Source: a virus
Taxonomy: Duplodnaviria > Caudoviricetes
Virus record (IMG/VR): IMGVR_UViG_3300043171_000157
Span: 1-47,348 of that record
DNA length: 47,348 nt
Strand: one strand, 5' to 3'
Part shown: piece after piece, positions 1 through 47,348 of the stretch
How the letters are laid out: each line of letters starts with the position of its first letter
How positions within the stretch are numbered: position 1 is the first letter of the stretch
Position numbers and translations under genes: made by a program
Notes under the pieces: model-generated
The model's database searches: none
The model's input: only the letters and a program-made list of their open reading frames with translations
Told to the model about the DNA's origin: nothing

Positions 1-232
1 CGGTGAAGTAAGGTATTCTACCGGCTACGTTGTCAACTAAAATTTCCAAAAATCCAGCATCTTCACAAACTAATTCTTGTGCAGTTGTTGCATTATCTGT
101 ATACTTAGTCCAAGTAGCGTCTCCAGAAGGAGCTGTAAATAGATCTGAATCTACTTCATATAGCTCCAAAACATAACTACGATCTCCAGCCCCGCCAATT
201 CGAGGGTATATTGTTGAATCTGAGAAAGCCAT
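1..232 (-). CDS. Hypothetical ~79-aa protein spanning the contig junction (stop TAG at 47216-47214)
   Basis: Manual translation MAFSDSTIYPRIGGAGDRSYVLELYEV...GRIPYFTAT*. It directly follows the 236-463 gene and is missing from the ORF track because it wraps. Confidence 0.75.
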   Translation of the reverse strand, partial: MAFSDSTIYPRIGGAGDRSYVLELYEVDSDLFTAPSGDATWTKYTDNATTAQELVCEDAGFLEILVDNVAGRIPYFT

Positions 233-235
233 AAT

Positions 236-463
236 TTATTCCTTTTCTTTTAGGGCTTCAATCACGGGTTTGCCTTTGGGCACTATACATGTTTCTATTT
301 TTCCAGTATAGGACTTACTAACAATGAGCATCGCTCCACAGTTCGGGCACGGAATTTTTATTTCATTTTCAGAAATCTCCGCTAAGAACCTAGAGCATCT
401 GACCTTCCCTTTGTTTTTTCTATCTACAATATTGGAACACCTAATTTCAGCTTTATCTTTCAT
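236..463 (-). CDS. Com-like zinc-ribbon regulator
   Basis: IRC...RCSRFLAE...IKIPCPNCG pattern resembles the Mu Com family. First gene after a promoter. Confidence 0.6.
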   Translation of the reverse strand: MKDKAEIRCSNIVDRKNKGKVRCSRFLAEISENEIKIPCPNCGAMLIVSKSYTGKIETCIVPKGKPVIEALKEKE

Positions 464-496
464 ATTTACCTTTTCAATAGGTTTTCCCTATTATCT

Positions 497-525
497 AATA
501 TAACTAAAAAAACCATAAAAGTCAA
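497..525 (-). promoter_or_regulatory. Sigma70-type promoter for the head operon
   Basis: TTGACT-N17-TATATT on the minus strand. Confidence 0.8.
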
Positions 526-562
526 GTCTTTTTTTCAATATTGGCAAAATAATTGAAAATAG

Positions 563-838
563 TTACTTTTTCTTCTTTTTGTCAACAAATTTTTGAGCTC
601 TTTCACTAGATTTAATATATTCATCACGTATTTTGTCTAATCTATCGCTATGTTTGTCTTTTTTTCTAACCACCTTGTCTTCATTTATTAGTTTGCGCTG
701 AAACAGTCTTTCCTTTTCTATTTTATTATTAAGATCTCGTACAGAGGTCAACTTCTTTTTAATTTTTTCTTGACTGGTTTTTGTGACTGTGCGTTTTTTG
801 ATATCTTCTGCTGTTTGTTTTTTTGATTTTTTAGGCAT
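563..838 (-). CDS. Lys-rich basic hypothetical protein
   Basis: 91-aa ORF with AGGAG SD, downstream of terL. Confidence 0.7.
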   Translation of the reverse strand: MPKKSKKQTAEDIKKRTVTKTSQEKIKKKLTSVRDLNNKIEKERLFQRKLINEDKVVRKKDKHSDRLDKIRDEYIKSSERAQKFVDKKKKK

Positions 839-851
839 AATTAACTCCTTG

Positions 852-2366
852 TTATACTCGTTGCCATGATTGTGCTGATTTGTAGTCTATTCGACTTCCT
901 CGCCCTCCTAGTGGACTCATTCTCTCGGCTCTATCCGCTTGCTTCCTTGCTTCTTTAGAATACGGCTGTACTGGTTCTTTTGGCATTTTTAGGCGTTTTT
1001 GCTTTAAATACGCCAATCCATACTTAGATGCGTCAATACAGTCGTTGTTTGAGTCCTGTGGAACCGAATTTAACCCGTTCATTTTATATCTCCACGTCTT
1101 TAATTCCTCTATTAAGGCAATACATCTTGGGTGTATTGTTATTGAACACTCTAGGAATCGGTCTCTATATACCTCAAGAGAGCCTTTTTCATCGTGTTTC
1201 TTGGCCGCCTTCCAATCCTTTAACCCGTATTTAGCAAATACCTTAGCAACAGAGTCAACTCCGCGCTTCTTGAATATATCATTATCCGCTATCCAAGCCC
1301 GAATAGGCTTCTTTATACTAGTGGCTTTTCTTCTAATAGCAGGCGCAATTACCCTAACGGGGGTATCATGGCCAAACGGCCCGAAATATTCCTCATCATA
1401 GAAGTATACATGGTCAGCTATTGGGTCATACGCCATAAACATCGCTGCAGCAGGGTGTTGGGTTCCGTGATCATAGCAGACGTAGTATTCCCAGCTATAA
1501 TCAAGGTCAAACCTGTGAACATGGCGTTTTTCACTAAAATCCCGCATAACGAGACCTTCCTTTACATAAAAGAAGTCATCCATGTCTCTCGGTTCTTGCA
1601 AATATACGTCATCCCCAAGTATTTCCTGTTGTTCTTTGTACCATTGCGCGTCTCTACCCGGTTCATCCATGCACCCAATAAAGAAATACTTGAAAATACC
1701 TTCGTTATTGGTGTTATATGCGTCTCTTACTAATTCATTATAGTGTGTACCCGGTACAGATGTGCCAATAATCATCATCCAAGCCTTTGGTCTTCTATTC
1801 ATGGCCGGTATTGAGTTTCTTAATACTGACTTAAAGTGAGATTTCTCTACTGTAGCGCCACGAGTTTCATCTATACCGCCAGCTTCATCAAATATAAGGA
1901 AATCACCGGTTATACCCGCTGCACCAACCTTAGATGCTGGGAGAATACGTAATTTTGAGCCATTATCGAGTCTTATTTCTCTTTCAGTGTTTTTTATTAT
2001 CTTGGGCACTGGGAACTTGGAATTAGCCAATAACCACTCATATTTGGGTAGAAAACGGTCATTCTTGTAATCCGTCGCCTTATCTTCATTAACCGAGATA
2101 ACCACTCCGCGTGCATTCTTCTTTAATAGCATTGTGAGGATAGCTCTTTCTGCTGAAATCTCAGAAAACCCTTTTTGACGGGATTTGGGTGTTAATACGT
2201 ATCTATTGGCTTCTAGAAAGTCACATAACTCTCTTTGCTTTGGCCATAGGTTGAACTCAGTACGCTCTCCTGACTCAGCGTGCTCTATAGACCCGAACAT
2301 ACATATAAACTCTGTCAGAGACAGTGTAGATAGGTAATCCTGTACGCTTGGGGCCTCTTTGCTCAT
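852..2366 (-). CDS. terL: Terminase large subunit
   Basis: LWPKQ adenine-binding motif, Walker A KSRQKGFSE, Walker B LIFDEAG, coupling motif GTS, nuclease motifs YDHG..HP and DCIDASKY. Confidence 0.95.
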   Translation of the reverse strand: MSKEAPSVQDYLSTLSLTEFICMFGSIEHAESGERTEFNLWPKQRELCDFLEANRYVLTPKSRQKGFSEISAERAILTMLLKKNARGVVISVNEDKATDYKNDRFLPKYEWLLANSKFPVPKIIKNTEREIRLDNGSKLRILPASKVGAAGITGDFLIFDEAGGIDETRGATVEKSHFKSVLRNSIPAMNRRPKAWMMIIGTSVPGTHYNELVRDAYNTNNEGIFKYFFIGCMDEPGRDAQWYKEQQEILGDDVYLQEPRDMDDFFYVKEGLVMRDFSEKRHVHRFDLDYSWEYYVCYDHGTQHPAAAMFMAYDPIADHVYFYDEEYFGPFGHDTPVRVIAPAIRRKATSIKKPIRAWIADNDIFKKRGVDSVAKVFAKYGLKDWKAAKKHDEKGSLEVYRDRFLECSITIHPRCIALIEELKTWRYKMNGLNSVPQDSNNDCIDASKYGLAYLKQKRLKMPKEPVQPYSKEARKQADRAERMSPLGGRGSRIDYKSAQSWQRV

Positions 2367-2503
2367 TTTAGATATATCTTTACTGGTTTGCTTTTATTAA
2401 TTTCTTTTTCTAGGTCGCACTTAGAACACTTCTTTTCGGCTCTTTTAGCCGTATTCTTAGTAAGTTCCCATTTATGCATACATAATACTTGTTTAAAACT
2501 CAT
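2363..2503 (-). CDS. 46-aa CxHxW...CxxC mini-protein
   Basis: Manual translation MSFKQVLCMHKW...KKCSKCD. ATGA overlaps with both neighbours. Confidence 0.65.
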   Translation of the reverse strand: MSFKQVLCMHKWELTKNTAKRAEKKCSKCDLEKEINKSKPVKIYLK

Positions 2504-2628
2504 GTTAAATCCTTTCTGCAATCACATTCATAGTCTATCATTCTCCAAGGGGCGAGCGATACAGCTTGCCCACAGTTGTCACACTTATAGAACATTGTTG
2601 CTGGTTTAGTTTTTTTAGGTGCAATCAT
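2500..2628 (-). CDS. 42-aa zinc-ribbon mini-protein
   Basis: MIAPKK...YKCDNCG...ECDC. GGAGG SD and ATGA coupling. Confidence 0.65.
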   Translation of the reverse strand: MIAPKKTKPATMFYKCDNCGQAVSLAPWRMIDYECDCRKDLT

Positions 2629-2786
2629 CCTCTCCTACCTTTCTCTTCCGCAATAAACGCTTCGACGTATTCTTTTGTTACATCTTCCTTATGGTCGCAT
2701 TTATTACAATAAACCCTATAATTGCCTGTTCGCACCATATAATCAGCAACTTCTTCACAAACGTATAAATCATGCTCACACTCCAT
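2625..2786 (-). CDS. CxH...CxxC mini-protein
   Basis: MECEHDL...YCNKCDH. GGAGG SD precedes the internal ATG. Confidence 0.65.
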   Translation of the reverse strand: MECEHDLYVCEEVADYMVRTGNYRVYCNKCDHKEDVTKEYVEAFIAEEKGRRG

Positions 2787-3045
2787 CTTGTTCCTCCGTT
2801 TGCTTATAGTACACCTCAAATAGCTTGGCTCTAATTATGGCCACACACTGTGCGAGGGCCTCATATGACGGCTCTTCCTCTTGTGGTATATTTATACCAT
2901 GAGTTAGTGTTTTTTGACTATCAGACGCGTCAATGTCTAAATGTAGACCAAGATCATATAACCCTGGTTTTGGGTGATATATTAGTCTCAGTCTTGGCTC
3001 GTCGTCTATTAACTTCTGTAATCTAGCTTTCATCTTTATCCTCAA
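2776..3045 (-). CDS. Hypothetical protein
   Basis: 89-aa ORF in a tightly packed operon. Confidence 0.6.
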   Translation of the reverse strand: MRIKMKARLQKLIDDEPRLRLIYHPKPGLYDLGLHLDIDASDSQKTLTHGINIPQEEEPSYEALAQCVAIIRAKLFEVYYKQTEEQDGV

Positions 3046-3355
3046 CCTTATAATCAGTGTATTCCATAGCGATTTGCTTGCGCTTCCACTCTAAATAATC
3101 ATGGAAATCGGCAGGCACCTTAGTGGTTGTCTCAATCTCTTGCTTTGTCACATTAGGTAAAGCCTTATTTATCATGGTCTTATATATGGTATCCCACGCG
3201 ATCTTCATCTTGACAGGGTCGTCAGACTCTTTATTATCCTTAAAGAAATCCATAGCCGCCTCGAAGAGGAACGGCGATTCTGCCTTTAGTAGCTCGGCAG
3301 TCTGTTTTCTGCGCTCTGCGGGGGTATCCCCCTCAAACGTTAGCAATCCAGCCAT
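3023..3355 (-). CDS. Hypothetical helical protein, candidate terminase small subunit
   Basis: Size and position upstream of terL only; no diagnostic motif. Confidence 0.35.
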   Translation of the reverse strand: MAGLLTFEGDTPAERRKQTAELLKAESPFLFEAAMDFFKDNKESDDPVKMKIAWDTIYKTMINKALPNVTKQEIETTTKVPADFHDYLEWKRKQIAMEYTDYKVEDKDES

Positions 3356-3385
3356 TCTTCTACCCCAAATTTGCATTCATTCCAT

Positions 3386-3580
3386 CTATGCTTCAAAATC
3401 TCCTCCTATTATCTTTTTGCCGTTTTGGGTAGCGTACCACTCTTTATGGTCATAATGGACAATTATACCTAAATGGCTTAATGTTTCGGCAATAGCACCC
3501 ATAACATTCTCTTTTTCTCGTTTAATTAACCATTTCCGTATCTCTGGAACTGGAGAATCTATGGTATTTAGTGATTTCAT
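3386..3580 (-). CDS. Hypothetical protein
   Basis: ORF abuts the upstream gene. Confidence 0.6.
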   Translation of the reverse strand: MKSLNTIDSPVPEIRKWLIKREKENVMGAIAETLSHLGIIVHYDHKEWYATQNGKKIIGGDFEA

Positions 3581-4003
3581 CTATGCTTCGCCTTTCTTAC
3601 TGTTTACTTCTTTAGCGAGTGCGATATAAGCGTTTCTCCAATTAGTATCCGATTCGCTAACCGTATCTATTACATCAAGTAATGTGTTCGGATCAGTATG
3701 TTCGTTGAGCGGAATATCGTTCCATTTTCCAGAATCTCTCTTTGACTCGGTTTCGACATTAGCATCTCCAGAAAGAATTATATCCATACATCGTTTATAC
3801 GATGTAATTATAATATCTTCTACGTCTTCAATACTCATACCGTCTTTATATTCCATCGCGTGAGCTACGTCTTGAAAGCCATCTACGTGGATTTTTGTCT
3901 TCAAGGCTGTTACTGAGTTGTAATCCACAAGTTCTTGTGTAACCTTGCAATCCAGTAATTCCTGAAGTTTGCATATTCTGTCTCTAAATTTTTGATTTAA
4001 CAT
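3581..4003 (-). CDS. Hypothetical protein
   Basis: 140-aa ORF with GAGG SD and TAATG coupling. Confidence 0.7.
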   Translation of the reverse strand: MLNQKFRDRICKLQELLDCKVTQELVDYNSVTALKTKIHVDGFQDVAHAMEYKDGMSIEDVEDIIITSYKRCMDIILSGDANVETESKRDSGKWNDIPLNEHTDPNTLLDVIDTVSESDTNWRNAYIALAKEVNSKKGEA

Positions 4004-4269
4004 TAGATTACCTCGAAATTTTTAATGAAGTAATCTGGGGCGATATACCACTGATCTTCGTGATTGTCAGGATTTCTGGCTATTCCGCCGAAATTCTCTG
4101 GATCTACTTGAAACGGGTTTCCTTTTTCATGCTCTAATACATTAAAACTATCGATTAATATTTTATCTGCACTGGAAACAGATACACCGGTGAGATCCTC
4201 TCCGGGTATATACGGTCTTATTGATGTTATTTCAGTACGTCTGTACTCTTGGTATTCTCTAACAAACAT
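4003..4269 (-). CDS. Phage hypothetical protein
   Basis: GGAGG SD, first gene after a promoter. RPYIPGEDL...ARNPDNHEDQWYIA motif is familiar from phage proteins. Confidence 0.75.
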   Translation of the reverse strand: MFVREYQEYRRTEITSIRPYIPGEDLTGVSVSSADKILIDSFNVLEHEKGNPFQVDPENFGGIARNPDNHEDQWYIAPDYFIKNFEVI

Positions 4270-4336
4270 ATGGTTTTCCTCCCATTATAATAATAACTAC
4301 TAGTTATTATAAGGGGGCTCTTAAAGCCCCTGTTAT

Positions 4337-4365
4337 AATATAGCTCTTTTTTAGTCATTTGTCAA
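4337..4365 (-). promoter_or_regulatory. Sigma70-type promoter for the terminase operon
   Basis: TTGACA-N17-TATATT, divergent from the tRNA promoter. Confidence 0.85.
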
Positions 4366-4422
4366 GTCTTTTTTTCATAAATCGACTAAATTGCGAAAAT
4401 AGTTTAAAATTGAAGAAAGTAC

Positions 4423-4451
4423 TTGACTTTTAGGGTAAAATGTGTTATATT
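4423..4451 (+). promoter_or_regulatory. Sigma70-type promoter of the tRNA/ncRNA cluster
   Basis: TTGACT-N17-TATATT. Confidence 0.85.
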
Positions 4452-4456
4452 ATATA

Positions 4457-4530
4457 GGCGGGATAATTCAATTGGCAGAAGTGGAGGTTCATATCCTCCT
4501 AGTTTACCGGTTCAAGTCCGGTTCCCGCTA
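4457..4530 (+). tRNA. tRNA with CAT anticodon (Met or Ile2)
   Basis: Acceptor GGCGGGA/TCCCGCT, anticodon arm GGAGG-TTCATAT-CCTCC, T arm ACCGG-TTCAAGT-CCGGT. Confidence 0.9.
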
Positions 4531-4537
4531 TTTACGA

Positions 4538-4610
4538 CGGGGTATAGCTCAACTGGCAGAGCATCGCACTTTGAATGCGAAGGTTCTTAGTTCAAGTCTA
4601 AGTGCCCCCA
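4538..4610 (+). tRNA. tRNA-Gln(TTG)
   Basis: TCGCA-CTTTGAA-TGCGA anticodon arm, TAGCTCAACTGGCAGAGC D arm, TTCAAGT T loop, 1:72 mismatch. Confidence 0.92.
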
Positions 4611-4615
4611 TACGT

Positions 4616-4688
4616 GCGAGTTGTGGTGCAAGTGGCAGCATACGGGCCTGTGAAGCCTGAGATCTGGTATCAGTTGCCAGCAACCCGA
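4616..4688 (+). tRNA. tRNA-His(GTG) with atypical T loop
   Basis: CGGGC-CTGTGAA-GCCTG, G-1 present, T arm CTGGT-ATCAGTT-GCCAG. Confidence 0.7.
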
Positions 4689-4702
4689 TTAAAGAAGAAA
4701 AC

Positions 4703-5023
4703 TGACGGTGTAGGGTTACAGTAGACCTACTAACTTGTATGAGTCAAGCACTGCCGGCAATTAAAGCTCCTTACGCACTGGAAAGCCTAAAAAGCGGATC
4801 TGGATTTAAGCGCAAAACAGTCTATGGCTGGGGAGTGGGTCAAATTCGTAGACCGTAAGAATATACCTCCGATGCAACAGATGGGGGCTGGCAGAAGAGG
4901 CTTAAGGGTGGAGCAGTCGTCGATACAGGCCATCCGATATCTGATTAGCGATAGCTGTCTCCTGTAGGCTCTCACCTCCTCCTACCGACCCCTACAGGGG
5001 CTCTATCTGCTTTATTACCGTTA
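4703..5023 (+). ncRNA. Unclassified ~320-nt structured RNA
   Basis: GC-rich segment between tRNAs with no plus-strand ORF. The 5' and 3' ends pair, and at least six nested helices containing G.U pairs can be drawn. Confidence 0.75.
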
Positions 5024-5042
5024 CGATTTAAGCATGATACTC

Positions 5043-5114
5043 GCATAAGTAGTTCAATTGGCAGAATACCGGTCTCCAAAACCGATGATTAGGGTTCGAC
5101 TCCCTACTTGTGTG
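5043..5114 (+). tRNA. tRNA-Trp(CCA)
   Basis: GCATAAG/CTTGTGT acceptor, CGGT-CTCCAAA-ACCG anticodon arm, GGTTCGACTCC T arm. Confidence 0.9.
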
Positions 5115-5685
5115 CTTAATCAATAAAAAGGCCTAAGCTATCATTAGGAGCTTAAATTAAGGGAATATATGAATCACATTACAGCGTAACCAGAGTGTGA
5201 CTCTCGGAAGCATCTTCCAAGAATAATATATATCGAAAGCCAAAACAATGAAGAAGGGCAAATGATTATCCTAGAACTCAATCATAGGGTAGGGAATAAC
5301 TCCGTCCATCCAATTCTGAACAGCTCGAACTATCCATTATAGCTAATATAAGCCATATAAGTAACTGCTATGCGGTAGTAAAGTTTTAAGGGGTTACTCT
5401 AGGTATAGCTGGATACCCACGTTCACACCCATCCAACCCCACCCATCATAACCATGTGGGCTTGAGGGGTTCCGCATAACTCATTATAATTCATGTACTT
5501 AGTATGCATTCAGTGTATACATGTTTAGGTATTTGAGTAGTGTATACATAGTTTATACATTATATGCGGGGATTATGAGTGTACTAAGTTAAGTGCGGGG
5601 GTATATATCTAGACCTATTTGCTCTTTTTGATTCATTATAGCCTATCTTGAGCTTTAGTAGGTGCTTGACATTATTTAGAACACA

Positions 5686-5702
5686 TTGGCATGATACTTG
5701 CT
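5686..5702 (+). promoter_or_regulatory. Sigma54-type -24/-12 motif
   Basis: TTGGCATGATACTTGCT with exact GG-N10-GC spacing. Confidence 0.55.
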
Positions 5703-5782
5703 TCGCGCGCACATATAGTTATTAGTAGGTAGTTACAAGGCACAAGTAGACTAAAATAACATTAATAACACATTTATTCATT

Positions 5783-5827
5783 AAAGTAAAGAAATGATTA
5801 GGTTATCATGTTTAAAGAGTATAGTTT
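5783..5827 (+). promoter_or_regulatory. Early promoter, TAGG-type -35
   Basis: TAGGTT-N17-TAGTTT; a 20-bp block is shared with 7119-7138. Confidence 0.6.
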
Positions 5828-5863
5828 AAATAAGAGGGCGAACAACAACAAAGAGGTGACCCC

Positions 5864-6091
5864 ATGAAAGAGATAAATGAAAAGAAGGAAGCGAATCAGG
5901 TACAGCTTGCTAATCTTATCTACTCACTCTCACTTAATGTGAACGACTTAGATAGATACAGTAACACCGACTTCCTAGTACACGATACACAAGCAACAAT
6001 AAATCTACTAACTAGGAAGCTCAAAAGAGCACAAGGTAAAGTAGTTGAAGAAAGAATAAAAGCTCAATTTGTTAAACAAACACACGGTTGA
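5864..6091 (+). CDS. Early hypothetical protein
   Basis: GAGGTGA SD, 75 aa. Confidence 0.75.
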   Translation: MKEINEKKEANQVQLANLIYSLSLNVNDLDRYSNTDFLVHDTQATINLLTRKLKRAQGKVVEERIKAQFVKQTHG

Positions 6092-6102
6092 GTAATTTGA
6101 GG

Positions 6103-6216
6103 CACTTGTGTCTCTTTAGGTATTATAGGTAAATACATTTGGTAAGTAATCGACGGACGAAACTCTAAATGTAACCCTAGGGCAAAAGCCTATAGTATCT
6201 AAAAAAGCACAAGGTG
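6103..6216 (+). repeat. Conserved-stem hairpin element 1
   Basis: CTTGTGTCTCTTTAGGTATTATAGG...CCTATAGTATCTAAAAAAGCACAAG. Confidence 0.85.
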
Positions 6217-6653
6217 GACAAGATGAAACACTTCTACAATAGACAACAAGTAGCTATAATAGTTAAAATAGCTAAACTATGCGGAATAGACCCCGATGAT
6301 GTTGCTATGGTATGGGTTGAATCTGGTTATGCTAAAGTGTGGCACGATAAATATACAAGGGACTAAATAAACTAAAGAGGTGAGTATGTTAGAGGAATTT
6401 GAGTATAATGAGCTTATGACTGAGCTTGATGATTTTGAGGAGAATGAGGAATTAGAGTGTGAAACAGATAACGCTATTAACTCAAAATGCACAAAGAGGG
6501 CAATAATCGAAAATGAATAGTAGATATTATGAGCTTAAGGCTCTCTTAGAGCGTGAAAGAAGACGACTACACCCAAATGTCAAGATTATTGATGATTATG
6601 AATACAAGATCAAAATCATGCTTGCAAGGGGTGTATGGTTATAATTGAGACTA

Positions 6654-6753
6654 TTGAGTCTCTTTAGGTATTATAGTTAAGTCTCCTTAGTGGGAAGCTG
6701 ACAAGGCGTGTAATTAAGTGAGAGCACTGGCTATAGTATCTAAAAAGAATCAA
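6654..6753 (+). repeat. Conserved-stem hairpin element 2
   Basis: TTGAGTCTCTTTAGGTATTATAGTT...GGCTATAGTATCTAAAAAGAATCAA, 25-position stem. Confidence 0.85.
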
Positions 6754-6782
6754 CTATGTCAAAAAGCTAAAGGAGGTATAGT

Positions 6783-6983
6783 ATGTTAAAGAAGTTTAGC
6801 GGTGAATATGCTGTACAATGTATAGTTACTGGCATACCGTTATGTTCTGAATATAGCTATAGTGACGCTTTTAGAGGTTGTAGGGTGTTAAATATTCATA
6901 ACGCCAAACACGGCCACAAAGATAGATACTATGTTGTTAAATACGTCTCTATTGAAGCTATAGAGACTAGAGCAATGGTATGA
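6783..6983 (+). CDS. Early hypothetical protein
   Basis: AGGAGGT SD. Confidence 0.7.
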   Translation: MLKKFSGEYAVQCIVTGIPLCSEYSYSDAFRGCRVLNIHNAKHGHKDRYYVVKYVSIEAIETRAMV

Positions 6984-7118
6984 GTGTTATAATTTAATGG
7001 CTCAAAATGGGCTATATGAATGGTCTAATCATAGGGTTATTACTAATGTAACACTAGAACAAGCGGAAGCTATAGCCGATAAGTACAGGGCTATTCTTGG
7101 GTTACCATTAAATACTAA

Positions 7119-7163
7119 AAAGTAAAGAAATGATTAGGAATAACAACAAAAAGAATATACATT
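7119..7163 (+). promoter_or_regulatory. Early promoter, TAGG-type -35
   Basis: TAGGAA-N17-TACATT. Confidence 0.6.
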
Positions 7164-7309
7164 ATAAATAAGGGTAAGCAACAGGGCAAGCCCAAACAAC
7201 TAAAAGGTATAATATGTTTGAATTAATTGAAACAATCACTATAGCAATAACATTAAGTGCTATTTGTGGTGGTATCATCAAATTATTATTGCTTTTATGT
7301 AAATAGTAT

Positions 7310-7338
7310 TAGGAATTACCTTATAATTAATGTAGATT
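7310..7338 (+). promoter_or_regulatory. Early promoter, TAGG-type -35
   Basis: TAGGAA-N17-TAGATT. Confidence 0.55.
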
Positions 7339-7447
7339 ATATATAAGGCAGTAAGGAACAACAAACAGTGCGCACGAGCTTCAAAGATGTTTGTTAGGCT
7401 AGGTTAGAATCCTAGAGCTAAAATGCACTAAAACAGGTAGGTACATC

Positions 7448-7822
7448 ATGGCACAAGAAAAAGTGAGCCGTGTTGACTTGTCAAAGGCGATAGCAATATC
7501 AAAGCAGACTCTAAGTGACGATACCATAAGCGATAGCTTACGATCTCACATTAAAGAGCATTTGAGAAAGCTAATAATTGCTCAAGATAAAGCAACAGGC
7601 AAAACGGTAGAAATGGATCTAAAACCACAAAACCGTCCAAGAACTAAAATAACTAATGGCGCTTGCAAAGTTAAAAAGAAGCGAGTAATGGGTACAGGCT
7701 CTAAAAAAGCTCAAGTAACCCAAACTATAACCATTAAGAGAAAGAAAGGTAAAAAAGCTGAACTTCCTACACATACTAAAGAAGGTATGCGAATAGTAAG
7801 GGCGACTTTTAGCAAGAAATAA
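7448..7822 (+). CDS. Basic early hypothetical protein
   Basis: 124 aa, AGGTAGGT upstream. Confidence 0.75.
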   Translation: MAQEKVSRVDLSKAIAISKQTLSDDTISDSLRSHIKEHLRKLIIAQDKATGKTVEMDLKPQNRPRTKITNGACKVKKKRVMGTGSKKAQVTQTITIKRKKGKKAELPTHTKEGMRIVRATFSKK

Positions 7823-7827
7823 CTAGT

Positions 7828-7961
7828 ATAGTGTGTAGATAGTTTAATAATCCAATAGGATAGAACACCTTATAAGTCTAGCTGAACGGTTCATGCAAGA
7901 ACTTATTAAATAGATACGGGAAATGTTGGTAACTGCAATAAAATCCAACACTACACACTAT
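7828..7961 (+). ncRNA. Intergenic structured RNA element
   Basis: Perfect 11-bp closing stem ATAGTGTGTAG/CTACACACTAT with internal helices. Confidence 0.55.
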
Positions 7962-8106
7962 TTAGAGTTTGACAATAACGTCAATAATAAGGAGATATAT
8001 TATGGAATTATTAGCAGGAGTAATAATTGTAGCGATAGTAGTAATGATAATTTTCTAAGTATTATGGGTTTATGGTATTCCTAGTGGTGATGCGCTGAAA
8101 ACCACC

Positions 8107-8269
8107 TTTGAGTCTCTTTAGGCTCTATATGTAAGCAGTGAGGTGGCAATAAGAATAGTTAACGGCTAAGGGTGACTACATACATTAAGACTCTGTATTG
8201 TAACACGACTAGACAAGAACTGTGTGAGCCTAAGTACCGTATTGCATATAGCGTCTAAAAAGACCCAAA
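8107..8269 (+). repeat. Conserved-stem hairpin element 3
   Basis: TTTGAGTCTCTTTAGGCTCTATATGTAA...TTGCATATAGCGTCTAAAAAGACCCAAA, 28-position stem. Confidence 0.85.
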
Positions 8270-8291
8270 CAACTAAACAGGTAGGTAGCAA

Positions 8292-8540
8292 ATGGCTAGT
8301 ATTATAGCTCAAAAAGTTAAACACCAACAGGCCGGTAATATATTTGATAATATATGTGCCATACAGACACGGATTGAAATAGCTAAACAATCACAAGTAA
8401 CTCAAAGAGAACGTGATAATATGGAGTCACTAGTAGGCGAGCTAGGTGTTGAACTTGAAAGGTCACGGAATTGTAAAAGCAGAAAACAAGTAAGAAGAAT
8501 GTTTGCAAATCGCTTTGATTGTACAGCACAAAAGTTATAA
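8292..8540 (+). CDS. Early hypothetical protein
   Basis: 82 aa, AGGTAGGT upstream. Confidence 0.75.
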   Translation: MASIIAQKVKHQQAGNIFDNICAIQTRIEIAKQSQVTQRERDNMESLVGELGVELERSRNCKSRKQVRRMFANRFDCTAQKL

Positions 8541-8929
8541 CCCAAAAGGGAGTGTGATACATGAATCAAATCAGAGCACCAAACTAGTATAAAATATACT
8601 ACCCCAATATAAAAAAACGGGGCCAAACTGAGACTTATAACCGCAAGATAAGTATAATTGGGCTTATGATAGTATTCACCTACAGCAGGGAGTACTATCA
8701 CAAGACCAATAACCAAGGGCGTATTATGATGATTGTTAATTGCGGGTCTTTTGTTCGTTTTTATACAAACAAGGGTGAGTATTTCACACTATTGGCCCAT
8801 AAGCCAGAACCGCTAAAACCGTTCAACTTATATAATGCTAAAACATTAAGTCTTATTAGTGGGTGCTTAAATGTGCATAATGCTAAAAGGTTAATAGAAA
8901 TATACGAATTAAATAAATAAGGGCGTATC

Positions 8930-9112
8930 ATGGCTAAATGTTCAATATGTAATAATTGTAGCAATAGGTGCATCTATAGCAATGGAAAAACCATTAGTAT
9001 AGACCTAAGAAACACAATTAGAGCTTTAGAGAATTTTGAGGATTGTCCACCAAATGAGAGAGAATTTTACAAAGGGGCGTCATTTGGTAGTAGAGGAGGG
9101 CCGGACTCGTGA
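8930..9112 (+). CDS. Cys-rich mini-protein
   Basis: CSICNNCSNRC motif; GTGA coupling to the next gene. Confidence 0.6.
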   Translation: MAKCSICNNCSNRCIYSNGKTISIDLRNTIRALENFEDCPPNEREFYKGASFGSRGGPDS

Positions 9113-9333
9113 GCTTAGATAGTATTCAGACAATACAGAACAAATTATATGGCAGAACTAAATCTGCTCACAGTGCTCTTTGTATTGATTTGAGAGAGGA
9201 TTATGTTGTTAATGTATTAAAAGCGTCTATAAGCATATATAGGGGTCAAATGGGCTATAAGTATGCCGAAAGATGGATTTTAATAGGATTGGGTGTTGAT
9301 AGCGAAAAACCGCTCCCACACCCAATGGAATAA
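9109..9333 (+). CDS. Hypothetical protein
   Basis: GGAGG SD, GTG start. Confidence 0.6.
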   Translation: MSLDSIQTIQNKLYGRTKSAHSALCIDLREDYVVNVLKASISIYRGQMGYKYAERWILIGLGVDSEKPLPHPME

Positions 9334-9349
9334 ATAAATAAAATAGTAC

Positions 9350-9458
9350 TTGACTTTTGAGTATTAATAACTTAACTTAAATAAGACTTAATAAATAAGT
9401 TAAACGGTAAATTTTGATTAATTAATCGCTTGACTTTCAAACAAAAATAATGTAGTTT
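9350..9458 (+). promoter_or_regulatory. Two tandem sigma70-type promoters
   Basis: TTGACT-N17-TAACTT (9350) and TTGACT-N17-TAGTTT (9430). Confidence 0.7.
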
Positions 9459-9501
9459 AAATAAGAGACAACATTAAAACGATAAACAGGTAGGTAAAAA
9501 A

Positions 9502-9747
9502 ATGAAAGGTGAATTTATAGTAGATGGCAAAAAGCTAAAAGAGCAAAAGCCGGCATTAACACTTAGAGAAATGAAAAAGTGTGAATTTTTTCTCGGAACT
9601 TACAGCAAAAATCAACACTTAATCTATAAAGATAAAAACGGTTTTTGTACGTCATTAACAAACGGACAACAACTTGGAAATGACAATAGTGGCGTTACCA
9701 ATGTTGTCAATCACAAGAAAGTGACTATTGATATTGTAACAAAGTAG
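9502..9747 (+). CDS. Hypothetical protein
   Basis: 81 aa, AGGTAGGT upstream. Confidence 0.7.
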   Translation: MKGEFIVDGKKLKEQKPALTLREMKKCEFFLGTYSKNQHLIYKDKNGFCTSLTNGQQLGNDNSGVTNVVNHKKVTIDIVTK

Positions 9748-9936
9748 GTGGGCGTGAAAACAAACTTACCAACAGTATTTAAGTTAATGAATTTAGATAC
9801 TGTTGAAAAAATAAATAAAAGACTGTTGGGTAATTTTGAAGATGTAGAACGATACCAAGATGGCATGCTTAAAAAATTGCAAGAAAACAATTGCATTATG
9901 GCTCTAGTTAAAGAGCACAATGTAGAATTAAAATAG
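9748..9936 (+). CDS. Hypothetical protein
   Basis: ORF packed between neighbours. Confidence 0.55.
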   Translation: MGVKTNLPTVFKLMNLDTVEKINKRLLGNFEDVERYQDGMLKKLQENNCIMALVKEHNVELK

Positions 9937-10076
9937 GTAGGTAGGTATGAAAGATAAGAGAATGAAGATTAGAATAGTTAGTAAAGGCTCTAAGAAGAAA
10001 GCCTCAAAAATTAAAAAGAATCAATCATCAATTGAGGCATACAGAGAGTGGCAAATACACAACAAAGTAGTATGCA

Positions 10077-10226
10077 TTGGATGGTGATAAGAGCTTGATA
10101 GCGGCCACTTGTCCGAACTGTGGATATGTATACTATGATGATCTTTATGAGGAGTGCCCGAGCTGTGGTGGCCTCAATGAATCAGATGTAGAGCTATTAG
10201 GTGATGATTGTGAAGAACACTGGTGA
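10077..10226 (+). CDS. Acidic zinc-ribbon/rubredoxin-like mini-protein
   Basis: Manual translation ...TCPNCGYVYYDDLYEECPSCGG...; start uncertain (TTG). Confidence 0.6.
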   Translation: MDGDKSLIAATCPNCGYVYYDDLYEECPSCGGLNESDVELLGDDCEEHW

Positions 10227-10232
10227 TTGCGA

Positions 10233-10350
10233 CAGAGGATTGATGGTGAAAGCCATGCATTAATTGGGCTCAAGACCTGACCTCTGACCAAGTTTCGGTG
10301 CGGGCAACGTAGTTTGTTTAAGGGATTTTCTGAGCTACGCCCGTTGCCGA
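10233..10350 (+). ncRNA. GC-rich structured RNA (junction plus long hairpin)
   Basis: CAGAGG/CCTCTG encloses ATGGT-GAAA-GCCAT; then TCGGTGCGGG..CGTAGTT pairs with AGCTACG CCCGTTGCCGA. Confidence 0.6.
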
Positions 10351-10443
10351 CATTTAGTTTCTTTAGGTATCGCCGGTTACAGCGATTGTACGCTAGTTAT
10401 AAAGAAAGGTACGTCGACCATCGGTATCTAAAAAAATTAAATG
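10351..10443 (+). repeat. Conserved-stem hairpin element 4
   Basis: CATTTAGTTTCTTTAGGTATCG...CGGTATCTAAAAAAATTAAATG, 22-position stem. Confidence 0.85.
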
Positions 10444-10466
10444 GAATAAAAAAAGGAGTAAATAAA

Positions 10467-10733
10467 ATGAGTGGATTAATAATATTTTTAATATACATAG
10501 CAGTGGTGCTAATTGGAACTATAATACTTGGCATGATTTGGGATAAATTAAGGCATGATCAGGACGAACTTGCTGTTGTCATCCTTGTCTTATGGCCGTT
10601 TGCATTAACCTTAATTCCACCATGTTGGCTTATATATTTCATATTCAAATCTCTCTTTACATTTGGAGAGTTGTTGGGTGAGAAAATATCAACGGCATTT
10701 AAAAAGGTTGTGAGAAGCGCTAGTAAATACTAA
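10467..10733 (+). CDS. Two-TM membrane protein
   Basis: AAGGAG SD before ATG 10467; two hydrophobic segments with LWP motif. Confidence 0.75.
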   Translation: MSGLIIFLIYIAVVLIGTIILGMIWDKLRHDQDELAVVILVLWPFALTLIPPCWLIYFIFKSLFTFGELLGEKISTAFKKVVRSASKY

Positions 10734-10745
10734 AATGGAGACAAT

Positions 10746-11048
10746 ATGTTAAGGTCAATAAGAAAACCAACAAAGAAACCCAATGAAGAGATATTGGAGA
10801 TTACACTTAAAGACGTTGAGGAAGAAATTAGGTGCGGATATATGTATGGCAGTAGAGACAATAAGGGTAATGTTGTTTTATATTTGCCAGATTATAGGTC
10901 TAGCACAGGGGTAATAAATATCGTGTATATTGGCAAGAAAAGCGACGGGGGTCTTTCAATTGAATCGGTTGGTGAATTACTTAAAAACGACTATAAGGAT
11001 AAAATACTTAAAAAGATAGGCTCTTATAGAGATATTGGGCTATTATGA
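10746..11048 (+). CDS. Early paralog family member A
   Basis: EITLKDVEEEIRCGYMY...KILKKIGSYRDI. Confidence 0.7.
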   Translation: MLRSIRKPTKKPNEEILEITLKDVEEEIRCGYMYGSRDNKGNVVLYLPDYRSSTGVINIVYIGKKSDGGLSIESVGELLKNDYKDKILKKIGSYRDIGLL

Positions 11049-11317
11049 GCAAGGAATTTAAAGAGGCTATACAACCCTATAAAGACGCTATAATGAGAGC
11101 GCAAAAGATGAAAGTAATTTGTAAGAAACAGATAGCAATAGAGAATGATATAATAGTGAGGGCACAAGATGAAATATCAAAAATTGCGATTGCGGAAAAT
11201 AGAAAAGATGCGTGACATTGAAATAACTAAAAATAAAATGTATGTTAAAGAAACTATAATATCTACATTAATAATGCTAACCTACTTTGGTGGATTGGTA
11301 TGGGTGGGGTTTAATAT

Positions 11318-11575
11318 ATGAACGTAGAATTTTATGTAATATATGTAGAACATAGTGACCCAAAGTGGGCACATGTTGATGTTGATGGATATTTAAAAGG
11401 CTCTGGATGGAGTAAGAAAGAAGTTAAAGACATTGAGAAGGCTAATAGATACCCAACATTTAAAGGTGCTGATATGGCTTCCGATAAGCTAAAATGGAAT
11501 TATTCATTAAGAAGCCCGAAACCTAAAATAGAAACAAGAAAGTATGTTGGTACGGTTGAAAGGGTGGAATTATGA
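11318..11575 (+). CDS. Hypothetical protein
   Basis: 85-aa ORF, ATGA-coupled to the next gene. Confidence 0.65.
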   Translation: MNVEFYVIYVEHSDPKWAHVDVDGYLKGSGWSKKEVKDIEKANRYPTFKGADMASDKLKWNYSLRSPKPKIETRKYVGTVERVEL

Positions 11576-11766
11576 ATGTACGGAATCTAATAGAGCGACT
11601 TATGTTAGTAGAAAACAAAGAGTCTAAAATATTTGTTTATGATGAAAATATTGCCGACGAAGGGAAGGTAAATCCTAGAAACCACATAAGTTTTGTTGAT
11701 GATTTAAGCAACAAAGAGACTCAATTTGGACTTGTTGATGTTGTTATAAATTTTAGAGGTGGATGA
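11572..11766 (+). CDS. Hypothetical phage protein
   Basis: MNVRNLIERL N-terminus of the common phage MTVxELIxxL type. Confidence 0.7.
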   Translation: MNVRNLIERLMLVENKESKIFVYDENIADEGKVNPRNHISFVDDLSNKETQFGLVDVVINFRGG

Positions 11767-11861
11767 TGATATATTTATTATTAATGTTACCATGTGTAAC
11801 CGGATTTATAATTGGTGCAATGGTAGCGGTAGTGGAGATAGTATTAACAAGGTAGGAACGT

Positions 11862-12152
11862 ATGAGAAAAGTTATAGGTCACGCCAATAGGGTTGAAACC
11901 TTTGAAGCGACAAGTGAAGAAGTAATAGAAGGTATACTTAATGGTGATTTATACTGCTATAAAACCATCTGCGGTTGTTGGCTATATGTTAAAATGTATG
12001 TGGGCGGAGGCAACAAGACTGAGATAAAATGCCTTAGTGTTCCAAGTTTTTCAATATATTACAACTCCGATTTTTCAATAAGAGAGACAATGCAGAATAG
12101 AATTAATGAGGGTACAATATATAAGATAGACTCCATTAAAGAGCTATTATAA
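11862..12152 (+). CDS. Early paralog family member B
   Basis: EATSEEVIEGILNGDLY...NEGTIYKIDSIKELL. Confidence 0.7.
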   Translation: MRKVIGHANRVETFEATSEEVIEGILNGDLYCYKTICGCWLYVKMYVGGGNKTEIKCLSVPSFSIYYNSDFSIRETMQNRINEGTIYKIDSIKELL

Positions 12153-12164
12153 AAGTAGGTAGGT

Positions 12165-12473
12165 ATGCAAGTATTAAAGAGAAAGTTTAAGACCTGTTTT
12201 AGTGAGAAAAAAGAAACACTTAAACAAGTAAAAGAAAACATATTTAAATATCCTAGATCACTGTATGTTCATTCTTGGAATAGTAGGTTTGTATATATAG
12301 CTAATGATGACGATAAGACAATAAGTTGCATAAACATAGACGCCCCATTAATGTATAAACAGTCTCAAGTATTAAGAGAGCTTGAGAAAGATTTTAATGA
12401 GGATAAACTAATAAAAGTTTCCTCACTTAAAGAAGCGTTTAGAGTGCCAAAACATTTACATTATAACAGGTAG
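12165..12473 (+). CDS. Early paralog family member C
   Basis: KETLKQVKENIFK..SLY...NEDKLIKVSSLKEAF. Confidence 0.7.
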   Translation: MQVLKRKFKTCFSEKKETLKQVKENIFKYPRSLYVHSWNSRFVYIANDDDKTISCINIDAPLMYKQSQVLRELEKDFNEDKLIKVSSLKEAFRVPKHLHYNR

Positions 12474-12479
12474 GTAGAA

Positions 12480-12755
12480 ATGAATCAAGAAGAAATGGAA
12501 AAGAAAATTATATCCATGCAAGTAGTATTGGATGGACAAACAAATTTACTAAAGACAATTACTAAGTTAATTGCGGGTAATGACACAAATATGACTAAGG
12601 TGGCAAACTCTATGTTGCTATCAGCTAAAGCCATAAGTGCTTTACAGAAATTAGTTAAACACCAAAGTGAAAAGATAGAAGTACAGAGTACAATCCTATC
12701 AATTCATGGGCTTACAGACATACTGGGAGGTGATGGAGGTGGTGAAAGCACTTAG
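12480..12755 (+). CDS. Coiled-coil hypothetical protein
   Basis: Heptad-like pattern; AGGTAGGT upstream. Confidence 0.7.
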   Translation: MNQEEMEKKIISMQVVLDGQTNLLKTITKLIAGNDTNMTKVANSMLLSAKAISALQKLVKHQSEKIEVQSTILSIHGLTDILGGDGGGEST

Positions 12756-12956
12756 GTACACTAGTGTTCTATGCTCTAAGGTAAGGGCTAAGAGGGCACA
12801 AAGAGTACAATCAGATAAGACTATTAATATGATGAAACCGGCGTTGAATCACCAATTCCATCTATTAAGATTCTTACAGGAGCACCCTATGTATAGGGCT
12901 GATTGTGTAATGTTGCATAATAATCATTACTCTCCAAAAATTAATTAATTATTCGC

Positions 12957-12985
12957 TTGACTTTTCAAGTAAAATAATTTATATT
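12957..12985 (+). promoter_or_regulatory. Sigma70-type promoter
   Basis: TTGACT-N17-TATATT. Confidence 0.8.
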
Positions 12986-13183
12986 ATATAAGAGGCTTTA
13001 AACATTAAATGTTTGGCTTTAAAAAATTAAACGGTAGGTAGTTATGGCGGTTCAAGAAAATAAACCGGATCTAAAATTTAGATTAACGCTGTTAAGAATA
13101 TTTATTGAGACTCTTGAGTCAAAAGGTAAAATAACAGCAGAAGAGAGAAGTTACATGGTTAGTCTCTTTGATAAGGAGGGATA

Positions 13184-13807
13184 ATGTTTAAGGTAGGTGA
13201 TGAGATTATAGTAGTTGACGAAAATGATAATAGTGGAACAACTGGATATAAGGGTGTTATTATCAATGAAGAAAACAATAATTATTGGACAGTAAGGTTT
13301 GATGAGTGGTATAATGGCCATGGCGATGGCTATAGAAATTGGAATATTAGTGGTGAAGAGTTAATGCTCTTGAAAGATTATGTACCGCCAAAGGTAAGTA
13401 AAAGACCTAAGCCAAAGATAAGGTTTAAGACTGAGATGGATATGGCTCAAGAGTATGGTGAGCATTGGCGTAAAAAAAACTACTGGCAAAGTAGCATGGA
13501 TCGCTTACACGGTAAGTACTTAAACGGCGAACAATATGATGAGGCATATAGGCTAATGATTAAGGGCAAGCCCTTTGCTAGGGGTTGGTTTTTCCGTAGA
13601 AGTGAATATGGTGGAGAAGAAAACAGAAGCCATGATATAGCATATACCTCACTAGAGTTTGTGTATGATGCGAAAAGAGAGGAGCCACCGAAACACACTT
13701 GCTCATACTGTTTTAAAGGAATAACAAAACGGCAACACATAAAGAATAAGGGATTATGCAATGGTCACGTATGGTCACTATCTAGTAAGGTTTTAACCAA
13801 GGTATAG
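13184..13807 (+). CDS. SH3-like N-terminal domain plus C-terminal Zn finger
   Basis: MFKVGDEI...GYKGVI...VRFD; PKHTCSYCFK...GLC. Confidence 0.7.
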   Translation: MFKVGDEIIVVDENDNSGTTGYKGVIINEENNNYWTVRFDEWYNGHGDGYRNWNISGEELMLLKDYVPPKVSKRPKPKIRFKTEMDMAQEYGEHWRKKNYWQSSMDRLHGKYLNGEQYDEAYRLMIKGKPFARGWFFRRSEYGGEENRSHDIAYTSLEFVYDAKREEPPKHTCSYCFKGITKRQHIKNKGLCNGHVWSLSSKVLTKV

Positions 13808-13943
13808 TATGAAGTGTGTAATATGGATAAACGAACAAACATTACAATTAGCTCTGTGTGTATGGAGCTTAATTTGAGGCTCTTAGAGTATCTTAACGGG
13901 TATTCTAAAAACCCCAAATCACACAAAAATAGGAGGTCGTGAT

Positions 13944-14291
13944 ATGAAGGCAAAACTGGTAACAAGACCAAAACCTGCATTGGAAGTAGTTGCAGAAACA
14001 ATGGCAGATGTTGAGGCAAACATCAAAAATGGTATTGCATATGCAACCACTCGAAAGAGCGGAAGCCTATCAATCTATTCCTTTAACAGAAGCTCGGGTC
14101 AAATCGTTGCTCTCTATCAGGATTCCGGTACTGCCGATCCTAAAGAGACAGGAAAGATCAAGGCTAAGGGTACTCACAAGAACAAAGTGAAGACCATTAA
14201 TGTTGAAGAGTCTCTTCAAGAGGCCTATGATCAAGAGCGTTTGATCAAGCTAGACAATTTAACAGAACACTTTGTGTTCCCAACTACTTAG
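13944..14291 (+). CDS. Early paralog family member D
   Basis: AETMADVEANIKNGIAY...DQERLIKLDNLTEHF; AGGAGGT SD. Confidence 0.75.
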   Translation: MKAKLVTRPKPALEVVAETMADVEANIKNGIAYATTRKSGSLSIYSFNRSSGQIVALYQDSGTADPKETGKIKAKGTHKNKVKTINVEESLQEAYDQERLIKLDNLTEHFVFPTT

Positions 14292-14345
14292 GAGTAAGTA
14301 GAAATACTAATCAGTATTGAGATTAGCACCCTCAATACTTATACT

Positions 14346-14418
14346 GTTCCTGTCATCTAACTGGCTAGGATATCAGGTTTTCAACCTGACAATTAAGGTT
14401 CGAATCCTTACGGGAATA
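14346..14418 (+). tRNA. tRNA-Glu(TTC)
   Basis: GTTCCTG/CGGGAAT acceptor, TCAGG-TTTTCAA-CCTGA, GGTTCGAATCC. Confidence 0.92.
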
Positions 14419-14453
14419 TTTAATATGTATAACAATAAAATAGGTAGGTGTGA

Positions 14454-16166
14454 ATGTATCGTTTTGGAATATTAAATTTTGATGGATGTTCATCAAACGA
14501 GAGGAAAGAAAAAATAGTAGAAATGCTAATATTTATGACCACAAAAAGCGTGGCTGTTAACGGTAGCGAGACTATTAATTTGGTTGAAAATAAGAGTCAC
14601 TTTTTCGAGCATGAAACTACTTACTTGGCGTTTCAGGGTGGATCGAGCTACTGTGAATTGAGATCAACAAACAGAACAGTCACAAACAAAAAAGAGATAC
14701 AATATTTGTTGGGGGGAAATTACTATAGTTCCGATGTTAGGGAAAGTAAAATCAGCACAATAAGTACAATGGATGAACTAAAAGAATTTATTGATCAATT
14801 TGAAAAACTCAATGGAAAGGGAAGGCGGTTAAATAGAAGTCGAAGATATGAGGAATTTGAGAACCAAATATCGTCAGATATGAGAACCGGTAGAAATAGG
14901 CTTGAAACCGATTTTGACTTCATAGATTTTGATGCCGAAGATTCAAAAATGATTTCGGTTGTTAATAAGTCGAGGTACGATAAAGTTGGCGAGGATTTTT
15001 ATCTTCCATCAATGAGAAAGTCGGTTGCCGTAAAGATGAAACCGGGAAAGTTCTTTAAAAAATTATATCCAGATGCCACTGCAAAATGGTGTGAGGATTT
15101 TGCCACACAAGTGAGGCTAATAAACAGGGATGAAAAAGATTTTAAACTGGAAGTTAGAAAAGATGTTAGATTTTGTTACGATGAAAAGAATTATGGAGCT
15201 AATAAAGGACAGCTAGGAAGCTCCTGTATGAAGCACTCCAATAAAAATCATTTCATGGAATTTTATGAGGGTAACAATGTTAAGGTGTTAGCTTTAATGG
15301 CCTTTGGTAAGGTGTTTGGGAGGGCATTGCTATGGGATGATGTACACTTTAAAGACCTTAAAAAAGATGGGAAATATATGGATAGGGTGTTTATGAGCAA
15401 CTCTATGGACACTGCATTATTTAATAAGTGGGCTATTGATAATGGATATTATCACAGGGATACATCTGGAAGAACAAGTGGACTGCACAATCCAAAGGGT
15501 GATCCTGTAAAATCAGCTATTATATTTTCAAACAAAGGAAACTTAAATACTGAATACGAGGTTTTTCCATACCTAGATACATTTGGGAGTATGTCACTTG
15601 ACAAGAGTGAGTTATCAAGTGTGACTCTTAAATATCATTGGAGCATGAGATCAACGGGGGGTACGATAAATCACAATGGTAGATGGAGTAAGTATTATAA
15701 AGAAGCTCTTGAACCTGAAAAAAGTGTTAGGTCGGAAGAACTTAATGATAATATCAAGAAGGAGCTTGCTGTTGTCATAGAGGATGAAGAGTATGAAGAT
15801 ACATTTTTTATGCCGGATGATCATGGTGACATTGTTACCATTGGTGATAAAAATTATTTGAAAACCTTTGCCAGTGTTCTTTATAGTAAACATGAGGAAG
15901 AACACTTCCTTAGAAATGACAGGAACTTTGTGTTCTCGAAAAGTAAAGATGATTGGATTCCTAGAAATGTATCAATATTTTCTAAGCATCACAATGATTG
16001 GATGTTATTTGAAGATGCGGTATTTGTCCACTGCACAGACTCTTATTATAATAAGAGCGAGGTTGGTGTGAGTATATTTGAACATGAGGAAACTTATGTT
16101 ACAAAAGATGAAATGAAAAAGATTGAATGGGCAAAAGAGTTTCAAATAAAAATGGAGTTAGCATGA
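14454..16166 (+). CDS. 570-aa phage protein of unknown function (SCM / GRALLW / MDRV / PYLDT motifs)
   Basis: Motif set recognisable from uncharacterised phage proteins, C-terminal short repeats, ATGA-coupled to the peptidase. Confidence 0.7.
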   Translation: MYRFGILNFDGCSSNERKEKIVEMLIFMTTKSVAVNGSETINLVENKSHFFEHETTYLAFQGGSSYCELRSTNRTVTNKKEIQYLLGGNYYSSDVRESKISTISTMDELKEFIDQFEKLNGKGRRLNRSRRYEEFENQISSDMRTGRNRLETDFDFIDFDAEDSKMISVVNKSRYDKVGEDFYLPSMRKSVAVKMKPGKFFKKLYPDATAKWCEDFATQVRLINRDEKDFKLEVRKDVRFCYDEKNYGANKGQLGSSCMKHSNKNHFMEFYEGNNVKVLALMAFGKVFGRALLWDDVHFKDLKKDGKYMDRVFMSNSMDTALFNKWAIDNGYYHRDTSGRTSGLHNPKGDPVKSAIIFSNKGNLNTEYEVFPYLDTFGSMSLDKSELSSVTLKYHWSMRSTGGTINHNGRWSKYYKEALEPEKSVRSEELNDNIKKELAVVIEDEEYEDTFFMPDDHGDIVTIGDKNYLKTFASVLYSKHEEEHFLRNDRNFVFSKSKDDWIPRNVSIFSKHHNDWMLFEDAVFVHCTDSYYNKSEVGVSIFEHEETYVTKDEMKKIEWAKEFQIKMELA

Positions 16167-17644
16167 GTGTAGGCGATATAAAGAAACATAAAAAAATACC
16201 GGAGAGGTTGCCAAAGATACCTGAGAAGGTTGGAGAGGAATTTGTAGATGTTCTAAGAGTTCAAAGCGTATCAAGTAATGAGTACTTTATGATGAAGTAT
16301 ATTCTTGATAGACTCTCTGGAAAAGGCTACTCTATTGAGATAGATGATAATGCAAATATTATTGTAACAAAAGGTAAGGCTAAAGTATTCCCTTGTGTTG
16401 TATCTCATAAAGACACTGTTCACAGTCTTGTTAAAGATTATGACGTGTACCAATGTGAAGATGAAAAAGATAAGCACGAAATATTATTTGCCATGCAAGG
16501 AATTGGCGACGATGCAATATCATCCGGTGTTGGAGGTGATGATAAATGCGGAATTTACTCATGCTTCTATATGCTTGAGAGGGCTCAAAATATTAAAGTT
16601 ATATTCTTCTCACAAGAAGAAATAGGTTGTAAAGGGTCACACGGTATTGACTTGAAACACTTTGAAAATGTTGGGTATATATTACAGCTTGACAGGTGGG
16701 GTCGTGGTGACTTCATAGATAAAGTTTACAACACTAAAACTGTTAGTCCAGAATTTAGTAGCACAATATCTGACAAGATGATTGAGTATGGTTATACTTC
16801 AACTACCGGTCTTATAACCGACTCGATCACCTTGTTCAAAAGAGATGTTGGAATAAGTTGTGTGAATATAAGTTGTGGGTACTACTCACATCACAGTAGC
16901 CTAGAGGAAATTGATTGTAATCAATTCTATAACAGTCTTATGTTCTTAGAGGACATAGTTGACAAGCTAGGAGAGAAGAAGTATGAGAAGGAAAATAAGC
17001 CCGAGCCATATAAAGCTCCGGCATATCAGAGCAAGTATTTTACAGGTAAATATTATACTCCACCGAGGAAGAAATACTTAATGGATTGTAAGCAAACCGA
17101 TGAGACGAAATGTTGGAAGTGTAAGGACTTTTACAATTGCGCTGATTACGATAAGAAATTTCCGAAAGATATAAAAAAGAATAGGTGTACCAACTTAGGC
17201 CATGTTAATTGCACGACCTGTAAAAATTGGGCATCCTGTAATACAACATATAAAGAGAAAGCCTCACAGGAGGCGGAGAGGGTAAAGGATATAACGAAAG
17301 ATACCCCTATTACTGAGATGGATAAAATAATACAAATGAATGAGTATTATAGTGATATGGAGGATGCACTAAAAGATTTTGGTGGTGATGATAGTGATGA
17401 TAATATTGATGATAGCTACGGTAGACCTAGTTGGTTGCCGGAAGATGTTGCGCTATCACTACACTGTGAGAATGTTATGTATATGGTTGAAAGGTATGGA
17501 TTTAGTAGGACTAACCTAGAGTACACATACAATAACATAGCACAGGATATTCTAGACCAAATGGAGAGTGAGTTCACATATATGTATGGCTATGGAATTA
17601 AGTCAATGGAGGCTGAAATAGAGAGGGCTTTATGTGGGGTGTAA
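16163..17644 (+). CDS. Zn-dependent peptidase (M28/M20/M42 fold) with Cys-rich C-terminal extension
   Basis: SHxDTVH, GGDDKCG, QEEIG, QLDR and GYYSHHS metal-ligand motifs. Confidence 0.88.
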   Translation: MSVGDIKKHKKIPERLPKIPEKVGEEFVDVLRVQSVSSNEYFMMKYILDRLSGKGYSIEIDDNANIIVTKGKAKVFPCVVSHKDTVHSLVKDYDVYQCEDEKDKHEILFAMQGIGDDAISSGVGGDDKCGIYSCFYMLERAQNIKVIFFSQEEIGCKGSHGIDLKHFENVGYILQLDRWGRGDFIDKVYNTKTVSPEFSSTISDKMIEYGYTSTTGLITDSITLFKRDVGISCVNISCGYYSHHSSLEEIDCNQFYNSLMFLEDIVDKLGEKKYEKENKPEPYKAPAYQSKYFTGKYYTPPRKKYLMDCKQTDETKCWKCKDFYNCADYDKKFPKDIKKNRCTNLGHVNCTTCKNWASCNTTYKEKASQEAERVKDITKDTPITEMDKIIQMNEYYSDMEDALKDFGGDDSDDNIDDSYGRPSWLPEDVALSLHCENVMYMVERYGFSRTNLEYTYNNIAQDILDQMESEFTYMYGYGIKSMEAEIERALCGV

Positions 17645-17981
17645 TATGGTAATAAAATTTTTTGAAGGACAAAGGGTTGTTGCAAAAAGAAACTATGGGG
17701 TATATGCTTGTAAGGATATAGAGGGTATTGTTTTGGATAACCCATATAGATGGGATAGAAGGATTTTTGTTAGGTTTGATACGCCGGTAAGAGGTGATCG
17801 TGTTAGAGAGACTTATATATTTAAATCATATTTAAAGCCCATAAAAAGGAATGCTAGAGCTAAAGCACCAAAACACATATGCTCATATTGTTTTAAAGAA
17901 ATACCAAGATTGACAAGTGTTAAAAGTGGCCTATGTACACCATGCAAAACTTACTTTAACAAAAAGGCGGTTAAGAAATGA
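17634..17981 (+). CDS. SH3-like plus Zn-finger protein, paralog of 13184-13807
   Basis: FFEGQRV...EGIV...VRFD; PKHICSYCFK...GLCTPC. Confidence 0.7.
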   Translation: MGCNMVIKFFEGQRVVAKRNYGVYACKDIEGIVLDNPYRWDRRIFVRFDTPVRGDRVRETYIFKSYLKPIKRNARAKAPKHICSYCFKEIPRLTSVKSGLCTPCKTYFNKKAVKK

Positions 17982-18298
17982 ATGTTGATGAATTTTCAAA
18001 AGATATACTAAACGCAATTTGTGAAGAAAGAGGAATTGATATACCTAAAACAGATGCTACAAATATAGCGGGCCTCATAGCTAAAGATGAAGAGTATGAT
18101 TTTATGAGCCTAGTGTATGAAGGTATTATGATAGATGGAAAAATAACTTATATAGTTCCTGACAAATATTTGATGGTGATACCTATTAATAAAGAACGTG
18201 GCGAGGTGGCTATGGATTTGATGGAAGAATTTGAGTGTGAGCACGTTGATTATTTTGATGGGTTCGGTGAGTATAAATTATTTTACATATGTTGGTAG
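17978..18298 (+). CDS. Acidic hypothetical protein
   Basis: ATGA-coupled ORF. Confidence 0.7.
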   Translation: MNVDEFSKDILNAICEERGIDIPKTDATNIAGLIAKDEEYDFMSLVYEGIMIDGKITYIVPDKYLMVIPINKERGEVAMDLMEEFECEHVDYFDGFGEYKLFYICW

Positions 18299-18301
18299 GT
18301 T

Positions 18302-18736
18302 ATGAAAGGTGACATGAGAGCGATATATCTTGACTTATTCGATGAGAATAAAAAGAAGATAAGAGAATCTACAAAAGAGTTTACGGTAAAAGCAGGAATG
18401 TTTGATGAATTTTTTGACACAAATGCAGAATTTATGGCATCGGCACTAATGAGCGCTAGGAGGAATCGAGCCGGCAGTATGTTTTTGGTAGAGGATGAGC
18501 CTTTACCTCCTGAACCACCTAGAGCCCCCGCTCACATTGGAACGGGCATGGATATTATGATGGATATAAGTTCTTATGAGAGACAATTACAGTCTTACGA
18601 GAGGCATATTGCTAGACAATTGGAAGAACAGAATAGACAAATGAATGCAATTAATAGGCACGATAGAGGTTATACTAGTGGAGTTAGCCATGGTAACCAA
18701 TCTAGGTGGATTACAAATATTGGGAGGCGATTTTGA
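18302..18736 (+). CDS. Hypothetical protein
   Basis: 144 aa, GGTAGGT upstream. Confidence 0.7.
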   Translation: MKGDMRAIYLDLFDENKKKIRESTKEFTVKAGMFDEFFDTNAEFMASALMSARRNRAGSMFLVEDEPLPPEPPRAPAHIGTGMDIMMDISSYERQLQSYERHIARQLEEQNRQMNAINRHDRGYTSGVSHGNQSRWITNIGRRF

Positions 18737-19047
18737 AGGGTGATGCGAGAGAATTAGAATTATTTATGCCCGAAAAGAAGAAGAGAGATCGGAGACTATA
18801 TAAGGCGGTACATGGTGCAAATTTAGCAATGAATGGCGTTCCTAGTGGTATTGAGTATGAGGAACACTATAGAAACCTAGAGGATGTTATTAATGAATTT
18901 GGGTTTGGTGACAACACAGAAGAGGATGATATTTGGCGTGAACTAGATGCTATACGGGCTTATTTCAGAAATAATAATTCATATGGAACTACTAGTTACA
19001 GATATGATATAATGTTGATATTAGATGAAAAAAGATTACCTTTCTAA
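18733..19047 (+). CDS. Hypothetical protein with N-terminus similar to the preceding gene
   Basis: TTG start after GGAGG, TTGA overlap; KGDARELELF. Confidence 0.65.
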   Translation: MKGDARELELFMPEKKKRDRRLYKAVHGANLAMNGVPSGIEYEEHYRNLEDVINEFGFGDNTEEDDIWRELDAIRAYFRNNNSYGTTSYRYDIMLILDEKRLPF

Positions 19048-19090
19048 TATATAAACTTTCGCAATAATGTAAAATTGATGAAAAAAGTTC

Positions 19091-19119
19091 TTGACAAATC
19101 GGGAAAAATAAGCTATATT
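19091..19119 (+). promoter_or_regulatory. Sigma70-type promoter of the replication operon
   Basis: TTGACA-N17-TATATT. Confidence 0.85.
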
Positions 19120-19181
19120 ATAACAGAGGTTTTTTAGAAACCTCATTATGATAATGAATTACTATTATAAAAGGGGAGACT

Positions 19182-19379
19182 ATGTCACCATTTGAAAGAG
19201 TTAGAAAATTAGCAAACTTAGCCAAGATAGATATTAAAAAAGGATCTGTTAAGATTAAATACAATTATTCAAACGATAAAATTGTTGTCGATCTTGAAAA
19301 GGCAGGAGCGTTTTCAGTTCCAAGTAAAGATGTAAGAAATCTAAGAGACGCACTTAATGTATTACTCAAGGAGGATTAA
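19182..19379 (+). CDS. Hypothetical protein
   Basis: GGGGAG SD, first gene after the promoter. Confidence 0.7.
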   Translation: MSPFERVRKLANLAKIDIKKGSVKIKYNYSNDKIVVDLEKAGAFSVPSKDVRNLRDALNVLLKED

Positions 19380-19540
19380 TGTCAAAGAACTCAGATAAAA
19401 AACCTAGTTATATAAGTCCTGAGTTACGAATAGATCTTATGAAGTATCTTATTGAGGCAGATAAAAGGGGTGACTTAGATTTAACAGAGAAAAGAAGAAG
19501 AGAAATAGCGTTGTATAGTGATATTTAATTAGGAGGAAGA

Positions 19541-19945
19541 ATGATGTTTGAGTTAATGATGTTAATATTGTTCGGTGGAATGATTTGTGGCGCACTACTA
19601 ATGCTAGTATTTCAGAAAGACTTTTGGAGACTGGTGTCTGTGTACTATAAAACATTCACCAAGGAGAATAGGCGACTCAACGAGAAGAAAATGTATTGGC
19701 AGTCCTTATGTATAGAATCTGATTGGTTTAAAGATAAGAACTTAGTACAGGATAAGCTAATTAAAATAAGCGCTAAAGCCTCTAAGTTGGCCGATAAGGA
19801 TATGGCCTTACAGATACGTGATGAAGAGATTGAGAACAACTATAAGAAGTATTCGGTGCAACTTGATGCACAGATAAAGAAACTAGAGAGTATAAAGGAG
19901 TCTATAGATATAGTTAAAGAATCGGGAGTGGATAATGAAAAATAA
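19541..19945 (+). CDS. N-terminal TM plus coiled-coil protein
   Basis: AGGAGG SD; hydrophobic N-terminus. Confidence 0.75.
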   Translation: MMFELMMLILFGGMICGALLMLVFQKDFWRLVSVYYKTFTKENRRLNEKKMYWQSLCIESDWFKDKNLVQDKLIKISAKASKLADKDMALQIRDEEIENNYKKYSVQLDAQIKKLESIKESIDIVKESGVDNEK

Positions 19946-20210
19946 AAAGACAATAATGGAGATATTTGAGTTTTTCCCAAACATAAACTGGATAACCAAA
20001 GATAGTGGTGTAGATGGATCTATTGCCTTACATGTAAATAAACCGCTAAGGTCGGCGTGTATGGAATACCTTGATGGTTCTTATCGTAGCGGATATGTGT
20101 CAGATGAAGAAAGTTGCATTATTTTAGACTCTGCTCATTTACAGACAGATTGGGGTACATTGAGAACATGGAAGCAAAGGTGTATTGGTAGAAAGGGAGT
20201 AAAGGTATGA
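19935..20210 (+). CDS. Hypothetical phage protein
   Basis: NWITKDSG...KP pattern. Confidence 0.65.
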   Translation: MKNKKTIMEIFEFFPNINWITKDSGVDGSIALHVNKPLRSACMEYLDGSYRSGYVSDEESCIILDSAHLQTDWGTLRTWKQRCIGRKGVKV

Positions 20211-20341
20211 GTAAGGATGATAATTTATTGATACGGTGTCCTGTGTGTGGCAGAGAGAACTATGCACCTAATGTAGCTACTGGTATATGTACATGGTGTA
20301 ATTACAAAAAAGGTGAAGGCGTGGGGAAGAAAAAAGGGTAA
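20207..20341 (+). CDS. 44-aa zinc-ribbon mini-protein
   Basis: RCPVCGRENYAPNVATGICTWCNY. Confidence 0.7.
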   Translation: MSKDDNLLIRCPVCGRENYAPNVATGICTWCNYKKGEGVGKKKG

Positions 20342-20344
20342 ATA

Positions 20345-20506
20345 ATGGATTATCAAAAAATAATAGATGAGGATATAAGGGATTATAAATGTGATACCCT
20401 TAGCTGTAAGACTATGGTACATTTTCCTAATTCAGTATGCCCTAACTGTTCTGAGAAAGAGAGACTTGATAACACAGAAGACTGGCAACATGAAAGGAAG
20501 TGTTAA
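20345..20506 (+). CDS. 53-aa Cys mini-protein
   Basis: KCDTLSC...VCPNC; fills the gap before the helicase. Confidence 0.6.
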   Translation: MDYQKIIDEDIRDYKCDTLSCKTMVHFPNSVCPNCSEKERLDNTEDWQHERKC

Positions 20507-20508
20507 TT

Positions 20509-21741
20509 ATGGGTAATAATTATGATAAGGAATTAGAACAAAGAATACTCTCTACCTGTGAAGGCAAGAGATCTGTATTCTCTGATCTTACTCCCGAAGA
20601 TTTTTATTACTCAAGCCACCAAGAAATATATAGAGCGTTCGTAGATGGTAACTTTGATTTAACACTAGAACAGAACAAGGCTGTTTACGGATATGATGTA
20701 GAGGATTATTTTAGGGCAATGGAATCGTCTGCCTCAGATGAAGCCCACTTAGTGCCGAACCTAATAGAGCTATCTGTAAGACGTAAAAGAAAGCAAGAAC
20801 TGATTAAAGAGATTGAGCGTGTGGACGACTTATCAATTCGCCTACCTACCGTAAGGAATCTAGGCGCTCAATTTCTATCAGGTAAAAAACTGGCAGAGGT
20901 GTGTCGGGAGAAGTGGAAGAATAAAAAGAAAATAAATCTAGGTAGGTTTGAGCATTTGAATAGAGATATATATGAGTTAAGTAGAAAACATGTATTGCTT
21001 ATAGCGGGTAGACCGGGAACCGGTAAGACAGGGTTTGCATGGCAGTTAGCACAAGAGATAGCTAGTCAACTTGGTGAAAAGTTTATATTCTTTTCTGGTG
21101 AAATGGCTGACGAGGCAATGCTGTCAAGAATGGCAAAGACAAAGTTTTATGAATGTAATCCAGAGGCAAGCGTTAAAGAATCTAATCAATGGTTCTTCTA
21201 TAATGTAAAGTATGATGAAAATTTTGCAGAAGAAATTGTAGAAGAGATGTGCCCTAATATGGAGATGTTAGATATAGCTGGTATGACAATACCAAAGATA
21301 AAGGCGTACATAAAGACCGCAAAAGAACTGTGGGGAGAGAGAGTTGGTACGATACTTATAGACTACGTTCAATTGATAACAGGAGAGGGTTCTGAGACTA
21401 AAGATAAACAAGGTTGGGTGGCTAAACAACTACAGATTATAGCTAAAGAGTTTGATGTAAGGATAATAGCGTTAACACAATTAAATAGAACAGCCGAGGG
21501 TGAGAGGCCGAGAAAAGATCAGATAAAAGAAAGCTCTGTTTGGGAGGATGTGGCTGATGAAATTTGGGCACTATACCATCATAAGGACTTACCACAAGCT
21601 ATGTGTGTTGAGTTCTTAAAGAGTAGACATAATGGCGCTACAGGTATAGGTATGCTTAAAAAAGACGGGCTGTACTTTGATAACCCGTCTGATACAGAGT
21701 TAGAGATTTGGAGAGATATTTGGAGAGGGGGAGAGAAATGA
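20509..21741 (+). CDS. dnaB: DnaB-like SF4 replicative helicase
   Basis: N-domain PEDFY...HQEIY, Walker A GRPGTGKT, FSGEM, IDYVQL, LTQLNR, KSRH. Confidence 0.92.
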   Translation: MGNNYDKELEQRILSTCEGKRSVFSDLTPEDFYYSSHQEIYRAFVDGNFDLTLEQNKAVYGYDVEDYFRAMESSASDEAHLVPNLIELSVRRKRKQELIKEIERVDDLSIRLPTVRNLGAQFLSGKKLAEVCREKWKNKKKINLGRFEHLNRDIYELSRKHVLLIAGRPGTGKTGFAWQLAQEIASQLGEKFIFFSGEMADEAMLSRMAKTKFYECNPEASVKESNQWFFYNVKYDENFAEEIVEEMCPNMEMLDIAGMTIPKIKAYIKTAKELWGERVGTILIDYVQLITGEGSETKDKQGWVAKQLQIIAKEFDVRIIALTQLNRTAEGERPRKDQIKESSVWEDVADEIWALYHHKDLPQAMCVEFLKSRHNGATGIGMLKKDGLYFDNPSDTELEIWRDIWRGGEK

Positions 21742-22193
21742 TAGTATATATATTGTGGGCATTTTTTGTTGGTGATATGGCTCCGGCTCCACACCAACTA
21801 AGTGAGTATTCGACAAGAATAGAGTGCGAGGAACAGAAAGAAATTGTTAGAAATAATGTTTCTCCATATTGGAGATATTCATGTTTAAGGAGTAAAAAAT
21901 GACTAAGCATACTATTGTTAAATTTATTAGAAATAGTCCTGAAATGGATTTCCACTTTATTATGGATGTGGTTGTTCACCTATACGGAAAGAGCAGGATT
22001 AAAAGCCACATGGATAAATTAACATGAGGCTATATCCAAGACTTGTGAGTAAATATGGGGACACTATAGTAGAATATAATATATCTAAAATAGTTCCGAT
22101 ATGGCCAGTAGAAGACCTAAGACCTGTACGTAAAAAGCACGGGCTATGGAATAAATTTAAGGCGTGGTTTTTTATGAATTACGAAGAAAGTAC

Positions 22194-22222
22194 TTGACTT
22201 TTGAGTCAAGATTAGTTATATT
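22194..22222 (+). promoter_or_regulatory. Sigma70-type promoter
   Basis: TTGACT-N17-TATATT. Confidence 0.85.
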
Positions 22223-22241
22223 ATATTTAGGATGGTAAAGA

Positions 22242-23072
22242 ATGAAAATAGAAAAAGATAAGTTTATTAAACTCCCAGATGAAATTTATTTTGCACAGGA
22301 AGATTGTGCATCATCGTCTGTGTTAAAGACACTATATAGAAAGTCGGCAAAGCACTTACTAGGCAAGAAGAAGGAAACAAAGCCAATGGAATTTGGTAAA
22401 GGGTTTCACCATCTTCTGCTTGAGTGTGATACATTTTTTGAGAATTATGCGATTATACCAGATTTCCAACCTTCTGATGGTGGAAAAAAGAGTGTACGTT
22501 TTACCGCTACAAATGATTATAAAGACCAGAAGAAAGAATGGGAGAAAGAAATAGCTCACAAAATACCGGTGAAGCCGGAAGATTATGAGCGAATGCAATT
22601 AATGAAGGAAGCCGTTTATAGTACCGACTTCGGGAAAGATTTACTGAGTGGGGGGCATTCTGAAATGGCTCTATTCACAAAAATGGATGGGGTGGATTGC
22701 AAGATCAAGGTTGACTACGTTAAAGAGTTTGAAGATAAGATAGTGGCTATAGACGTTAAGACCTGTGAGGATGCGTCAGAGCAAGCTGTAAGAAAAGCGG
22801 TGTATTGGGGTAATGGATGTATTGGCGATTATAATATACAATCTTCATTCTATCCAGATGTAATTACAAATGCCACAGGTAAACCTGTTGTGTGGATATG
22901 GATGTTTATCGAGAAGGGTGAAGATCCACAGGCTTGTTGGTATGAGCAGACACAAGAGGCATATGAGAATGGTGTGGAGAAGTATAAAAAAGCACTGGCA
23001 ACATTTCAGAAGGTTAAGTTTACTGGATGCTATACTGGATATGATGCGAGTGAACAGATAATTAAAATATAG
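22242..23072 (+). CDS. RecE/exonuclease VIII-like PD-(D/E)xK nuclease
   Basis: SSSVLK, FGKGFH.LLLE, CKIKVD, IDVKT, YNIQ..FY, FIEK. Confidence 0.9.
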   Translation: MKIEKDKFIKLPDEIYFAQEDCASSSVLKTLYRKSAKHLLGKKKETKPMEFGKGFHHLLLECDTFFENYAIIPDFQPSDGGKKSVRFTATNDYKDQKKEWEKEIAHKIPVKPEDYERMQLMKEAVYSTDFGKDLLSGGHSEMALFTKMDGVDCKIKVDYVKEFEDKIVAIDVKTCEDASEQAVRKAVYWGNGCIGDYNIQSSFYPDVITNATGKPVVWIWMFIEKGEDPQACWYEQTQEAYENGVEKYKKALATFQKVKFTGCYTGYDASEQIIKI

Positions 23073-23081
23073 GAGGGTGAC

Positions 23082-23279
23082 GTGTTAGGAAATATATATA
23101 TTATTATTTTAGGCCTTGCTGTTTGTTGTTTATTATTTACGGATTGCAAATTAGTTGAGCCAGTAGAGATTACATATGAATGCAGAGAGGCTTATAACCT
23201 TGACACGAAAGAGAGTGTTAAGTATTGTTTAATTTACAAAGATGGTGTTTTAGTGGGAGATACAATATATGTGCGATAA
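23082..23279 (+). CDS. Small membrane or lipoprotein-like protein
   Basis: GGAGG SD, GTG start, hydrophobic N-terminus ending in Cys. Confidence 0.55.
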   Translation: MLGNIYIIILGLAVCCLLFTDCKLVEPVEITYECREAYNLDTKESVKYCLIYKDGVLVGDTIYVR

Positions 23280-23400
23280 AGATCCATATCTAAAAGAGCG
23301 AGAGATATATGTTCTTTCTCAGGAAGAGAAGGATGATCTTGAGGCTGAGGAAATAGCACAGGAGATATATGAGAGAAGCGTTTTTATGGAGGAAGAATAA

Positions 23401-24099
23401 ATGGATAAACCAAAGTTAATATGTAGTGATTTACATGCACCATTTCACAAAGAAAACGCAATAGAGTTTATGGCTGAAACACAGGAGGCGTACGGTTGTG
23501 ACGATGAAATAATTTGCGCTGGAGACATAGCGGACTTCCATTCCGCATCAAGATTTGTTAGTGAGTTGTGGGCAATGAGTCCAGAACAAGAGTATGAGAA
23601 GTTCCTAGAGTTTATGGAAACTTTTGTTAGTTATTTTCCAAAGGGCACACTGGTTCTTGGTAATCACGACATGATACCGCAGAGACAAATGAAGGAGATT
23701 GGCCTACCAACATCGTTACTTAGAACACCAAATGAATTGTACGGCCTTCCAGATACATGGAAAATAGAGCCATTATTTCATGTTGTTGAGTTTGATGGAT
23801 ATGACAGGGGTGTTCTTGTTGAACATGGAAACAAATCTGGTGGTATGTATGGCTGTATAAATACGGCAGTTAGAAAAAGAACCTCGTTCGCACAAGGCCA
23901 CACACACGCTTATGCCGGAGTGATGTATAGATCTAATTTTAAAGATACTATATTTGGATTAAACACCGGTTGTTTGTGTGATGAATCGTCTCTCGCTATG
24001 AAGTATGCCGAATACAATAGAGACAAAGGGGTTCCCGGCTGTGGGGTTATGTATAGCCCAGAGCATGCAATATTTGAAATGATGCCAAAGGGTGTATAA
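23401..24099 (+). CDS. Calcineurin-like metallophosphoesterase
   Basis: SDLH, GDIAD, GNHD, HG and GHTH motifs. Confidence 0.92.
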   Translation: MDKPKLICSDLHAPFHKENAIEFMAETQEAYGCDDEIICAGDIADFHSASRFVSELWAMSPEQEYEKFLEFMETFVSYFPKGTLVLGNHDMIPQRQMKEIGLPTSLLRTPNELYGLPDTWKIEPLFHVVEFDGYDRGVLVEHGNKSGGMYGCINTAVRKRTSFAQGHTHAYAGVMYRSNFKDTIFGLNTGCLCDESSLAMKYAEYNRDKGVPGCGVMYSPEHAIFEMMPKGV

Positions 24100-24290
24100 T
24101 GGAAAGTAAGGAACCAGAAAGGAAAGCCGTATGGTGTGGAGACGAAGACGCACTCAAGGAATATTTAGATGAAATTGAAGACGATAGGATAAATAGAATT
24201 TGGAACAGCGGGAGGAAAGAGTGGATAGAGAAACAGAAAAAGACATAGCGGATTTCCAAGCGTTTGCTAAATTAGAGGATAATTTAATGG

Positions 24291-24503
24291 TTGGATTTGT
24301 ACAAGGATTATTTAACAACGGGGGTCACTTCATTGAAAAAGAAAAAGACAAGCCGGAAGGTGAGAAAGGCGGGGGTTAAACTAGGGAACCAACTGGCAAT
24401 GCTATATGCTTGCTCAGGTTATCTTAAAGAGGAACACGTTAAAAACCTAATAGCTAACGCAGATAAATATTTTCAAACAACACAAGTTGAGAAAAAGGAT
24501 TGA
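24291..24503 (+). CDS. Hypothetical protein
   Basis: 70-aa ORF with a weak start. Confidence 0.45.
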   Translation: MDLYKDYLTTGVTSLKKKKTSRKVRKAGVKLGNQLAMLYACSGYLKEEHVKNLIANADKYFQTTQVEKKD

Positions 24504-24504
24504 C

Positions 24505-24684
24505 ATGCCATATGTTTCAATTAAAGGAGTAGTTAGTAATTCAGACAGTTTATACGGGTGTTGCCCAGAATGTAATTGCTATGTAGAGAATAATTATAGG
24601 GTGTGTCCATCGTGTAAATCAATATTAACTTTCCAAAGTTTTGAAAGTTATAAAAATTCTAAAGTTGAGAAAAAAAGTACTTGA
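24505..24684 (+). CDS. Zinc-ribbon mini-protein
   Basis: CPECN...VCPSC. Confidence 0.65.
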   Translation: MPYVSIKGVVSNSDSLYGCCPECNCYVENNYRVCPSCKSILTFQSFESYKNSKVEKKST

Positions 24685-24709
24685 CTTTTATAGTGAAATA
24701 GGTTATATT
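24681..24709 (+). promoter_or_regulatory. Sigma70-type promoter
   Basis: TTGACT-N17-TATATT. Confidence 0.85.
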
Positions 24710-24717
24710 ATATAGGA

Positions 24718-24791
24718 TGATGAGTAGCTCAATTGGTTAGAGCTCCGGTCTGATAAAGCGGAGGTTGTAGGTTCAAGTCCTGCCTCATCAA
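24718..24791 (+). tRNA. tRNA-Ile(GAT)
   Basis: TGATGAG/CTCATCA acceptor, CTGATAA loop, GGTTCAAGTCC; one G.G mismatch in the anticodon stem. Confidence 0.85.
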
Positions 24792-24795
24792 TTAA

Positions 24796-24866
24796 TATCT
24801 GATAGCTCAAGATAGAGTCCACGACCGTGATGTGGAGGATGTGGGTATCGAATCCCACTCAGATAT
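24796..24866 (+). tRNA. Atypical tRNA-like RNA (anticodon ambiguous, CGT in a 7-nt loop)
   Basis: Perfect acceptor TATCTGA/TCAGATA, short D loop, CCACG-ACCGTGA-TGTGG, 8-nt T loop. Confidence 0.55.
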
Positions 24867-24881
24867 ATTTTAGGAGGAAAG

Positions 24882-25160
24882 ATGAAACAGAAAGCTGGAA
24901 AATTGCGGTACGATTTAATCCCACCATTACTACTTCAAGAGCTAGCAAGAGTATTTACTTTTGGCGCTGACAAGTATGATGATGATGATTGGATTCAGGC
25001 AGTAGAGGATGATCCTAGAGCATATAAGGACGCAACAATGAGGCACTGGGAATCATACAGGATGGGAGAGAGTCACGATAGTGAAAGCCATATACACCAC
25101 CTGTCTCACGGAATGACAAACATGGGAATATTACTTTATAATGAGTTAAAGGAGGAATAA
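24882..25160 (+). CDS. dATP/dGTP diphosphohydrolase domain protein (DUF5664-like)
   Basis: KLRYDLIP..LARVFTFGADKY..W..RH..GESHDSES.IHHLSH..N. Confidence 0.85.
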   Translation: MKQKAGKLRYDLIPPLLLQELARVFTFGADKYDDDDWIQAVEDDPRAYKDATMRHWESYRMGESHDSESHIHHLSHGMTNMGILLYNELKEE

Positions 25161-25855
25161 TGGGTGAAGAAGTAAAAACAGATTTTGTATCAATATACGG
25201 AATCAACGTGAATGACCACACATCTAAGAAGAGCGGTCTAACATACTTGTCTTGGTCATGGGCTTGGCAGAAGGTAAAGGAGTTAGATACTGACGCCACC
25301 TTTGAAATCTTATGTGATAATCACATGGAGCTGCCTTGGTTTACATCACCTATTGTTGGTTATTTTGTAAAGGTTAAGACAACAATATTTAACAAGACAC
25401 TAACAACTTGTCTGCCGGTATTAGACGGTGCAAATAAAGCAATGAAGGATGAGCCATATACTTATGAGGTAAAAGATTGGAACGCATCCAAGACTAGTGG
25501 TGAGGAGGTTATGAAGACCAAGAACGTTGATGCGATTAATTCCTTTGAGATTAACAACGCCCATATGCGTTGCCTAGTTAAGTGTATAGCCAAGAACTGT
25601 GGGCTAGGGCTGTACATATATAACGGAGAGTCTGCGCCACCTGCGGAGCCAGTTGTGCCTGTAGAGCAGACAATCACAGAAGATCGCCTAACGGCTGTCA
25701 CTAAAGGCCTAACAAGCATCAAAGACAGAAAGGAGCTTGCCGATTATTGGGAGACGCTTGGAAAGTTAAACGAATTAACCGACGAAGTAAAGGCGTTGTT
25801 TGGTGAAAGAGGTAGTGAAATTAAAAAATCAATAACAGAAGGAGAAAGTGAGTAA
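25160..25855 (+). CDS. Sak3/DUF1071 single-strand annealing protein
   Basis: LTYLSWSWAW, LPVLD..NK, INNAHMRCLVKCIA, GLGLYIYNGE. Confidence 0.9.
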   Translation: MGEEVKTDFVSIYGINVNDHTSKKSGLTYLSWSWAWQKVKELDTDATFEILCDNHMELPWFTSPIVGYFVKVKTTIFNKTLTTCLPVLDGANKAMKDEPYTYEVKDWNASKTSGEEVMKTKNVDAINSFEINNAHMRCLVKCIAKNCGLGLYIYNGESAPPAEPVVPVEQTITEDRLTAVTKGLTSIKDRKELADYWETLGKLNELTDEVKALFGERGSEIKKSITEGESE

Positions 25856-26091
25856 TGGAAATTAGAGATATGTGTACAGCAACAACGTACAAGGATAGAG
25901 AGGGTAATGAGAAAACCAAGTGGACTAGAATTGGCACCACCTTTATAGATGGTGACAAGATAAGCCACAAGCTCGATGCGTTACCAATTAGCGGACAGTG
26001 TGCTTCGTTCCAAAAGAAGCCACAAGAGGGTAAAACTGGTGGATATAAAGCACCACAAACAGAAACTAAAGACCAAGATATGCCATTTTGA
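25855..26091 (+). CDS. Short SSB-like protein
   Basis: [23 protein letters not shown]-terminal DQDMPF tail. Confidence 0.75.
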
Positions 26092-26092
26092 T

Positions 26093-26596
26093 ATGAAAAC
26101 ATGTTTCAAGTGTAAAATAGAGAAAGAGCTTTCTGAGTTCTACAAACACAAACAAATGGGTGACGGATATTTAAATAAATGTAAAGAATGTAATAAGAAA
26201 GACTCTATGGTTGATTACAATAAAAACAGAAAAGATGAAAATTGGGTTGAAAAAGAAAAGATTAGAGGGAGAGAAAAATATCATAGGCTTGGGCAAAAGA
26301 AACAGCCTGCACATAAAGCAATAGAAAGCACTAAAAAATATTATTCAAAATATCCTGAAAAGTATAAGTGTAAGTGTTTGGCTGGTAGTGTAAAAACACC
26401 AAAAGGAACGCAAAAACACCACTGGAGTTATTTAGTGGAAAACGCTAAAGATGTTATTTTTATAACAAGAGCAATTCACGCAAGGCTTCATAGATACCTT
26501 ATATATGATACAGAGAAGATGTGTTATTGGAATACAATTGGGTCAATATTAGATACAAAGGAAAAACATGAGGAGTGGATTAAACAGATAATATAG
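26093..26596 (+). CDS. Zn-ribbon/HNH-like endonuclease
   Basis: [25 protein letters not shown]; HHWSY...HARLH. Confidence 0.7.
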
Positions 26597-26602
26597 GAGA
26601 CA

Positions 26603-26797
26603 ATGATGAAATTTAAAAAAATGAAACACCAATTATACACTGATGACTTTTGGTACGATTTAACCGATGGCGGATATATACACCCAAAAGATATTCTTGA
26701 AGATCAAAAAGATATAGACAAGATAAACAATGCGCTTTCCCTAATTGAAAGATTCAAATCAGAATGTTTCCATGAGGGAATAATTGAGGAAATGTAG
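26603..26797 (+). CDS. Phage hypothetical protein
   Basis: DFWYDLTDGGYIHP; AGGAG SD. Confidence 0.7.
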   Translation: MMKFKKMKHQLYTDDFWYDLTDGGYIHPKDILEDQKDIDKINNALSLIERFKSECFHEGIIEEM

Positions 26798-26805
26798 GAG
26801 GAAAT

Positions 26806-27138
26806 ATGAGCGATAAGGTTTTATTACAGAAAGAGAATATAGTACGCATTGGTTGTGGCCAGTGGTTAGATCGCACAGGCGGAAGGGGCTGTGGAGTTAC
26901 TATTGAGAGACAAAGAGTGCCTGTGGCGTACACTGATAATGAGGTGAGTGCTAGCCAATCACAACTACCATCAATAATGTCAGACGAAGAGATTATTGAA
27001 AACACAGAATACTTTGTAGAAATAAGAACACGAGGATCTGAGGATCGTGTAAAATTTAGAGGGGATAAAAAAGGAAGAGACGAATACTTTGAGAAATTAA
27101 AGAAAATCTTACCTGAAATGATCGAACTAGATACTTAG
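26806..27138 (+). CDS. Hypothetical protein
   Basis: AGGAGG SD. Confidence 0.7.
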   Translation: MSDKVLLQKENIVRIGCGQWLDRTGGRGCGVTIERQRVPVAYTDNEVSASQSQLPSIMSDEEIIENTEYFVEIRTRGSEDRVKFRGDKKGRDEYFEKLKKILPEMIELDT

Positions 27139-27231
27139 GGAGTAAAATGCAATCTCAACCAAGTGACAAGATTGATAAAAAAATACAACGTCTAGAGAGG
27201 CCAACCATTAGAATCCCACGGTGGAGATATA

Positions 27232-27681
27232 ATGAGCTTCTCGATAAGGAAAAAGAATTGGAGGGTGATGGTGATTTTTCAGAGGGCCAAACTATGTTTT
27301 GATAATCAAGAAGACTATGACTCCACAAGAAGAATGATGGACGATCATCACTTGTCTTATTCAAACGTATTTAATATCGGTAAAGAGATTATGTTTAGCG
27401 ACATAAGCAGGATAAGCGGTTTACAGTATAAGACAGCCTACCTAGATGCTTTTATATATCAGAAGATGTCACAGAAGAGAACTCTTGTGCCTTGGAAGGT
27501 TGTGAAGAATAAAGGCAAAAAGGAAAACCTTTATCCCATAAAGATATATAAGATGGAGAAGTTAGAGCGCAACTCTATATTGATAATATATTCAGACGAG
27601 AACACGGAAGAAGGAAAGTACAAGTGCATAAAGAAAGTAGATACCCTCATAGACAACACTGTCTTGAGTGAATTTTTTTAG
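27232..27681 (+). CDS. Hypothetical protein (start uncertain)
   Basis: 149-aa ORF. Confidence 0.6.
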   Translation: MSFSIRKKNWRVMVIFQRAKLCFDNQEDYDSTRRMMDDHHLSYSNVFNIGKEIMFSDISRISGLQYKTAYLDAFIYQKMSQKRTLVPWKVVKNKGKKENLYPIKIYKMEKLERNSILIIYSDENTEEGKYKCIKKVDTLIDNTVLSEFF

Positions 27682-27689
27682 GGGAGCGT

Positions 27690-28139
27690 ATGAAGGTAAG
27701 TAAGAATTTTAGCGTAGAAGAGTTTATTCCTAAAGATACTTTTAAAACATTAGGCGCTAGGTCGATTGTTCTTCTTGACGATAGAATTATACATGTTGCA
27801 CAGGCGCTTAGAGAGGTGTACGGCTCTGCAAACATAAACGAGTGGCTTTGGGGTGCAAATGCAAACTTTAGGGGTTGGAGGCCGTTTTGGCTTGAGAAGG
27901 ACGGCGACACTGAGTTCGCCGAATACTCTCAACATAAATTTGGCAGAGCAATTGACTTGAATTTCTTTTCTGTCTCAAACAATATTGTAAGAGAGGAGAT
28001 AAGAGAGAATCAAAAGTTTTGGTATAATATAGGTATTCGTAGAGTTGAGAATGATACGACACACCTACATGTTGACGTTGGTGAATCAGGAAAAATAGGG
28101 GAGATATACTTCTTTGACAAACCCATAAAGGAGGAATAA
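27690..28139 (+). CDS. Peptidase M15 family, probable endolysin
   Basis: SKNFSVEEF, GWR, SQHKFGRAID and HLHVD Zn motifs. Confidence 0.88.
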   Translation: MKVSKNFSVEEFIPKDTFKTLGARSIVLLDDRIIHVAQALREVYGSANINEWLWGANANFRGWRPFWLEKDGDTEFAEYSQHKFGRAIDLNFFSVSNNIVREEIRENQKFWYNIGIRRVENDTTHLHVDVGESGKIGEIYFFDKPIKEE

Positions 28140-28585
28140 TGCCTACATTCCACGAGTTTAAAGTAATAATGGGTGAGAGAATTGGATCTGTTGAGAATAA
28201 AATCTACGTTGTTGAAGATATAGACGATGAGGATGAAGTTAATGATGTTTTTGAAAGGCTTGAAAAAGGTGAAAATGATGGCCTTGAATATGAAATAGAT
28301 GTTGAAGATGTAACAATAGCGGTGGAGGGACACAAGGTAATAGATATTGAAGACATACATGGTTGGAATCAAAGCGACCGTGAAGATTGCACAACATTGT
28401 GGTATGAAGATGGTTTAACAAGTATAGTAGTAATGGGTTACGAAGAATTTACGGAATTAATGGAGGATTACGGTTATGAAGTCGGAAGAAGCAGACAAGA
28501 AGAAGTTGATGAAGGAGTTGAAGAAGGATGGTTTAAGAGATTCTGCAACGCTTGGATTGGGGAAAGAGGCAGACACTTCGGGTGA
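28139..28585 (+). CDS. Highly acidic hypothetical protein
   Basis: GGAGG SD, TAATG coupling. Confidence 0.7.
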   Translation: MPTFHEFKVIMGERIGSVENKIYVVEDIDDEDEVNDVFERLEKGENDGLEYEIDVEDVTIAVEGHKVIDIEDIHGWNQSDREDCTTLWYEDGLTSIVVMGYEEFTELMEDYGYEVGRSRQEEVDEGVEEGWFKRFCNAWIGERGRHFG

Positions 28586-28784
28586 AGAGATTGTAGTTAA
28601 AAACGTAACAGTAAAGGTTGGTGACATAGAGTACGTTATGGACGATGCCGCTGTTGGCGCTATGCAGGCTGTTGACATGATGATCGAAACCCTTATACAG
28701 TTTAGACTTGACATTATAGGTGTTAAGCCAGAAGAGGTGTTAGAGGGAAAAACAGGGGCAGAGCTACTAGATGGGAAACAATAA
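28476..28784 (+). CDS. Hypothetical protein
   Basis: GGAGG SD; overlaps the upstream gene by 110 nt. Confidence 0.6.
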   Translation: MKSEEADKKKLMKELKKDGLRDSATLGLGKEADTSGEEIVVKNVTVKVGDIEYVMDDAAVGAMQAVDMMIETLIQFRLDIIGVKPEEVLEGKTGAELLDGKQ

Positions 28785-29016
28785 AAAACATGGGGCTGTC
28801 CAAGCCTCGTACCTACCGAAGCTCGTTGATAGCGAACCGTCTCTTGCCGAGAAGTACATTGGACTCAGAAGACACGAGTTCTATAATGAAAAAGGATTTA
28901 TGGTTGCCGTGGTTGCAAATGAAAAAGGTGAAATAAGATATAAATCACCGTTTGTGCTCTATGAGACCATAAAGGAAATGGAGGAAAAGTATGGCGGAAA
29001 CAAAGCCAAAACTTAA
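28771..29016 (+). CDS. Hypothetical protein
   Basis: Packed ORF. Confidence 0.6.
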   Translation: MGNNKKHGAVQASYLPKLVDSEPSLAEKYIGLRRHEFYNEKGFMVAVVANEKGEIRYKSPFVLYETIKEMEEKYGGNKAKT

Positions 29017-29233
29017 GAAAACTCAAGCAATGAGAATTACCGATCTTGAAAAACAGGTTGGCTTTCTTAATAACGAAAGAAAGCTCATGTGGAGTATTAT
29101 AACAAGTATGTGCGACCATAAATTTACATACATAAAAGACGAGTCTGGGAAGACCGTAAAGTATGGAAAGAAGTGTGATAAGTGTACTATGGCTTTTCTC
29201 ATTAAGGAGGGGGAGTATAATGAACACATGTAA
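28991..29233 (+). CDS. CxH...CxxC hypothetical protein
   Basis: GGAGG SD; MCDHKF...KCDKC. Confidence 0.65.
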   Translation: MAETKPKLKKTQAMRITDLEKQVGFLNNERKLMWSIITSMCDHKFTYIKDESGKTVKYGKKCDKCTMAFLIKEGEYNEHM

Positions 29234-29375
29234 CCATGACCTAATCTACTATATTGACCAAGAGGCCGATCAGTGCGCCACCGTTAATGGGTATTATAGT
29301 TTTTGCTCGGAATGCAATAAACACACAAGTATAACAAGGGAAGAGTATGAAAGGAAATCGGCTGATACTGAATAG
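29220..29375 (+). CDS. CxH...CxxC mini-protein
   Basis: MNTCNHDL...FCSECN; GGAG SD. Confidence 0.6.
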   Translation: MNTCNHDLIYYIDQEADQCATVNGYYSFCSECNKHTSITREEYERKSADTE

Positions 29376-29670
29376 CATACCAAAGAAGAATAGCTGGACT
29401 GACCCTGAGATACTAATGGTTCACGCCTGCTTTCAGATACTTGTAAATTGTGTAGAGAAGGAGGGTGTATTCAGGAGCACCGGAAGGAAATACGAGCTCG
29501 AAGGGGGTGATCAATCTGATGAAGCTAAGGAGCTTCAAGTTAAGTTAAAGGAATTATTTAAACTGTATAGATGGTGGAAGAGTGTTGGTAGTAAGATACC
29601 GTACGACGACAAAGATTTTACAGAAAAACTAACAAAGTTAATAGTATTAAGGGAATTATTATGGACGTAG
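29347..29670 (+). CDS. Phage hypothetical protein
   Basis: WTD..MVHACFQILVNCVEKE...LYRWWK...LWT. Confidence 0.7.
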   Translation: MKGNRLILNSIPKKNSWTDPEILMVHACFQILVNCVEKEGVFRSTGRKYELEGGDQSDEAKELQVKLKELFKLYRWWKSVGSKIPYDDKDFTEKLTKLIVLRELLWT

Positions 29671-29832
29671 ATAATAAAGAAAGAATGTTTATGATTAAAG
29701 AGAGTGAGATCAAGGGTCTTCACATCCAACTTGGTGAGGGTATATTCAAGTTTGTATCTCCAATAATAAATAAACTCGCAAATCTTCCAGAAATTAAAAT
29801 CAAACAAGTAGAAGAAGAAAAGAAGGTTAATA

Positions 29833-30201
29833 ATGGCGAAGAAGTCACAGAATAATAATATAAGAATGGTTGTGAATGGTATAAAGTTTGACTCTAAGAA
29901 AGAGGCGACCCATTATATCTTATACAAGGGAATGGAAAAAGAGGGGCATATAACCAATCTTGTGTGTCACCCCAAGTTTATATTACAGGAGAAATTTAGG
30001 AGCAATGGCGTTCACCATAGAGCTATAACATACTCTGCTGACTTTAGTTTCCATGATGTAGAGACCGATACAGATATGCTTATAGATATAAAGCCGTGGG
30101 ATAAGAAAACTGAGAAGTTTTTACTCAAAGAAGTATTCAGGATAAAAAGGAAACTGCTTGCTAAGGCGTTTCCAGATTTACCTAATATTACTTTAGTTTA
30201 G
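29833..30201 (+). CDS. DUF1064 PD-(D/E)xK endonuclease-like protein
   Basis: NGIKFDSKKEA, HPKFILQ, ITYSADF, IDIK. Confidence 0.85.
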   Translation: MAKKSQNNNIRMVVNGIKFDSKKEATHYILYKGMEKEGHITNLVCHPKFILQEKFRSNGVHHRAITYSADFSFHDVETDTDMLIDIKPWDKKTEKFLLKEVFRIKRKLLAKAFPDLPNITLV

Positions 30202-32534
30202 AACTCTATACTTTCTGTTCTCTTAGATTTGTCCTTCTTTCTTTTCTGAGCGTGATCAACAGCTCTAAAGAAATTAGGGTTTTTATCTACCACATCTTTT
30301 GGAATATCATCTATAGACCCGTCAATATTATTCAGCATCTTAGCAAATACTGTTGCACTAACAACCTTATTATCGACAAACGCATTAATTAATATCTTAA
30401 AATCTATATTCGTGAACTCGTCCAATGTTAATGGTATCTTACCCTCTGGATCTTTCTTTAGTAGTTTTTTAAGTTTATCATTCTTCTTGGCTATCTGTCT
30501 CAGCGCCTTCCCTGTTTTCTTACCAATAGCGCCAATACCGAAATTTTCATAAAACTGTCTACCTAAAAAGTTGGCAAACTTAACGGGTGTTGGTAATAGA
30601 GTTATATTCATACCGCTAACAAATGGCGATGGCTTCTGACCCTGTATCGAGCGTTCAATTATTCCTTCTGATGTAATGGTTCCAGAACGAGCCGCATCTA
30701 TTGTAGTGGGGTTTTTAAAGAACCCTATGTTGTCTGCTACAGCCGCTCTCTCAACGAGATCAGAGTAGTTCATATCTAACAACCTATCAACCTGCTGTAC
30801 TCTTTCAAACGGGCCTCTACGCCCTTCTTTCAATCCTTGTATGGCTTCATCTATCATCTTAACAAAATTATCTTTTACCTTAGACACGTTTCCGGCTGAC
30901 AAATTAAACCGTTTTGTATTTGGCCCCATAACAAGCTCTGCAAGACTAACCACATTCTCTTGGATATCCTCTGTTATGTTTTTTATGTCGCTGTAGTTTT
31001 GTAAGAAACTAGTCTTTCTTGTCTTATCTAAATCTTGTAGCCCTCTTACAACTTTATCGTCAAGCCACTCTCTCATAGATGATGCAAGCAACTCAGCTTG
31101 GTCGTCAGATACATTTACAGGGAGTTTGTCACCCTTTAGCGCTCTGTTCACTTTTGATATTTCCGCTCTAATATCAGAACCACTCATGTTTGTTTTGATT
31201 CTAACATGGAACCTTGCAAGTAGCTTATTCACGGCCTTATCATCTATACCATCAAAACTTTCAGACAACTTGTTTCCGAGGTGTGACTTAAAACTTGAAA
31301 CATCGTCGCCTGTTGTTGATCTTAATCCTTTGTTTTCAAACGACTTTAATTCGTCAAACTGTTTACTGGCCTTAAATACATCGGTTTCACCTTCAACATT
31401 TTTAATTGGAACTTCTCTTGTTTTACCACCAACAAGCCTCTGCTCACCAAATTCTTTAGTCTTAAATTTACCGGTAACAAATCTGTTCACAAAATCCGTA
31501 GCCGTTCCATCGTTAAGAACAGGTGTTCCTTTTTCTGGATTAACATCAAAGTGAAACTTTATGTCGTCCATTGTTTTTTGAGCGCCACCAAATTCTTGTA
31601 GTTTCGCTATGTCTGCTTGCTTTAGCTGTATATCAGAACCCAGTATCTTCGACACTTCCTTGTTATGGGCTAGTTCGGCCGGTCTGAGAGATTGTACGCT
31701 TGCGTCTTTTGGGAATTGCTTTCCAAATCTTGTAGCCCCAGAACCTATCTCTTGTACTGTGCTTTTTATGGATTTAGCGGCAGACCCTGCTATAGAAGCA
31801 ACAATCGTTGGGTCGTTGACTAGACTAACAAGAACCTCTCTAACAACGGCTCTAACTTCATCATTATCGTCGGCCTTGCCAGAATCCCTTAGATCCTTTA
31901 TTTCTTTTCTGGCTTCATTTATTTCCTCAGTAAAAAACGTTCTGGTCTCTTCGTCTCTTGGGTCTTTAAATCCGCCCTCACTACCTATAGACAAAAGAGA
32001 AGCAAAAGACCTTTGTGGCATTGTAAGTAAACCCCAGATGTATTCTGTTGGATCTCCCTCTTTTAATGCGCGTATTCTTGCTTGTCTAGAAACAAACGTG
32101 TCTGCAATTCTTGTCATTACCGGATCATTAGGATCAAGTCCGGCCTCTTCCATTTGAGAGGCTGTAATTTTATCACCCCTCTGTTCTCTGGTTAACCCTT
32201 CTATATCTCTTTGTACTACTGTTGTGCCATCTTGAGATATGGGCGCTTGTTCAGTAGCGACCTGCTCAAGTGTTTGCTCTGGTTGTGGCTCTGTAACTTG
32301 TGATTGTTCGGCTTGGTCAAACTGAGCCTGTGTTTGTTGAAGTTGATCACGCTCACTAGGAGTAACAAGAAACTGGTTTCCTTCGTCGGTTTGAATGTCA
32401 CCAGATATTTGTGCGTTAGTTTGTTCGCCACCTTGCAATTCTTGAAACTGAACCGCTAATGCTCGCTCTATTTCTTCAACTGGTGTTCCTTCTGGGAACT
32501 CAATTACTTCCCCTTCAAATTCTATAATTGGCAT
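30198..32534 (-). CDS. Probable internal virion/DNA ejection protein
   Basis: 778 aa, last gene of the structural arm, IEFPEGT N-terminal motif typical of podophage ejection proteins. Confidence 0.65.
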   Translation of the reverse strand: MPIIEFEGEVIEFPEGTPVEEIERALAVQFQELQGGEQTNAQISGDIQTDEGNQFLVTPSERDQLQQTQAQFDQAEQSQVTEPQPEQTLEQVATEQAPISQDGTTVVQRDIEGLTREQRGDKITASQMEEAGLDPNDPVMTRIADTFVSRQARIRALKEGDPTEYIWGLLTMPQRSFASLLSIGSEGGFKDPRDEETRTFFTEEINEARKEIKDLRDSGKADDNDEVRAVVREVLVSLVNDPTIVASIAGSAAKSIKSTVQEIGSGATRFGKQFPKDASVQSLRPAELAHNKEVSKILGSDIQLKQADIAKLQEFGGAQKTMDDIKFHFDVNPEKGTPVLNDGTATDFVNRFVTGKFKTKEFGEQRLVGGKTREVPIKNVEGETDVFKASKQFDELKSFENKGLRSTTGDDVSSFKSHLGNKLSESFDGIDDKAVNKLLARFHVRIKTNMSGSDIRAEISKVNRALKGDKLPVNVSDDQAELLASSMREWLDDKVVRGLQDLDKTRKTSFLQNYSDIKNITEDIQENVVSLAELVMGPNTKRFNLSAGNVSKVKDNFVKMIDEAIQGLKEGRRGPFERVQQVDRLLDMNYSDLVERAAVADNIGFFKNPTTIDAARSGTITSEGIIERSIQGQKPSPFVSGMNITLLPTPVKFANFLGRQFYENFGIGAIGKKTGKALRQIAKKNDKLKKLLKKDPEGKIPLTLDEFTNIDFKILINAFVDNKVVSATVFAKMLNNIDGSIDDIPKDVVDKNPNFFRAVDHAQKRKKDKSKRTESIEF

Positions 32535-33760
32535 TATATCCTCTCAAGTTTTCCGGTTGCCGGATTGAATTTCATGGTTGCTTTCTTTTTAGGTGTGGTT
32601 GCCTCTACTGCACCAGACTCACCTTGTTCGGCTTCTTTCATTTGCTTGATTAAATCAGTAAGATCTGGTATATCTTCTGATAGTATTAGAGAACCCTCCG
32701 CAAGCATTGCCTCTACTTCTTTTGGAAATCTACGTCTAGCTTTATCTATTCTACCTTTAAACATTTTCTTTGTTTTTAATATTTGCTTATTAATCTCTGT
32801 AAGGAATGAAATACCATCTCTACCTGCCGCAGAGTTCAGCGCGTCTCTAATCGATGTTCTTTCTTTGTCTGATACCGCAACACCAGAGAGCATTTTTTGA
32901 TATGTGAAAACAAACTGTTTCTTTGCCGCAGAGTTTTTATTAAATGCGTTTTTGTATTTTGCTAAGTTGCTTGCTGTTTCTGGTGCGAGCCCTGATTTGG
33001 TTAGGGCGTTAGACGCTAGAGTAAGTGCAGACTGTGGTATAAACGACTCAAATGCGCCAAGACCAGTGATCCCGCCACTCTCGTCTAATCCAGATTCTTT
33101 AAACGTATTAACCGCTTGTTTGGCTGATTCAATATCAAACTCAGATGTTTTTTCTCCAAAGAGAATCTTATCTGCTTCTGTAAATTCTTTAATCTCCAAG
33201 TTTCTCGATGTGGTTGCCCCTTTTTCTGTAGACAGCACTAATTGATCTTCTTTTCTTTTAATTTCATCAAGGGTTAGCGATGGTGGTTTAATGCTTGCAA
33301 TGTTTCCAGATGCGGCAAGAGCTATATTCTTTAATCTTAGCTGTTCTTCCGGTTTAGCCCCTGATTGTATTGACTTTGTAAAGGCTTCGTTAGCAACTTT
33401 AAATGCGTTAGACTCTTTGCCAGTGCCACCAGCCTTTGCTTTTTGTTGTTCTTTATTCCAATTATCTAACATTGCGTATGCTTTGATAAGCGCCTGCTTG
33501 TCGCCACTACTGGCGACAGATGCTAGAACTTCCGGTCTTGGAAAGCCAACCTTTGTAGCCCATTCAAGCAAACCTTGTTTACCTTTAAACAATTGCTTAT
33601 TCCATGCAGCTTGTTTTTGAGCGTTACTAACGCCGCTTACTGTTGCTGATATAGCTCTGAATCCAGTGTTTATCGCACCAGACACCTGTTTGGCCTGTCT
33701 TGTATCTGCACTAAATTGCGTATCAATCTGCGCTAGTCTTAATTCTTCTGGTGTAGGCAT
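32534..33760 (-). CDS. Probable ejection protein
   Basis: Helical and Ala/Lys-rich, SGVAVSDKE motif, position. Confidence 0.6.
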   Translation of the reverse strand: MPTPEELRLAQIDTQFSADTRQAKQVSGAINTGFRAISATVSGVSNAQKQAAWNKQLFKGKQGLLEWATKVGFPRPEVLASVASSGDKQALIKAYAMLDNWNKEQQKAKAGGTGKESNAFKVANEAFTKSIQSGAKPEEQLRLKNIALAASGNIASIKPPSLTLDEIKRKEDQLVLSTEKGATTSRNLEIKEFTEADKILFGEKTSEFDIESAKQAVNTFKESGLDESGGITGLGAFESFIPQSALTLASNALTKSGLAPETASNLAKYKNAFNKNSAAKKQFVFTYQKMLSGVAVSDKERTSIRDALNSAAGRDGISFLTEINKQILKTKKMFKGRIDKARRRFPKEVEAMLAEGSLILSEDIPDLTDLIKQMKEAEQGESGAVEATTPKKKATMKFNPATGKLERI

Positions 33761-33762
33761 TG

Positions 33763-34452
33763 TTATCTCCTTGGGAAATAGCCGTTCTTAACAAACGAGT
33801 TCATCATATCTTCACTTTTATTTAATCTTGAGGAAAGAGCGTTAGTATATCTCTGGAACGAATCAACCCTTTTCTGTGTAGATCTGTCTTCTATTCCCCT
33901 CTGTTCGCTTCTTTCTCTAAAACCTAAATCAATATTAAATCTTCGACGTTCCTCTTGTTCTGTTCCAGTTCTACGAATAATCGCCTTTTTCTCAGCCTGT
34001 TTTAACGCTTTAATTTTTCTCTCAGTTGCTTTGCCGTTAAGATAGTTGCTAACCCCGAAAGATACTACGTCAAGTATAAGACCTACACCGGCACCTACAC
34101 CGGCACCTACAGCTGTTCCAACAACAGGAAGAACCGATCCAACTACTGCACCGGTAGCCGCACCAGCGGCTGTGCCCGCGAAGTTTAATCCTGTTGGACT
34201 ACCAACATTACCTAGTTGTGCGGAAATTGCATTAACTTGATCTGGTGTTATCCCGCCACCGCTCTGTGAGAAGTTATCACCGGTTCCTATGTTTGCTGGA
34301 GTGGTGTTAAATAATTCACTAGAGCTCGATTGGAGAGTGTTTTGTTCTTCACCAAGCAATGTACTTTTAGCGCTTGGTCGAGATAGTGTTGTTGGTGAAT
34401 TTAAACCTGCATTTAAAGGTTGTCCTCCAAATAAGTTTGGGTCAATTGCCAT
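33763..34452 (-). CDS. Probable ejection (pilot) protein with glycine zipper
   Basis: GAATGAVVGSVLPVVGTAVGAGVGAGVG followed by a coiled coil. Confidence 0.65.
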   Translation of the reverse strand: MAIDPNLFGGQPLNAGLNSPTTLSRPSAKSTLLGEEQNTLQSSSSELFNTTPANIGTGDNFSQSGGGITPDQVNAISAQLGNVGSPTGLNFAGTAAGAATGAVVGSVLPVVGTAVGAGVGAGVGLILDVVSFGVSNYLNGKATERKIKALKQAEKKAIIRRTGTEQEERRRFNIDLGFRERSEQRGIEDRSTQKRVDSFQRYTNALSSRLNKSEDMMNSFVKNGYFPRR

Positions 34453-34462
34453 AATATTTCCT

Positions 34463-36655
34463 TTAAGTATCGAAGTGGTCTGACACTCCAGCCCTTGTTC
34501 TTGTTCCGTTAGAATCTACAATCCAAAATCTATTCCAGCCACCTTCGTCAGGTTTGTTATCATATTTTCTGTCTATGTTTTCAAATGTGGCCATACTATA
34601 TTCGCCATTGCTGTTTTTATATATAAACCACTCACCGGGCTTTAGTCCGTTAGTATCAAGTATTTCCTGCCTGCCTGCGGCATCTAACCCTTTTCCAGCT
34701 CTTATGCTAAAATTAGCGTCTTCCATAACTTTAAAGTTTGACTGCCCCAGTACCTCGGACATCCGTCTTCTCAACCCTACATCGTCAACCATTTCTTCTA
34801 TTGTGAATGAATCGAAGTTATTGTTTATCATTGAGGAAATATTGTTAAAATCAGTTGTTTCGCTAAAATTCTCACCTCTACCCATAACGCCGAATGAGGT
34901 GCCTTTGGCTAGTTGTACAATGCCTTGATTTGCATTGCTTGCTGCCTCAAAATCCTTAACACTTTGTTCTGCTGTTTGAAGTTGATCAGCCGGATCGGAA
35001 GATAAATCAGCGGGAGTTTCACCAGTTGAGCTTGTCCCGTCAACCCTAGTTCCTTCTTCTTTAGTTTCGTCGTAAAATTCATCTTTAAATTGAGCCCTTG
35101 TTAGACCTTTCTCACCTTCCGGCAGGGCATTATTATACTCTATCCATAATCTGTCAAGAGCCACAAAGTCAGGGTCTCTAAGTTCGTTATTATCCATCGT
35201 ATAGTCGTCAGTATAGTCTTGTCCATCCCAATCTTGGAAGAACGTATCTAGACCGGGCACGGTTAATGGGTCGCTTACTTCTACACCATCTTTAAACATT
35301 AGTACGATTCTTCCGTCTTGAAACTCAAGGCTTATACTTGACGGTAAACCACCGTTTGCCAACATTCCATTGATGTTGTCTACTACAGACTGTTCTGCTG
35401 CTGAGTCAGTTGCATAATCCTGAAACTCAATAATTGTCGCCCTTTGTTGTTCTGCGGTTTTTATTTTATTAACCTCATCATCCCACATAAAATCAACAAA
35501 TTCATCAATATAATTTTCAAGTCCAACATCTTGTCCGTTTGCAAGCGCTTCTTTTATCTCTAAAAAGGCTTCTTCTGAGCCAAACATTTTAGCTCCACCC
35601 GCGTTACTTATATTACCAATAATATCTTCAAGTTTGTATTTCATGGCACTACCGCCATATGCCTGTAAAACATTATCCTTAAATTCTTGCTTATAAAGTG
35701 CAACGCTATCTGGATTTTCAAGATCGGCTTGTGCTACACTGTCTCTTGCTAGTTGCATCCATTGGTTTTGTGCTTTTATAAATTCTGGACGACCAGCATT
35801 AATAACATGATTTTTAAATTCTGGATCGCTTGCCATTTTTTGAAAAAACTCAAGCTCGGGAAACATCTCGGCACCCATCTCTAAATAGGCGGCCTTTTCT
35901 ACAGGATCTAGTATTGCTGCAGCAGTATCAAAGAATAACTCCATGCTTTGAACTCTAGCGGCTCTAGCCTCTGCCCTATCTTCTGATGCTATTAAAGATT
36001 CTTGTTCTGCGTCAAATACGGCTTCTTGAACGTTGAATGATGCAATTTGCTTCATTAGGGCATTTGTTATTGTTACGTTTGAGTTTGCCAATATCTGAGA
36101 GGCGTCTCTATAAAGAGCCTTATACATTGAATTAGCGATACCATCGCCACGAGCGTCTGCGTCTGCAATTTTCTGACTCATAGCTTTCATGTTTGTTGAT
36201 ACATCTGCAATATATTGAACCCTTGCTTGGTGCCGTTGCATGAGAGCTATTTTTTCCGCATCATCTTTAGCTTCCGACAAATCAAGATCTGGAACTACTA
36301 AATCATCATCTCCATCTGTTGTTAGATCGGTATCAGGATCTTCTAGTGGTGGTGGTGGGGCGTCGTCAGGATCAAACACTGGCGATGGAGCGGGAATCTC
36401 TGGTGGTGTAATAGGTGGTGGAACATCGACCTCGGGTGGTATAACTGGCGGTGTAACTGGCGGTGTAACTGGCGGTGTTACCGGTGGTATAACTGGCGGT
36501 GTAACTGGTGGTGTTACGTCATCTTGGGTGCCTGACCCAAGTTCAGGTATTGTATTAAAATCCGGTGGCCCGGGTATTGTATCTAAATCAGGGGGGTCGC
36601 CAAGCTCAGGTATTGTATTAAAATCTGGTGGATCAGGTATTGGTAAAAAACTCAT
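34463..36655 (-). CDS. Probable internal virion protein with Pro-rich repetitive N-terminus
   Basis: 730 aa, acidic; PPDFNTIPELG x2 and PPV(T/I) x6. Confidence 0.55.
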   Translation of the reverse strand: MSFLPIPDPPDFNTIPELGDPPDLDTIPGPPDFNTIPELGSGTQDDVTPPVTPPVIPPVTPPVTPPVTPPVIPPEVDVPPPITPPEIPAPSPVFDPDDAPPPPLEDPDTDLTTDGDDDLVVPDLDLSEAKDDAEKIALMQRHQARVQYIADVSTNMKAMSQKIADADARGDGIANSMYKALYRDASQILANSNVTITNALMKQIASFNVQEAVFDAEQESLIASEDRAEARAARVQSMELFFDTAAAILDPVEKAAYLEMGAEMFPELEFFQKMASDPEFKNHVINAGRPEFIKAQNQWMQLARDSVAQADLENPDSVALYKQEFKDNVLQAYGGSAMKYKLEDIIGNISNAGGAKMFGSEEAFLEIKEALANGQDVGLENYIDEFVDFMWDDEVNKIKTAEQQRATIIEFQDYATDSAAEQSVVDNINGMLANGGLPSSISLEFQDGRIVLMFKDGVEVSDPLTVPGLDTFFQDWDGQDYTDDYTMDNNELRDPDFVALDRLWIEYNNALPEGEKGLTRAQFKDEFYDETKEEGTRVDGTSSTGETPADLSSDPADQLQTAEQSVKDFEAASNANQGIVQLAKGTSFGVMGRGENFSETTDFNNISSMINNNFDSFTIEEMVDDVGLRRRMSEVLGQSNFKVMEDANFSIRAGKGLDAAGRQEILDTNGLKPGEWFIYKNSNGEYSMATFENIDRKYDNKPDEGGWNRFWIVDSNGTRTRAGVSDHFDT
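36433..36645 (-). repeat. Coding tandem repeats (12-bp PPVT units and duplicated PPDFNTIPELG)
   Basis: ggcggtgtaact-type units; tcaggtattgtattaaaatc occurs twice. Confidence 0.85.
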
Positions 36656-36680
36656 AAATTTCCCCTTAGTCTATCTCTTT

Positions 36681-36709
36681 AATATAACTAAAAACACTGC
36701 AAAAGTCAA
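36681..36709 (-). promoter_or_regulatory. Sigma70-type promoter for the ejection-protein genes
   Basis: TTGACT-N17-TATATT. Confidence 0.8.
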
Positions 36710-36717
36710 GTGTTTTC

Positions 36718-36915
36718 TTACTTTTCATCATAATATTGGAACTTTTTTCCACAATAGTTCTTATGTTCCGTTAATTCGCGCTGTGTAGACGCTATTCTTG
36801 CGTCTCTTATTTCTAGAGATTTATCTATTCCCCTAAGAAGTAAAACAACATAAGCGCCCAAAAGGGTTAAAATAACTCCAAGAACCCATAAAATAACATT
36901 TACACTAACTATCAT
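36718..36915 (-). CDS. Single-TM small protein, holin candidate
   Basis: N-terminal hydrophobic helix, charged tail, follows the tail genes. Confidence 0.45.
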   Translation of the reverse strand: MIVSVNVILWVLGVILTLLGAYVVLLLRGIDKSLEIRDARIASTQRELTEHKNYCGKKFQYYDEK

Positions 36916-37736
36916 CGTCCGTACTCCACTGAATCATCTCTTAATACTCCGTCTAATAACGCAAAAGCGCCGGCGCTATTTGCTGATGTAGCTTCGACCG
37001 TAAACCTTACATCGGTCAATTGTTCAAATCTTCTTGGGTGGTTCCATTGAATGTCAAATATACCAGTACCAGTAGAGTTTAGGGCGCCGGTTCCTGAATC
37101 TCTCCAAACGCCGCCTAGCGCTCTAACGTGTATTGTGACAACAATTGATGCGGTAACTCTGTTTTCTAAACCGGTTATAAATCCATCTAAAAATAATGTA
37201 TGGTTCATTGGCACAGTATAAATAGCTTGTTCAGTTTGTTGCCTGTCCGCAGATATAAATGTTCTTACTTTTGTTGCGTCCGCCGGAACTCCTGTTACTA
37301 TTGCGGTATCTTCATACACATATAAATCACCAACTAGGTTCGTTCCAGTAGTATTATATCCTCTATGGCATCTATATAGTGGAGTGTCTAGAGTTACTTT
37401 ATTTTGACCATCAAGAGTTATTTCTTGAGATGTTTTATATCCACCTATATCCAACCCAAATAATTTAATAATAATCGCTGTATCTGACGCAGATGAAGAA
37501 CTAATGGTATCTATTGGAGCAGTACCCCAATCTGGCCAAGTATATAATCCACCAAACTCCCATATGTCTTCGGGAGTGCTATTTATATCTAAATCACCAT
37601 TAAGGCCATACTTATCAAATCGCTCATACGCTTCAAGTTGGCCGTCAGCAACCATCACACCCCAAGGTTCTGACCAAGCGGTCAACCTTGCCTTCATTTG
37701 TCTTCCCCATTTATTTATTGACATCTTATACTCCAA
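36912..37736 (-). CDS. Beta-rich virion/tail-associated protein
   Basis: KYGLNGDLD..PEDIWEFGGLY motif; position. Confidence 0.6.
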   Translation of the reverse strand: MEYKMSINKWGRQMKARLTAWSEPWGVMVADGQLEAYERFDKYGLNGDLDINSTPEDIWEFGGLYTWPDWGTAPIDTISSSSASDTAIIIKLFGLDIGGYKTSQEITLDGQNKVTLDTPLYRCHRGYNTTGTNLVGDLYVYEDTAIVTGVPADATKVRTFISADRQQTEQAIYTVPMNHTLFLDGFITGLENRVTASIVVTIHVRALGGVWRDSGTGALNSTGTGIFDIQWNHPRRFEQLTDVRFTVEATSANSAGAFALLDGVLRDDSVEYGR

Positions 37737-38466
37737 TCATTACTACGTTGTCTGGCAATGTAGCATGTCCTGATGTTTTCCATAATTCATTTGCAGACGC
37801 ACTTGCTGCCGCCTGTGTTGCTCCGCTTCTAATGTAATTTATATATATATATCCGTTATTATCTATAACAAATCTTATTGTTGAATTTGTTCCAACTCTA
37901 AATCCAGTGTCTTCATAATTAAATATTGTAGCGCCACCGGTATCATCATGGCCAACCAATGTGCCTTTACTGGCACCAGTACCTGTTGATGATGTTTGGT
38001 ATGACGCATAAGACGATGCGAAGGCCGTATATATTGTCATTGGAACCGTATTAGCGCCAAAGGGAGCACTTGTTCCTATAAGCAGTTCTCCGCTATCAGT
38101 CTCTATAATTGCCCCGTTCTTCACCGCCTTCCCTGTAGTACCATCAAACCTTGCTAATGCATTATTTGTTGAAGATGCTGGGCCAGTTACTTTAGTAGCG
38201 ATATCATCTGTATTTGTGACAACATCTTCGGCGGTAATATATATGGTTCCGTCTGAACTTACAAGTTGCACACATTCCATTGTGCCGTTACCAAAGATGG
38301 TTATCGAATCACTAGAAATGAGTTTATTTGCTTTTATATCACTTTTGTTCTTGTTGGACGTAGATTCAAGTATGTTTATGGCTGAGGATATATCGTAAAG
38401 ATTATCCGAAATAACAGCCTGTGTGTTATGTTTTAGAGTGCCTATGTTTGGATCATATAAAGTCAT
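37726..38466 (-). CDS. Tail fibre/spike-like protein
   Basis: VTGPASSTNNALARFDGTTGK and GTNSTIRFVIDNNG fibre-type motifs. Confidence 0.7.
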   Translation of the reverse strand: MTLYDPNIGTLKHNTQAVISDNLYDISSAINILESTSNKNKSDIKANKLISSDSITIFGNGTMECVQLVSSDGTIYITAEDVVTNTDDIATKVTGPASSTNNALARFDGTTGKAVKNGAIIETDSGELLIGTSAPFGANTVPMTIYTAFASSYASYQTSSTGTGASKGTLVGHDDTGGATIFNYEDTGFRVGTNSTIRFVIDNNGYIYINYIRSGATQAAASASANELWKTSGHATLPDNVVMIGV

Positions 38467-38468
38467 AA

Positions 38469-41441
38469 TTATTTTGGTAAAACCAATCCTCCAGAATTAC
38501 TTATTACATCGTTATAATAAAAAGCTATTTCATTTGAAGTTAATACTTTATTATATACTCTTGTATCATAAACATCCATTTTAGTTGTCGTCATAGAAGT
38601 CCATCCAATTATAAGGTTTGATGCCGTCGGTGTTGCCGGTAAAGACCCGCCAAGTGTTCCGCCGGAAACCACAATAGAACCATTTATATACAAATTATAA
38701 GTGGTTGGGCCTATAAATGTAATTGCAATATGTGTAATTGTATCGCTAGTAATATCATAACCGGTATCTGTAACTGTTGAATCGGCCACAATATTCAAAC
38801 TTCCATTTGAACTAATAAAAACATATAGCGTTGCGGTGTCTATAAGGGTTACAATCAACATGTCGGTGCTAAGATTCGCATCTAGCCAAGTCATTACTGT
38901 AAAATCATCATTTGTTCCGGCGACCACACTTATTGTTGAGTCTTCTCCAGATGTATATGCTGACTTATATCCATATGTAGAGTCATAAGAATGTATAACT
39001 GTGCCGATATCGGTTGATGTGTTTCCGGCAGATCTAGCCAAAGCTCTATTGCTTGCATTAATACCCTGCCAATACGCTAGATTTTGCATTAGCGAAGTAA
39101 TGCTATCTATTTGGTTGCTAGAAGATGGTCTTATTCTGTCTGAGGCCTTAAATATTGCTTCGTAGCCAACAAGTTGGAAACCGGATAAGTTAGACTCTAG
39201 TCTAAGGCGTATTCTTTCGCCACTCACTTGCTTGTTAAAACTCACGCCTTTATTATATTCAAAATCTTCTGTGATTGCTACTTGGGTAGATGATTCATCT
39301 ACTTGTGCGCTAAGGTCAAATTGTATATTGTTAAGATCAACAATTCCGTCATCAGCATATGTAAATTCTTTGGTTGGGTCTCCACCAAAATCAAGACCGT
39401 CTCCAGTGTATTCGTTCGCTTCTTTGTTTGAGCGCAAATAGAAATTGGCTTTTTCAAAATAAAGTGTTTGACTTTCGCTTCTACCGGTTGTTTCTGGAAA
39501 ATCTATTCTAACCGGAATGTCGTATTCAGCAGCACCGTCATTTTCTTCTGTCACATCACCATCTTGTAGTCCATGTATATCTTTAGTTAATAATCTATCA
39601 AAAGGAGTATTAGATTCATCTATATATCCGTATTTTGATAAAAAACACATTCTATTTATAGTTTTCTTGTTGCCTGCGGCTCCAACTTGTCTTACAAATA
39701 TTACTATTGTTCCGTTATTATTTGAATAATAAGAAAAGCTACCAAATCCAACCCTTGTGTGAACAGCTCCTAAATTATCTATAAATGAGAAGTAAGACGG
39801 CCAACCATCGCCAGAATATATTGAAAACCCTTTTCCAGACTCTTCACTCATTCCATACCTTAAACATATTTCGCTTGATTCACCAACTGACGAATTAAAC
39901 ATCCATAATGTGTATTCATTATTTGGAGAGAACACTGCTGTCGCTTTATCATAATTATCTGAAATCAAAGAATTAACTTTGCCCTCAGCCAAATTGTTGC
40001 TAAATGAAACGCCGTCTGTTTTTCTTATTGTTCCGTCAATAAAATAACCCATTATTGTTCCGTCATCAACAGCCTTAAGGGTGCTTTTTGCACCCTCACC
40101 AATCCCAACAGAGTTTGCTATTTTTTTACTTGTGGGCAATACCGGTATAAATGTTCCGGTTCCCTCGTCTCCAGCGTTGGTTACTGTAGATGTTGTATTT
40201 ATTGTTCTTGTGCTTAATATGGAAAATATTAAAAGTTTACCAGATATATATTCTAATGCGGTTATTGGTTCATCTAAAGACTCAATCTGAAACGCCGGAT
40301 GGTAAAGACCAGCTAAATAGTTGGTTGCATAAGAAGAATGATTAACCGTTGTACTTCCTACCGCCGCCGTATGTAGATACCCGTTAGAGCTGGCGCTAAC
40401 GTCTCCTGCCGGCATCTCTTCCATATCAAGAGTTTCCGCTAAACCTGTTGTTGTTGCCAATAATTCATCATCTGTGATATTTAATTCGGGATACTCACCC
40501 ACTGTTGGCGTTGCATCATAATTATCTGCATCATTTATATCATATTTTGTTATATAGTAATATGCTTGCTCATTGTTCCCGGCCTTTAGTCCGTTTTCAC
40601 CAATATCAAGGGTTCTATATACATATGCATGGGTATATAGGTTTTTTGATGTGTCATTGCCAGTTGGCGACCCTGCGGCATCTAAAACCGGGTTATACCA
40701 ATCATTGGGCATTTCTATACCGTTTATAGCTGTTCTATCAAGACCGGAGCCCTCATAATTTAGGTAAATACCATAAGTTCCGCCACCAAGAGCTACATCA
40801 TCTTCATAACTGTATTCATTTAATGGTAAAACATATAATTTTGACATCATTTTTTTAACATTAGATTCTTCTCTTACATATGCAATAGCGTATTTATATT
40901 TATAAATATCTCCAGAAGAATTAGTTGAACCCATGTTCATGCCATTATCATCTATAGTGAAATCACTGTATGTTAAAACTCTTACAAAAAAATCTTCGTC
41001 TATAAAAAATATAAATGCTTTATTGAATACTAACACCCCGCCATTAAAATCTTTCATTGTTGTTTGGTTTGGAGATCCGATAATTTTCTCCATGTTATAC
41101 ATATATGTTAATTCTGTAGATTCTCCATCTTCTGATAACCAATATATATGTCCGGTCATTTCAATATATAGTGTAGATTGAAGATTATTACTATAATAAA
41201 TAACAACAGCGTCATCCATTGTGTATCCAGTGCCAACAGTTCCAGATGTGCCAACTCCGGGCCTTGCATCTATTCTGTCTCTTCTACAAATACAGTTTTC
41301 AGCCCAAGCAACCTGAGTAGACCCGAGTTCACTTGCTGGTGCATCATTATTCATTCCACCAAGAAAACCACCCTGATGAACCACAATATCTCTACTGCCC
41401 TGAGCCTTGGTTTTTCTATCTCTATATCCTTTAGGGGCCAT
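38469..41441 (-). CDS. Tail nozzle/stabilisation protein with C-terminal LamG (concanavalin-like) domain
   Basis: FLGGMN...AENC..R.G N-terminus, VYRT, FTVMTW, HIAITF..LYING, RVYNKVLTSNEI. Confidence 0.75.
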   Translation of the reverse strand: MAPKGYRDRKTKAQGSRDIVVHQGGFLGGMNNDAPASELGSTQVAWAENCICRRDRIDARPGVGTSGTVGTGYTMDDAVVIYYSNNLQSTLYIEMTGHIYWLSEDGESTELTYMYNMEKIIGSPNQTTMKDFNGGVLVFNKAFIFFIDEDFFVRVLTYSDFTIDDNGMNMGSTNSSGDIYKYKYAIAYVREESNVKKMMSKLYVLPLNEYSYEDDVALGGGTYGIYLNYEGSGLDRTAINGIEMPNDWYNPVLDAAGSPTGNDTSKNLYTHAYVYRTLDIGENGLKAGNNEQAYYYITKYDINDADNYDATPTVGEYPELNITDDELLATTTGLAETLDMEEMPAGDVSASSNGYLHTAAVGSTTVNHSSYATNYLAGLYHPAFQIESLDEPITALEYISGKLLIFSILSTRTINTTSTVTNAGDEGTGTFIPVLPTSKKIANSVGIGEGAKSTLKAVDDGTIMGYFIDGTIRKTDGVSFSNNLAEGKVNSLISDNYDKATAVFSPNNEYTLWMFNSSVGESSEICLRYGMSEESGKGFSIYSGDGWPSYFSFIDNLGAVHTRVGFGSFSYYSNNNGTIVIFVRQVGAAGNKKTINRMCFLSKYGYIDESNTPFDRLLTKDIHGLQDGDVTEENDGAAEYDIPVRIDFPETTGRSESQTLYFEKANFYLRSNKEANEYTGDGLDFGGDPTKEFTYADDGIVDLNNIQFDLSAQVDESSTQVAITEDFEYNKGVSFNKQVSGERIRLRLESNLSGFQLVGYEAIFKASDRIRPSSSNQIDSITSLMQNLAYWQGINASNRALARSAGNTSTDIGTVIHSYDSTYGYKSAYTSGEDSTISVVAGTNDDFTVMTWLDANLSTDMLIVTLIDTATLYVFISSNGSLNIVADSTVTDTGYDITSDTITHIAITFIGPTTYNLYINGSIVVSGGTLGGSLPATPTASNLIIGWTSMTTTKMDVYDTRVYNKVLTSNEIAFYYNDVISNSGGLVLPK

Positions 41442-42085
41442 TAGCAGCCTCCGCCTTTAATTTTATTTTTCTTATTGCTTGTAAAGGAGTCTCTTGGCTT
41501 CTTAACTCTGCGTAAAAACGCCTTCTTTGCTTTCTCAGCCTGATCGTCATTATATATCGAGGTGGCATAGCCAGCCTCTTCAATGTTTTTATATACTAAA
41601 TATTTAAGATATGTTCTAGCCGTAACCTCATCAACAGATAAAGGTATTGACTCGGCTGTGAGCTCATCTGGCCACTCATACTGCTCTAAGTAATACACGT
41701 CGTCAGTGGTTCCGGGGTCTTTATGGAACAGTACAATAGAATTGCCGGTGGAGGCAGTTATTGATTTTGCCTCAGTTAGAAAACAATCTACAGATCTTTT
41801 TCTATCAATTGAGTTATCATAACTGTATGAGTTTCTATCATCAACATAGCTTACGTCAGATCTTTTAGTATACACTCTAGTGACGCTCTTTACTTCATCA
41901 TCTAGAGTGTATGATAATGTCTCACCAGTAGTTTCTAGGATTGGATCAGGTTTGGTTTGGTTCATATATGAGTTTAAGTCATAAATCTCAATCTGAGCAA
42001 AGTCTATGAACTGTAGCATCTGCGCGCGAGTTACTACATTTCCACTCTGATCCATCATCCAAGTTACATACTGTGTGGTGTTCAT
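41441..42085 (-). CDS. Head-tail adaptor-like protein
   Basis: Position between capsid and nozzle; FIDFAQIEI..., SYTL pattern. Confidence 0.6.
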   Translation of the reverse strand: MNTTQYVTWMMDQSGNVVTRAQMLQFIDFAQIEIYDLNSYMNQTKPDPILETTGETLSYTLDDEVKSVTRVYTKRSDVSYVDDRNSYSYDNSIDRKRSVDCFLTEAKSITASTGNSIVLFHKDPGTTDDVYYLEQYEWPDELTAESIPLSVDEVTARTYLKYLVYKNIEEAGYATSIYNDDQAEKAKKAFLRRVKKPRDSFTSNKKNKIKGGGC

Positions 42086-42092
42086 ACATTAC

Positions 42093-42578
42093 CTATTCTT
42101 TGTCAGCCTTTCTTTTGGCGTCGTTTTTAGCTTTAACAGCTCGTGCTCTTTCAAGATTACTTAGATTAGCCGGAGAAACCTTGTGTCCCTTTGGTGAGAA
42201 TCTTGGTTTAAATTCTTCAAAAGTAACGTCGCCGTCGTCTTCTATAATCTCTTCTATGTCTTCCTCTACTTTAGAGCCGATGATTCTTTCTTCGTCCTCA
42301 TCATCTTCCATCTCTATTTTTGGTATCCCAGTTTTTGTTTCAAGAATAAGCTCTCTGGCAAATTTAATATTCTCTGGAATATCCTGAAATTCAAATCTTC
42401 CATCTTCGTCGGTTGTGATTACATCATCCTCAAGAGGTTTCTTTGTAATTTTCTTTTTACCGCCCGGAAGGTGTGTTACTATTACTTGTCTTTTTTGCAT
42501 TCCGTAGAATGTTCGACCGCCATCTGTTTTTGCGTTTAGGTATGCTGCGATCATTTTTACGCTTTTTTTCTTGCTCAT
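42093..42578 (-). CDS. Hypothetical protein
   Basis: GAGG SD, follows the capsid gene. Confidence 0.7.
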   Translation of the reverse strand: MSKKKSVKMIAAYLNAKTDGGRTFYGMQKRQVIVTHLPGGKKKITKKPLEDDVITTDEDGRFEFQDIPENIKFARELILETKTGIPKIEMEDDEDEERIIGSKVEEDIEEIIEDDGDVTFEEFKPRFSPKGHKVSPANLSNLERARAVKAKNDAKRKADKE

Positions 42579-42609
42579 AATTTATCCTCTGTGTATGAAT
42601 TTCATATAA

Positions 42610-42625
42610 GGGGGCCGAAGCCCCC
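42610..42625 (-). terminator. Hairpin terminator after the major capsid gene
   Basis: GGGGG-CTTCGG-CCCCC with a weak U tail. Confidence 0.7.
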
Positions 42626-42631
42626 AGATTA

Positions 42632-43804
42632 TTATGCTAATTTACTCGCGGCTAGGAATAGCGCTGAGTTTTGGTTTATTCGTGTTGTGTCACCGGGTGT
42701 TTCGTCGTCAAATTCTATCAACTGATAGCCATAAGTCTGAACTGCACCGATACCGTTAATGCTGTTATAGTCCTGCTTCTCTGTTTCAAAGTGCAACTTC
42801 TCGAAAGTAAGTTTACCCATTGAACCTTTACCAGAGGCCATAATAACATCAAATTCTGTAACACCAACAGCTCCACGAGTATCTGTAGTTCCGGGGCCTT
42901 TGTATCCAAAGGTAACGGTTGTGTCTACTTCTACGCGAGGCGCGCGAGGGTCTTCAATAAGGATCATGTTATTGTAAACACCTAGCTCGCCATTGATAGC
43001 TTTGTTCCCGTCACCGCGAACATCAGAATCTCTGTAAAGAGCCGCAAGCTGATTACTATCGGTTGAATCACGAAGTAACTGAGCCTGATTTGAAGGAATG
43101 AAAAGGTAGTATGCGTCTTTTCCGTTCCGTTCAACAGGTTCCATTGCTTCATCAACTGATAAGATTCTTGCAATCTGATTCAGTGCATCAATATTGATTT
43201 GGTGAGCCGCTGTAGGGGTTGTTGGTACAGCACTATCAATAGCTGTTCTGAATGTCGCAAGAGTTGCGCTGTATGCAACTTTAGTAACAACAGTATCGAT
43301 AATATACACGTTTTTGTTGATGTACTTGCTTTGACTTGTTGGCGCTACAACAAGATTACTAGAAACACCTTCACAGAATGCTTCTCTCATGTAGAGCCCT
43401 TCTTTCTCATTGTGCCATTTAGACAGTTGAGGCTGAACTCGACCTACAAGATTATAACCTTTTTTATGCCACGCATCAATACCATATACTTCGATAGGCA
43501 CTGCGTGCTTAACATTGTTAGCATAAAGAGTAACAAACTTTACAGCTTGATCTTCTTCATAAGTTAATAGTGATTGGCGTCCGATTCGACCCGCGCCAGA
43601 TAGATCCATAATTAGAGGTATTGTTACGCTGTCAATACCGGGTTTTGCTTGTGAGCTTACGTCGATGATCATGCTGTTAGGCATTTCTTGTGTTTTACCG
43701 ATGTAAGTTCCAGCTAATCCAGTAAAAACGTCGCGTATGGTAGACTGCTCTACCAGCTTGGATTGCCAAGCCTTCATTTTTAGTGATGCCGTAACTCTAT
43801 ACAT
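42632..43804 (-). CDS. Major capsid protein (N4-gp56/DUF4043-like)
   Basis: 390 aa after the scaffold; DSVTIPL..DLSG.G..G...L..YEE, GELGVYNNMILIE, EKQDY. Confidence 0.85.
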   Translation of the reverse strand: MYRVTASLKMKAWQSKLVEQSTIRDVFTGLAGTYIGKTQEMPNSMIIDVSSQAKPGIDSVTIPLIMDLSGAGRIGRQSLLTYEEDQAVKFVTLYANNVKHAVPIEVYGIDAWHKKGYNLVGRVQPQLSKWHNEKEGLYMREAFCEGVSSNLVVAPTSQSKYINKNVYIIDTVVTKVAYSATLATFRTAIDSAVPTTPTAAHQINIDALNQIARILSVDEAMEPVERNGKDAYYLFIPSNQAQLLRDSTDSNQLAALYRDSDVRGDGNKAINGELGVYNNMILIEDPRAPRVEVDTTVTFGYKGPGTTDTRGAVGVTEFDVIMASGKGSMGKLTFEKLHFETEKQDYNSINGIGAVQTYGYQLIEFDDETPGDTTRINQNSALFLAASKLA

Positions 43805-43818
43805 TTTAGCGTCCTTTA

Positions 43819-44976
43819 TTATTCATCAATAGTACAGTGTTTATCCATAAACTGTGTTCTAATTTTAGCTTCTCTTTCAGTCAACAGGCGAGGGTCTTTA
43901 TCTAGTATTTCTACCATTTCATCCTCGGTTACAGTTGAAGAGGGTTCAAAATTATCTTTGGCGGTTGTGCCATCAAGTACTATTGATTGTTGTTCACGTT
44001 CTTTTAGTTTTGCTTCGATTAAGGAATCGCCGTCTTGGAGGACATTTTCTTTCCTTGTGTTGTTTATTCTGTCAAAATGGTCAGAACATTTAAAAGCATC
44101 TTTGATGGAATTATAGCCTTCTTTATTATATTTTTCATAAATATCATAAATAGTGCTTAGTTTATTAAACTGCTCCATCTCAACAGGGCATTTATGACCT
44201 TGCTTGTCTACTGATTTTCTGAATGCTTCGTCTGACATGTATTTTTCAGCGTTTGTCGCGCCTACTCGCTCGTGCCATTCTTTGTATTCAGTATGAACCT
44301 TTAAAAAATCTCCATCTAATTTTATTTCTGGAACTTCGCTTTGTAGCTTTGTTATTTGCTCAATCTCAGAGTTCACCTTTGCTTCCGCTTGTGAAATTTC
44401 TGTCTCGGCAACTTTTTCCGCCTTTAATTGTCTATTGTCTTCTTTAAGGCTGGCTATTTCAGCTCGTACTTCTTCAAGTGAGAGTTTGTTTACTTCTATT
44501 CCTCTAAGAAATTCCTCGTCGTGTATGTCAACACCTGATAAGTCAATATCTTTTCGTGCAATAGGTTCTTCAATCCCTAACCGTTTCAAATAATCCCGTC
44601 TATAAATCGGATCGGTTTTTAATCTTTCTTCATGTATCTCAGCGTTTTTTAGCTTCTGCTTTGCAGTGTTCAACTCGTTAGCAGTTTCAGCGTATTTTGC
44701 CCCAATATCATTTTTTGGTTCAATTATAACAATGGGCTCTTGGTCTACAGGTATAACCTGTTCCTCTACCACTGGTTTTTTGACAATTATAAGATCATCG
44801 ACATCTTCATCAAGCCCCTCTTCATCGAGGTCTACTTGGTTGTCTTCATCGATTTCCTCTGTTTCTGCGCCAAGGACTAGTTCAACCTGCTCACTGGTAG
44901 GATTACCCGTGTCTACAGCCTTTACCGCTTCCTCAAATGCACTTTTTTGTGCTTCTAGTTCTTCTGGATTTGACAT
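43819..44976 (-). CDS. Capsid scaffolding protein
   Basis: Acidic coiled-coil protein between portal and capsid. Confidence 0.7.
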   Translation of the reverse strand: MSNPEELEAQKSAFEEAVKAVDTGNPTSEQVELVLGAETEEIDEDNQVDLDEEGLDEDVDDLIIVKKPVVEEQVIPVDQEPIVIIEPKNDIGAKYAETANELNTAKQKLKNAEIHEERLKTDPIYRRDYLKRLGIEEPIARKDIDLSGVDIHDEEFLRGIEVNKLSLEEVRAEIASLKEDNRQLKAEKVAETEISQAEAKVNSEIEQITKLQSEVPEIKLDGDFLKVHTEYKEWHERVGATNAEKYMSDEAFRKSVDKQGHKCPVEMEQFNKLSTIYDIYEKYNKEGYNSIKDAFKCSDHFDRINNTRKENVLQDGDSLIEAKLKEREQQSIVLDGTTAKDNFEPSSTVTEDEMVEILDKDPRLLTEREAKIRTQFMDKHCTIDE

Positions 44977-45080
44977 CCTCTGCTCCTTTGCATAAAGTTT
45001 ACATTCGTAAATGCTCTTTATTTGTTATTTTAGATTTGGCCTATCTTATTAACAAATCCCAGTGGCCTACCGGAATTGTG

Positions 45081-47063
45081 TTAAACTATATCTGAGGGTG
45101 ACTGATTGTTTGCAGCACTCTCTCCACTGGCAACGCCTTGTGGTAAATTTCCTTGTCCTTCGCCATTAGCGGCTTCGGCTGGGCCAGCAGGCCCTTCTTG
45201 CCCGATTTGACCTGCTTGTTGTATAACTTGCATTACCTGAGCATCCTGTCCCTTCATTTGTACTATTTGATGCTGCAACCACATTTCACCGAGCTCTTTA
45301 GCTCTTACTTGTTTCTGCTCGGGAATGTCGGTATATGGTATTTGCTCTATTTCAAAAAATGTTTGCATTAGTGGGTTTGTGCTGGCTTTTGAAAGCTCAG
45401 AAAACCGTGTAAGTGTCTCTCTTTTCTTCTTAACACCACTGGTAGACTCTCTAACCATTACGTTCTGTCTACTCATGTCTCTAATAGAATTAAGGATTGA
45501 GCCGTCTGGCATTGGCTGGTTAATGGCTACTATTTTATTCTTTTTAGAATTTTTAAATATTCTAGGTATTTCATCTGAATATTGTTGTTTCGTTAAAAAG
45601 AAGTACGCTGTTCCATGGTCTCCGGTTACGCGCTTTAAGCCAATATGTAGAGTTCTTAGTGGGCCGAAACCTAAATCAGCCTTTAATTGTAACGCTGATG
45701 CAGCCTCTCTACCGCCCGCAGACTGCCCCTTCTGCGCTTGGTTAAGGCCAAGCCCTTGAATGAACTCCACGGCTCTCTGTGTCTGATTAATAAGGTCTTG
45801 TGGGTATTCACCGCGCTGCACAGGCATTTGTCCTTTACCAGTGGCAAGAACATCTCCGTCAACTTCAAATGGATCCGCACCGGGTCTATTGCGCTCGCGT
45901 ATGTATCTCTCTTTCTCTGCATCATCAGAGAATAGATCCTCTGCGATAAATTCGGTTCCATTAGCCGATGTCAAACTGTGAAAATCAGCCAGCGATTCCC
46001 GCTTATTAGCAGCAACCTGTGCATCAACCATAGAGTCAACAACACCTTGTAACTGCCCATGAATATTTTTAGCGCTCCAACGCTCAAAAGGAAGCCTTCC
46101 TATTTGTACTGGGTGCTCACCATTAACAAGTACAAACTTGTTAGATATTCCCGGTGCAAACGTAAAAACCTTACATACATTGAAATCGTCTTTCTTCATA
46201 GAGAAAGAACTGCCGGGAAGGCGCATCATTGATTCCATTAATTTGGTATTTTGTACATTCTCAAACTTTTGAGTTCTATCGTTAAAAAGCCTTGTAGCTG
46301 AAACAACTTGCATGTAAACGCATTCTATTACCTTAAATCTTGATTCTAACGCATCATAGTATAGGTCGTCGTTTCTATCATCGAGCTTATCTCTATCAAA
46401 GTCAGAGTTCACAGAAGGCCCTGTTTCTTCGTCTCTAACCATATACGCGTTCATATCCGCAGAACTTATCTCGTATTTCTCAGAGATGTCACGAGCAGAC
46501 ATCCAAGTAAACTTAAACATCTTTCTACAATGCTCAATTTTACCATCTTGGTTCTTTGGGTCAAATATTACTGTAGTTGGGTTAATGTTTCTGATGCCTA
46601 CATTTCCAAGTCTACTTCTACTGAAATCTTGGTAGTATTCCATTACGCCCTGATATATTAGGCCGTTTCTCTTAAATTCATGCCACTCGTTTTCCCAATT
46701 GCCAGCTTCAAAGTCATAATCATAGAGCTCTTGGAGCAGGTTAAATTCATCTACGCTCTGTGCGTTAATTGGGTCATAATACACTGCAAGAGGATTCTCT
46801 TCGAGTTCACCCAATATTTCATCGACAATTTTCTGTATATAATTAAACGTGTTAATAGGTCTGTTTTCTTCGATGTGAACTTCTACCGCTTCATCATCCC
46901 ATTGACCGAAATTAACACCTGAATACATTTTAAAGTTTCTTTCTTGTCTGTCGCGATCTGTTTCCGTCGCCTCTACAAACGCCTCGTATTCAGTCTGAAA
47001 ATAGGATTGGGCAACACCTTTGTCTTCTTTGGTAATAACACTCAAAAATGGTTTATTGCTCAT
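45081..47063 (-). CDS. Portal protein (P22-like)
   Basis: 660 aa; Y.G..QW, RPINTFNYI, VIFDP, GVVDSMVDAQ..NKR. Confidence 0.9.
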   Translation of the reverse strand: MSNKPFLSVITKEDKGVAQSYFQTEYEAFVEATETDRDRQERNFKMYSGVNFGQWDDEAVEVHIEENRPINTFNYIQKIVDEILGELEENPLAVYYDPINAQSVDEFNLLQELYDYDFEAGNWENEWHEFKRNGLIYQGVMEYYQDFSRSRLGNVGIRNINPTTVIFDPKNQDGKIEHCRKMFKFTWMSARDISEKYEISSADMNAYMVRDEETGPSVNSDFDRDKLDDRNDDLYYDALESRFKVIECVYMQVVSATRLFNDRTQKFENVQNTKLMESMMRLPGSSFSMKKDDFNVCKVFTFAPGISNKFVLVNGEHPVQIGRLPFERWSAKNIHGQLQGVVDSMVDAQVAANKRESLADFHSLTSANGTEFIAEDLFSDDAEKERYIRERNRPGADPFEVDGDVLATGKGQMPVQRGEYPQDLINQTQRAVEFIQGLGLNQAQKGQSAGGREAASALQLKADLGFGPLRTLHIGLKRVTGDHGTAYFFLTKQQYSDEIPRIFKNSKKNKIVAINQPMPDGSILNSIRDMSRQNVMVRESTSGVKKKRETLTRFSELSKASTNPLMQTFFEIEQIPYTDIPEQKQVRAKELGEMWLQHQIVQMKGQDAQVMQVIQQAGQIGQEGPAGPAEAANGEGQGNLPQGVASGESAANNQSPSDIV

Positions 47064-47214
47064 ATTTATCCCGATCAGTTAATTTCTTGTATTCTCCGCC
47101 TTTCGGCTTGTATCCTAAAATCTTTACTTCTTTACCAATACTTTTAGATAGAAACTCTTCTACCTGTAAAGTATTAAGGGGGCCTTCGCCCCCAATTAAT
47201 TCATACTCAACCAC
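47053..47214 (-). CDS. 53-aa hypothetical protein
   Basis: GTG start overlaps the upstream TAG; VVEYELIGGEGPLNTLQVEEFL...KYEQ*; fills the gap to the portal gene. Confidence 0.5.
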   Translation of the reverse strand: MVEYELIGGEGPLNTLQVEEFLSKSIGKEVKILGYKPKGGEYKKLTDRDKYEQ

Positions 47215-47221
47215 TATGTCG

Positions 47222-47348
47222 CGGTGAAGTAAGGTATTCTACCGGCTACGTTGTCAACTAAAATTTCCAAAAATCCAGCATCTTCACAAACTAATTCTTG
47301 TGCAGTTGTTGCATTATCTGTATACTTAGTCCAAGTAGCGTCTCCAGA
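47222..47348. repeat. 127-bp terminal direct repeat identical to 1-127 (circular contig overlap)
   Basis: Exact match cggtgaagta...tctccaga at both ends. An ORF reads through the junction, and 127 is a common assembler k-mer size. Confidence 0.95.

Follow-up and report, generated by a model that had tools for sequence, protein, structure and literature searches.

A GC-rich candidate non-coding RNA with a loop complementary to ribosome-binding-site words in the tRNA operon of a Caudoviricetes phage

Introduction

RNAIII of Staphylococcus is a chromosomal RNA that carries three UCCC loops and also encodes a peptide. According to PMC4615179 it is a large, multi-hairpin RNA whose C-rich loops seed pairing with the ribosome-binding site (RBS), and both RNAIII and the NfeR1/cuckoo RNAs have been described as silencing mRNAs at the RBS through anti-Shine-Dalgarno (anti-SD) hairpin loops (PMC4615179; bioRxiv 10.1101/2025.11.14.688489). 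In the cuckoo/NfeR1 (ar14)/CcsR small RNAs of Alphaproteobacteria an anti-SD motif of the CCUCCUCCC type lies in a hairpin loop, and NfeR1 loops are reported to block translation at an RBS (bioRxiv 10.1101/2025.11.14.688489). The cuckoo RNAs, as presented in PMC4615179, consist of two to four adjacent hairpins of 24-50 nt, each carrying the motif and arranged with no multiloop.

Other relevant systems are found next to tRNA genes. GOLLD and ROOL are phage RNAs that occur near tRNA islands and are described as having no known function; they are defined by covariation and cage formation, and many GOLLD RNAs exceed 800 nt (PMC12286853). Regulatory RNAs have also been reported to arise from the spacers of tRNA operons (bioRxiv 10.1101/2021.04.25.441314), and the 3'ETS-leuZ of E. 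coli is a regulatory RNA that is released from a tRNA operon by processing and acts as a sponge for sRNAs.

Here we analyze a 321-nt island (4703..5023, plus strand) in the tRNA operon of a Caudoviricetes phage (IMG/VR record IMGVR_UViG_3300043171_000157). All coordinates refer to the window, i.e., the whole stretch of 47,348 nt that was analyzed. With respect to the cuckoo/NfeR1 motif, a predicted open loop of the island has eight of the nine letters: it reads CCTCCTCC at 4975-82, identical to the first eight of the nine cuckoo letters given in PMC4615179. Unlike the cuckoo RNAs, it has a single loop of this kind, borne by a 76-nt rod within 321 nt, it is situated in a phage tRNA operon and it has no Rfam match. 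It is similar to RNAIII in its predicted multi-hairpin layout and C-rich loop, but shows no sequence or Rfam match to it. Location is what the island has in common with GOLLD and ROOL, which are much larger, and neither the size nor a match to the models of these families was found. As with 3'ETS-leuZ, the RNA would be released by processing of a tRNA operon, but its predicted targets are RBSs rather than sRNAs and its position is between two tRNAs.

Genomic Context and Composition of the Island

The virus record comprises 47,348 bases and has direct terminal repeats. Genes for the terminase, portal and major head proteins are found on the minus strand, and those for a helicase, an exonuclease, an annealing protein and a resolvase on the plus strand. 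The one public run containing the virus is a DNA run, a marine sediment metagenome that is possibly its source; the island is variant-free in its reads, and no RNA run with the virus was listed.

Four plus-strand tRNA genes, identified by both a tRNA search and Rfam, span 4457-5115, namely tRNA-Met(CAT) at 4457..4530, tRNA-Gln(TTG) at 4538..4610, tRNA-His(GTG) at 4617..4688 and tRNA-Trp(CCA) at 5043..5115. Among the six tRNAs of the phage, tRNA-His has the lowest Rfam score (42.7 bits), and its T-loop (ATCAGTT) is non-canonical. The first two spacers of the operon measure 7 and 6 nt, compared with 354 nt for the gap between tRNA-His and tRNA-Trp. The operon is likely driven by a sigma-70-type promoter-like site on the plus strand (4423..4451; TTGACT-17-TG-TATATT), which agrees with the consensus at 10 of 12 positions. 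The number of such sites is by itself no evidence, since 10 were found where 6.2 +/- 2.6 were expected. The site is contained in a family of six promoter-like repeats (4413-4458, 9340, 12947, 19081, 22184 and 24671), two of which directly precede tRNA genes (Met and Ile); the one ahead of tRNA-Ile at 24718 is the copy closest to that of the operon (87%). Nothing resembling a terminator was detected within 4200-6200.

Some additional observations concern the surroundings of the tRNA genes. Just after tRNA-Ile, at 24882-25160, there is a gene with a dATP/dGTP diphosphohydrolase domain (PF18909), which may point to modified DNA. The stretch after tRNA-Trp (5116-5860) is poor in ORFs and folds with z between -0.15 and +0.43. 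Runs of C occur in it near 5420-5450, and an inverted repeat rich in AT is located near 5505-5560; it is possibly an origin or control region. Repeated elements of 23-36 nt, possible operators or processing sites, are found at 6097-6213, 6645-6754, 7693-7715 and 8108-8135 among small plus-strand genes.

The initial annotation of the window, made without database searches, described a GC-rich island between tRNA-His and tRNA-Trp, and our analysis confirmed it. The GC content of the island is 0.498, versus 0.378 for the genome, its flanking spacers have 21% and 37% GC, and 0.55% of all 321-nt windows of the genome are as GC-rich. Three ORFs of 39, 47 and 62 aa overlap the island, with codon scores from -0.51 to 0.02, compared with 0.06-0.47 for 12 small genes of the phage, and no protein family or homologue was found for any of them. 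In a cmscan search no Rfam 15 match was obtained in 4689-5042, either at the gathering score or at E<=10.

The likeliest reading is that of a non-coding, plus-strand RNA that is co-transcribed with the tRNAs, because the island has tRNA-like GC with sharp edges and no gene-like ORF, the repeated promoter lies upstream and no terminator-like site intervenes. The co-transcribed RNA proposed in the initial annotation is partly supported, by coding content and operon context, with transcription itself being an inference. Overall, the island is probably a non-coding RNA that is uncatalogued in Rfam, with one supported feature and a predicted overall fold.

Searches for Homologues

Searches with blastn revealed no homologue of the island in phages (one of them gave eight records at E 8, and in another the best 30 matches listed were tRNA matches) or in plasmids, and the only match within the genome was the island itself. 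The phage is a rare one, with 38 matches obtained for its terminase and 4 for its capsid, itself included; its closest relative, on a 38,739-bp contig, shares 59% terminase and 63% capsid identity. Twenty-five terminase loci, 28-49% identical, were retrieved from viral sequences (4), metagenomes (19, with 43 of 64 parts scanned) and genome collections (2). No tRNA and no nhmmer match to the island was found in these loci, most of which are short and miss the upstream flank. Three longer stretches from relatives that share the virion module also contained no similar RNA.

Four gapped patterns derived from the island retrieved 119 (26 of 64 parts scanned), 9, 106 and 60 stretches of viral contigs, none of them homologous. 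One viral contig (L242) has, at about 690-815 on the minus strand, a hairpin-rich, non-coding-looking stretch beside tRNA-Val that is unrelated to the island. BLAST against 401 and 301 genomes from two phyla, chosen as guesses at the host, yielded matches of 17-35 nt in 15 and 8 genomes, respectively, a chance-level result. The pattern of the 3' rod gave no match in 301 genomes, and a single-sequence model of the rod matched none of 141 genomes, in a search run without a positive control, and only itself among 28 sources. A relative of the island could be present among the about 10,000 candidate viral RNAs reported in PMC10690425.

Predicted Fold

The initial annotation had named folding no better than in shuffled controls among the results that would speak against an RNA. 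The island did not pass this test: its minimum free energy (MFE) is -91.4, compared with -98.05 +/- 5.11 for the shuffles (z +1.30), and 94 of 100 shuffles fold as stably. We consider this a weak refutation, because ten miniature RNase P RNAs of phages range from z -3.5 to +1.3 in folding; for 14 archaeal RNase P RNAs all values were -1.4 or lower.

Pairing of the island's ends had been proposed for 4703-4716 with 5009-5023. A predicted closing helix does exist (4703-4710/5016-5023, plus strand; ensemble probability 0.39-1.0), but it has 8 bp, including two G.U pairs, and not 14, as ungapped pairing stops after eight pairs. At the ends chosen in the initial annotation none of 150 shuffles reaches such a helix, whereas with the ends fixed by the tRNAs 360 of 3000 do, which is at chance level. 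Regarding the seven helices named, the end helix included, all five internal ones given with coordinates are complementary as written, and the GATAG/CTATC helix was placed at 4950-54/5003-07, but four of the seven have an ensemble probability of <=0.05. Ensemble weight was found only in the end helix, in 4751-58/4887-94 (0.76-0.84) and in the 4961-68/4991-98 core (about 0.39), and the structure of the initial annotation has an energy of -83.5 versus the MFE of -91.4. Helices of at least 8 bp number 16 in the island, compared with 10.8 +/- 3.1 in shuffles, 12 of 150 of which reach 16.

In the predicted fold, all of it on the plus strand, two small hairpins (4710-30 and 4734-48, within 4710..4748; p 0.2-0.3) are followed by a central domain (4751..4894). 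The latter is closed by the predicted 8-bp helix 4751-58/4887-94, its inner helices have p<=0.01, and it contains a G-rich segment (4830-39) and words similar to RNase P RNA (4780-88 and 4891-4904, the latter extending past the domain). A possible 6-bp hairpin comes next (4906..4935; p 0.03), and its G-rich 5' strand may alternatively pair with a C-rich loop nearer the 3' end. That loop caps a predicted interrupted rod of 23 bp (4942..5017) with the core 4961-68/4991-98. Likeness of the two small hairpins to D and T arms was considered and rejected, as it was not significant: their tRNA profile score is reached by 154 of 1000 shuffles and there is no RF00005 match. The rod window (4936-5023) folds with z -2.4, a window chosen after the fact, and this value was discarded as evidence, since it is lost under a best-window control (best 88-nt window; 107 of 120 shuffles).

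Two further arguments of the initial annotation could not be maintained. The first took the G.U pairs on the plus strand as a sign of an RNA; this is circular, as helices were picked with G.U allowed (6 of 50 pairs are G.U), and the minus strand of the island folds lower (-96.5). It is because of the operon context that we favour the plus strand. The second was a loop-loop contact of 4830-39 with 4971-79, which turned out to be complementary only with a gap, giving a bulged duplex of -12.9 kcal/mol, while 4895-4915 is a competing partner of the same C-rich loop (-14.3 kcal/mol).

The C-rich Loop and the Ribosome-Binding Sites of the Phage

The strongest feature of the island under the controls run is the 22-nt C-rich hairpin loop at 4969..4990 (plus strand), which is predicted to be open; in an ensemble without pseudoknots, 4974-86 is unpaired with a probability of 0.83-0.95. 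In the initial annotation it had been taken as an internal kissing partner, and its anti-SD match to the RBS words of the phage had been overlooked. The loop contains a 9-mer (4972-80), found once in the genome, that we take to match the anti-SD tail of 16S rRNA. It is followed by CCTACC (4981-86), the complement of the phage RBS word GGTAGG. Among 5000 shuffles, 25 contain a 9-mer of the tail as we assume it, and 40 of 20000 have an 8-mer from it within a stem-loop of at least 8 bp.

Three plus-strand RBS words were recognized in the phage (GAGGTGA, GGTAGG and (T)AGGAGGA), and along its length the loop is complementary to each of them. Of these, GGTAGG is genuinely used as an RBS word: on the plus strand it occurs 14 times, in 9 cases ahead of an ATG frame of at least 46 codons. 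The plus-strand gene block 7436-18294 shares the unusual RBS word AGGTAGGT/GGTAGG, with GAGGTGA upstream and AGGAGGA downstream of it.

An exact complement of at least 6 nt to the loop (4969-90) was found upstream of 22 of 59 ORFs, in a list that, along with its start codons, was hand-picked, omits small ORFs and may include some wrong starts. The matches are distributed unevenly, with 20 of 41 plus-strand genes versus 2 of 18 minus-strand genes (Fisher p 0.008); an omitted minus-strand ORF near 2639 also carries GGTAGG. Shuffled loops reach the count of 22 in 81 of 20000 cases, and no 22-mer from any of 400 shuffled RNAs does so. The mean loop-RBS duplex energy is -9.4, compared with -8.1 +/- 0.6 for shuffled loops, 6 of 300 of which reach it. 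It appears that the loop covers more RBSs than the 16S tail, since the assumed tail alone matches 13. These fall on 10 of 41 plus-strand and 3 of 18 minus-strand genes, and selection is not required for all of the strand bias, because the late RBSs are weaker anyway. Throughout the genome, 46 of 94652 22-mers reach the same count, of which 40 lie outside the loop; 28 of these 40 are minus-strand windows, several of them opposite RBSs themselves. About eight hypotheses preceded this one, so the p values of 0.002-0.005 obtained for the loop are only moderate.

Proposed Mechanism

We tentatively propose, as the reading that we favour among those considered, that the island yields an RNA co-transcribed with the tRNAs whose 3' loop masks RBSs and dampens translation initiation. 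The island would be transcribed as part of the tRNA operon, and cutting at the tRNA ends would free an RNA of about 320-350 nt. Its 5' limit would be set by 3' processing of tRNA-His and its 3' limit by the RNase P cut at the 5' end of tRNA-Trp, probably with some 3' trimming. The 3' rod would then display the C-rich loop, which would base-pair in trans with Shine-Dalgarno sites and lower initiation on early/middle phage mRNAs, and probably on host mRNAs too, while late genes with short SD words would be less affected. We infer the early/middle versus late assignment of the strands from gene content, the plus strand carrying the replication genes and the minus strand those of the virion. No description of a phage anti-SD RNA of such kind was found in the literature, where mostly non-subscription journals were searched.

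The model of an RBS-masking RNA accounts for about 90 of the 321 nt. The 5' 230 nt may stabilize the RNA, or may serve to hide the loop through G-rich 4830-39 or 4904-13. A more far-reaching version, which we regard as quite doubtful, would be a new class of large phage RNA, in which the 230-nt scaffold gates a composite anti-SD loop matching all three early/middle RBS words; an RNA-only switch would then stop early, middle and host translation and spare the late genes with their weak RBSs.

Alternative Explanations

The duplexes that the loop can form within the island, with 4827-46 (-12.9 kcal/mol) and 4895-4915 (-14.3 kcal/mol), are similar in energy to those with matched RBSs (about -10 to -18). 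They would also be expected of a compact structural or scaffold RNA, comparable to GOLLD and ROOL in role and not in family, whose loop kisses its own G-rich segments or a second copy. This explanation would account for the full length of the island and for its location in a tRNA island, which it shares with GOLLD and ROOL (PMC12286853), and unremarkable MFE z-scores are possible for pseudoknotted RNAs. However, the loop-loop contact requires a bulge, the match between the loop and the GGTAGG word of the phage itself is left unexplained, no Rfam match was found and the island has 321 nt versus >800 for many GOLLD RNAs in PMC12286853. A scaffold RNA is unlikely in our opinion.

Lack of excess folding and of homologues in the searches run would also fit a functionless stretch transcribed with the operon, either a remnant in decay or modules of former tRNA genes or other RNA genes strung together by chance. 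Additional points in its favour are the atypical tRNA-His adjoining the island and the odd tRNA-like elements of a related phage. On the other hand, the island retains tRNA-level GC with sharp edges inside an AT-rich genome, the other spacers of the operon are 5-7 nt long and the anti-SD loop passes the shuffle controls; we therefore consider a remnant unlikely. The elements mentioned are found on a related 40-kb phage contig (L435, G002:C3), where two minus-strand tRNA-Leu-like elements (12060-11950 and 11745-11610) score below the Rfam cut-off. The second of them keeps the acceptor, variable and T arms, and has a folded D-arm extension of about 40 nt and a 4-nt anticodon loop. Likeness of the island to these two elements did not stand out from shuffles (192-1330 of 3000) and was rejected.

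We tested closely whether the island could be a degenerate form of RNase P RNA with ties to the miniature versions found in phages, because two of its words, at 4780-88 and 4891-4904, are similar to conserved regions I and V, respectively, follow each other in the right order and can pair over 6 bp. Short words of this type are common to the island and the miniature RNAs. Scored jointly with matrices built from 60 cellular RNase P RNAs, the two words give 15.6 bits, a value that 7 of 1500 shuffles also attain, but the values for real RNase P RNAs are 42.6-47.6 bits. With an archaeal profile, the 3' core aligns to 4861-4904, at only -4.1 bits (E 0.15), and no match was found to RF00010, RF00373 or RF02357, or to RF00011, which was covered by cmscan only. 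Miniature phage RNase P RNAs do exist: a consensus pattern retrieved 26 viral loci, 10 of which (L408, L413-415, L422, L423, L425, L427, L429 and L430) carry RNAs of about 200-225 nt with compensated P4/P5, calls that rest on conserved words and compensated helices. Pairwise scores of the island against these ten are reached by 200-929 of 1000 shuffles, and a profile of them scores it at background. An unfiltered search with their covariance model yields no more than 1.8 bits for the plus strand of the island, whereas the same model recovers three of four cellular RNase P RNAs, with 14.8-41.4 bits. The island does not reproduce, in a full topology, the bulged U and ACA-AA that are invariant among the ten: the candidate P4 helix has no bulged U, no fitting P1-P3 was found and a third register that has the bulged U (4818-25/4951-57) is without the flanking conserved letters. 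The RNase P reading is thus close to refuted, and we hold it to be very improbable. Separately, the 0.9-Mb genome G002 (L261, L263; G002:C7) was found to carry a 276-nt RNase P RNA twice, 4.5 kb apart, below the Rfam cut-off (81.3 bits).

The statement of the initial annotation that tmRNA and intron hallmarks are missing still holds, with no RF00023 or RF00028 match and nothing reported by ARAGORN at default score, and a degenerate tmRNA, group I intron or intron-split tRNA is extremely improbable: only at eye level does the codon run at 4755-90, which has one extra base, look like a tag and the 5' hairpin like a D arm, while there is no alanine acceptor stem with G3.U70, no T-arm (4999-5015 included), no stop-ended tag frame and no P3-P7 core with conserved junctions, removal of the island restores no host RNA and the best of 2783 in-silico splicings scores at most 81.5, compared with 103-119 for the four real neighbours. 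A small protein-coding gene is disfavoured to the same extent, since the three overlapping ORFs have the low codon scores given above and neither family nor homologue, and although the minus strand at the loop (G-rich run 4972-4986) reads as a strong SD that could serve as RBS, the only nearby start, a GTG at 4975, sits inside that SD.

Biological Implications

At present, the proposed RBS-masking RNA is represented by a single sequence with one statistically supported feature. Should the proposal be correct, an RNA that mimics the mRNA-docking tail of the ribosome would enable a small phage to control the timing of its gene expression or to silence the host, and such an RNA would come for free from tRNA processing. 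It would also provide one testable function for the poorly understood non-coding RNAs of phage tRNA clusters.

Follow-up and report, generated by a model that had tools for sequence, protein, structure and literature searches.

Genomic Setting of the tRNA Operon

The window considered here, that is, the whole stretch of DNA that was analysed, is the 47,348 bp record of an uncultured marine-sediment phage with direct terminal repeats. The phage encodes a large terminase, a P22-type portal, a major head protein, a DnaB helicase, Sak and exonuclease VIII, and cultured matches to its proteins are only about 25% identical; the structural genes sit on the minus strand, and the early and middle genes on the plus strand between about 5.8 and 30 kb. 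The locus of interest is a tRNA operon in which a sigma70-like site is followed, in this order, by tRNA-Met, tRNA-Gln, tRNA-His, a spacer and tRNA-Trp (Table 1). The spacer ahead of tRNA-Trp extends over 354 nt where the remaining tRNA spacers of the cluster measure 6-7 nt. The promoter-like site of the operon (4422-4461) belongs to a repeat family, D3, found again at 9429-9468, 12956-12995 and about 24679-24716; this promoter family (CTTGACTTT...TTATATTATATA) stands upstream of both tRNA clusters and of two GGTAGG genes, the sites at 9429-9468 and 12956-12995 preceding genes 9502 and 13044, respectively. A seventh tRNA-like gene, at 24796-24866, is matched by Rfam at 33 bits without an ARAGORN call, its anticodon loop being apparently enlarged, and an encoded CCA is absent from most tRNA genes of the phage.

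Table 1. Features of the tRNA operon, its large spacer and the GGTAGG leaders (positions in the window).
Feature	Position	Strand	Remark
Sigma70-type promoter-like site, TTGACT-17-TG-TATATT	4423..4451	+	ahead of the tRNA/ncRNA operon; putative function
tRNA-Met(CAT)	4457..4530	+	
tRNA-Gln(TTG)	4538..4610	+	
tRNA-His(GTG)	4617..4688	+	
tRNA spacer, 354 nt, candidate non-coding RNA	4689..5042	+	GC-rich; no Rfam, tRNA or tmRNA match
ACCUACU, second complement of GUAGGU	4725..4731	+	internal pairing possible with 4710-14 or 4834-41
Possible long-range helix AAGCCU (4783-88)/AGGCUU (4898-4903)	4783..4903	+	RNase P P4-like flanks
GGGGAGUGGG, internal complement of the loop	4830..4839	+	possible pseudoknot partner
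Long interrupted stalk, 19 bp, predicted	4947..5011	+	local fold
C-rich loop CUCUCACCUCCUCCUACCGACC, 22 nt	4969..4990	+	top of predicted hairpin
tRNA-Trp(CCA)	5043..5115	+	
GGTAGG leader of ORF 7448 (124 aa)	7436..7441	+	
GGTAGG leader of ORF 8292 (82 aa)	8280..8285	+	
GGTAGG leader of ORF 9502 (81 aa)	9489..9494	+	
Tandem GGTAGG leader of ORF 9947 (46 aa)	9936..9945	+	
GGTAGG(A) leader of ORF 11862 (96 aa)	11851..11856	+	
GGTAGG leader of ORF 12165 (102 aa)	12158..12163	+	1 nt from ATG
GGTAGG leader of ORF 12480 (91 aa)	12469..12474	+	
GGTAGG leader of ORF 13044 (46 aa)	13033..13038	+	
GGTAGG leader of ORF 14454 (570 aa, no family)	14443..14448	+	
GGTAGG leader of ORF 18302 (144 aa)	18294..18299	+	2 nt from ATG

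The Spacer as a Candidate Non-Coding RNA

The GC content of the spacer is 48% against 38% for the genome, a value reached by only 13 of 940 windows. Its two longest open reading frames have scores unlike those of phage genes and are absent from the protein collection (exact-sequence look-up); the plus-strand frame of 47 codons (4824-4967) was rejected on a codon score of -0.006, compared with 0.30 +/- 0.10, and on its lack of a Shine-Dalgarno (SD) sequence. A search of the whole record against Rfam returned seven tRNA matches only, and the spacer itself (4690-5042) matched none of 4227 families at E<=10. These families include the known large phage non-coding RNAs GOLLD, ROOL, OLE and raiA, and none of their covariance models was matched by the spacer at that threshold. 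A tmRNA was rejected as well, since ARAGORN called none down to 85% of its threshold, below which only overlapping artefacts appeared, and Rfam gave no match. Likenesses to hammerhead and HDV-like/theta ribozymes, a group I intron, a T-box, a cobalamin riboswitch, a Y RNA and the D-arm of a class II tRNA were noticed by eye against consensus motifs; all were discarded for a poor fit of their core features and the lack of any Rfam match. The hairpin resembling a class II tRNA D-arm lies at 4794-4813 and a weak T-arm-like segment (GGGUCAAAUUC), also seen by eye, at 4835-4849; ARAGORN places no tRNA at either. The RNA is a member of no tested family.

Taken as a whole, the spacer folds no better than its shuffles (z of +1.19), its helix counts fall within the null and the complementarity of its ends into a terminal stem has a P of 0.17. 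Among 70-nt windows over 4440-5349, the lowest folding z, -2.95, belongs to 4950-5019, the window that holds the hairpin described below. Such z-scores decide little here because the phage tRNAs themselves score weakly, between about -2.2 and +0.6. No variants over the spacer were found in one marine-sediment DNA run that is possibly the source of the phage DNA. The spacer presumably gives rise to a discrete RNA; the sequence feature described below is real and moderately unlikely, and probably lies within an uncatalogued phage RNA.

A Predicted C-Rich Loop with an Anti-Shine-Dalgarno Sequence

The initial annotation had singled out the last hairpin of the spacer, whose loop would display an anti-SD sequence next to the complement of the phage's own GGTAGG motif. 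The sequence at 4959-5000 is as first described, ACCTAC is present at 4725-30, and the inner helix 4959-68/4991-5000 is predicted to be the strongest of the spacer. The placement of the loop at the top of this hairpin holds for the local fold, in which the stem pairs have probabilities of 0.96-1.0, but less so in larger contexts: the probability of the inner stem falls to 0.25-0.39 when the whole spacer is folded at 37 C and to 0.09 for the whole operon, and is less at lower temperature. The predicted accessibility of the loop is higher, bases 4974-4986 being unpaired at 0.83-0.95 in the fold of 4700-5025 and at 0.66-0.89 in that of 4690-5042 (37 C, pseudoknots lying outside the model).

The loop combines an anti-SD 9-mer (4972-80), two overlapping CCUCCU repeats (4975-80 and 4978-83) and CCUACC (4981-86). 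The 9-mer, TCACCTCCT, is the sole copy in the genome on either strand, and in three genomes the 16S rRNA terminates 3' in GGATCACCTCCTTTCT, so that the identity of the loop to the 16S tail amounts to 9 nt, as claimed at the outset. A tail match of at least 9 nt occurs in 103 of 20,000 dinucleotide shuffles of 4690-5042; CACCTCCT with CCTACC within 16 nt occurs in 9 of 50,000, which corresponds to 9 of the 312 shuffles having CACCTCCT, and three or more CCTAC in 535 of 50,000. The loop RNA is a single case, present in a single copy.

The GGTAGG Leader Motif

GGTAGG occurs 15 times on the plus strand and 9 times on the minus strand, and AGGTAGGT 10 times on the plus strand and never on the minus strand; between 5800 and 15000, 10 copies of AGGTAGG are found, where 300 shuffles average 0.94 copies and never exceed 5. 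The motif lies within 22 nt upstream of ten plus-strand starts, all of early or middle genes, which bears out the first estimate of about ten early genes, and three of the small GGTAGG genes are present in the protein collection. Some leaders have longer flanks in common (AAACAGGTAGGT, three times; family D5). That the loop complements GGTAGG(A) proved only partly correct: CCTACC (4981-86) complements GGTAGG, but GGTAGGA occurs in only one of the ten leaders. The leader motif is mostly GGTAGGT and the pairing is therefore 6 nt long in eight leaders and 7 nt in two. No mention of AGGTAGGT was found in the literature that a search at the level of titles and listings turned up.

Several other elements of the same genome deserve mention beside this motif. 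AGGTAGGT is also found inside the DnaB helicase gene (20941-20958), followed 9 nt later by an in-frame TTG, and may mark an internal start giving a C-terminal product of 261 aa. Near the packaging genes, a small zinc-ribbon protein resembling Com is encoded on the minus strand at 236-463, with matches to a PHROG translational regulator (E 1.6e-4) and to Pfam Com (E 0.008); it is a possible protein partner for the leader motif. Finally, two sets of intergenic repeats are found in the earliest region, at 6097-6132, 6645-6680 and 8099-8134 and at 6188-6212, 6729-6753 and 8244-8268 (families D2 and D4); their motifs (TTGAGTCTCTTTAGG... and TATAGTATCTAAAAAG) are unlike sigma70 sites, and they possibly form a phage-specific promoter or operator cassette.

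Predicted Pairing of the Loop with Leaders

Pairing was predicted against 63 gene starts chosen by eye from the list of open reading frames, doubtful starts being left out. Once opening energies are taken into account, the loop outranks every other site of the RNA for all ten GGUAGG leaders, for 21 of the 35 other plus-strand starts and for 6 of the 18 late starts. A perfect complement to the loop of at least 6 nt is present in 25 of 45 plus-strand starts versus 2 of 18 late ones; without the GGUAGG class, whose match to CCUACC follows from its definition, the counts are 15 of 35 versus 2 of 18 (p=0.029). This contrast between early and late genes is not specific to the RNA, since the 16S tail itself also binds the late genes more weakly (-6.5 versus -8.7 and -8.3). 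For both leader sets, the real order of the bases does better than orders obtained by shuffling the whole loop (P=0.019 and 0.012), but shuffling its 3' ten bases alone gives a P of only 0.045. Any C-rich unpaired loop scores against G-rich leaders, and the strongest loop duplexes genome-wide involve mostly G-rich stretches other than the GGTAGG leaders.

By itself, the anti-SD 9-mer pairs with the GGUAGG leaders over no more than 4-5 nt, at least 6 nt being reached in none of the ten, compared with all ten for the full loop; CCUACC thus adds exactly this class. This is the part of the idea of a dedicated pair between the RNA and AGGTAGGT, put forward in the initial annotation, that is best supported. 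The remainder argues against a private partnership: pairing is limited to 6 nt in eight of the ten leaders, the loop reads UCCUACCG where a perfect complement would read ACCUACCU, the A and the U that usually flank AGGUAGGU (before and after it, respectively) find no match in the loop, and a partner inside the RNA is predicted to bind as strongly as the average leader. Moreover, the mean duplex energy with the loop is -13.2 kcal/mol for the GGUAGG leaders and -13.3 kcal/mol for the 18 leaders with a canonical SD (AGGAGG). Pairing in trans with ribosome-binding sites, as first proposed, is plausible, but AGGAGG leaders would be bound equally.

Weighing of Alternative Explanations

The C-rich loop could instead pair inside the RNA, through a pseudoknot or a kissing interaction with GGGGAGUGGG at 4830-39, with 4707-15 or with 4905-13, its likeness to 16S rRNA being then a by-product; this is possible, if somewhat doubtful. 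Constitutive pairing with 4830-39 had been raised at the start as a reading opposed to action in trans, and the core of the loop does form 9 bp with 4828-41 at -12.9 kcal/mol, which equals the mean target in trans, yet this helix requires a bulge and G-U pairs and has a probability of 0.002 in nested folding, which cannot score pseudoknots. Several G-rich tracts, together with three CCUAC facing two GUAGG, would allow alternative internal helices; bases 4973-76 pair with 4707-10 at 0.22-0.59 depending on temperature (4690-5042 ensemble), and the crossing helices 4751-58/4887-94 and 4783-88/4898-4903 suggest a knotted RNA. Internal pairing does not, however, require the exact UCACCUCCU, and it leaves the ACC end unused. 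A reading by chance, in which a GC-rich insert that is decayed or unrelated makes up the spacer and AGGTAGGT is an SD variant that spread as early-leader cassettes were duplicated, with no link to the loop, appears unlikely. It draws on matches of only 6-9 nt that were noticed in hindsight (10% of shuffles contain CCTACC on its own), on the shared longer flanks of the leaders, which have no complement in the RNA, on the failure of every search to return a homologue, and on AGGUAGGU needing no special partner because its duplex with the ordinary 16S tail reaches about -8 kcal/mol. Against it stand the joint probability of the anti-SD 8-mer and CCTACC given above, the lowest local folding z of the region at the hairpin, and the retention of so long a GC-rich non-coding insert among tRNA spacers of a few nucleotides. 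The initial annotation also suggested mimicry of the 16S tail. Such a mimic, either free or paired into an SD:anti-SD duplex with a G-rich strand of the RNA itself, would be a ligand for a protein, whether a ribosomal protein such as bS21 or bS1 or a tail-cutting host nuclease, and would serve as a decoy next to tRNAs that perhaps substitute for cleaved ones of the host. In favour of this, an SD/ASD mimic in OLE RNA (CCUCCU paired with AGUAGG) binds bS21 (PMC12054373, in excerpt), a MazF toxin cuts 16S rRNA at CACCU just before the anti-SD (PMC12274833, in excerpt), a motif that the loop holds, and phage tRNAs have been proposed to evade tRNA-targeting defences (PMC10264068, in excerpt); the match also reaches 5' of the SD-pairing core (UCA). 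The real tail is, however, a free 3' end and not a loop, the 16S ends from three genomes differ upstream and no helix-45-like context is present, the second CCU repeat and ACC are absent from 16S rRNA, and the scanned phage proteins include no bS21-like or toxin-like gene, all of which makes such mimicry rather improbable.

The two remaining alternatives concern the surroundings of the loop. The core of the spacer (4766-4914) could be a reduced RNase P-like fold handling the flanking tRNAs, with the anti-SD hairpin as an accessory 3' domain. GGAAAGCCU and CAGAAGAGGCUUA, which form 6 bp with each other, look like CR-I and CR-V, a descriptor of this P4-like pair is matched by 17 of 50,000 shuffles, short P1-, P2- and P19-like helices occur in the right order, and the setting is a tRNA operon. 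In comparison with RNase P RNAs of the bacterial type A and of the archaeal type T (PMC3579882, in part), the spacer shares the P4-like long-range pairing and the GGAA and CAGAA..GGCUUA flanks, and differs by the absence of a bulged U, P3 and a full CR-IV and in the first bases of CR-I and CR-V. GAGGAA(A/G)GUC with ACA(G/A)AA is found in 31 of 32 real RNase P RNAs, whereas the spacer has CUGGAAAGCC and GCAGAA. Set against the CR-V consensus ACA(G/A)AA..G(C)UUA, GCAGAAGAGGCUUA pairs over 6 bp with the CR-I-like segment but differs in its first base and is one base shorter. The two regions are 113 nt apart versus 200 or more in real RNase P RNAs, the CAG would be occupied by the 8-bp helix 4751-58/4887-94, and the likeness was chosen by eye after about ten families, the corresponding pattern scan giving five matches, all unrelated. 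Membership in the RNase P RNAs was rejected, as GAGGAA(A/G)GUC in CR-I and the bulged U of P4 are lacking and no covariance model (RF00010, RF02357) matches at E<=10; a reduced relative is very improbable. The loop could also be the reverse complement of a ribosome-binding site (GGTAGGAGGAG) serving a minus-strand gene of 62 codons with a GTG at 4975. The frame 4975-4787 has GGTAGG 5 nt before this GTG, a spacing as in the early genes, and start codons lie at ribosome-binding-site spacing on the opposite strand in 10 of 29 distinct CACCTCCT-near-tRNA matches elsewhere. Its codon score of -0.32 is, however, that of non-coding DNA (it lies below all 137 pieces of real genes and is equalled or exceeded by 77 of 110 antisense frames), it has no Pfam match, it is absent from the protein collection (exact-sequence look-up, which a GTG start may affect), and it lies in antisense orientation to the tRNA operon, where the one promoter candidate upstream on the minus strand is weak (9/12). 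This gene was rejected, and the reading that depends on it is barely credible.

Search for Relatives

No homologue of the RNA was returned by blastn against phages or plasmids, nor by a covariance model that was built from the single sequence and run on 89 sources and 141 genomes. In small-genome bacteria, this model gave one weak match (E 0.26) in the 141 genomes and blastn only scattered matches of 18-35 nt, in 12 of 301 genomes. Scans of viral sequences gave five matches to the RNase P-like pair, none related; 120 of about 360 loci matching the hairpin stem, among which neither a C-rich anti-SD loop nor similarity by nhmmer was seen; and 49 loci, 29 of them distinct, with CACCTCCT 55-85 nt before a tRNA D-arm, none homologous. 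Among 120 of about 280 loci with AAACAGGTAGGT..ATG, none has more than three AGGTAGG copies on the matched strand, and no relatedness is seen beyond three shared-domain protein matches. The relatives by terminase and portal, at 25-46% identity (20 and 12 loci and the 14 records in which they lie, with 44 of 64 parts covered in the metagenome scan), show neither an RNA of this kind nor an enriched motif; by protein, the nearest relatives are a 38.7-kb contig (terminase 59%, portal 50%) and a terminase fragment (68%). Six supplementary files of PMC10690425 contain no match to the loop and core motifs.

These searches brought up some structured elements elsewhere. In a group of large, unrelated phages (L163, L169, L178 and L190), a conserved 6-bp hairpin with the loop CCUCCUCUC (795-815 in L169) lies just upstream of tRNA-Asn, with a mean column identity of 94%; it is followed by a second hairpin and has no opposite-strand start codon at ribosome-binding-site spacing. 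This analogue is not a measure of enrichment because it is one of the 29 distinct matches of a motif-selected pattern. A distant relative (L200:8300-8709, minus strand; portal 27%) has a tmRNA-like gene with a CCA end beside tRNA-Tyr and two tRNA-Leu genes. Five viral contigs (L032, L044, L106, L129 and L131) share a recurring structured element, CCTGTAGG-GGTCAC...GTGGCC-CCTACAGG, unrelated to the loop RNA, and one contig of a small genome holds two 276-nt RNase P RNA copies below the Rfam cut-off (G005:C7:6116-6391 and 10594-10869; L246 and L248).

Proposed Role of the Loop RNA

Since the hairpin loop mirrors both the ordinary ribosome-binding signal and the early variant of the phage, it likely damps translation by base-pairing. 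In the reading that we prefer, at a probability of about 0.35, the hairpin forms the 3' domain of a non-coding RNA that is transcribed together with the tRNAs, and its open loop is a broad seed directed against ribosome-binding sites, damping leaders of both the AGGAGG and the GGUAGG type. Transcription would start at the sigma70-like site of the operon, and a stable RNA would be released during tRNA processing and might accumulate over infection; the open C-rich loop is predicted to pair in trans with both types of leader over 6-9 bp, which would lower initiation on early, middle and host messages and favour the late genes with their weaker SD sites. Tentatively, the loop is then a general anti-SD device that also covers the phage variant, not a lock and key for AGGUAGGU.

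A stricter version of this model, a translation timer made of RNA, is considerably less likely. The phage would use a private SD variant (AGGUAGGU) for its earliest genes and place in its tRNA operon a 350-nt RNA with a composite guide loop (CACCUCCU and CCUACC) that silences host-type and private leaders alike and spares the late genes. The literature turned up by a search of titles and listings holds no description of an RNA from a phage tRNA operon that is aimed at ribosome-binding sites.

Comparison with Known Systems

RNAs with anti-SD loops are known as bacterial regulators, and by analogy the loop RNA most plausibly works as they do. RsaE and RoxS are such regulators in Firmicutes, with a C-rich (UCCC) loop and the same proposed seeding as the phage loop. 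The hairpins of RNAIII are likewise proposed to seed with an unpaired C-rich loop on G-rich ribosome-binding sites (PMC4615179, in part); the phage RNA differs from these Firmicutes regulators in being phage-encoded and, as proposed, co-transcribed with tRNAs and has no sequence or Rfam similarity to them. There is a likeness in design to the Cuckoo/alpha-r14 small RNAs (RSs0680/CcsR, NfeR1), in which an anti-SD pyrimidine motif in a hairpin loop silences targets at the ribosome-binding site, by proposed occlusion (PMC4615179 and PMC10746234, in excerpt). Their motif CCUCCUCCC agrees with CCUCCUCCU of the phage loop at 8 of 9 positions, and they have 2-4 adjacent motif hairpins where the phage RNA has one, CCTCCTCC occurring once in its genome (PMC4615179, in excerpt). 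Unlike them, the phage RNA is a 354-nt insert in a tRNA operon with a 22-nt loop and an added CCUACC; membership was rejected on the 8/9 motif, the single hairpin and the lack of an Rfam match at E<=10 over 4690-5042. By comparison, OLE RNA is also a large non-coding RNA with CCUCCU and an available internal purine partner, but its bS21-bound P6 mimic of the SD/ASD pair sits in a stem of a conserved 600-nt RNA (PMC12054373, in part) and that of the phage in a predicted loop, with no match to OLE in Rfam.

On the side of the leaders, the start-associated sequences of cluster K mycobacteriophages are short, strand-biased repeats at the ribosome-binding sites of non-structural genes (PMC3203893, in excerpt), as is the motif described here. 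The cluster K motif, GGGATAGGAGCCC, is longer than AGGTAGGT and belongs to an unrelated phage, and its RNA or protein partner is left unexplained in the excerpted source, whereas the phage genome here contains a candidate partner; if the preferred reading is true, the loop RNA offers a kind of partner for such unexplained repeats. The likeness to RegB and RegA of phage T4 is one of function only: these phage-encoded factors shut down the translation of early genes at the SD or initiation region and are proteins, a GGAG nuclease and a repressor (PMC3014915, in part), whereas the agent would here be an RNA. Should the loop act as proposed, it would thus be the RNA counterpart of RegB and RegA.

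Follow-up and report, generated by a model that had tools for sequence, protein, structure and literature searches.

The early RNAs of phages T7 (five signals, e.g. R1.1) and SP82 possess repeated double-helical signals between early genes, each based on a two-turn helix in a polycistronic transcript and requiring a host enzyme. The T7 signal R1.1 folds compactly within 49 nt and is cut on a single strand. Long-range stems that close around a cargo are found in pre-rRNA, in the scRNA of Bacillus subtilis and in DicF of the Qin prophage, where the ends are set by RNase III and the cargo is conserved and functional. In B. subtilis, the long-range stems cut by RNase III can enclose as much as 505 nt (PMC11780869). 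Recognition by RNase III comprises two helical turns, with an 11-bp half on each side of the cut (PMC1540722), and a WSSW core has been reported for both E. coli RNase III (PMC6212723) and Mini-III (PMC5141509).

The window, i.e. the whole analysed stretch of 47,348 nt, derives from a 47-kb circular contig of an uncultured marine-sediment phage. Four related inverted repeats occur in it, here termed clamps (Table 1); they covary, extend over 25-28 positions and share the invariant centre AGGY/RUCU. Like the T7 and SP82 signals they are repeated, here predicted, double helices between early genes, and like pre-rRNA, scRNA and DicF they would form a long-range stem around intervening sequence. 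Unlike R1.1, they possess a near-continuous helix with just one conserved mismatch, C.A, enclosing 39-111 nt of unrelated sequence; unlike the cargo of pre-rRNA, scRNA and DicF, the inserts match nothing. In the single DNA run that holds the stretch, perhaps its source, the elements occur without variants. A fifth copy is absent from the window, also in a covariance-model scan.

Table 1. Clamps, predicted cuts and neighbouring features (positions of the window)
Feature	Position	Strand	Details
Copy 1	6106..6212	+	arms 6106-6130 / 6188-6212; insert 6131-6187, 57 nt
Copy 1, predicted cuts	6120^6121 and 6199^6200	+	
Copy 2	6654..6753	+	arms 6654-6678 / 6729-6753; insert 6679-6728, 50 nt
Copy 2, predicted cuts	6668^6669 and 6740^6741	+	
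Copy 3	8107..8269	+	arms 8108-8132 / 8244-8268; insert 8133-8243, 111 nt
Copy 3, predicted cuts	8122^8123 and 8255^8256	+	centre AGGC/GUCU
Copy 4	10351..10443	+	arms 10351-10377 / 10417-10443; insert 10378-10416, 39 nt
Copy 4, predicted cuts	10367^10368 and 10428^10429	+	
Promoter-like repeat ATTAGG-N19-TANNTT	5797..5827	+	upstream of copies 1 and 2; putative promoter
TTGACT-type promoter-like repeat (families D1, D4)	9429..9467	+	upstream of copy 4; putative function
Small ORF downstream of copy 1	6223..6366	+	start 23 nt past predicted cut
Small ORF downstream of copy 2	6783..6983	+	start 42 nt past predicted cut
Small ORF downstream of copy 3	8292..8540	+	start 36 nt past predicted cut
Small hydrophobic ORF downstream of copy 4	10467..10733	+	start 38 nt past predicted cut

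The clamps are located between small early genes, 3' of promoter-like repeats and 5' of ribosome-binding sites. Positions and motifs of the four elements given in the initial annotation are correct, as is its remark that each ends just before a ribosome-binding site: these sites lie 0-25 nt 3' of the arms, and the outer arm of copy 1 touches its own. All elements had been called intergenic, which requires amendment for copy 4, situated inside a frame (10314-10733) continuous with the downstream gene, whose real start is likely at 10467. The CsrA-type motif GGA is present in two of the four inserts, in one of them within a hairpin loop. Two further instances of ATTAGG-N19-TANNTT, at 7133 and 7308, precede copy 3; the repeat is found three times on the + strand and never on the - strand. 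PHROG and Pfam searches assign no family to the ORFs following copies 2 and 3; the ORF behind copy 1 has no PHROG match and one sub-threshold Pfam match, and that behind copy 4 has weak matches to PHROGs of unknown function.

The left-arm motif TCTTTAGG has six exact matches, four of them in the clamps (6113, 6661, 8115 and 10360) and the remaining two on the - strand; RTCTAAAAA has five, four of them in the clamps (6197, 6738, 8253 and 10426). Single arm motifs scarcely exceed chance (5 found, 2.8 expected), but the paired stems are not attributable to chance. When all 22-bp long-range stems of the + strand are ranked by score, the clamps take the first four places with 36-40, followed by a stem with 35; the best long-range stems of five block-shuffled genomes score 31-35. 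Copies 1-4 fold with z-scores of -4.6, -5.1, -2.0 and -2.95, respectively. In alignment A2, 93% of 88 cells are paired, compared with 30-52% in slid controls, and 7 of 22 pairs are altered on both sides (0 of 500 shuffles), which bears out the compensatory changes noted earlier, including that from U-A to C-G in copy 3; the invariant C.A mismatch and G.U pair recur in all copies. On the + strand, wobble pairs comprise 13 G.U versus 7 C.A, a balance that modestly favours + strand RNA. In IMG/VR, loci that match the same core by chance have 11 or fewer of 16 flanking positions paired, versus 14-15 in the clamps. Between copies 1 and 2 the arms are identical at 23/25 and 20/25 positions and the inserts are unrelated.

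The centre AGGY/RUCU is placed mid-helix in every copy, with 13-14 outer and 10-12 inner positions. A two-turn helix, as recognised by classical RNase III, is present in 4/4 copies, the outer half of copy 2 being missing from a prediction with 250 nt of context that retains its inner half. The WSSW position is occupied by AGGU in three copies and by AGGC in copy 3, and G.U takes the place of G-C as the second central pair. With respect to the Mini-III core (ACCU/AGGU-type or WSSW), copies 1, 2 and 4 possess AGGU/AUCU; copy 3 (AGGC/GUCU) misfits. When scored against the RNase III consensus, one and the same register comes first in each of the four copies (summed score 50, runner-up 41); a register one base upstream, suggested by the T7 ends, was rejected with a score of 41. 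The consensus is itself weak, and the fit to it is not significant against 20,000 joint column shuffles (p=0.165); since the four copies are homologous, they do not represent four independent tests of this fit.

In the best register, the outer proximal box consists entirely of A-U/U-A pairs and the C.A mismatch follows just beyond it. Position J' is G in all copies regardless of its partner, in line with a reported preference (PMC6212723); an invariant G lies nine positions out. The second proximal-box position is A-U/U-A in the outer half (D') of all four copies and in none of the inner halves (D), where it is U.G in three copies and C-G in copy 3. A purine 2-amino group at position D keeps E. 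coli RNase III from binding, and one good box set can suffice for the enzyme (PMC1540722). The invariant inner G thus occupies an inhibiting position, which makes a clean double cut uncertain, above all in copy 3. This copy additionally possesses a C-G adjoining the cut, with a mismatch beside it. Helix length, symmetry, the AGGY/RUCU centre, the outer A-U box and the invariant G lend support to the initial proposal of RNase III stems, but the consensus fit does not significantly exceed that of column shuffles.

On balance, the clamps are probably processing signals for a host nuclease of the RNase III family, which would punctuate early mRNA by cutting them at AGG^Y / RUC^U, classical RNase III being somewhat more likely as the cutter than Mini-III. 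An RNase III domain has no match in the phage genome, the same search being positive in 8 of 14 control genomes. A polycistronic early RNA would be made by the host polymerase and each clamp would fold; an RNase III dimer would bind mainly via the well-matched outer half-site and cleave either a single strand or both, leaving a 2-nt stagger. The message would then be split into separately decaying pieces, with new 5' ends 23-42 nt before the next start codon, in the manner of T7 and SP82 early RNA. Cutting of both strands would release hairpins of 79, 72, 133 and 61 nt, and after cutting of one strand the insert would stay in place and protect the RNA end as a terminal structure. Selection appears to act on the arms; the inserts are most probably cargo of the loop that can be exchanged. 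Release of the ribosome-binding sites by clamp cutting is not predicted: their computed accessibility is essentially the same before and after the cut in 3/4 copies. The left arm is similar to boxA, but the G of this antitermination signal is missing from it and it is fully paired.

Alternatively, the clamps might be standard processing stalks, of the kind that flanks rRNA or scRNA, whose role is the excision of four distinct small RNAs with a function as decoy, in anti-defence or in antisense; this appears rather unlikely. This reading shares the cutting step with mRNA punctuation and differs in what selection keeps. A loop of 39-111 nt is unneeded for a plain cut site, the inserts have a G+C content of 0.37-0.46 compared with 0.21-0.32 in six other gene-free early stretches (mostly promoter regions), and precedents for excised RNAs exist in scRNA and in DicF, which is RNase III-processed from a prophage polycistron. 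Inserts 1 and 2 possess a similar fold of stem, internal loop and small hairpin (shape similarity 0.10), slightly better than that of shuffles (fractions 0.09 and 0.03), but inserts 3 and 4 do not exceed shuffles in structure (0.35 and 0.54). Furthermore, the four elements match no Rfam 15 family at gathering score or at E up to 10, the phage genome contains neither an exact match nor a complement to the inserts that would be out of the ordinary, and with a poorly fitting inner half-site a cut of both strands is doubtful. That the inserts are unrelated, as first described, is confirmed in all six pairs, which share no sequence and are no more alike than shuffles. With neither an Rfam family nor shared sequence nor a phage target, the dispersed small-RNA delivery system of the initial annotation finds no direct support. 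Its boldest extension, in which a lytic podovirus reuses the host 23S rRNA maturation signal (a fusobacterial-type Mini-III site AGGU/AUCU) four times within a standard RNA clamp and excises four different small RNAs from its earliest transcripts as a modular host-processed arsenal for takeover or counter-defence, the first phage use of Mini-III, is distinctly improbable.

Uncut stems, serving as sites for phage or host proteins (or for non-cutting RNase III) or as exonuclease roadblocks and tuning early-gene stability or translation, are unlikely as well, between these two readings in probability. A protein could recognise a surface made up of the C.A mismatch, the G.U pair and the inner G, all of them invariant; established antideterminants are present in the inner half and RNase III binding without cutting is documented, but the WSSW-centred symmetry and the invariant G at J' are as expected of a cutting site. 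The genome contains an ORF (236-463) for a small zinc-ribbon protein weakly resembling the translational regulator Com of Mu; this match is, however, below the Pfam cut-off and nothing connects the ORF to the stems. It is very improbable that the repeats act as DNA, i.e. as recombination joints, attC-like sites or miniature-transposon remnants shuffling early genes or inserts. The similar arms around unrelated inserts in copies 1 and 2 and the Sak-like annealing and exonuclease VIII-like proteins encoded by the phage are compatible with it, but pair changes on both sides and the bias in wobble pairs are in keeping with RNA. Sites of the attC type start with RYYYAAC, end with GTTRRRY and act with an integrase; this arrangement is absent from both strands of 5800-10600 and tyrosine integrase (PF00589) has no match in the genome, so that an integron attC site was rejected. 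A retron msr-msd was rejected likewise, as reverse transcriptase (PF00078) has no match. Incidental recombination between arms is possible as a side effect.

The predicted Mini-III site of Fusobacterium nucleatum, AGGU/AUCU with a U-G wobble, is identical to the phage centre in 3/4 copies, and efficient pre-rRNA cleavage by Mini-III needs ribosomal protein L3 (PMC5141509). The pre-23S rRNA ends of Ilyobacter (TTTAGGT/ACCTAAA) agree with the clamps at 13 of 14 core positions, those of F. vincentii and F. polymorphum (AATAGGT/ATCTAAA) at 12. This likeness is confined to 7 A+T-rich bp around a core of wide occurrence; the score is 9 in Cetobacterium, likewise of the Fusobacteriaceae, and reaches 11 in unrelated taxa. 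The three Fusobacteriaceae may be taken as a weak lead to a fusobacterial host. Capsid, endolysin, Atlas and tRNA searches indicate no host. Fusobacterium phage Fnu1 contains 19 matches to a looser two-arm pattern, versus one for the reversed control, none of them an extended stem by eye.

Among annotated phages, blastn yields only matches with E of 1 or worse and no sequence homologue. An exact-pattern scan of IMG/VR returns one locus, within a coding gene and without clamp stem; a scan over 25/64 parts returns 119 loci and two more pattern scans 8 and 19, none forming a stem. The promoter 20-mer has no locus in IMG/VR. The best covariance-model match (L105, 25 bits) was rejected, lying inside an open reading frame and lacking the clamp fold. 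Terminase relatives comprise 22 loci (32-45% identical) in the metagenome (44/64 parts) and genome collections; the closest relative, P0002 (59%, 38.7-kb contig), lies outside the stem scans. Repeated long stems provide no copy in 12 of the 22 loci, nor does the covariance-model search envisaged initially in 21 of them and the whole 40-kb contig G002:C3.

If the clamps are only cut sites, they extend early-RNA punctuation of the T7/SP82 type to an unrelated phage group, in an unusual cargo-enclosing and one-sided design, and their four natural versions would allow the specificities of RNase III and Mini-III to be compared. The core likeness to rRNA processing sites suggests a route to host inference for uncultured phages, which a single case cannot validate. 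Should the inserts accumulate and be active, phages would possess, in a constant clamp with variable cargo, a simple route to gain and swap small RNAs, and the clamp would be a searchable signature for such RNAs.

Four inverted repeats, here called clamps, lie on the plus strand at the positions proposed in the initial annotation, each enclosing a different insert between its two stem strands, or arms (see table). Isolated 8- and 9-mer motifs of the arms occur near chance frequency, and the paired arms are the top four long-range stems of the plus strand (scores of 36-40; the next stem reaches 35, and 5 shuffles gave maxima of 31-35). Every copy aligns in register over 25-28 positions with the invariant block UCUUUAGG/UCUAAAAA, and the C.A mismatch and G.U pair described as invariant are present once each, in register, in all four. 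The 22 pairs counted comprise nine invariant, three with a one-sided change, seven with a two-sided change and three departing by mismatch only. The proposed covariation of the stem holds: 7/22 pairs are two-sided and 93% of cells paired, which 0 of 500 shuffles equalled, a control that is generous with four related sequences. Two points count against the described reading: the outer helix half of copy 2 is absent from the prediction in wider context, and copy 4, although each element was described as intergenic, lies inside an open frame that runs on into the following gene. The four clamps are real inverted repeats, paired and placed as described, and the window contains no fifth copy.

Features of the window, with insert and register values for the clamps
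Feature	Position	Strand	Insert (nt)	Fragment predicted from double cut (nt)	z-score, insert folded alone	Shuffles folding equally well within clamp	Top register score (of 22)
Clamp copy 1	6106-6212	+	57	79	-1.4	9%	12
Clamp copy 2	6654-6753	+	50	72	-1.7	3%	13
Clamp copy 3	8107-8269	+	111	133	+1.35	35%	12
Clamp copy 4	10351-10443	+	39	61	-0.3	54%	13
Zinc-ribbon ORF	236-463	-
Large terminase	852-2366
Stretch between tRNA-His and tRNA-Trp	4689-5042	+
CACCTCCT within this stretch	4973
Nested inverted repeats	5395-5625
ATTAGG-N19-TANNTT	5797, 7133, 7308	+
TTGACT class	4423, 9429, 12957, 22190, 24680
GGTAGGT (11 on +, 2 on -)	7436-20941	+
Fifth long-range stem	7823-7965	+
Short hydrophobic ORF	8002-8084	+
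Two-domain hairpin region	10227-10349	+

The window ends overlap by 127 nt, so the contig is circular, despite a CheckV completeness estimate of 52%; the single sequencing run containing it is a marine-sediment metagenome. Besides the terminase, the window encodes a portal, a major capsid protein, a DnaB-like helicase, a Sak-like annealing protein, an exonuclease VIII-like protein, six tRNAs and, by a weak match, a P22 gp7-like ejection protein. The 75-aa zinc-ribbon ORF bears a weak likeness to the Mu Com translational regulator. Terminase relatives (L124 in G001, L125 in G002:C3) occur on contigs in MAGs labelled Woesearchaeota and Pseudomonadales, labels not to be taken as hosts because G002:C3 has the appearance of a phage contig of 40 kb.

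The clamps are located where a plus-strand block of small unknown genes begins, 3' of repeated promoter-like motifs, and by inference this block is the early region. One promoter-like class is ATTAGG-N19-TANNTT, two copies of which are preceded by an identical 20-mer; the TTGACT class is distinct from it. GGTAGGT stands directly 5' of start codons where inspected and is a candidate unusual ribosome-binding motif or regulator site. The gene-free nested repeats, close to the strand switch and immediately 5' of the early promoters, may mark an origin or an end of the genome.

In the core AGGY/RUCU, the two G residues of AGGY form the centre of the helix, with 13-14 positions outside (insert-distal) and 10-12 inside. 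RNase III substrates typically span two helical turns, and a recognition half covers 11 bp, made up of a proximal box of 4 bp and a distal box (PMC1540722); E. coli in vivo sites favour WSSW spanning the cuts, with A-U/U-A at positions D and D' and G at J/J' (PMC6212723); the WSSW preference is common to Mini-III enzymes (PMC5141509); and B. subtilis Mini-III cleaves ACC^U and, at a lower rate, AUC^U (PMC4357697). All registers were scored by these RNase III and Mini-III preferences together with a weak consensus given in PMC5141509. AGG^Y/RUC^U is the top register in all four copies (sum 50, next register 41); because joint column shuffling gives a sum of 50 in 16.5% of 20,000 trials, this fit is suggestive only. 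The outer half-site fits well, with a proximal box entirely of A-U/U-A and the C.A mismatch immediately beyond it; J' is G in 4/4 copies, its partner being C, A, C and U in turn, and K' is A in 3/4. The full-length Aquifex pre-16S stem tolerates an A.C pair close to its cleavage site (PMC3074117). The inner half-site fits poorly, D being U.G or C-G with an invariant G, and G at D prevents binding by E. coli RNase III. Since one well-matched set of boxes can be enough to direct cleavage (both points from PMC1540722), a cut at AGG^Y/RUC^U is plausible; whether both strands would be cut cleanly is uncertain, copies 1, 2 and 4 being the least doubtful. No RNase III domain is encoded in the genome, so the cutting enzyme would be the host's.

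The predicted Mini-III site of F. nucleatum pre-23S rRNA is AGGU/AUCU with a U-G wobble (PMC5141509). In a small panel of pre-23S ends from 16 taxa (plasmid-collection records), the phage core matches Ilyobacter polytropus, from marine mud, at 13/14 positions, two Fusobacterium species at 12, Amphritea and Mycoplasmopsis at 11 in different registers, and the remaining 11 taxa at 10 or fewer (Cetobacterium at 9), the match being short and A+T-rich. A fusobacterial host is a lead from this likeness; tRNA and protein searches yielded no independent host evidence. The genome of Fusobacterium phage Fnu1 contains TTAGGY-N40-70-RYCTAA 19 times against once for the reversed control, and none resembles an extended stem.

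That the clamps excise functional RNAs, for which DicF is a precedent (bioRxiv 2023.04.14.536235), appears rather unlikely. The inserts are unrelated to one another, as had been noted (6/6 pairs are no more alike than shuffles), and match no Rfam family; their exact matches and complements elsewhere in the phage genome are nothing out of the ordinary. Inserts 1 and 2 have a general shape in common (10% of shuffles are equally close), and all four exceed in G+C six other gene-free stretches, mostly promoter-holding. Copies 1 and 2 have arms identical at 43/50 positions and unlike inserts, so the arms are apparently what selection maintains. No opening of the downstream ribosome-binding site is predicted upon cleavage, apart from a partial one in copy 3. 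Stems that stay uncut and bind a protein or stabilise the RNA are less probable still. Repeats acting as DNA joints we regard as very improbable. On the plus strand G.U occurs 13 times vs 7 times for C.A, and the plus strand folds better than the minus strand in all three copies tested.

Other folded stretches lie nearby. A domain of three hairpins and 110 nt between genes is closed by the fifth long-range stem, whose arms differ from those of the clamps (z -4.1); the insert by itself is not unusually stable. The hydrophobic ORF 5' of copy 3 is apparently frameshifted into an overlapping frame. The gene-free hairpin region adjoining copy 4 upstream (G+C 0.50) has a GAAA-loop stem by eye, a z-score of -0.85 and no Rfam match. 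The 354-nt stretch between the tRNAs (G+C 0.48) contains CACCTCCT, resembling the 16S anti-Shine-Dalgarno end; it matched no Rfam family, was not called as tmRNA, folds less well than its shuffles and is possibly a pseudoknotted RNA.

No clamp homologues were found in partial IMG/VR pattern scans, distant terminase relatives or annotated phages. The literature, within limited coverage of subscription work, yielded no report of stems of this kind that recur and enclose a cargo, nor any of Mini-III acting on phage mRNA; passages of a phage small-RNA review (PMC12197685) have no mention of such a system. Precedents are the five RNase III signals of the T7 early precursor RNA (PMC3867540, PMC8708148) and the RNase III sites of SP82 early mRNA (PMC4838370), and B. 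subtilis RNase III cleaves stems that enclose hundreds of bases (PMC11780869). We infer that the clamps are transcribed, fold in the cell and are cleaved for a like purpose: somewhat probably, and as the likeliest of the readings, they are processing signals for a host enzyme of the RNase III family. Its cuts would split the polycistronic early RNA at the clamps and leave new 5' ends 23-42 nt 5' of the next gene.
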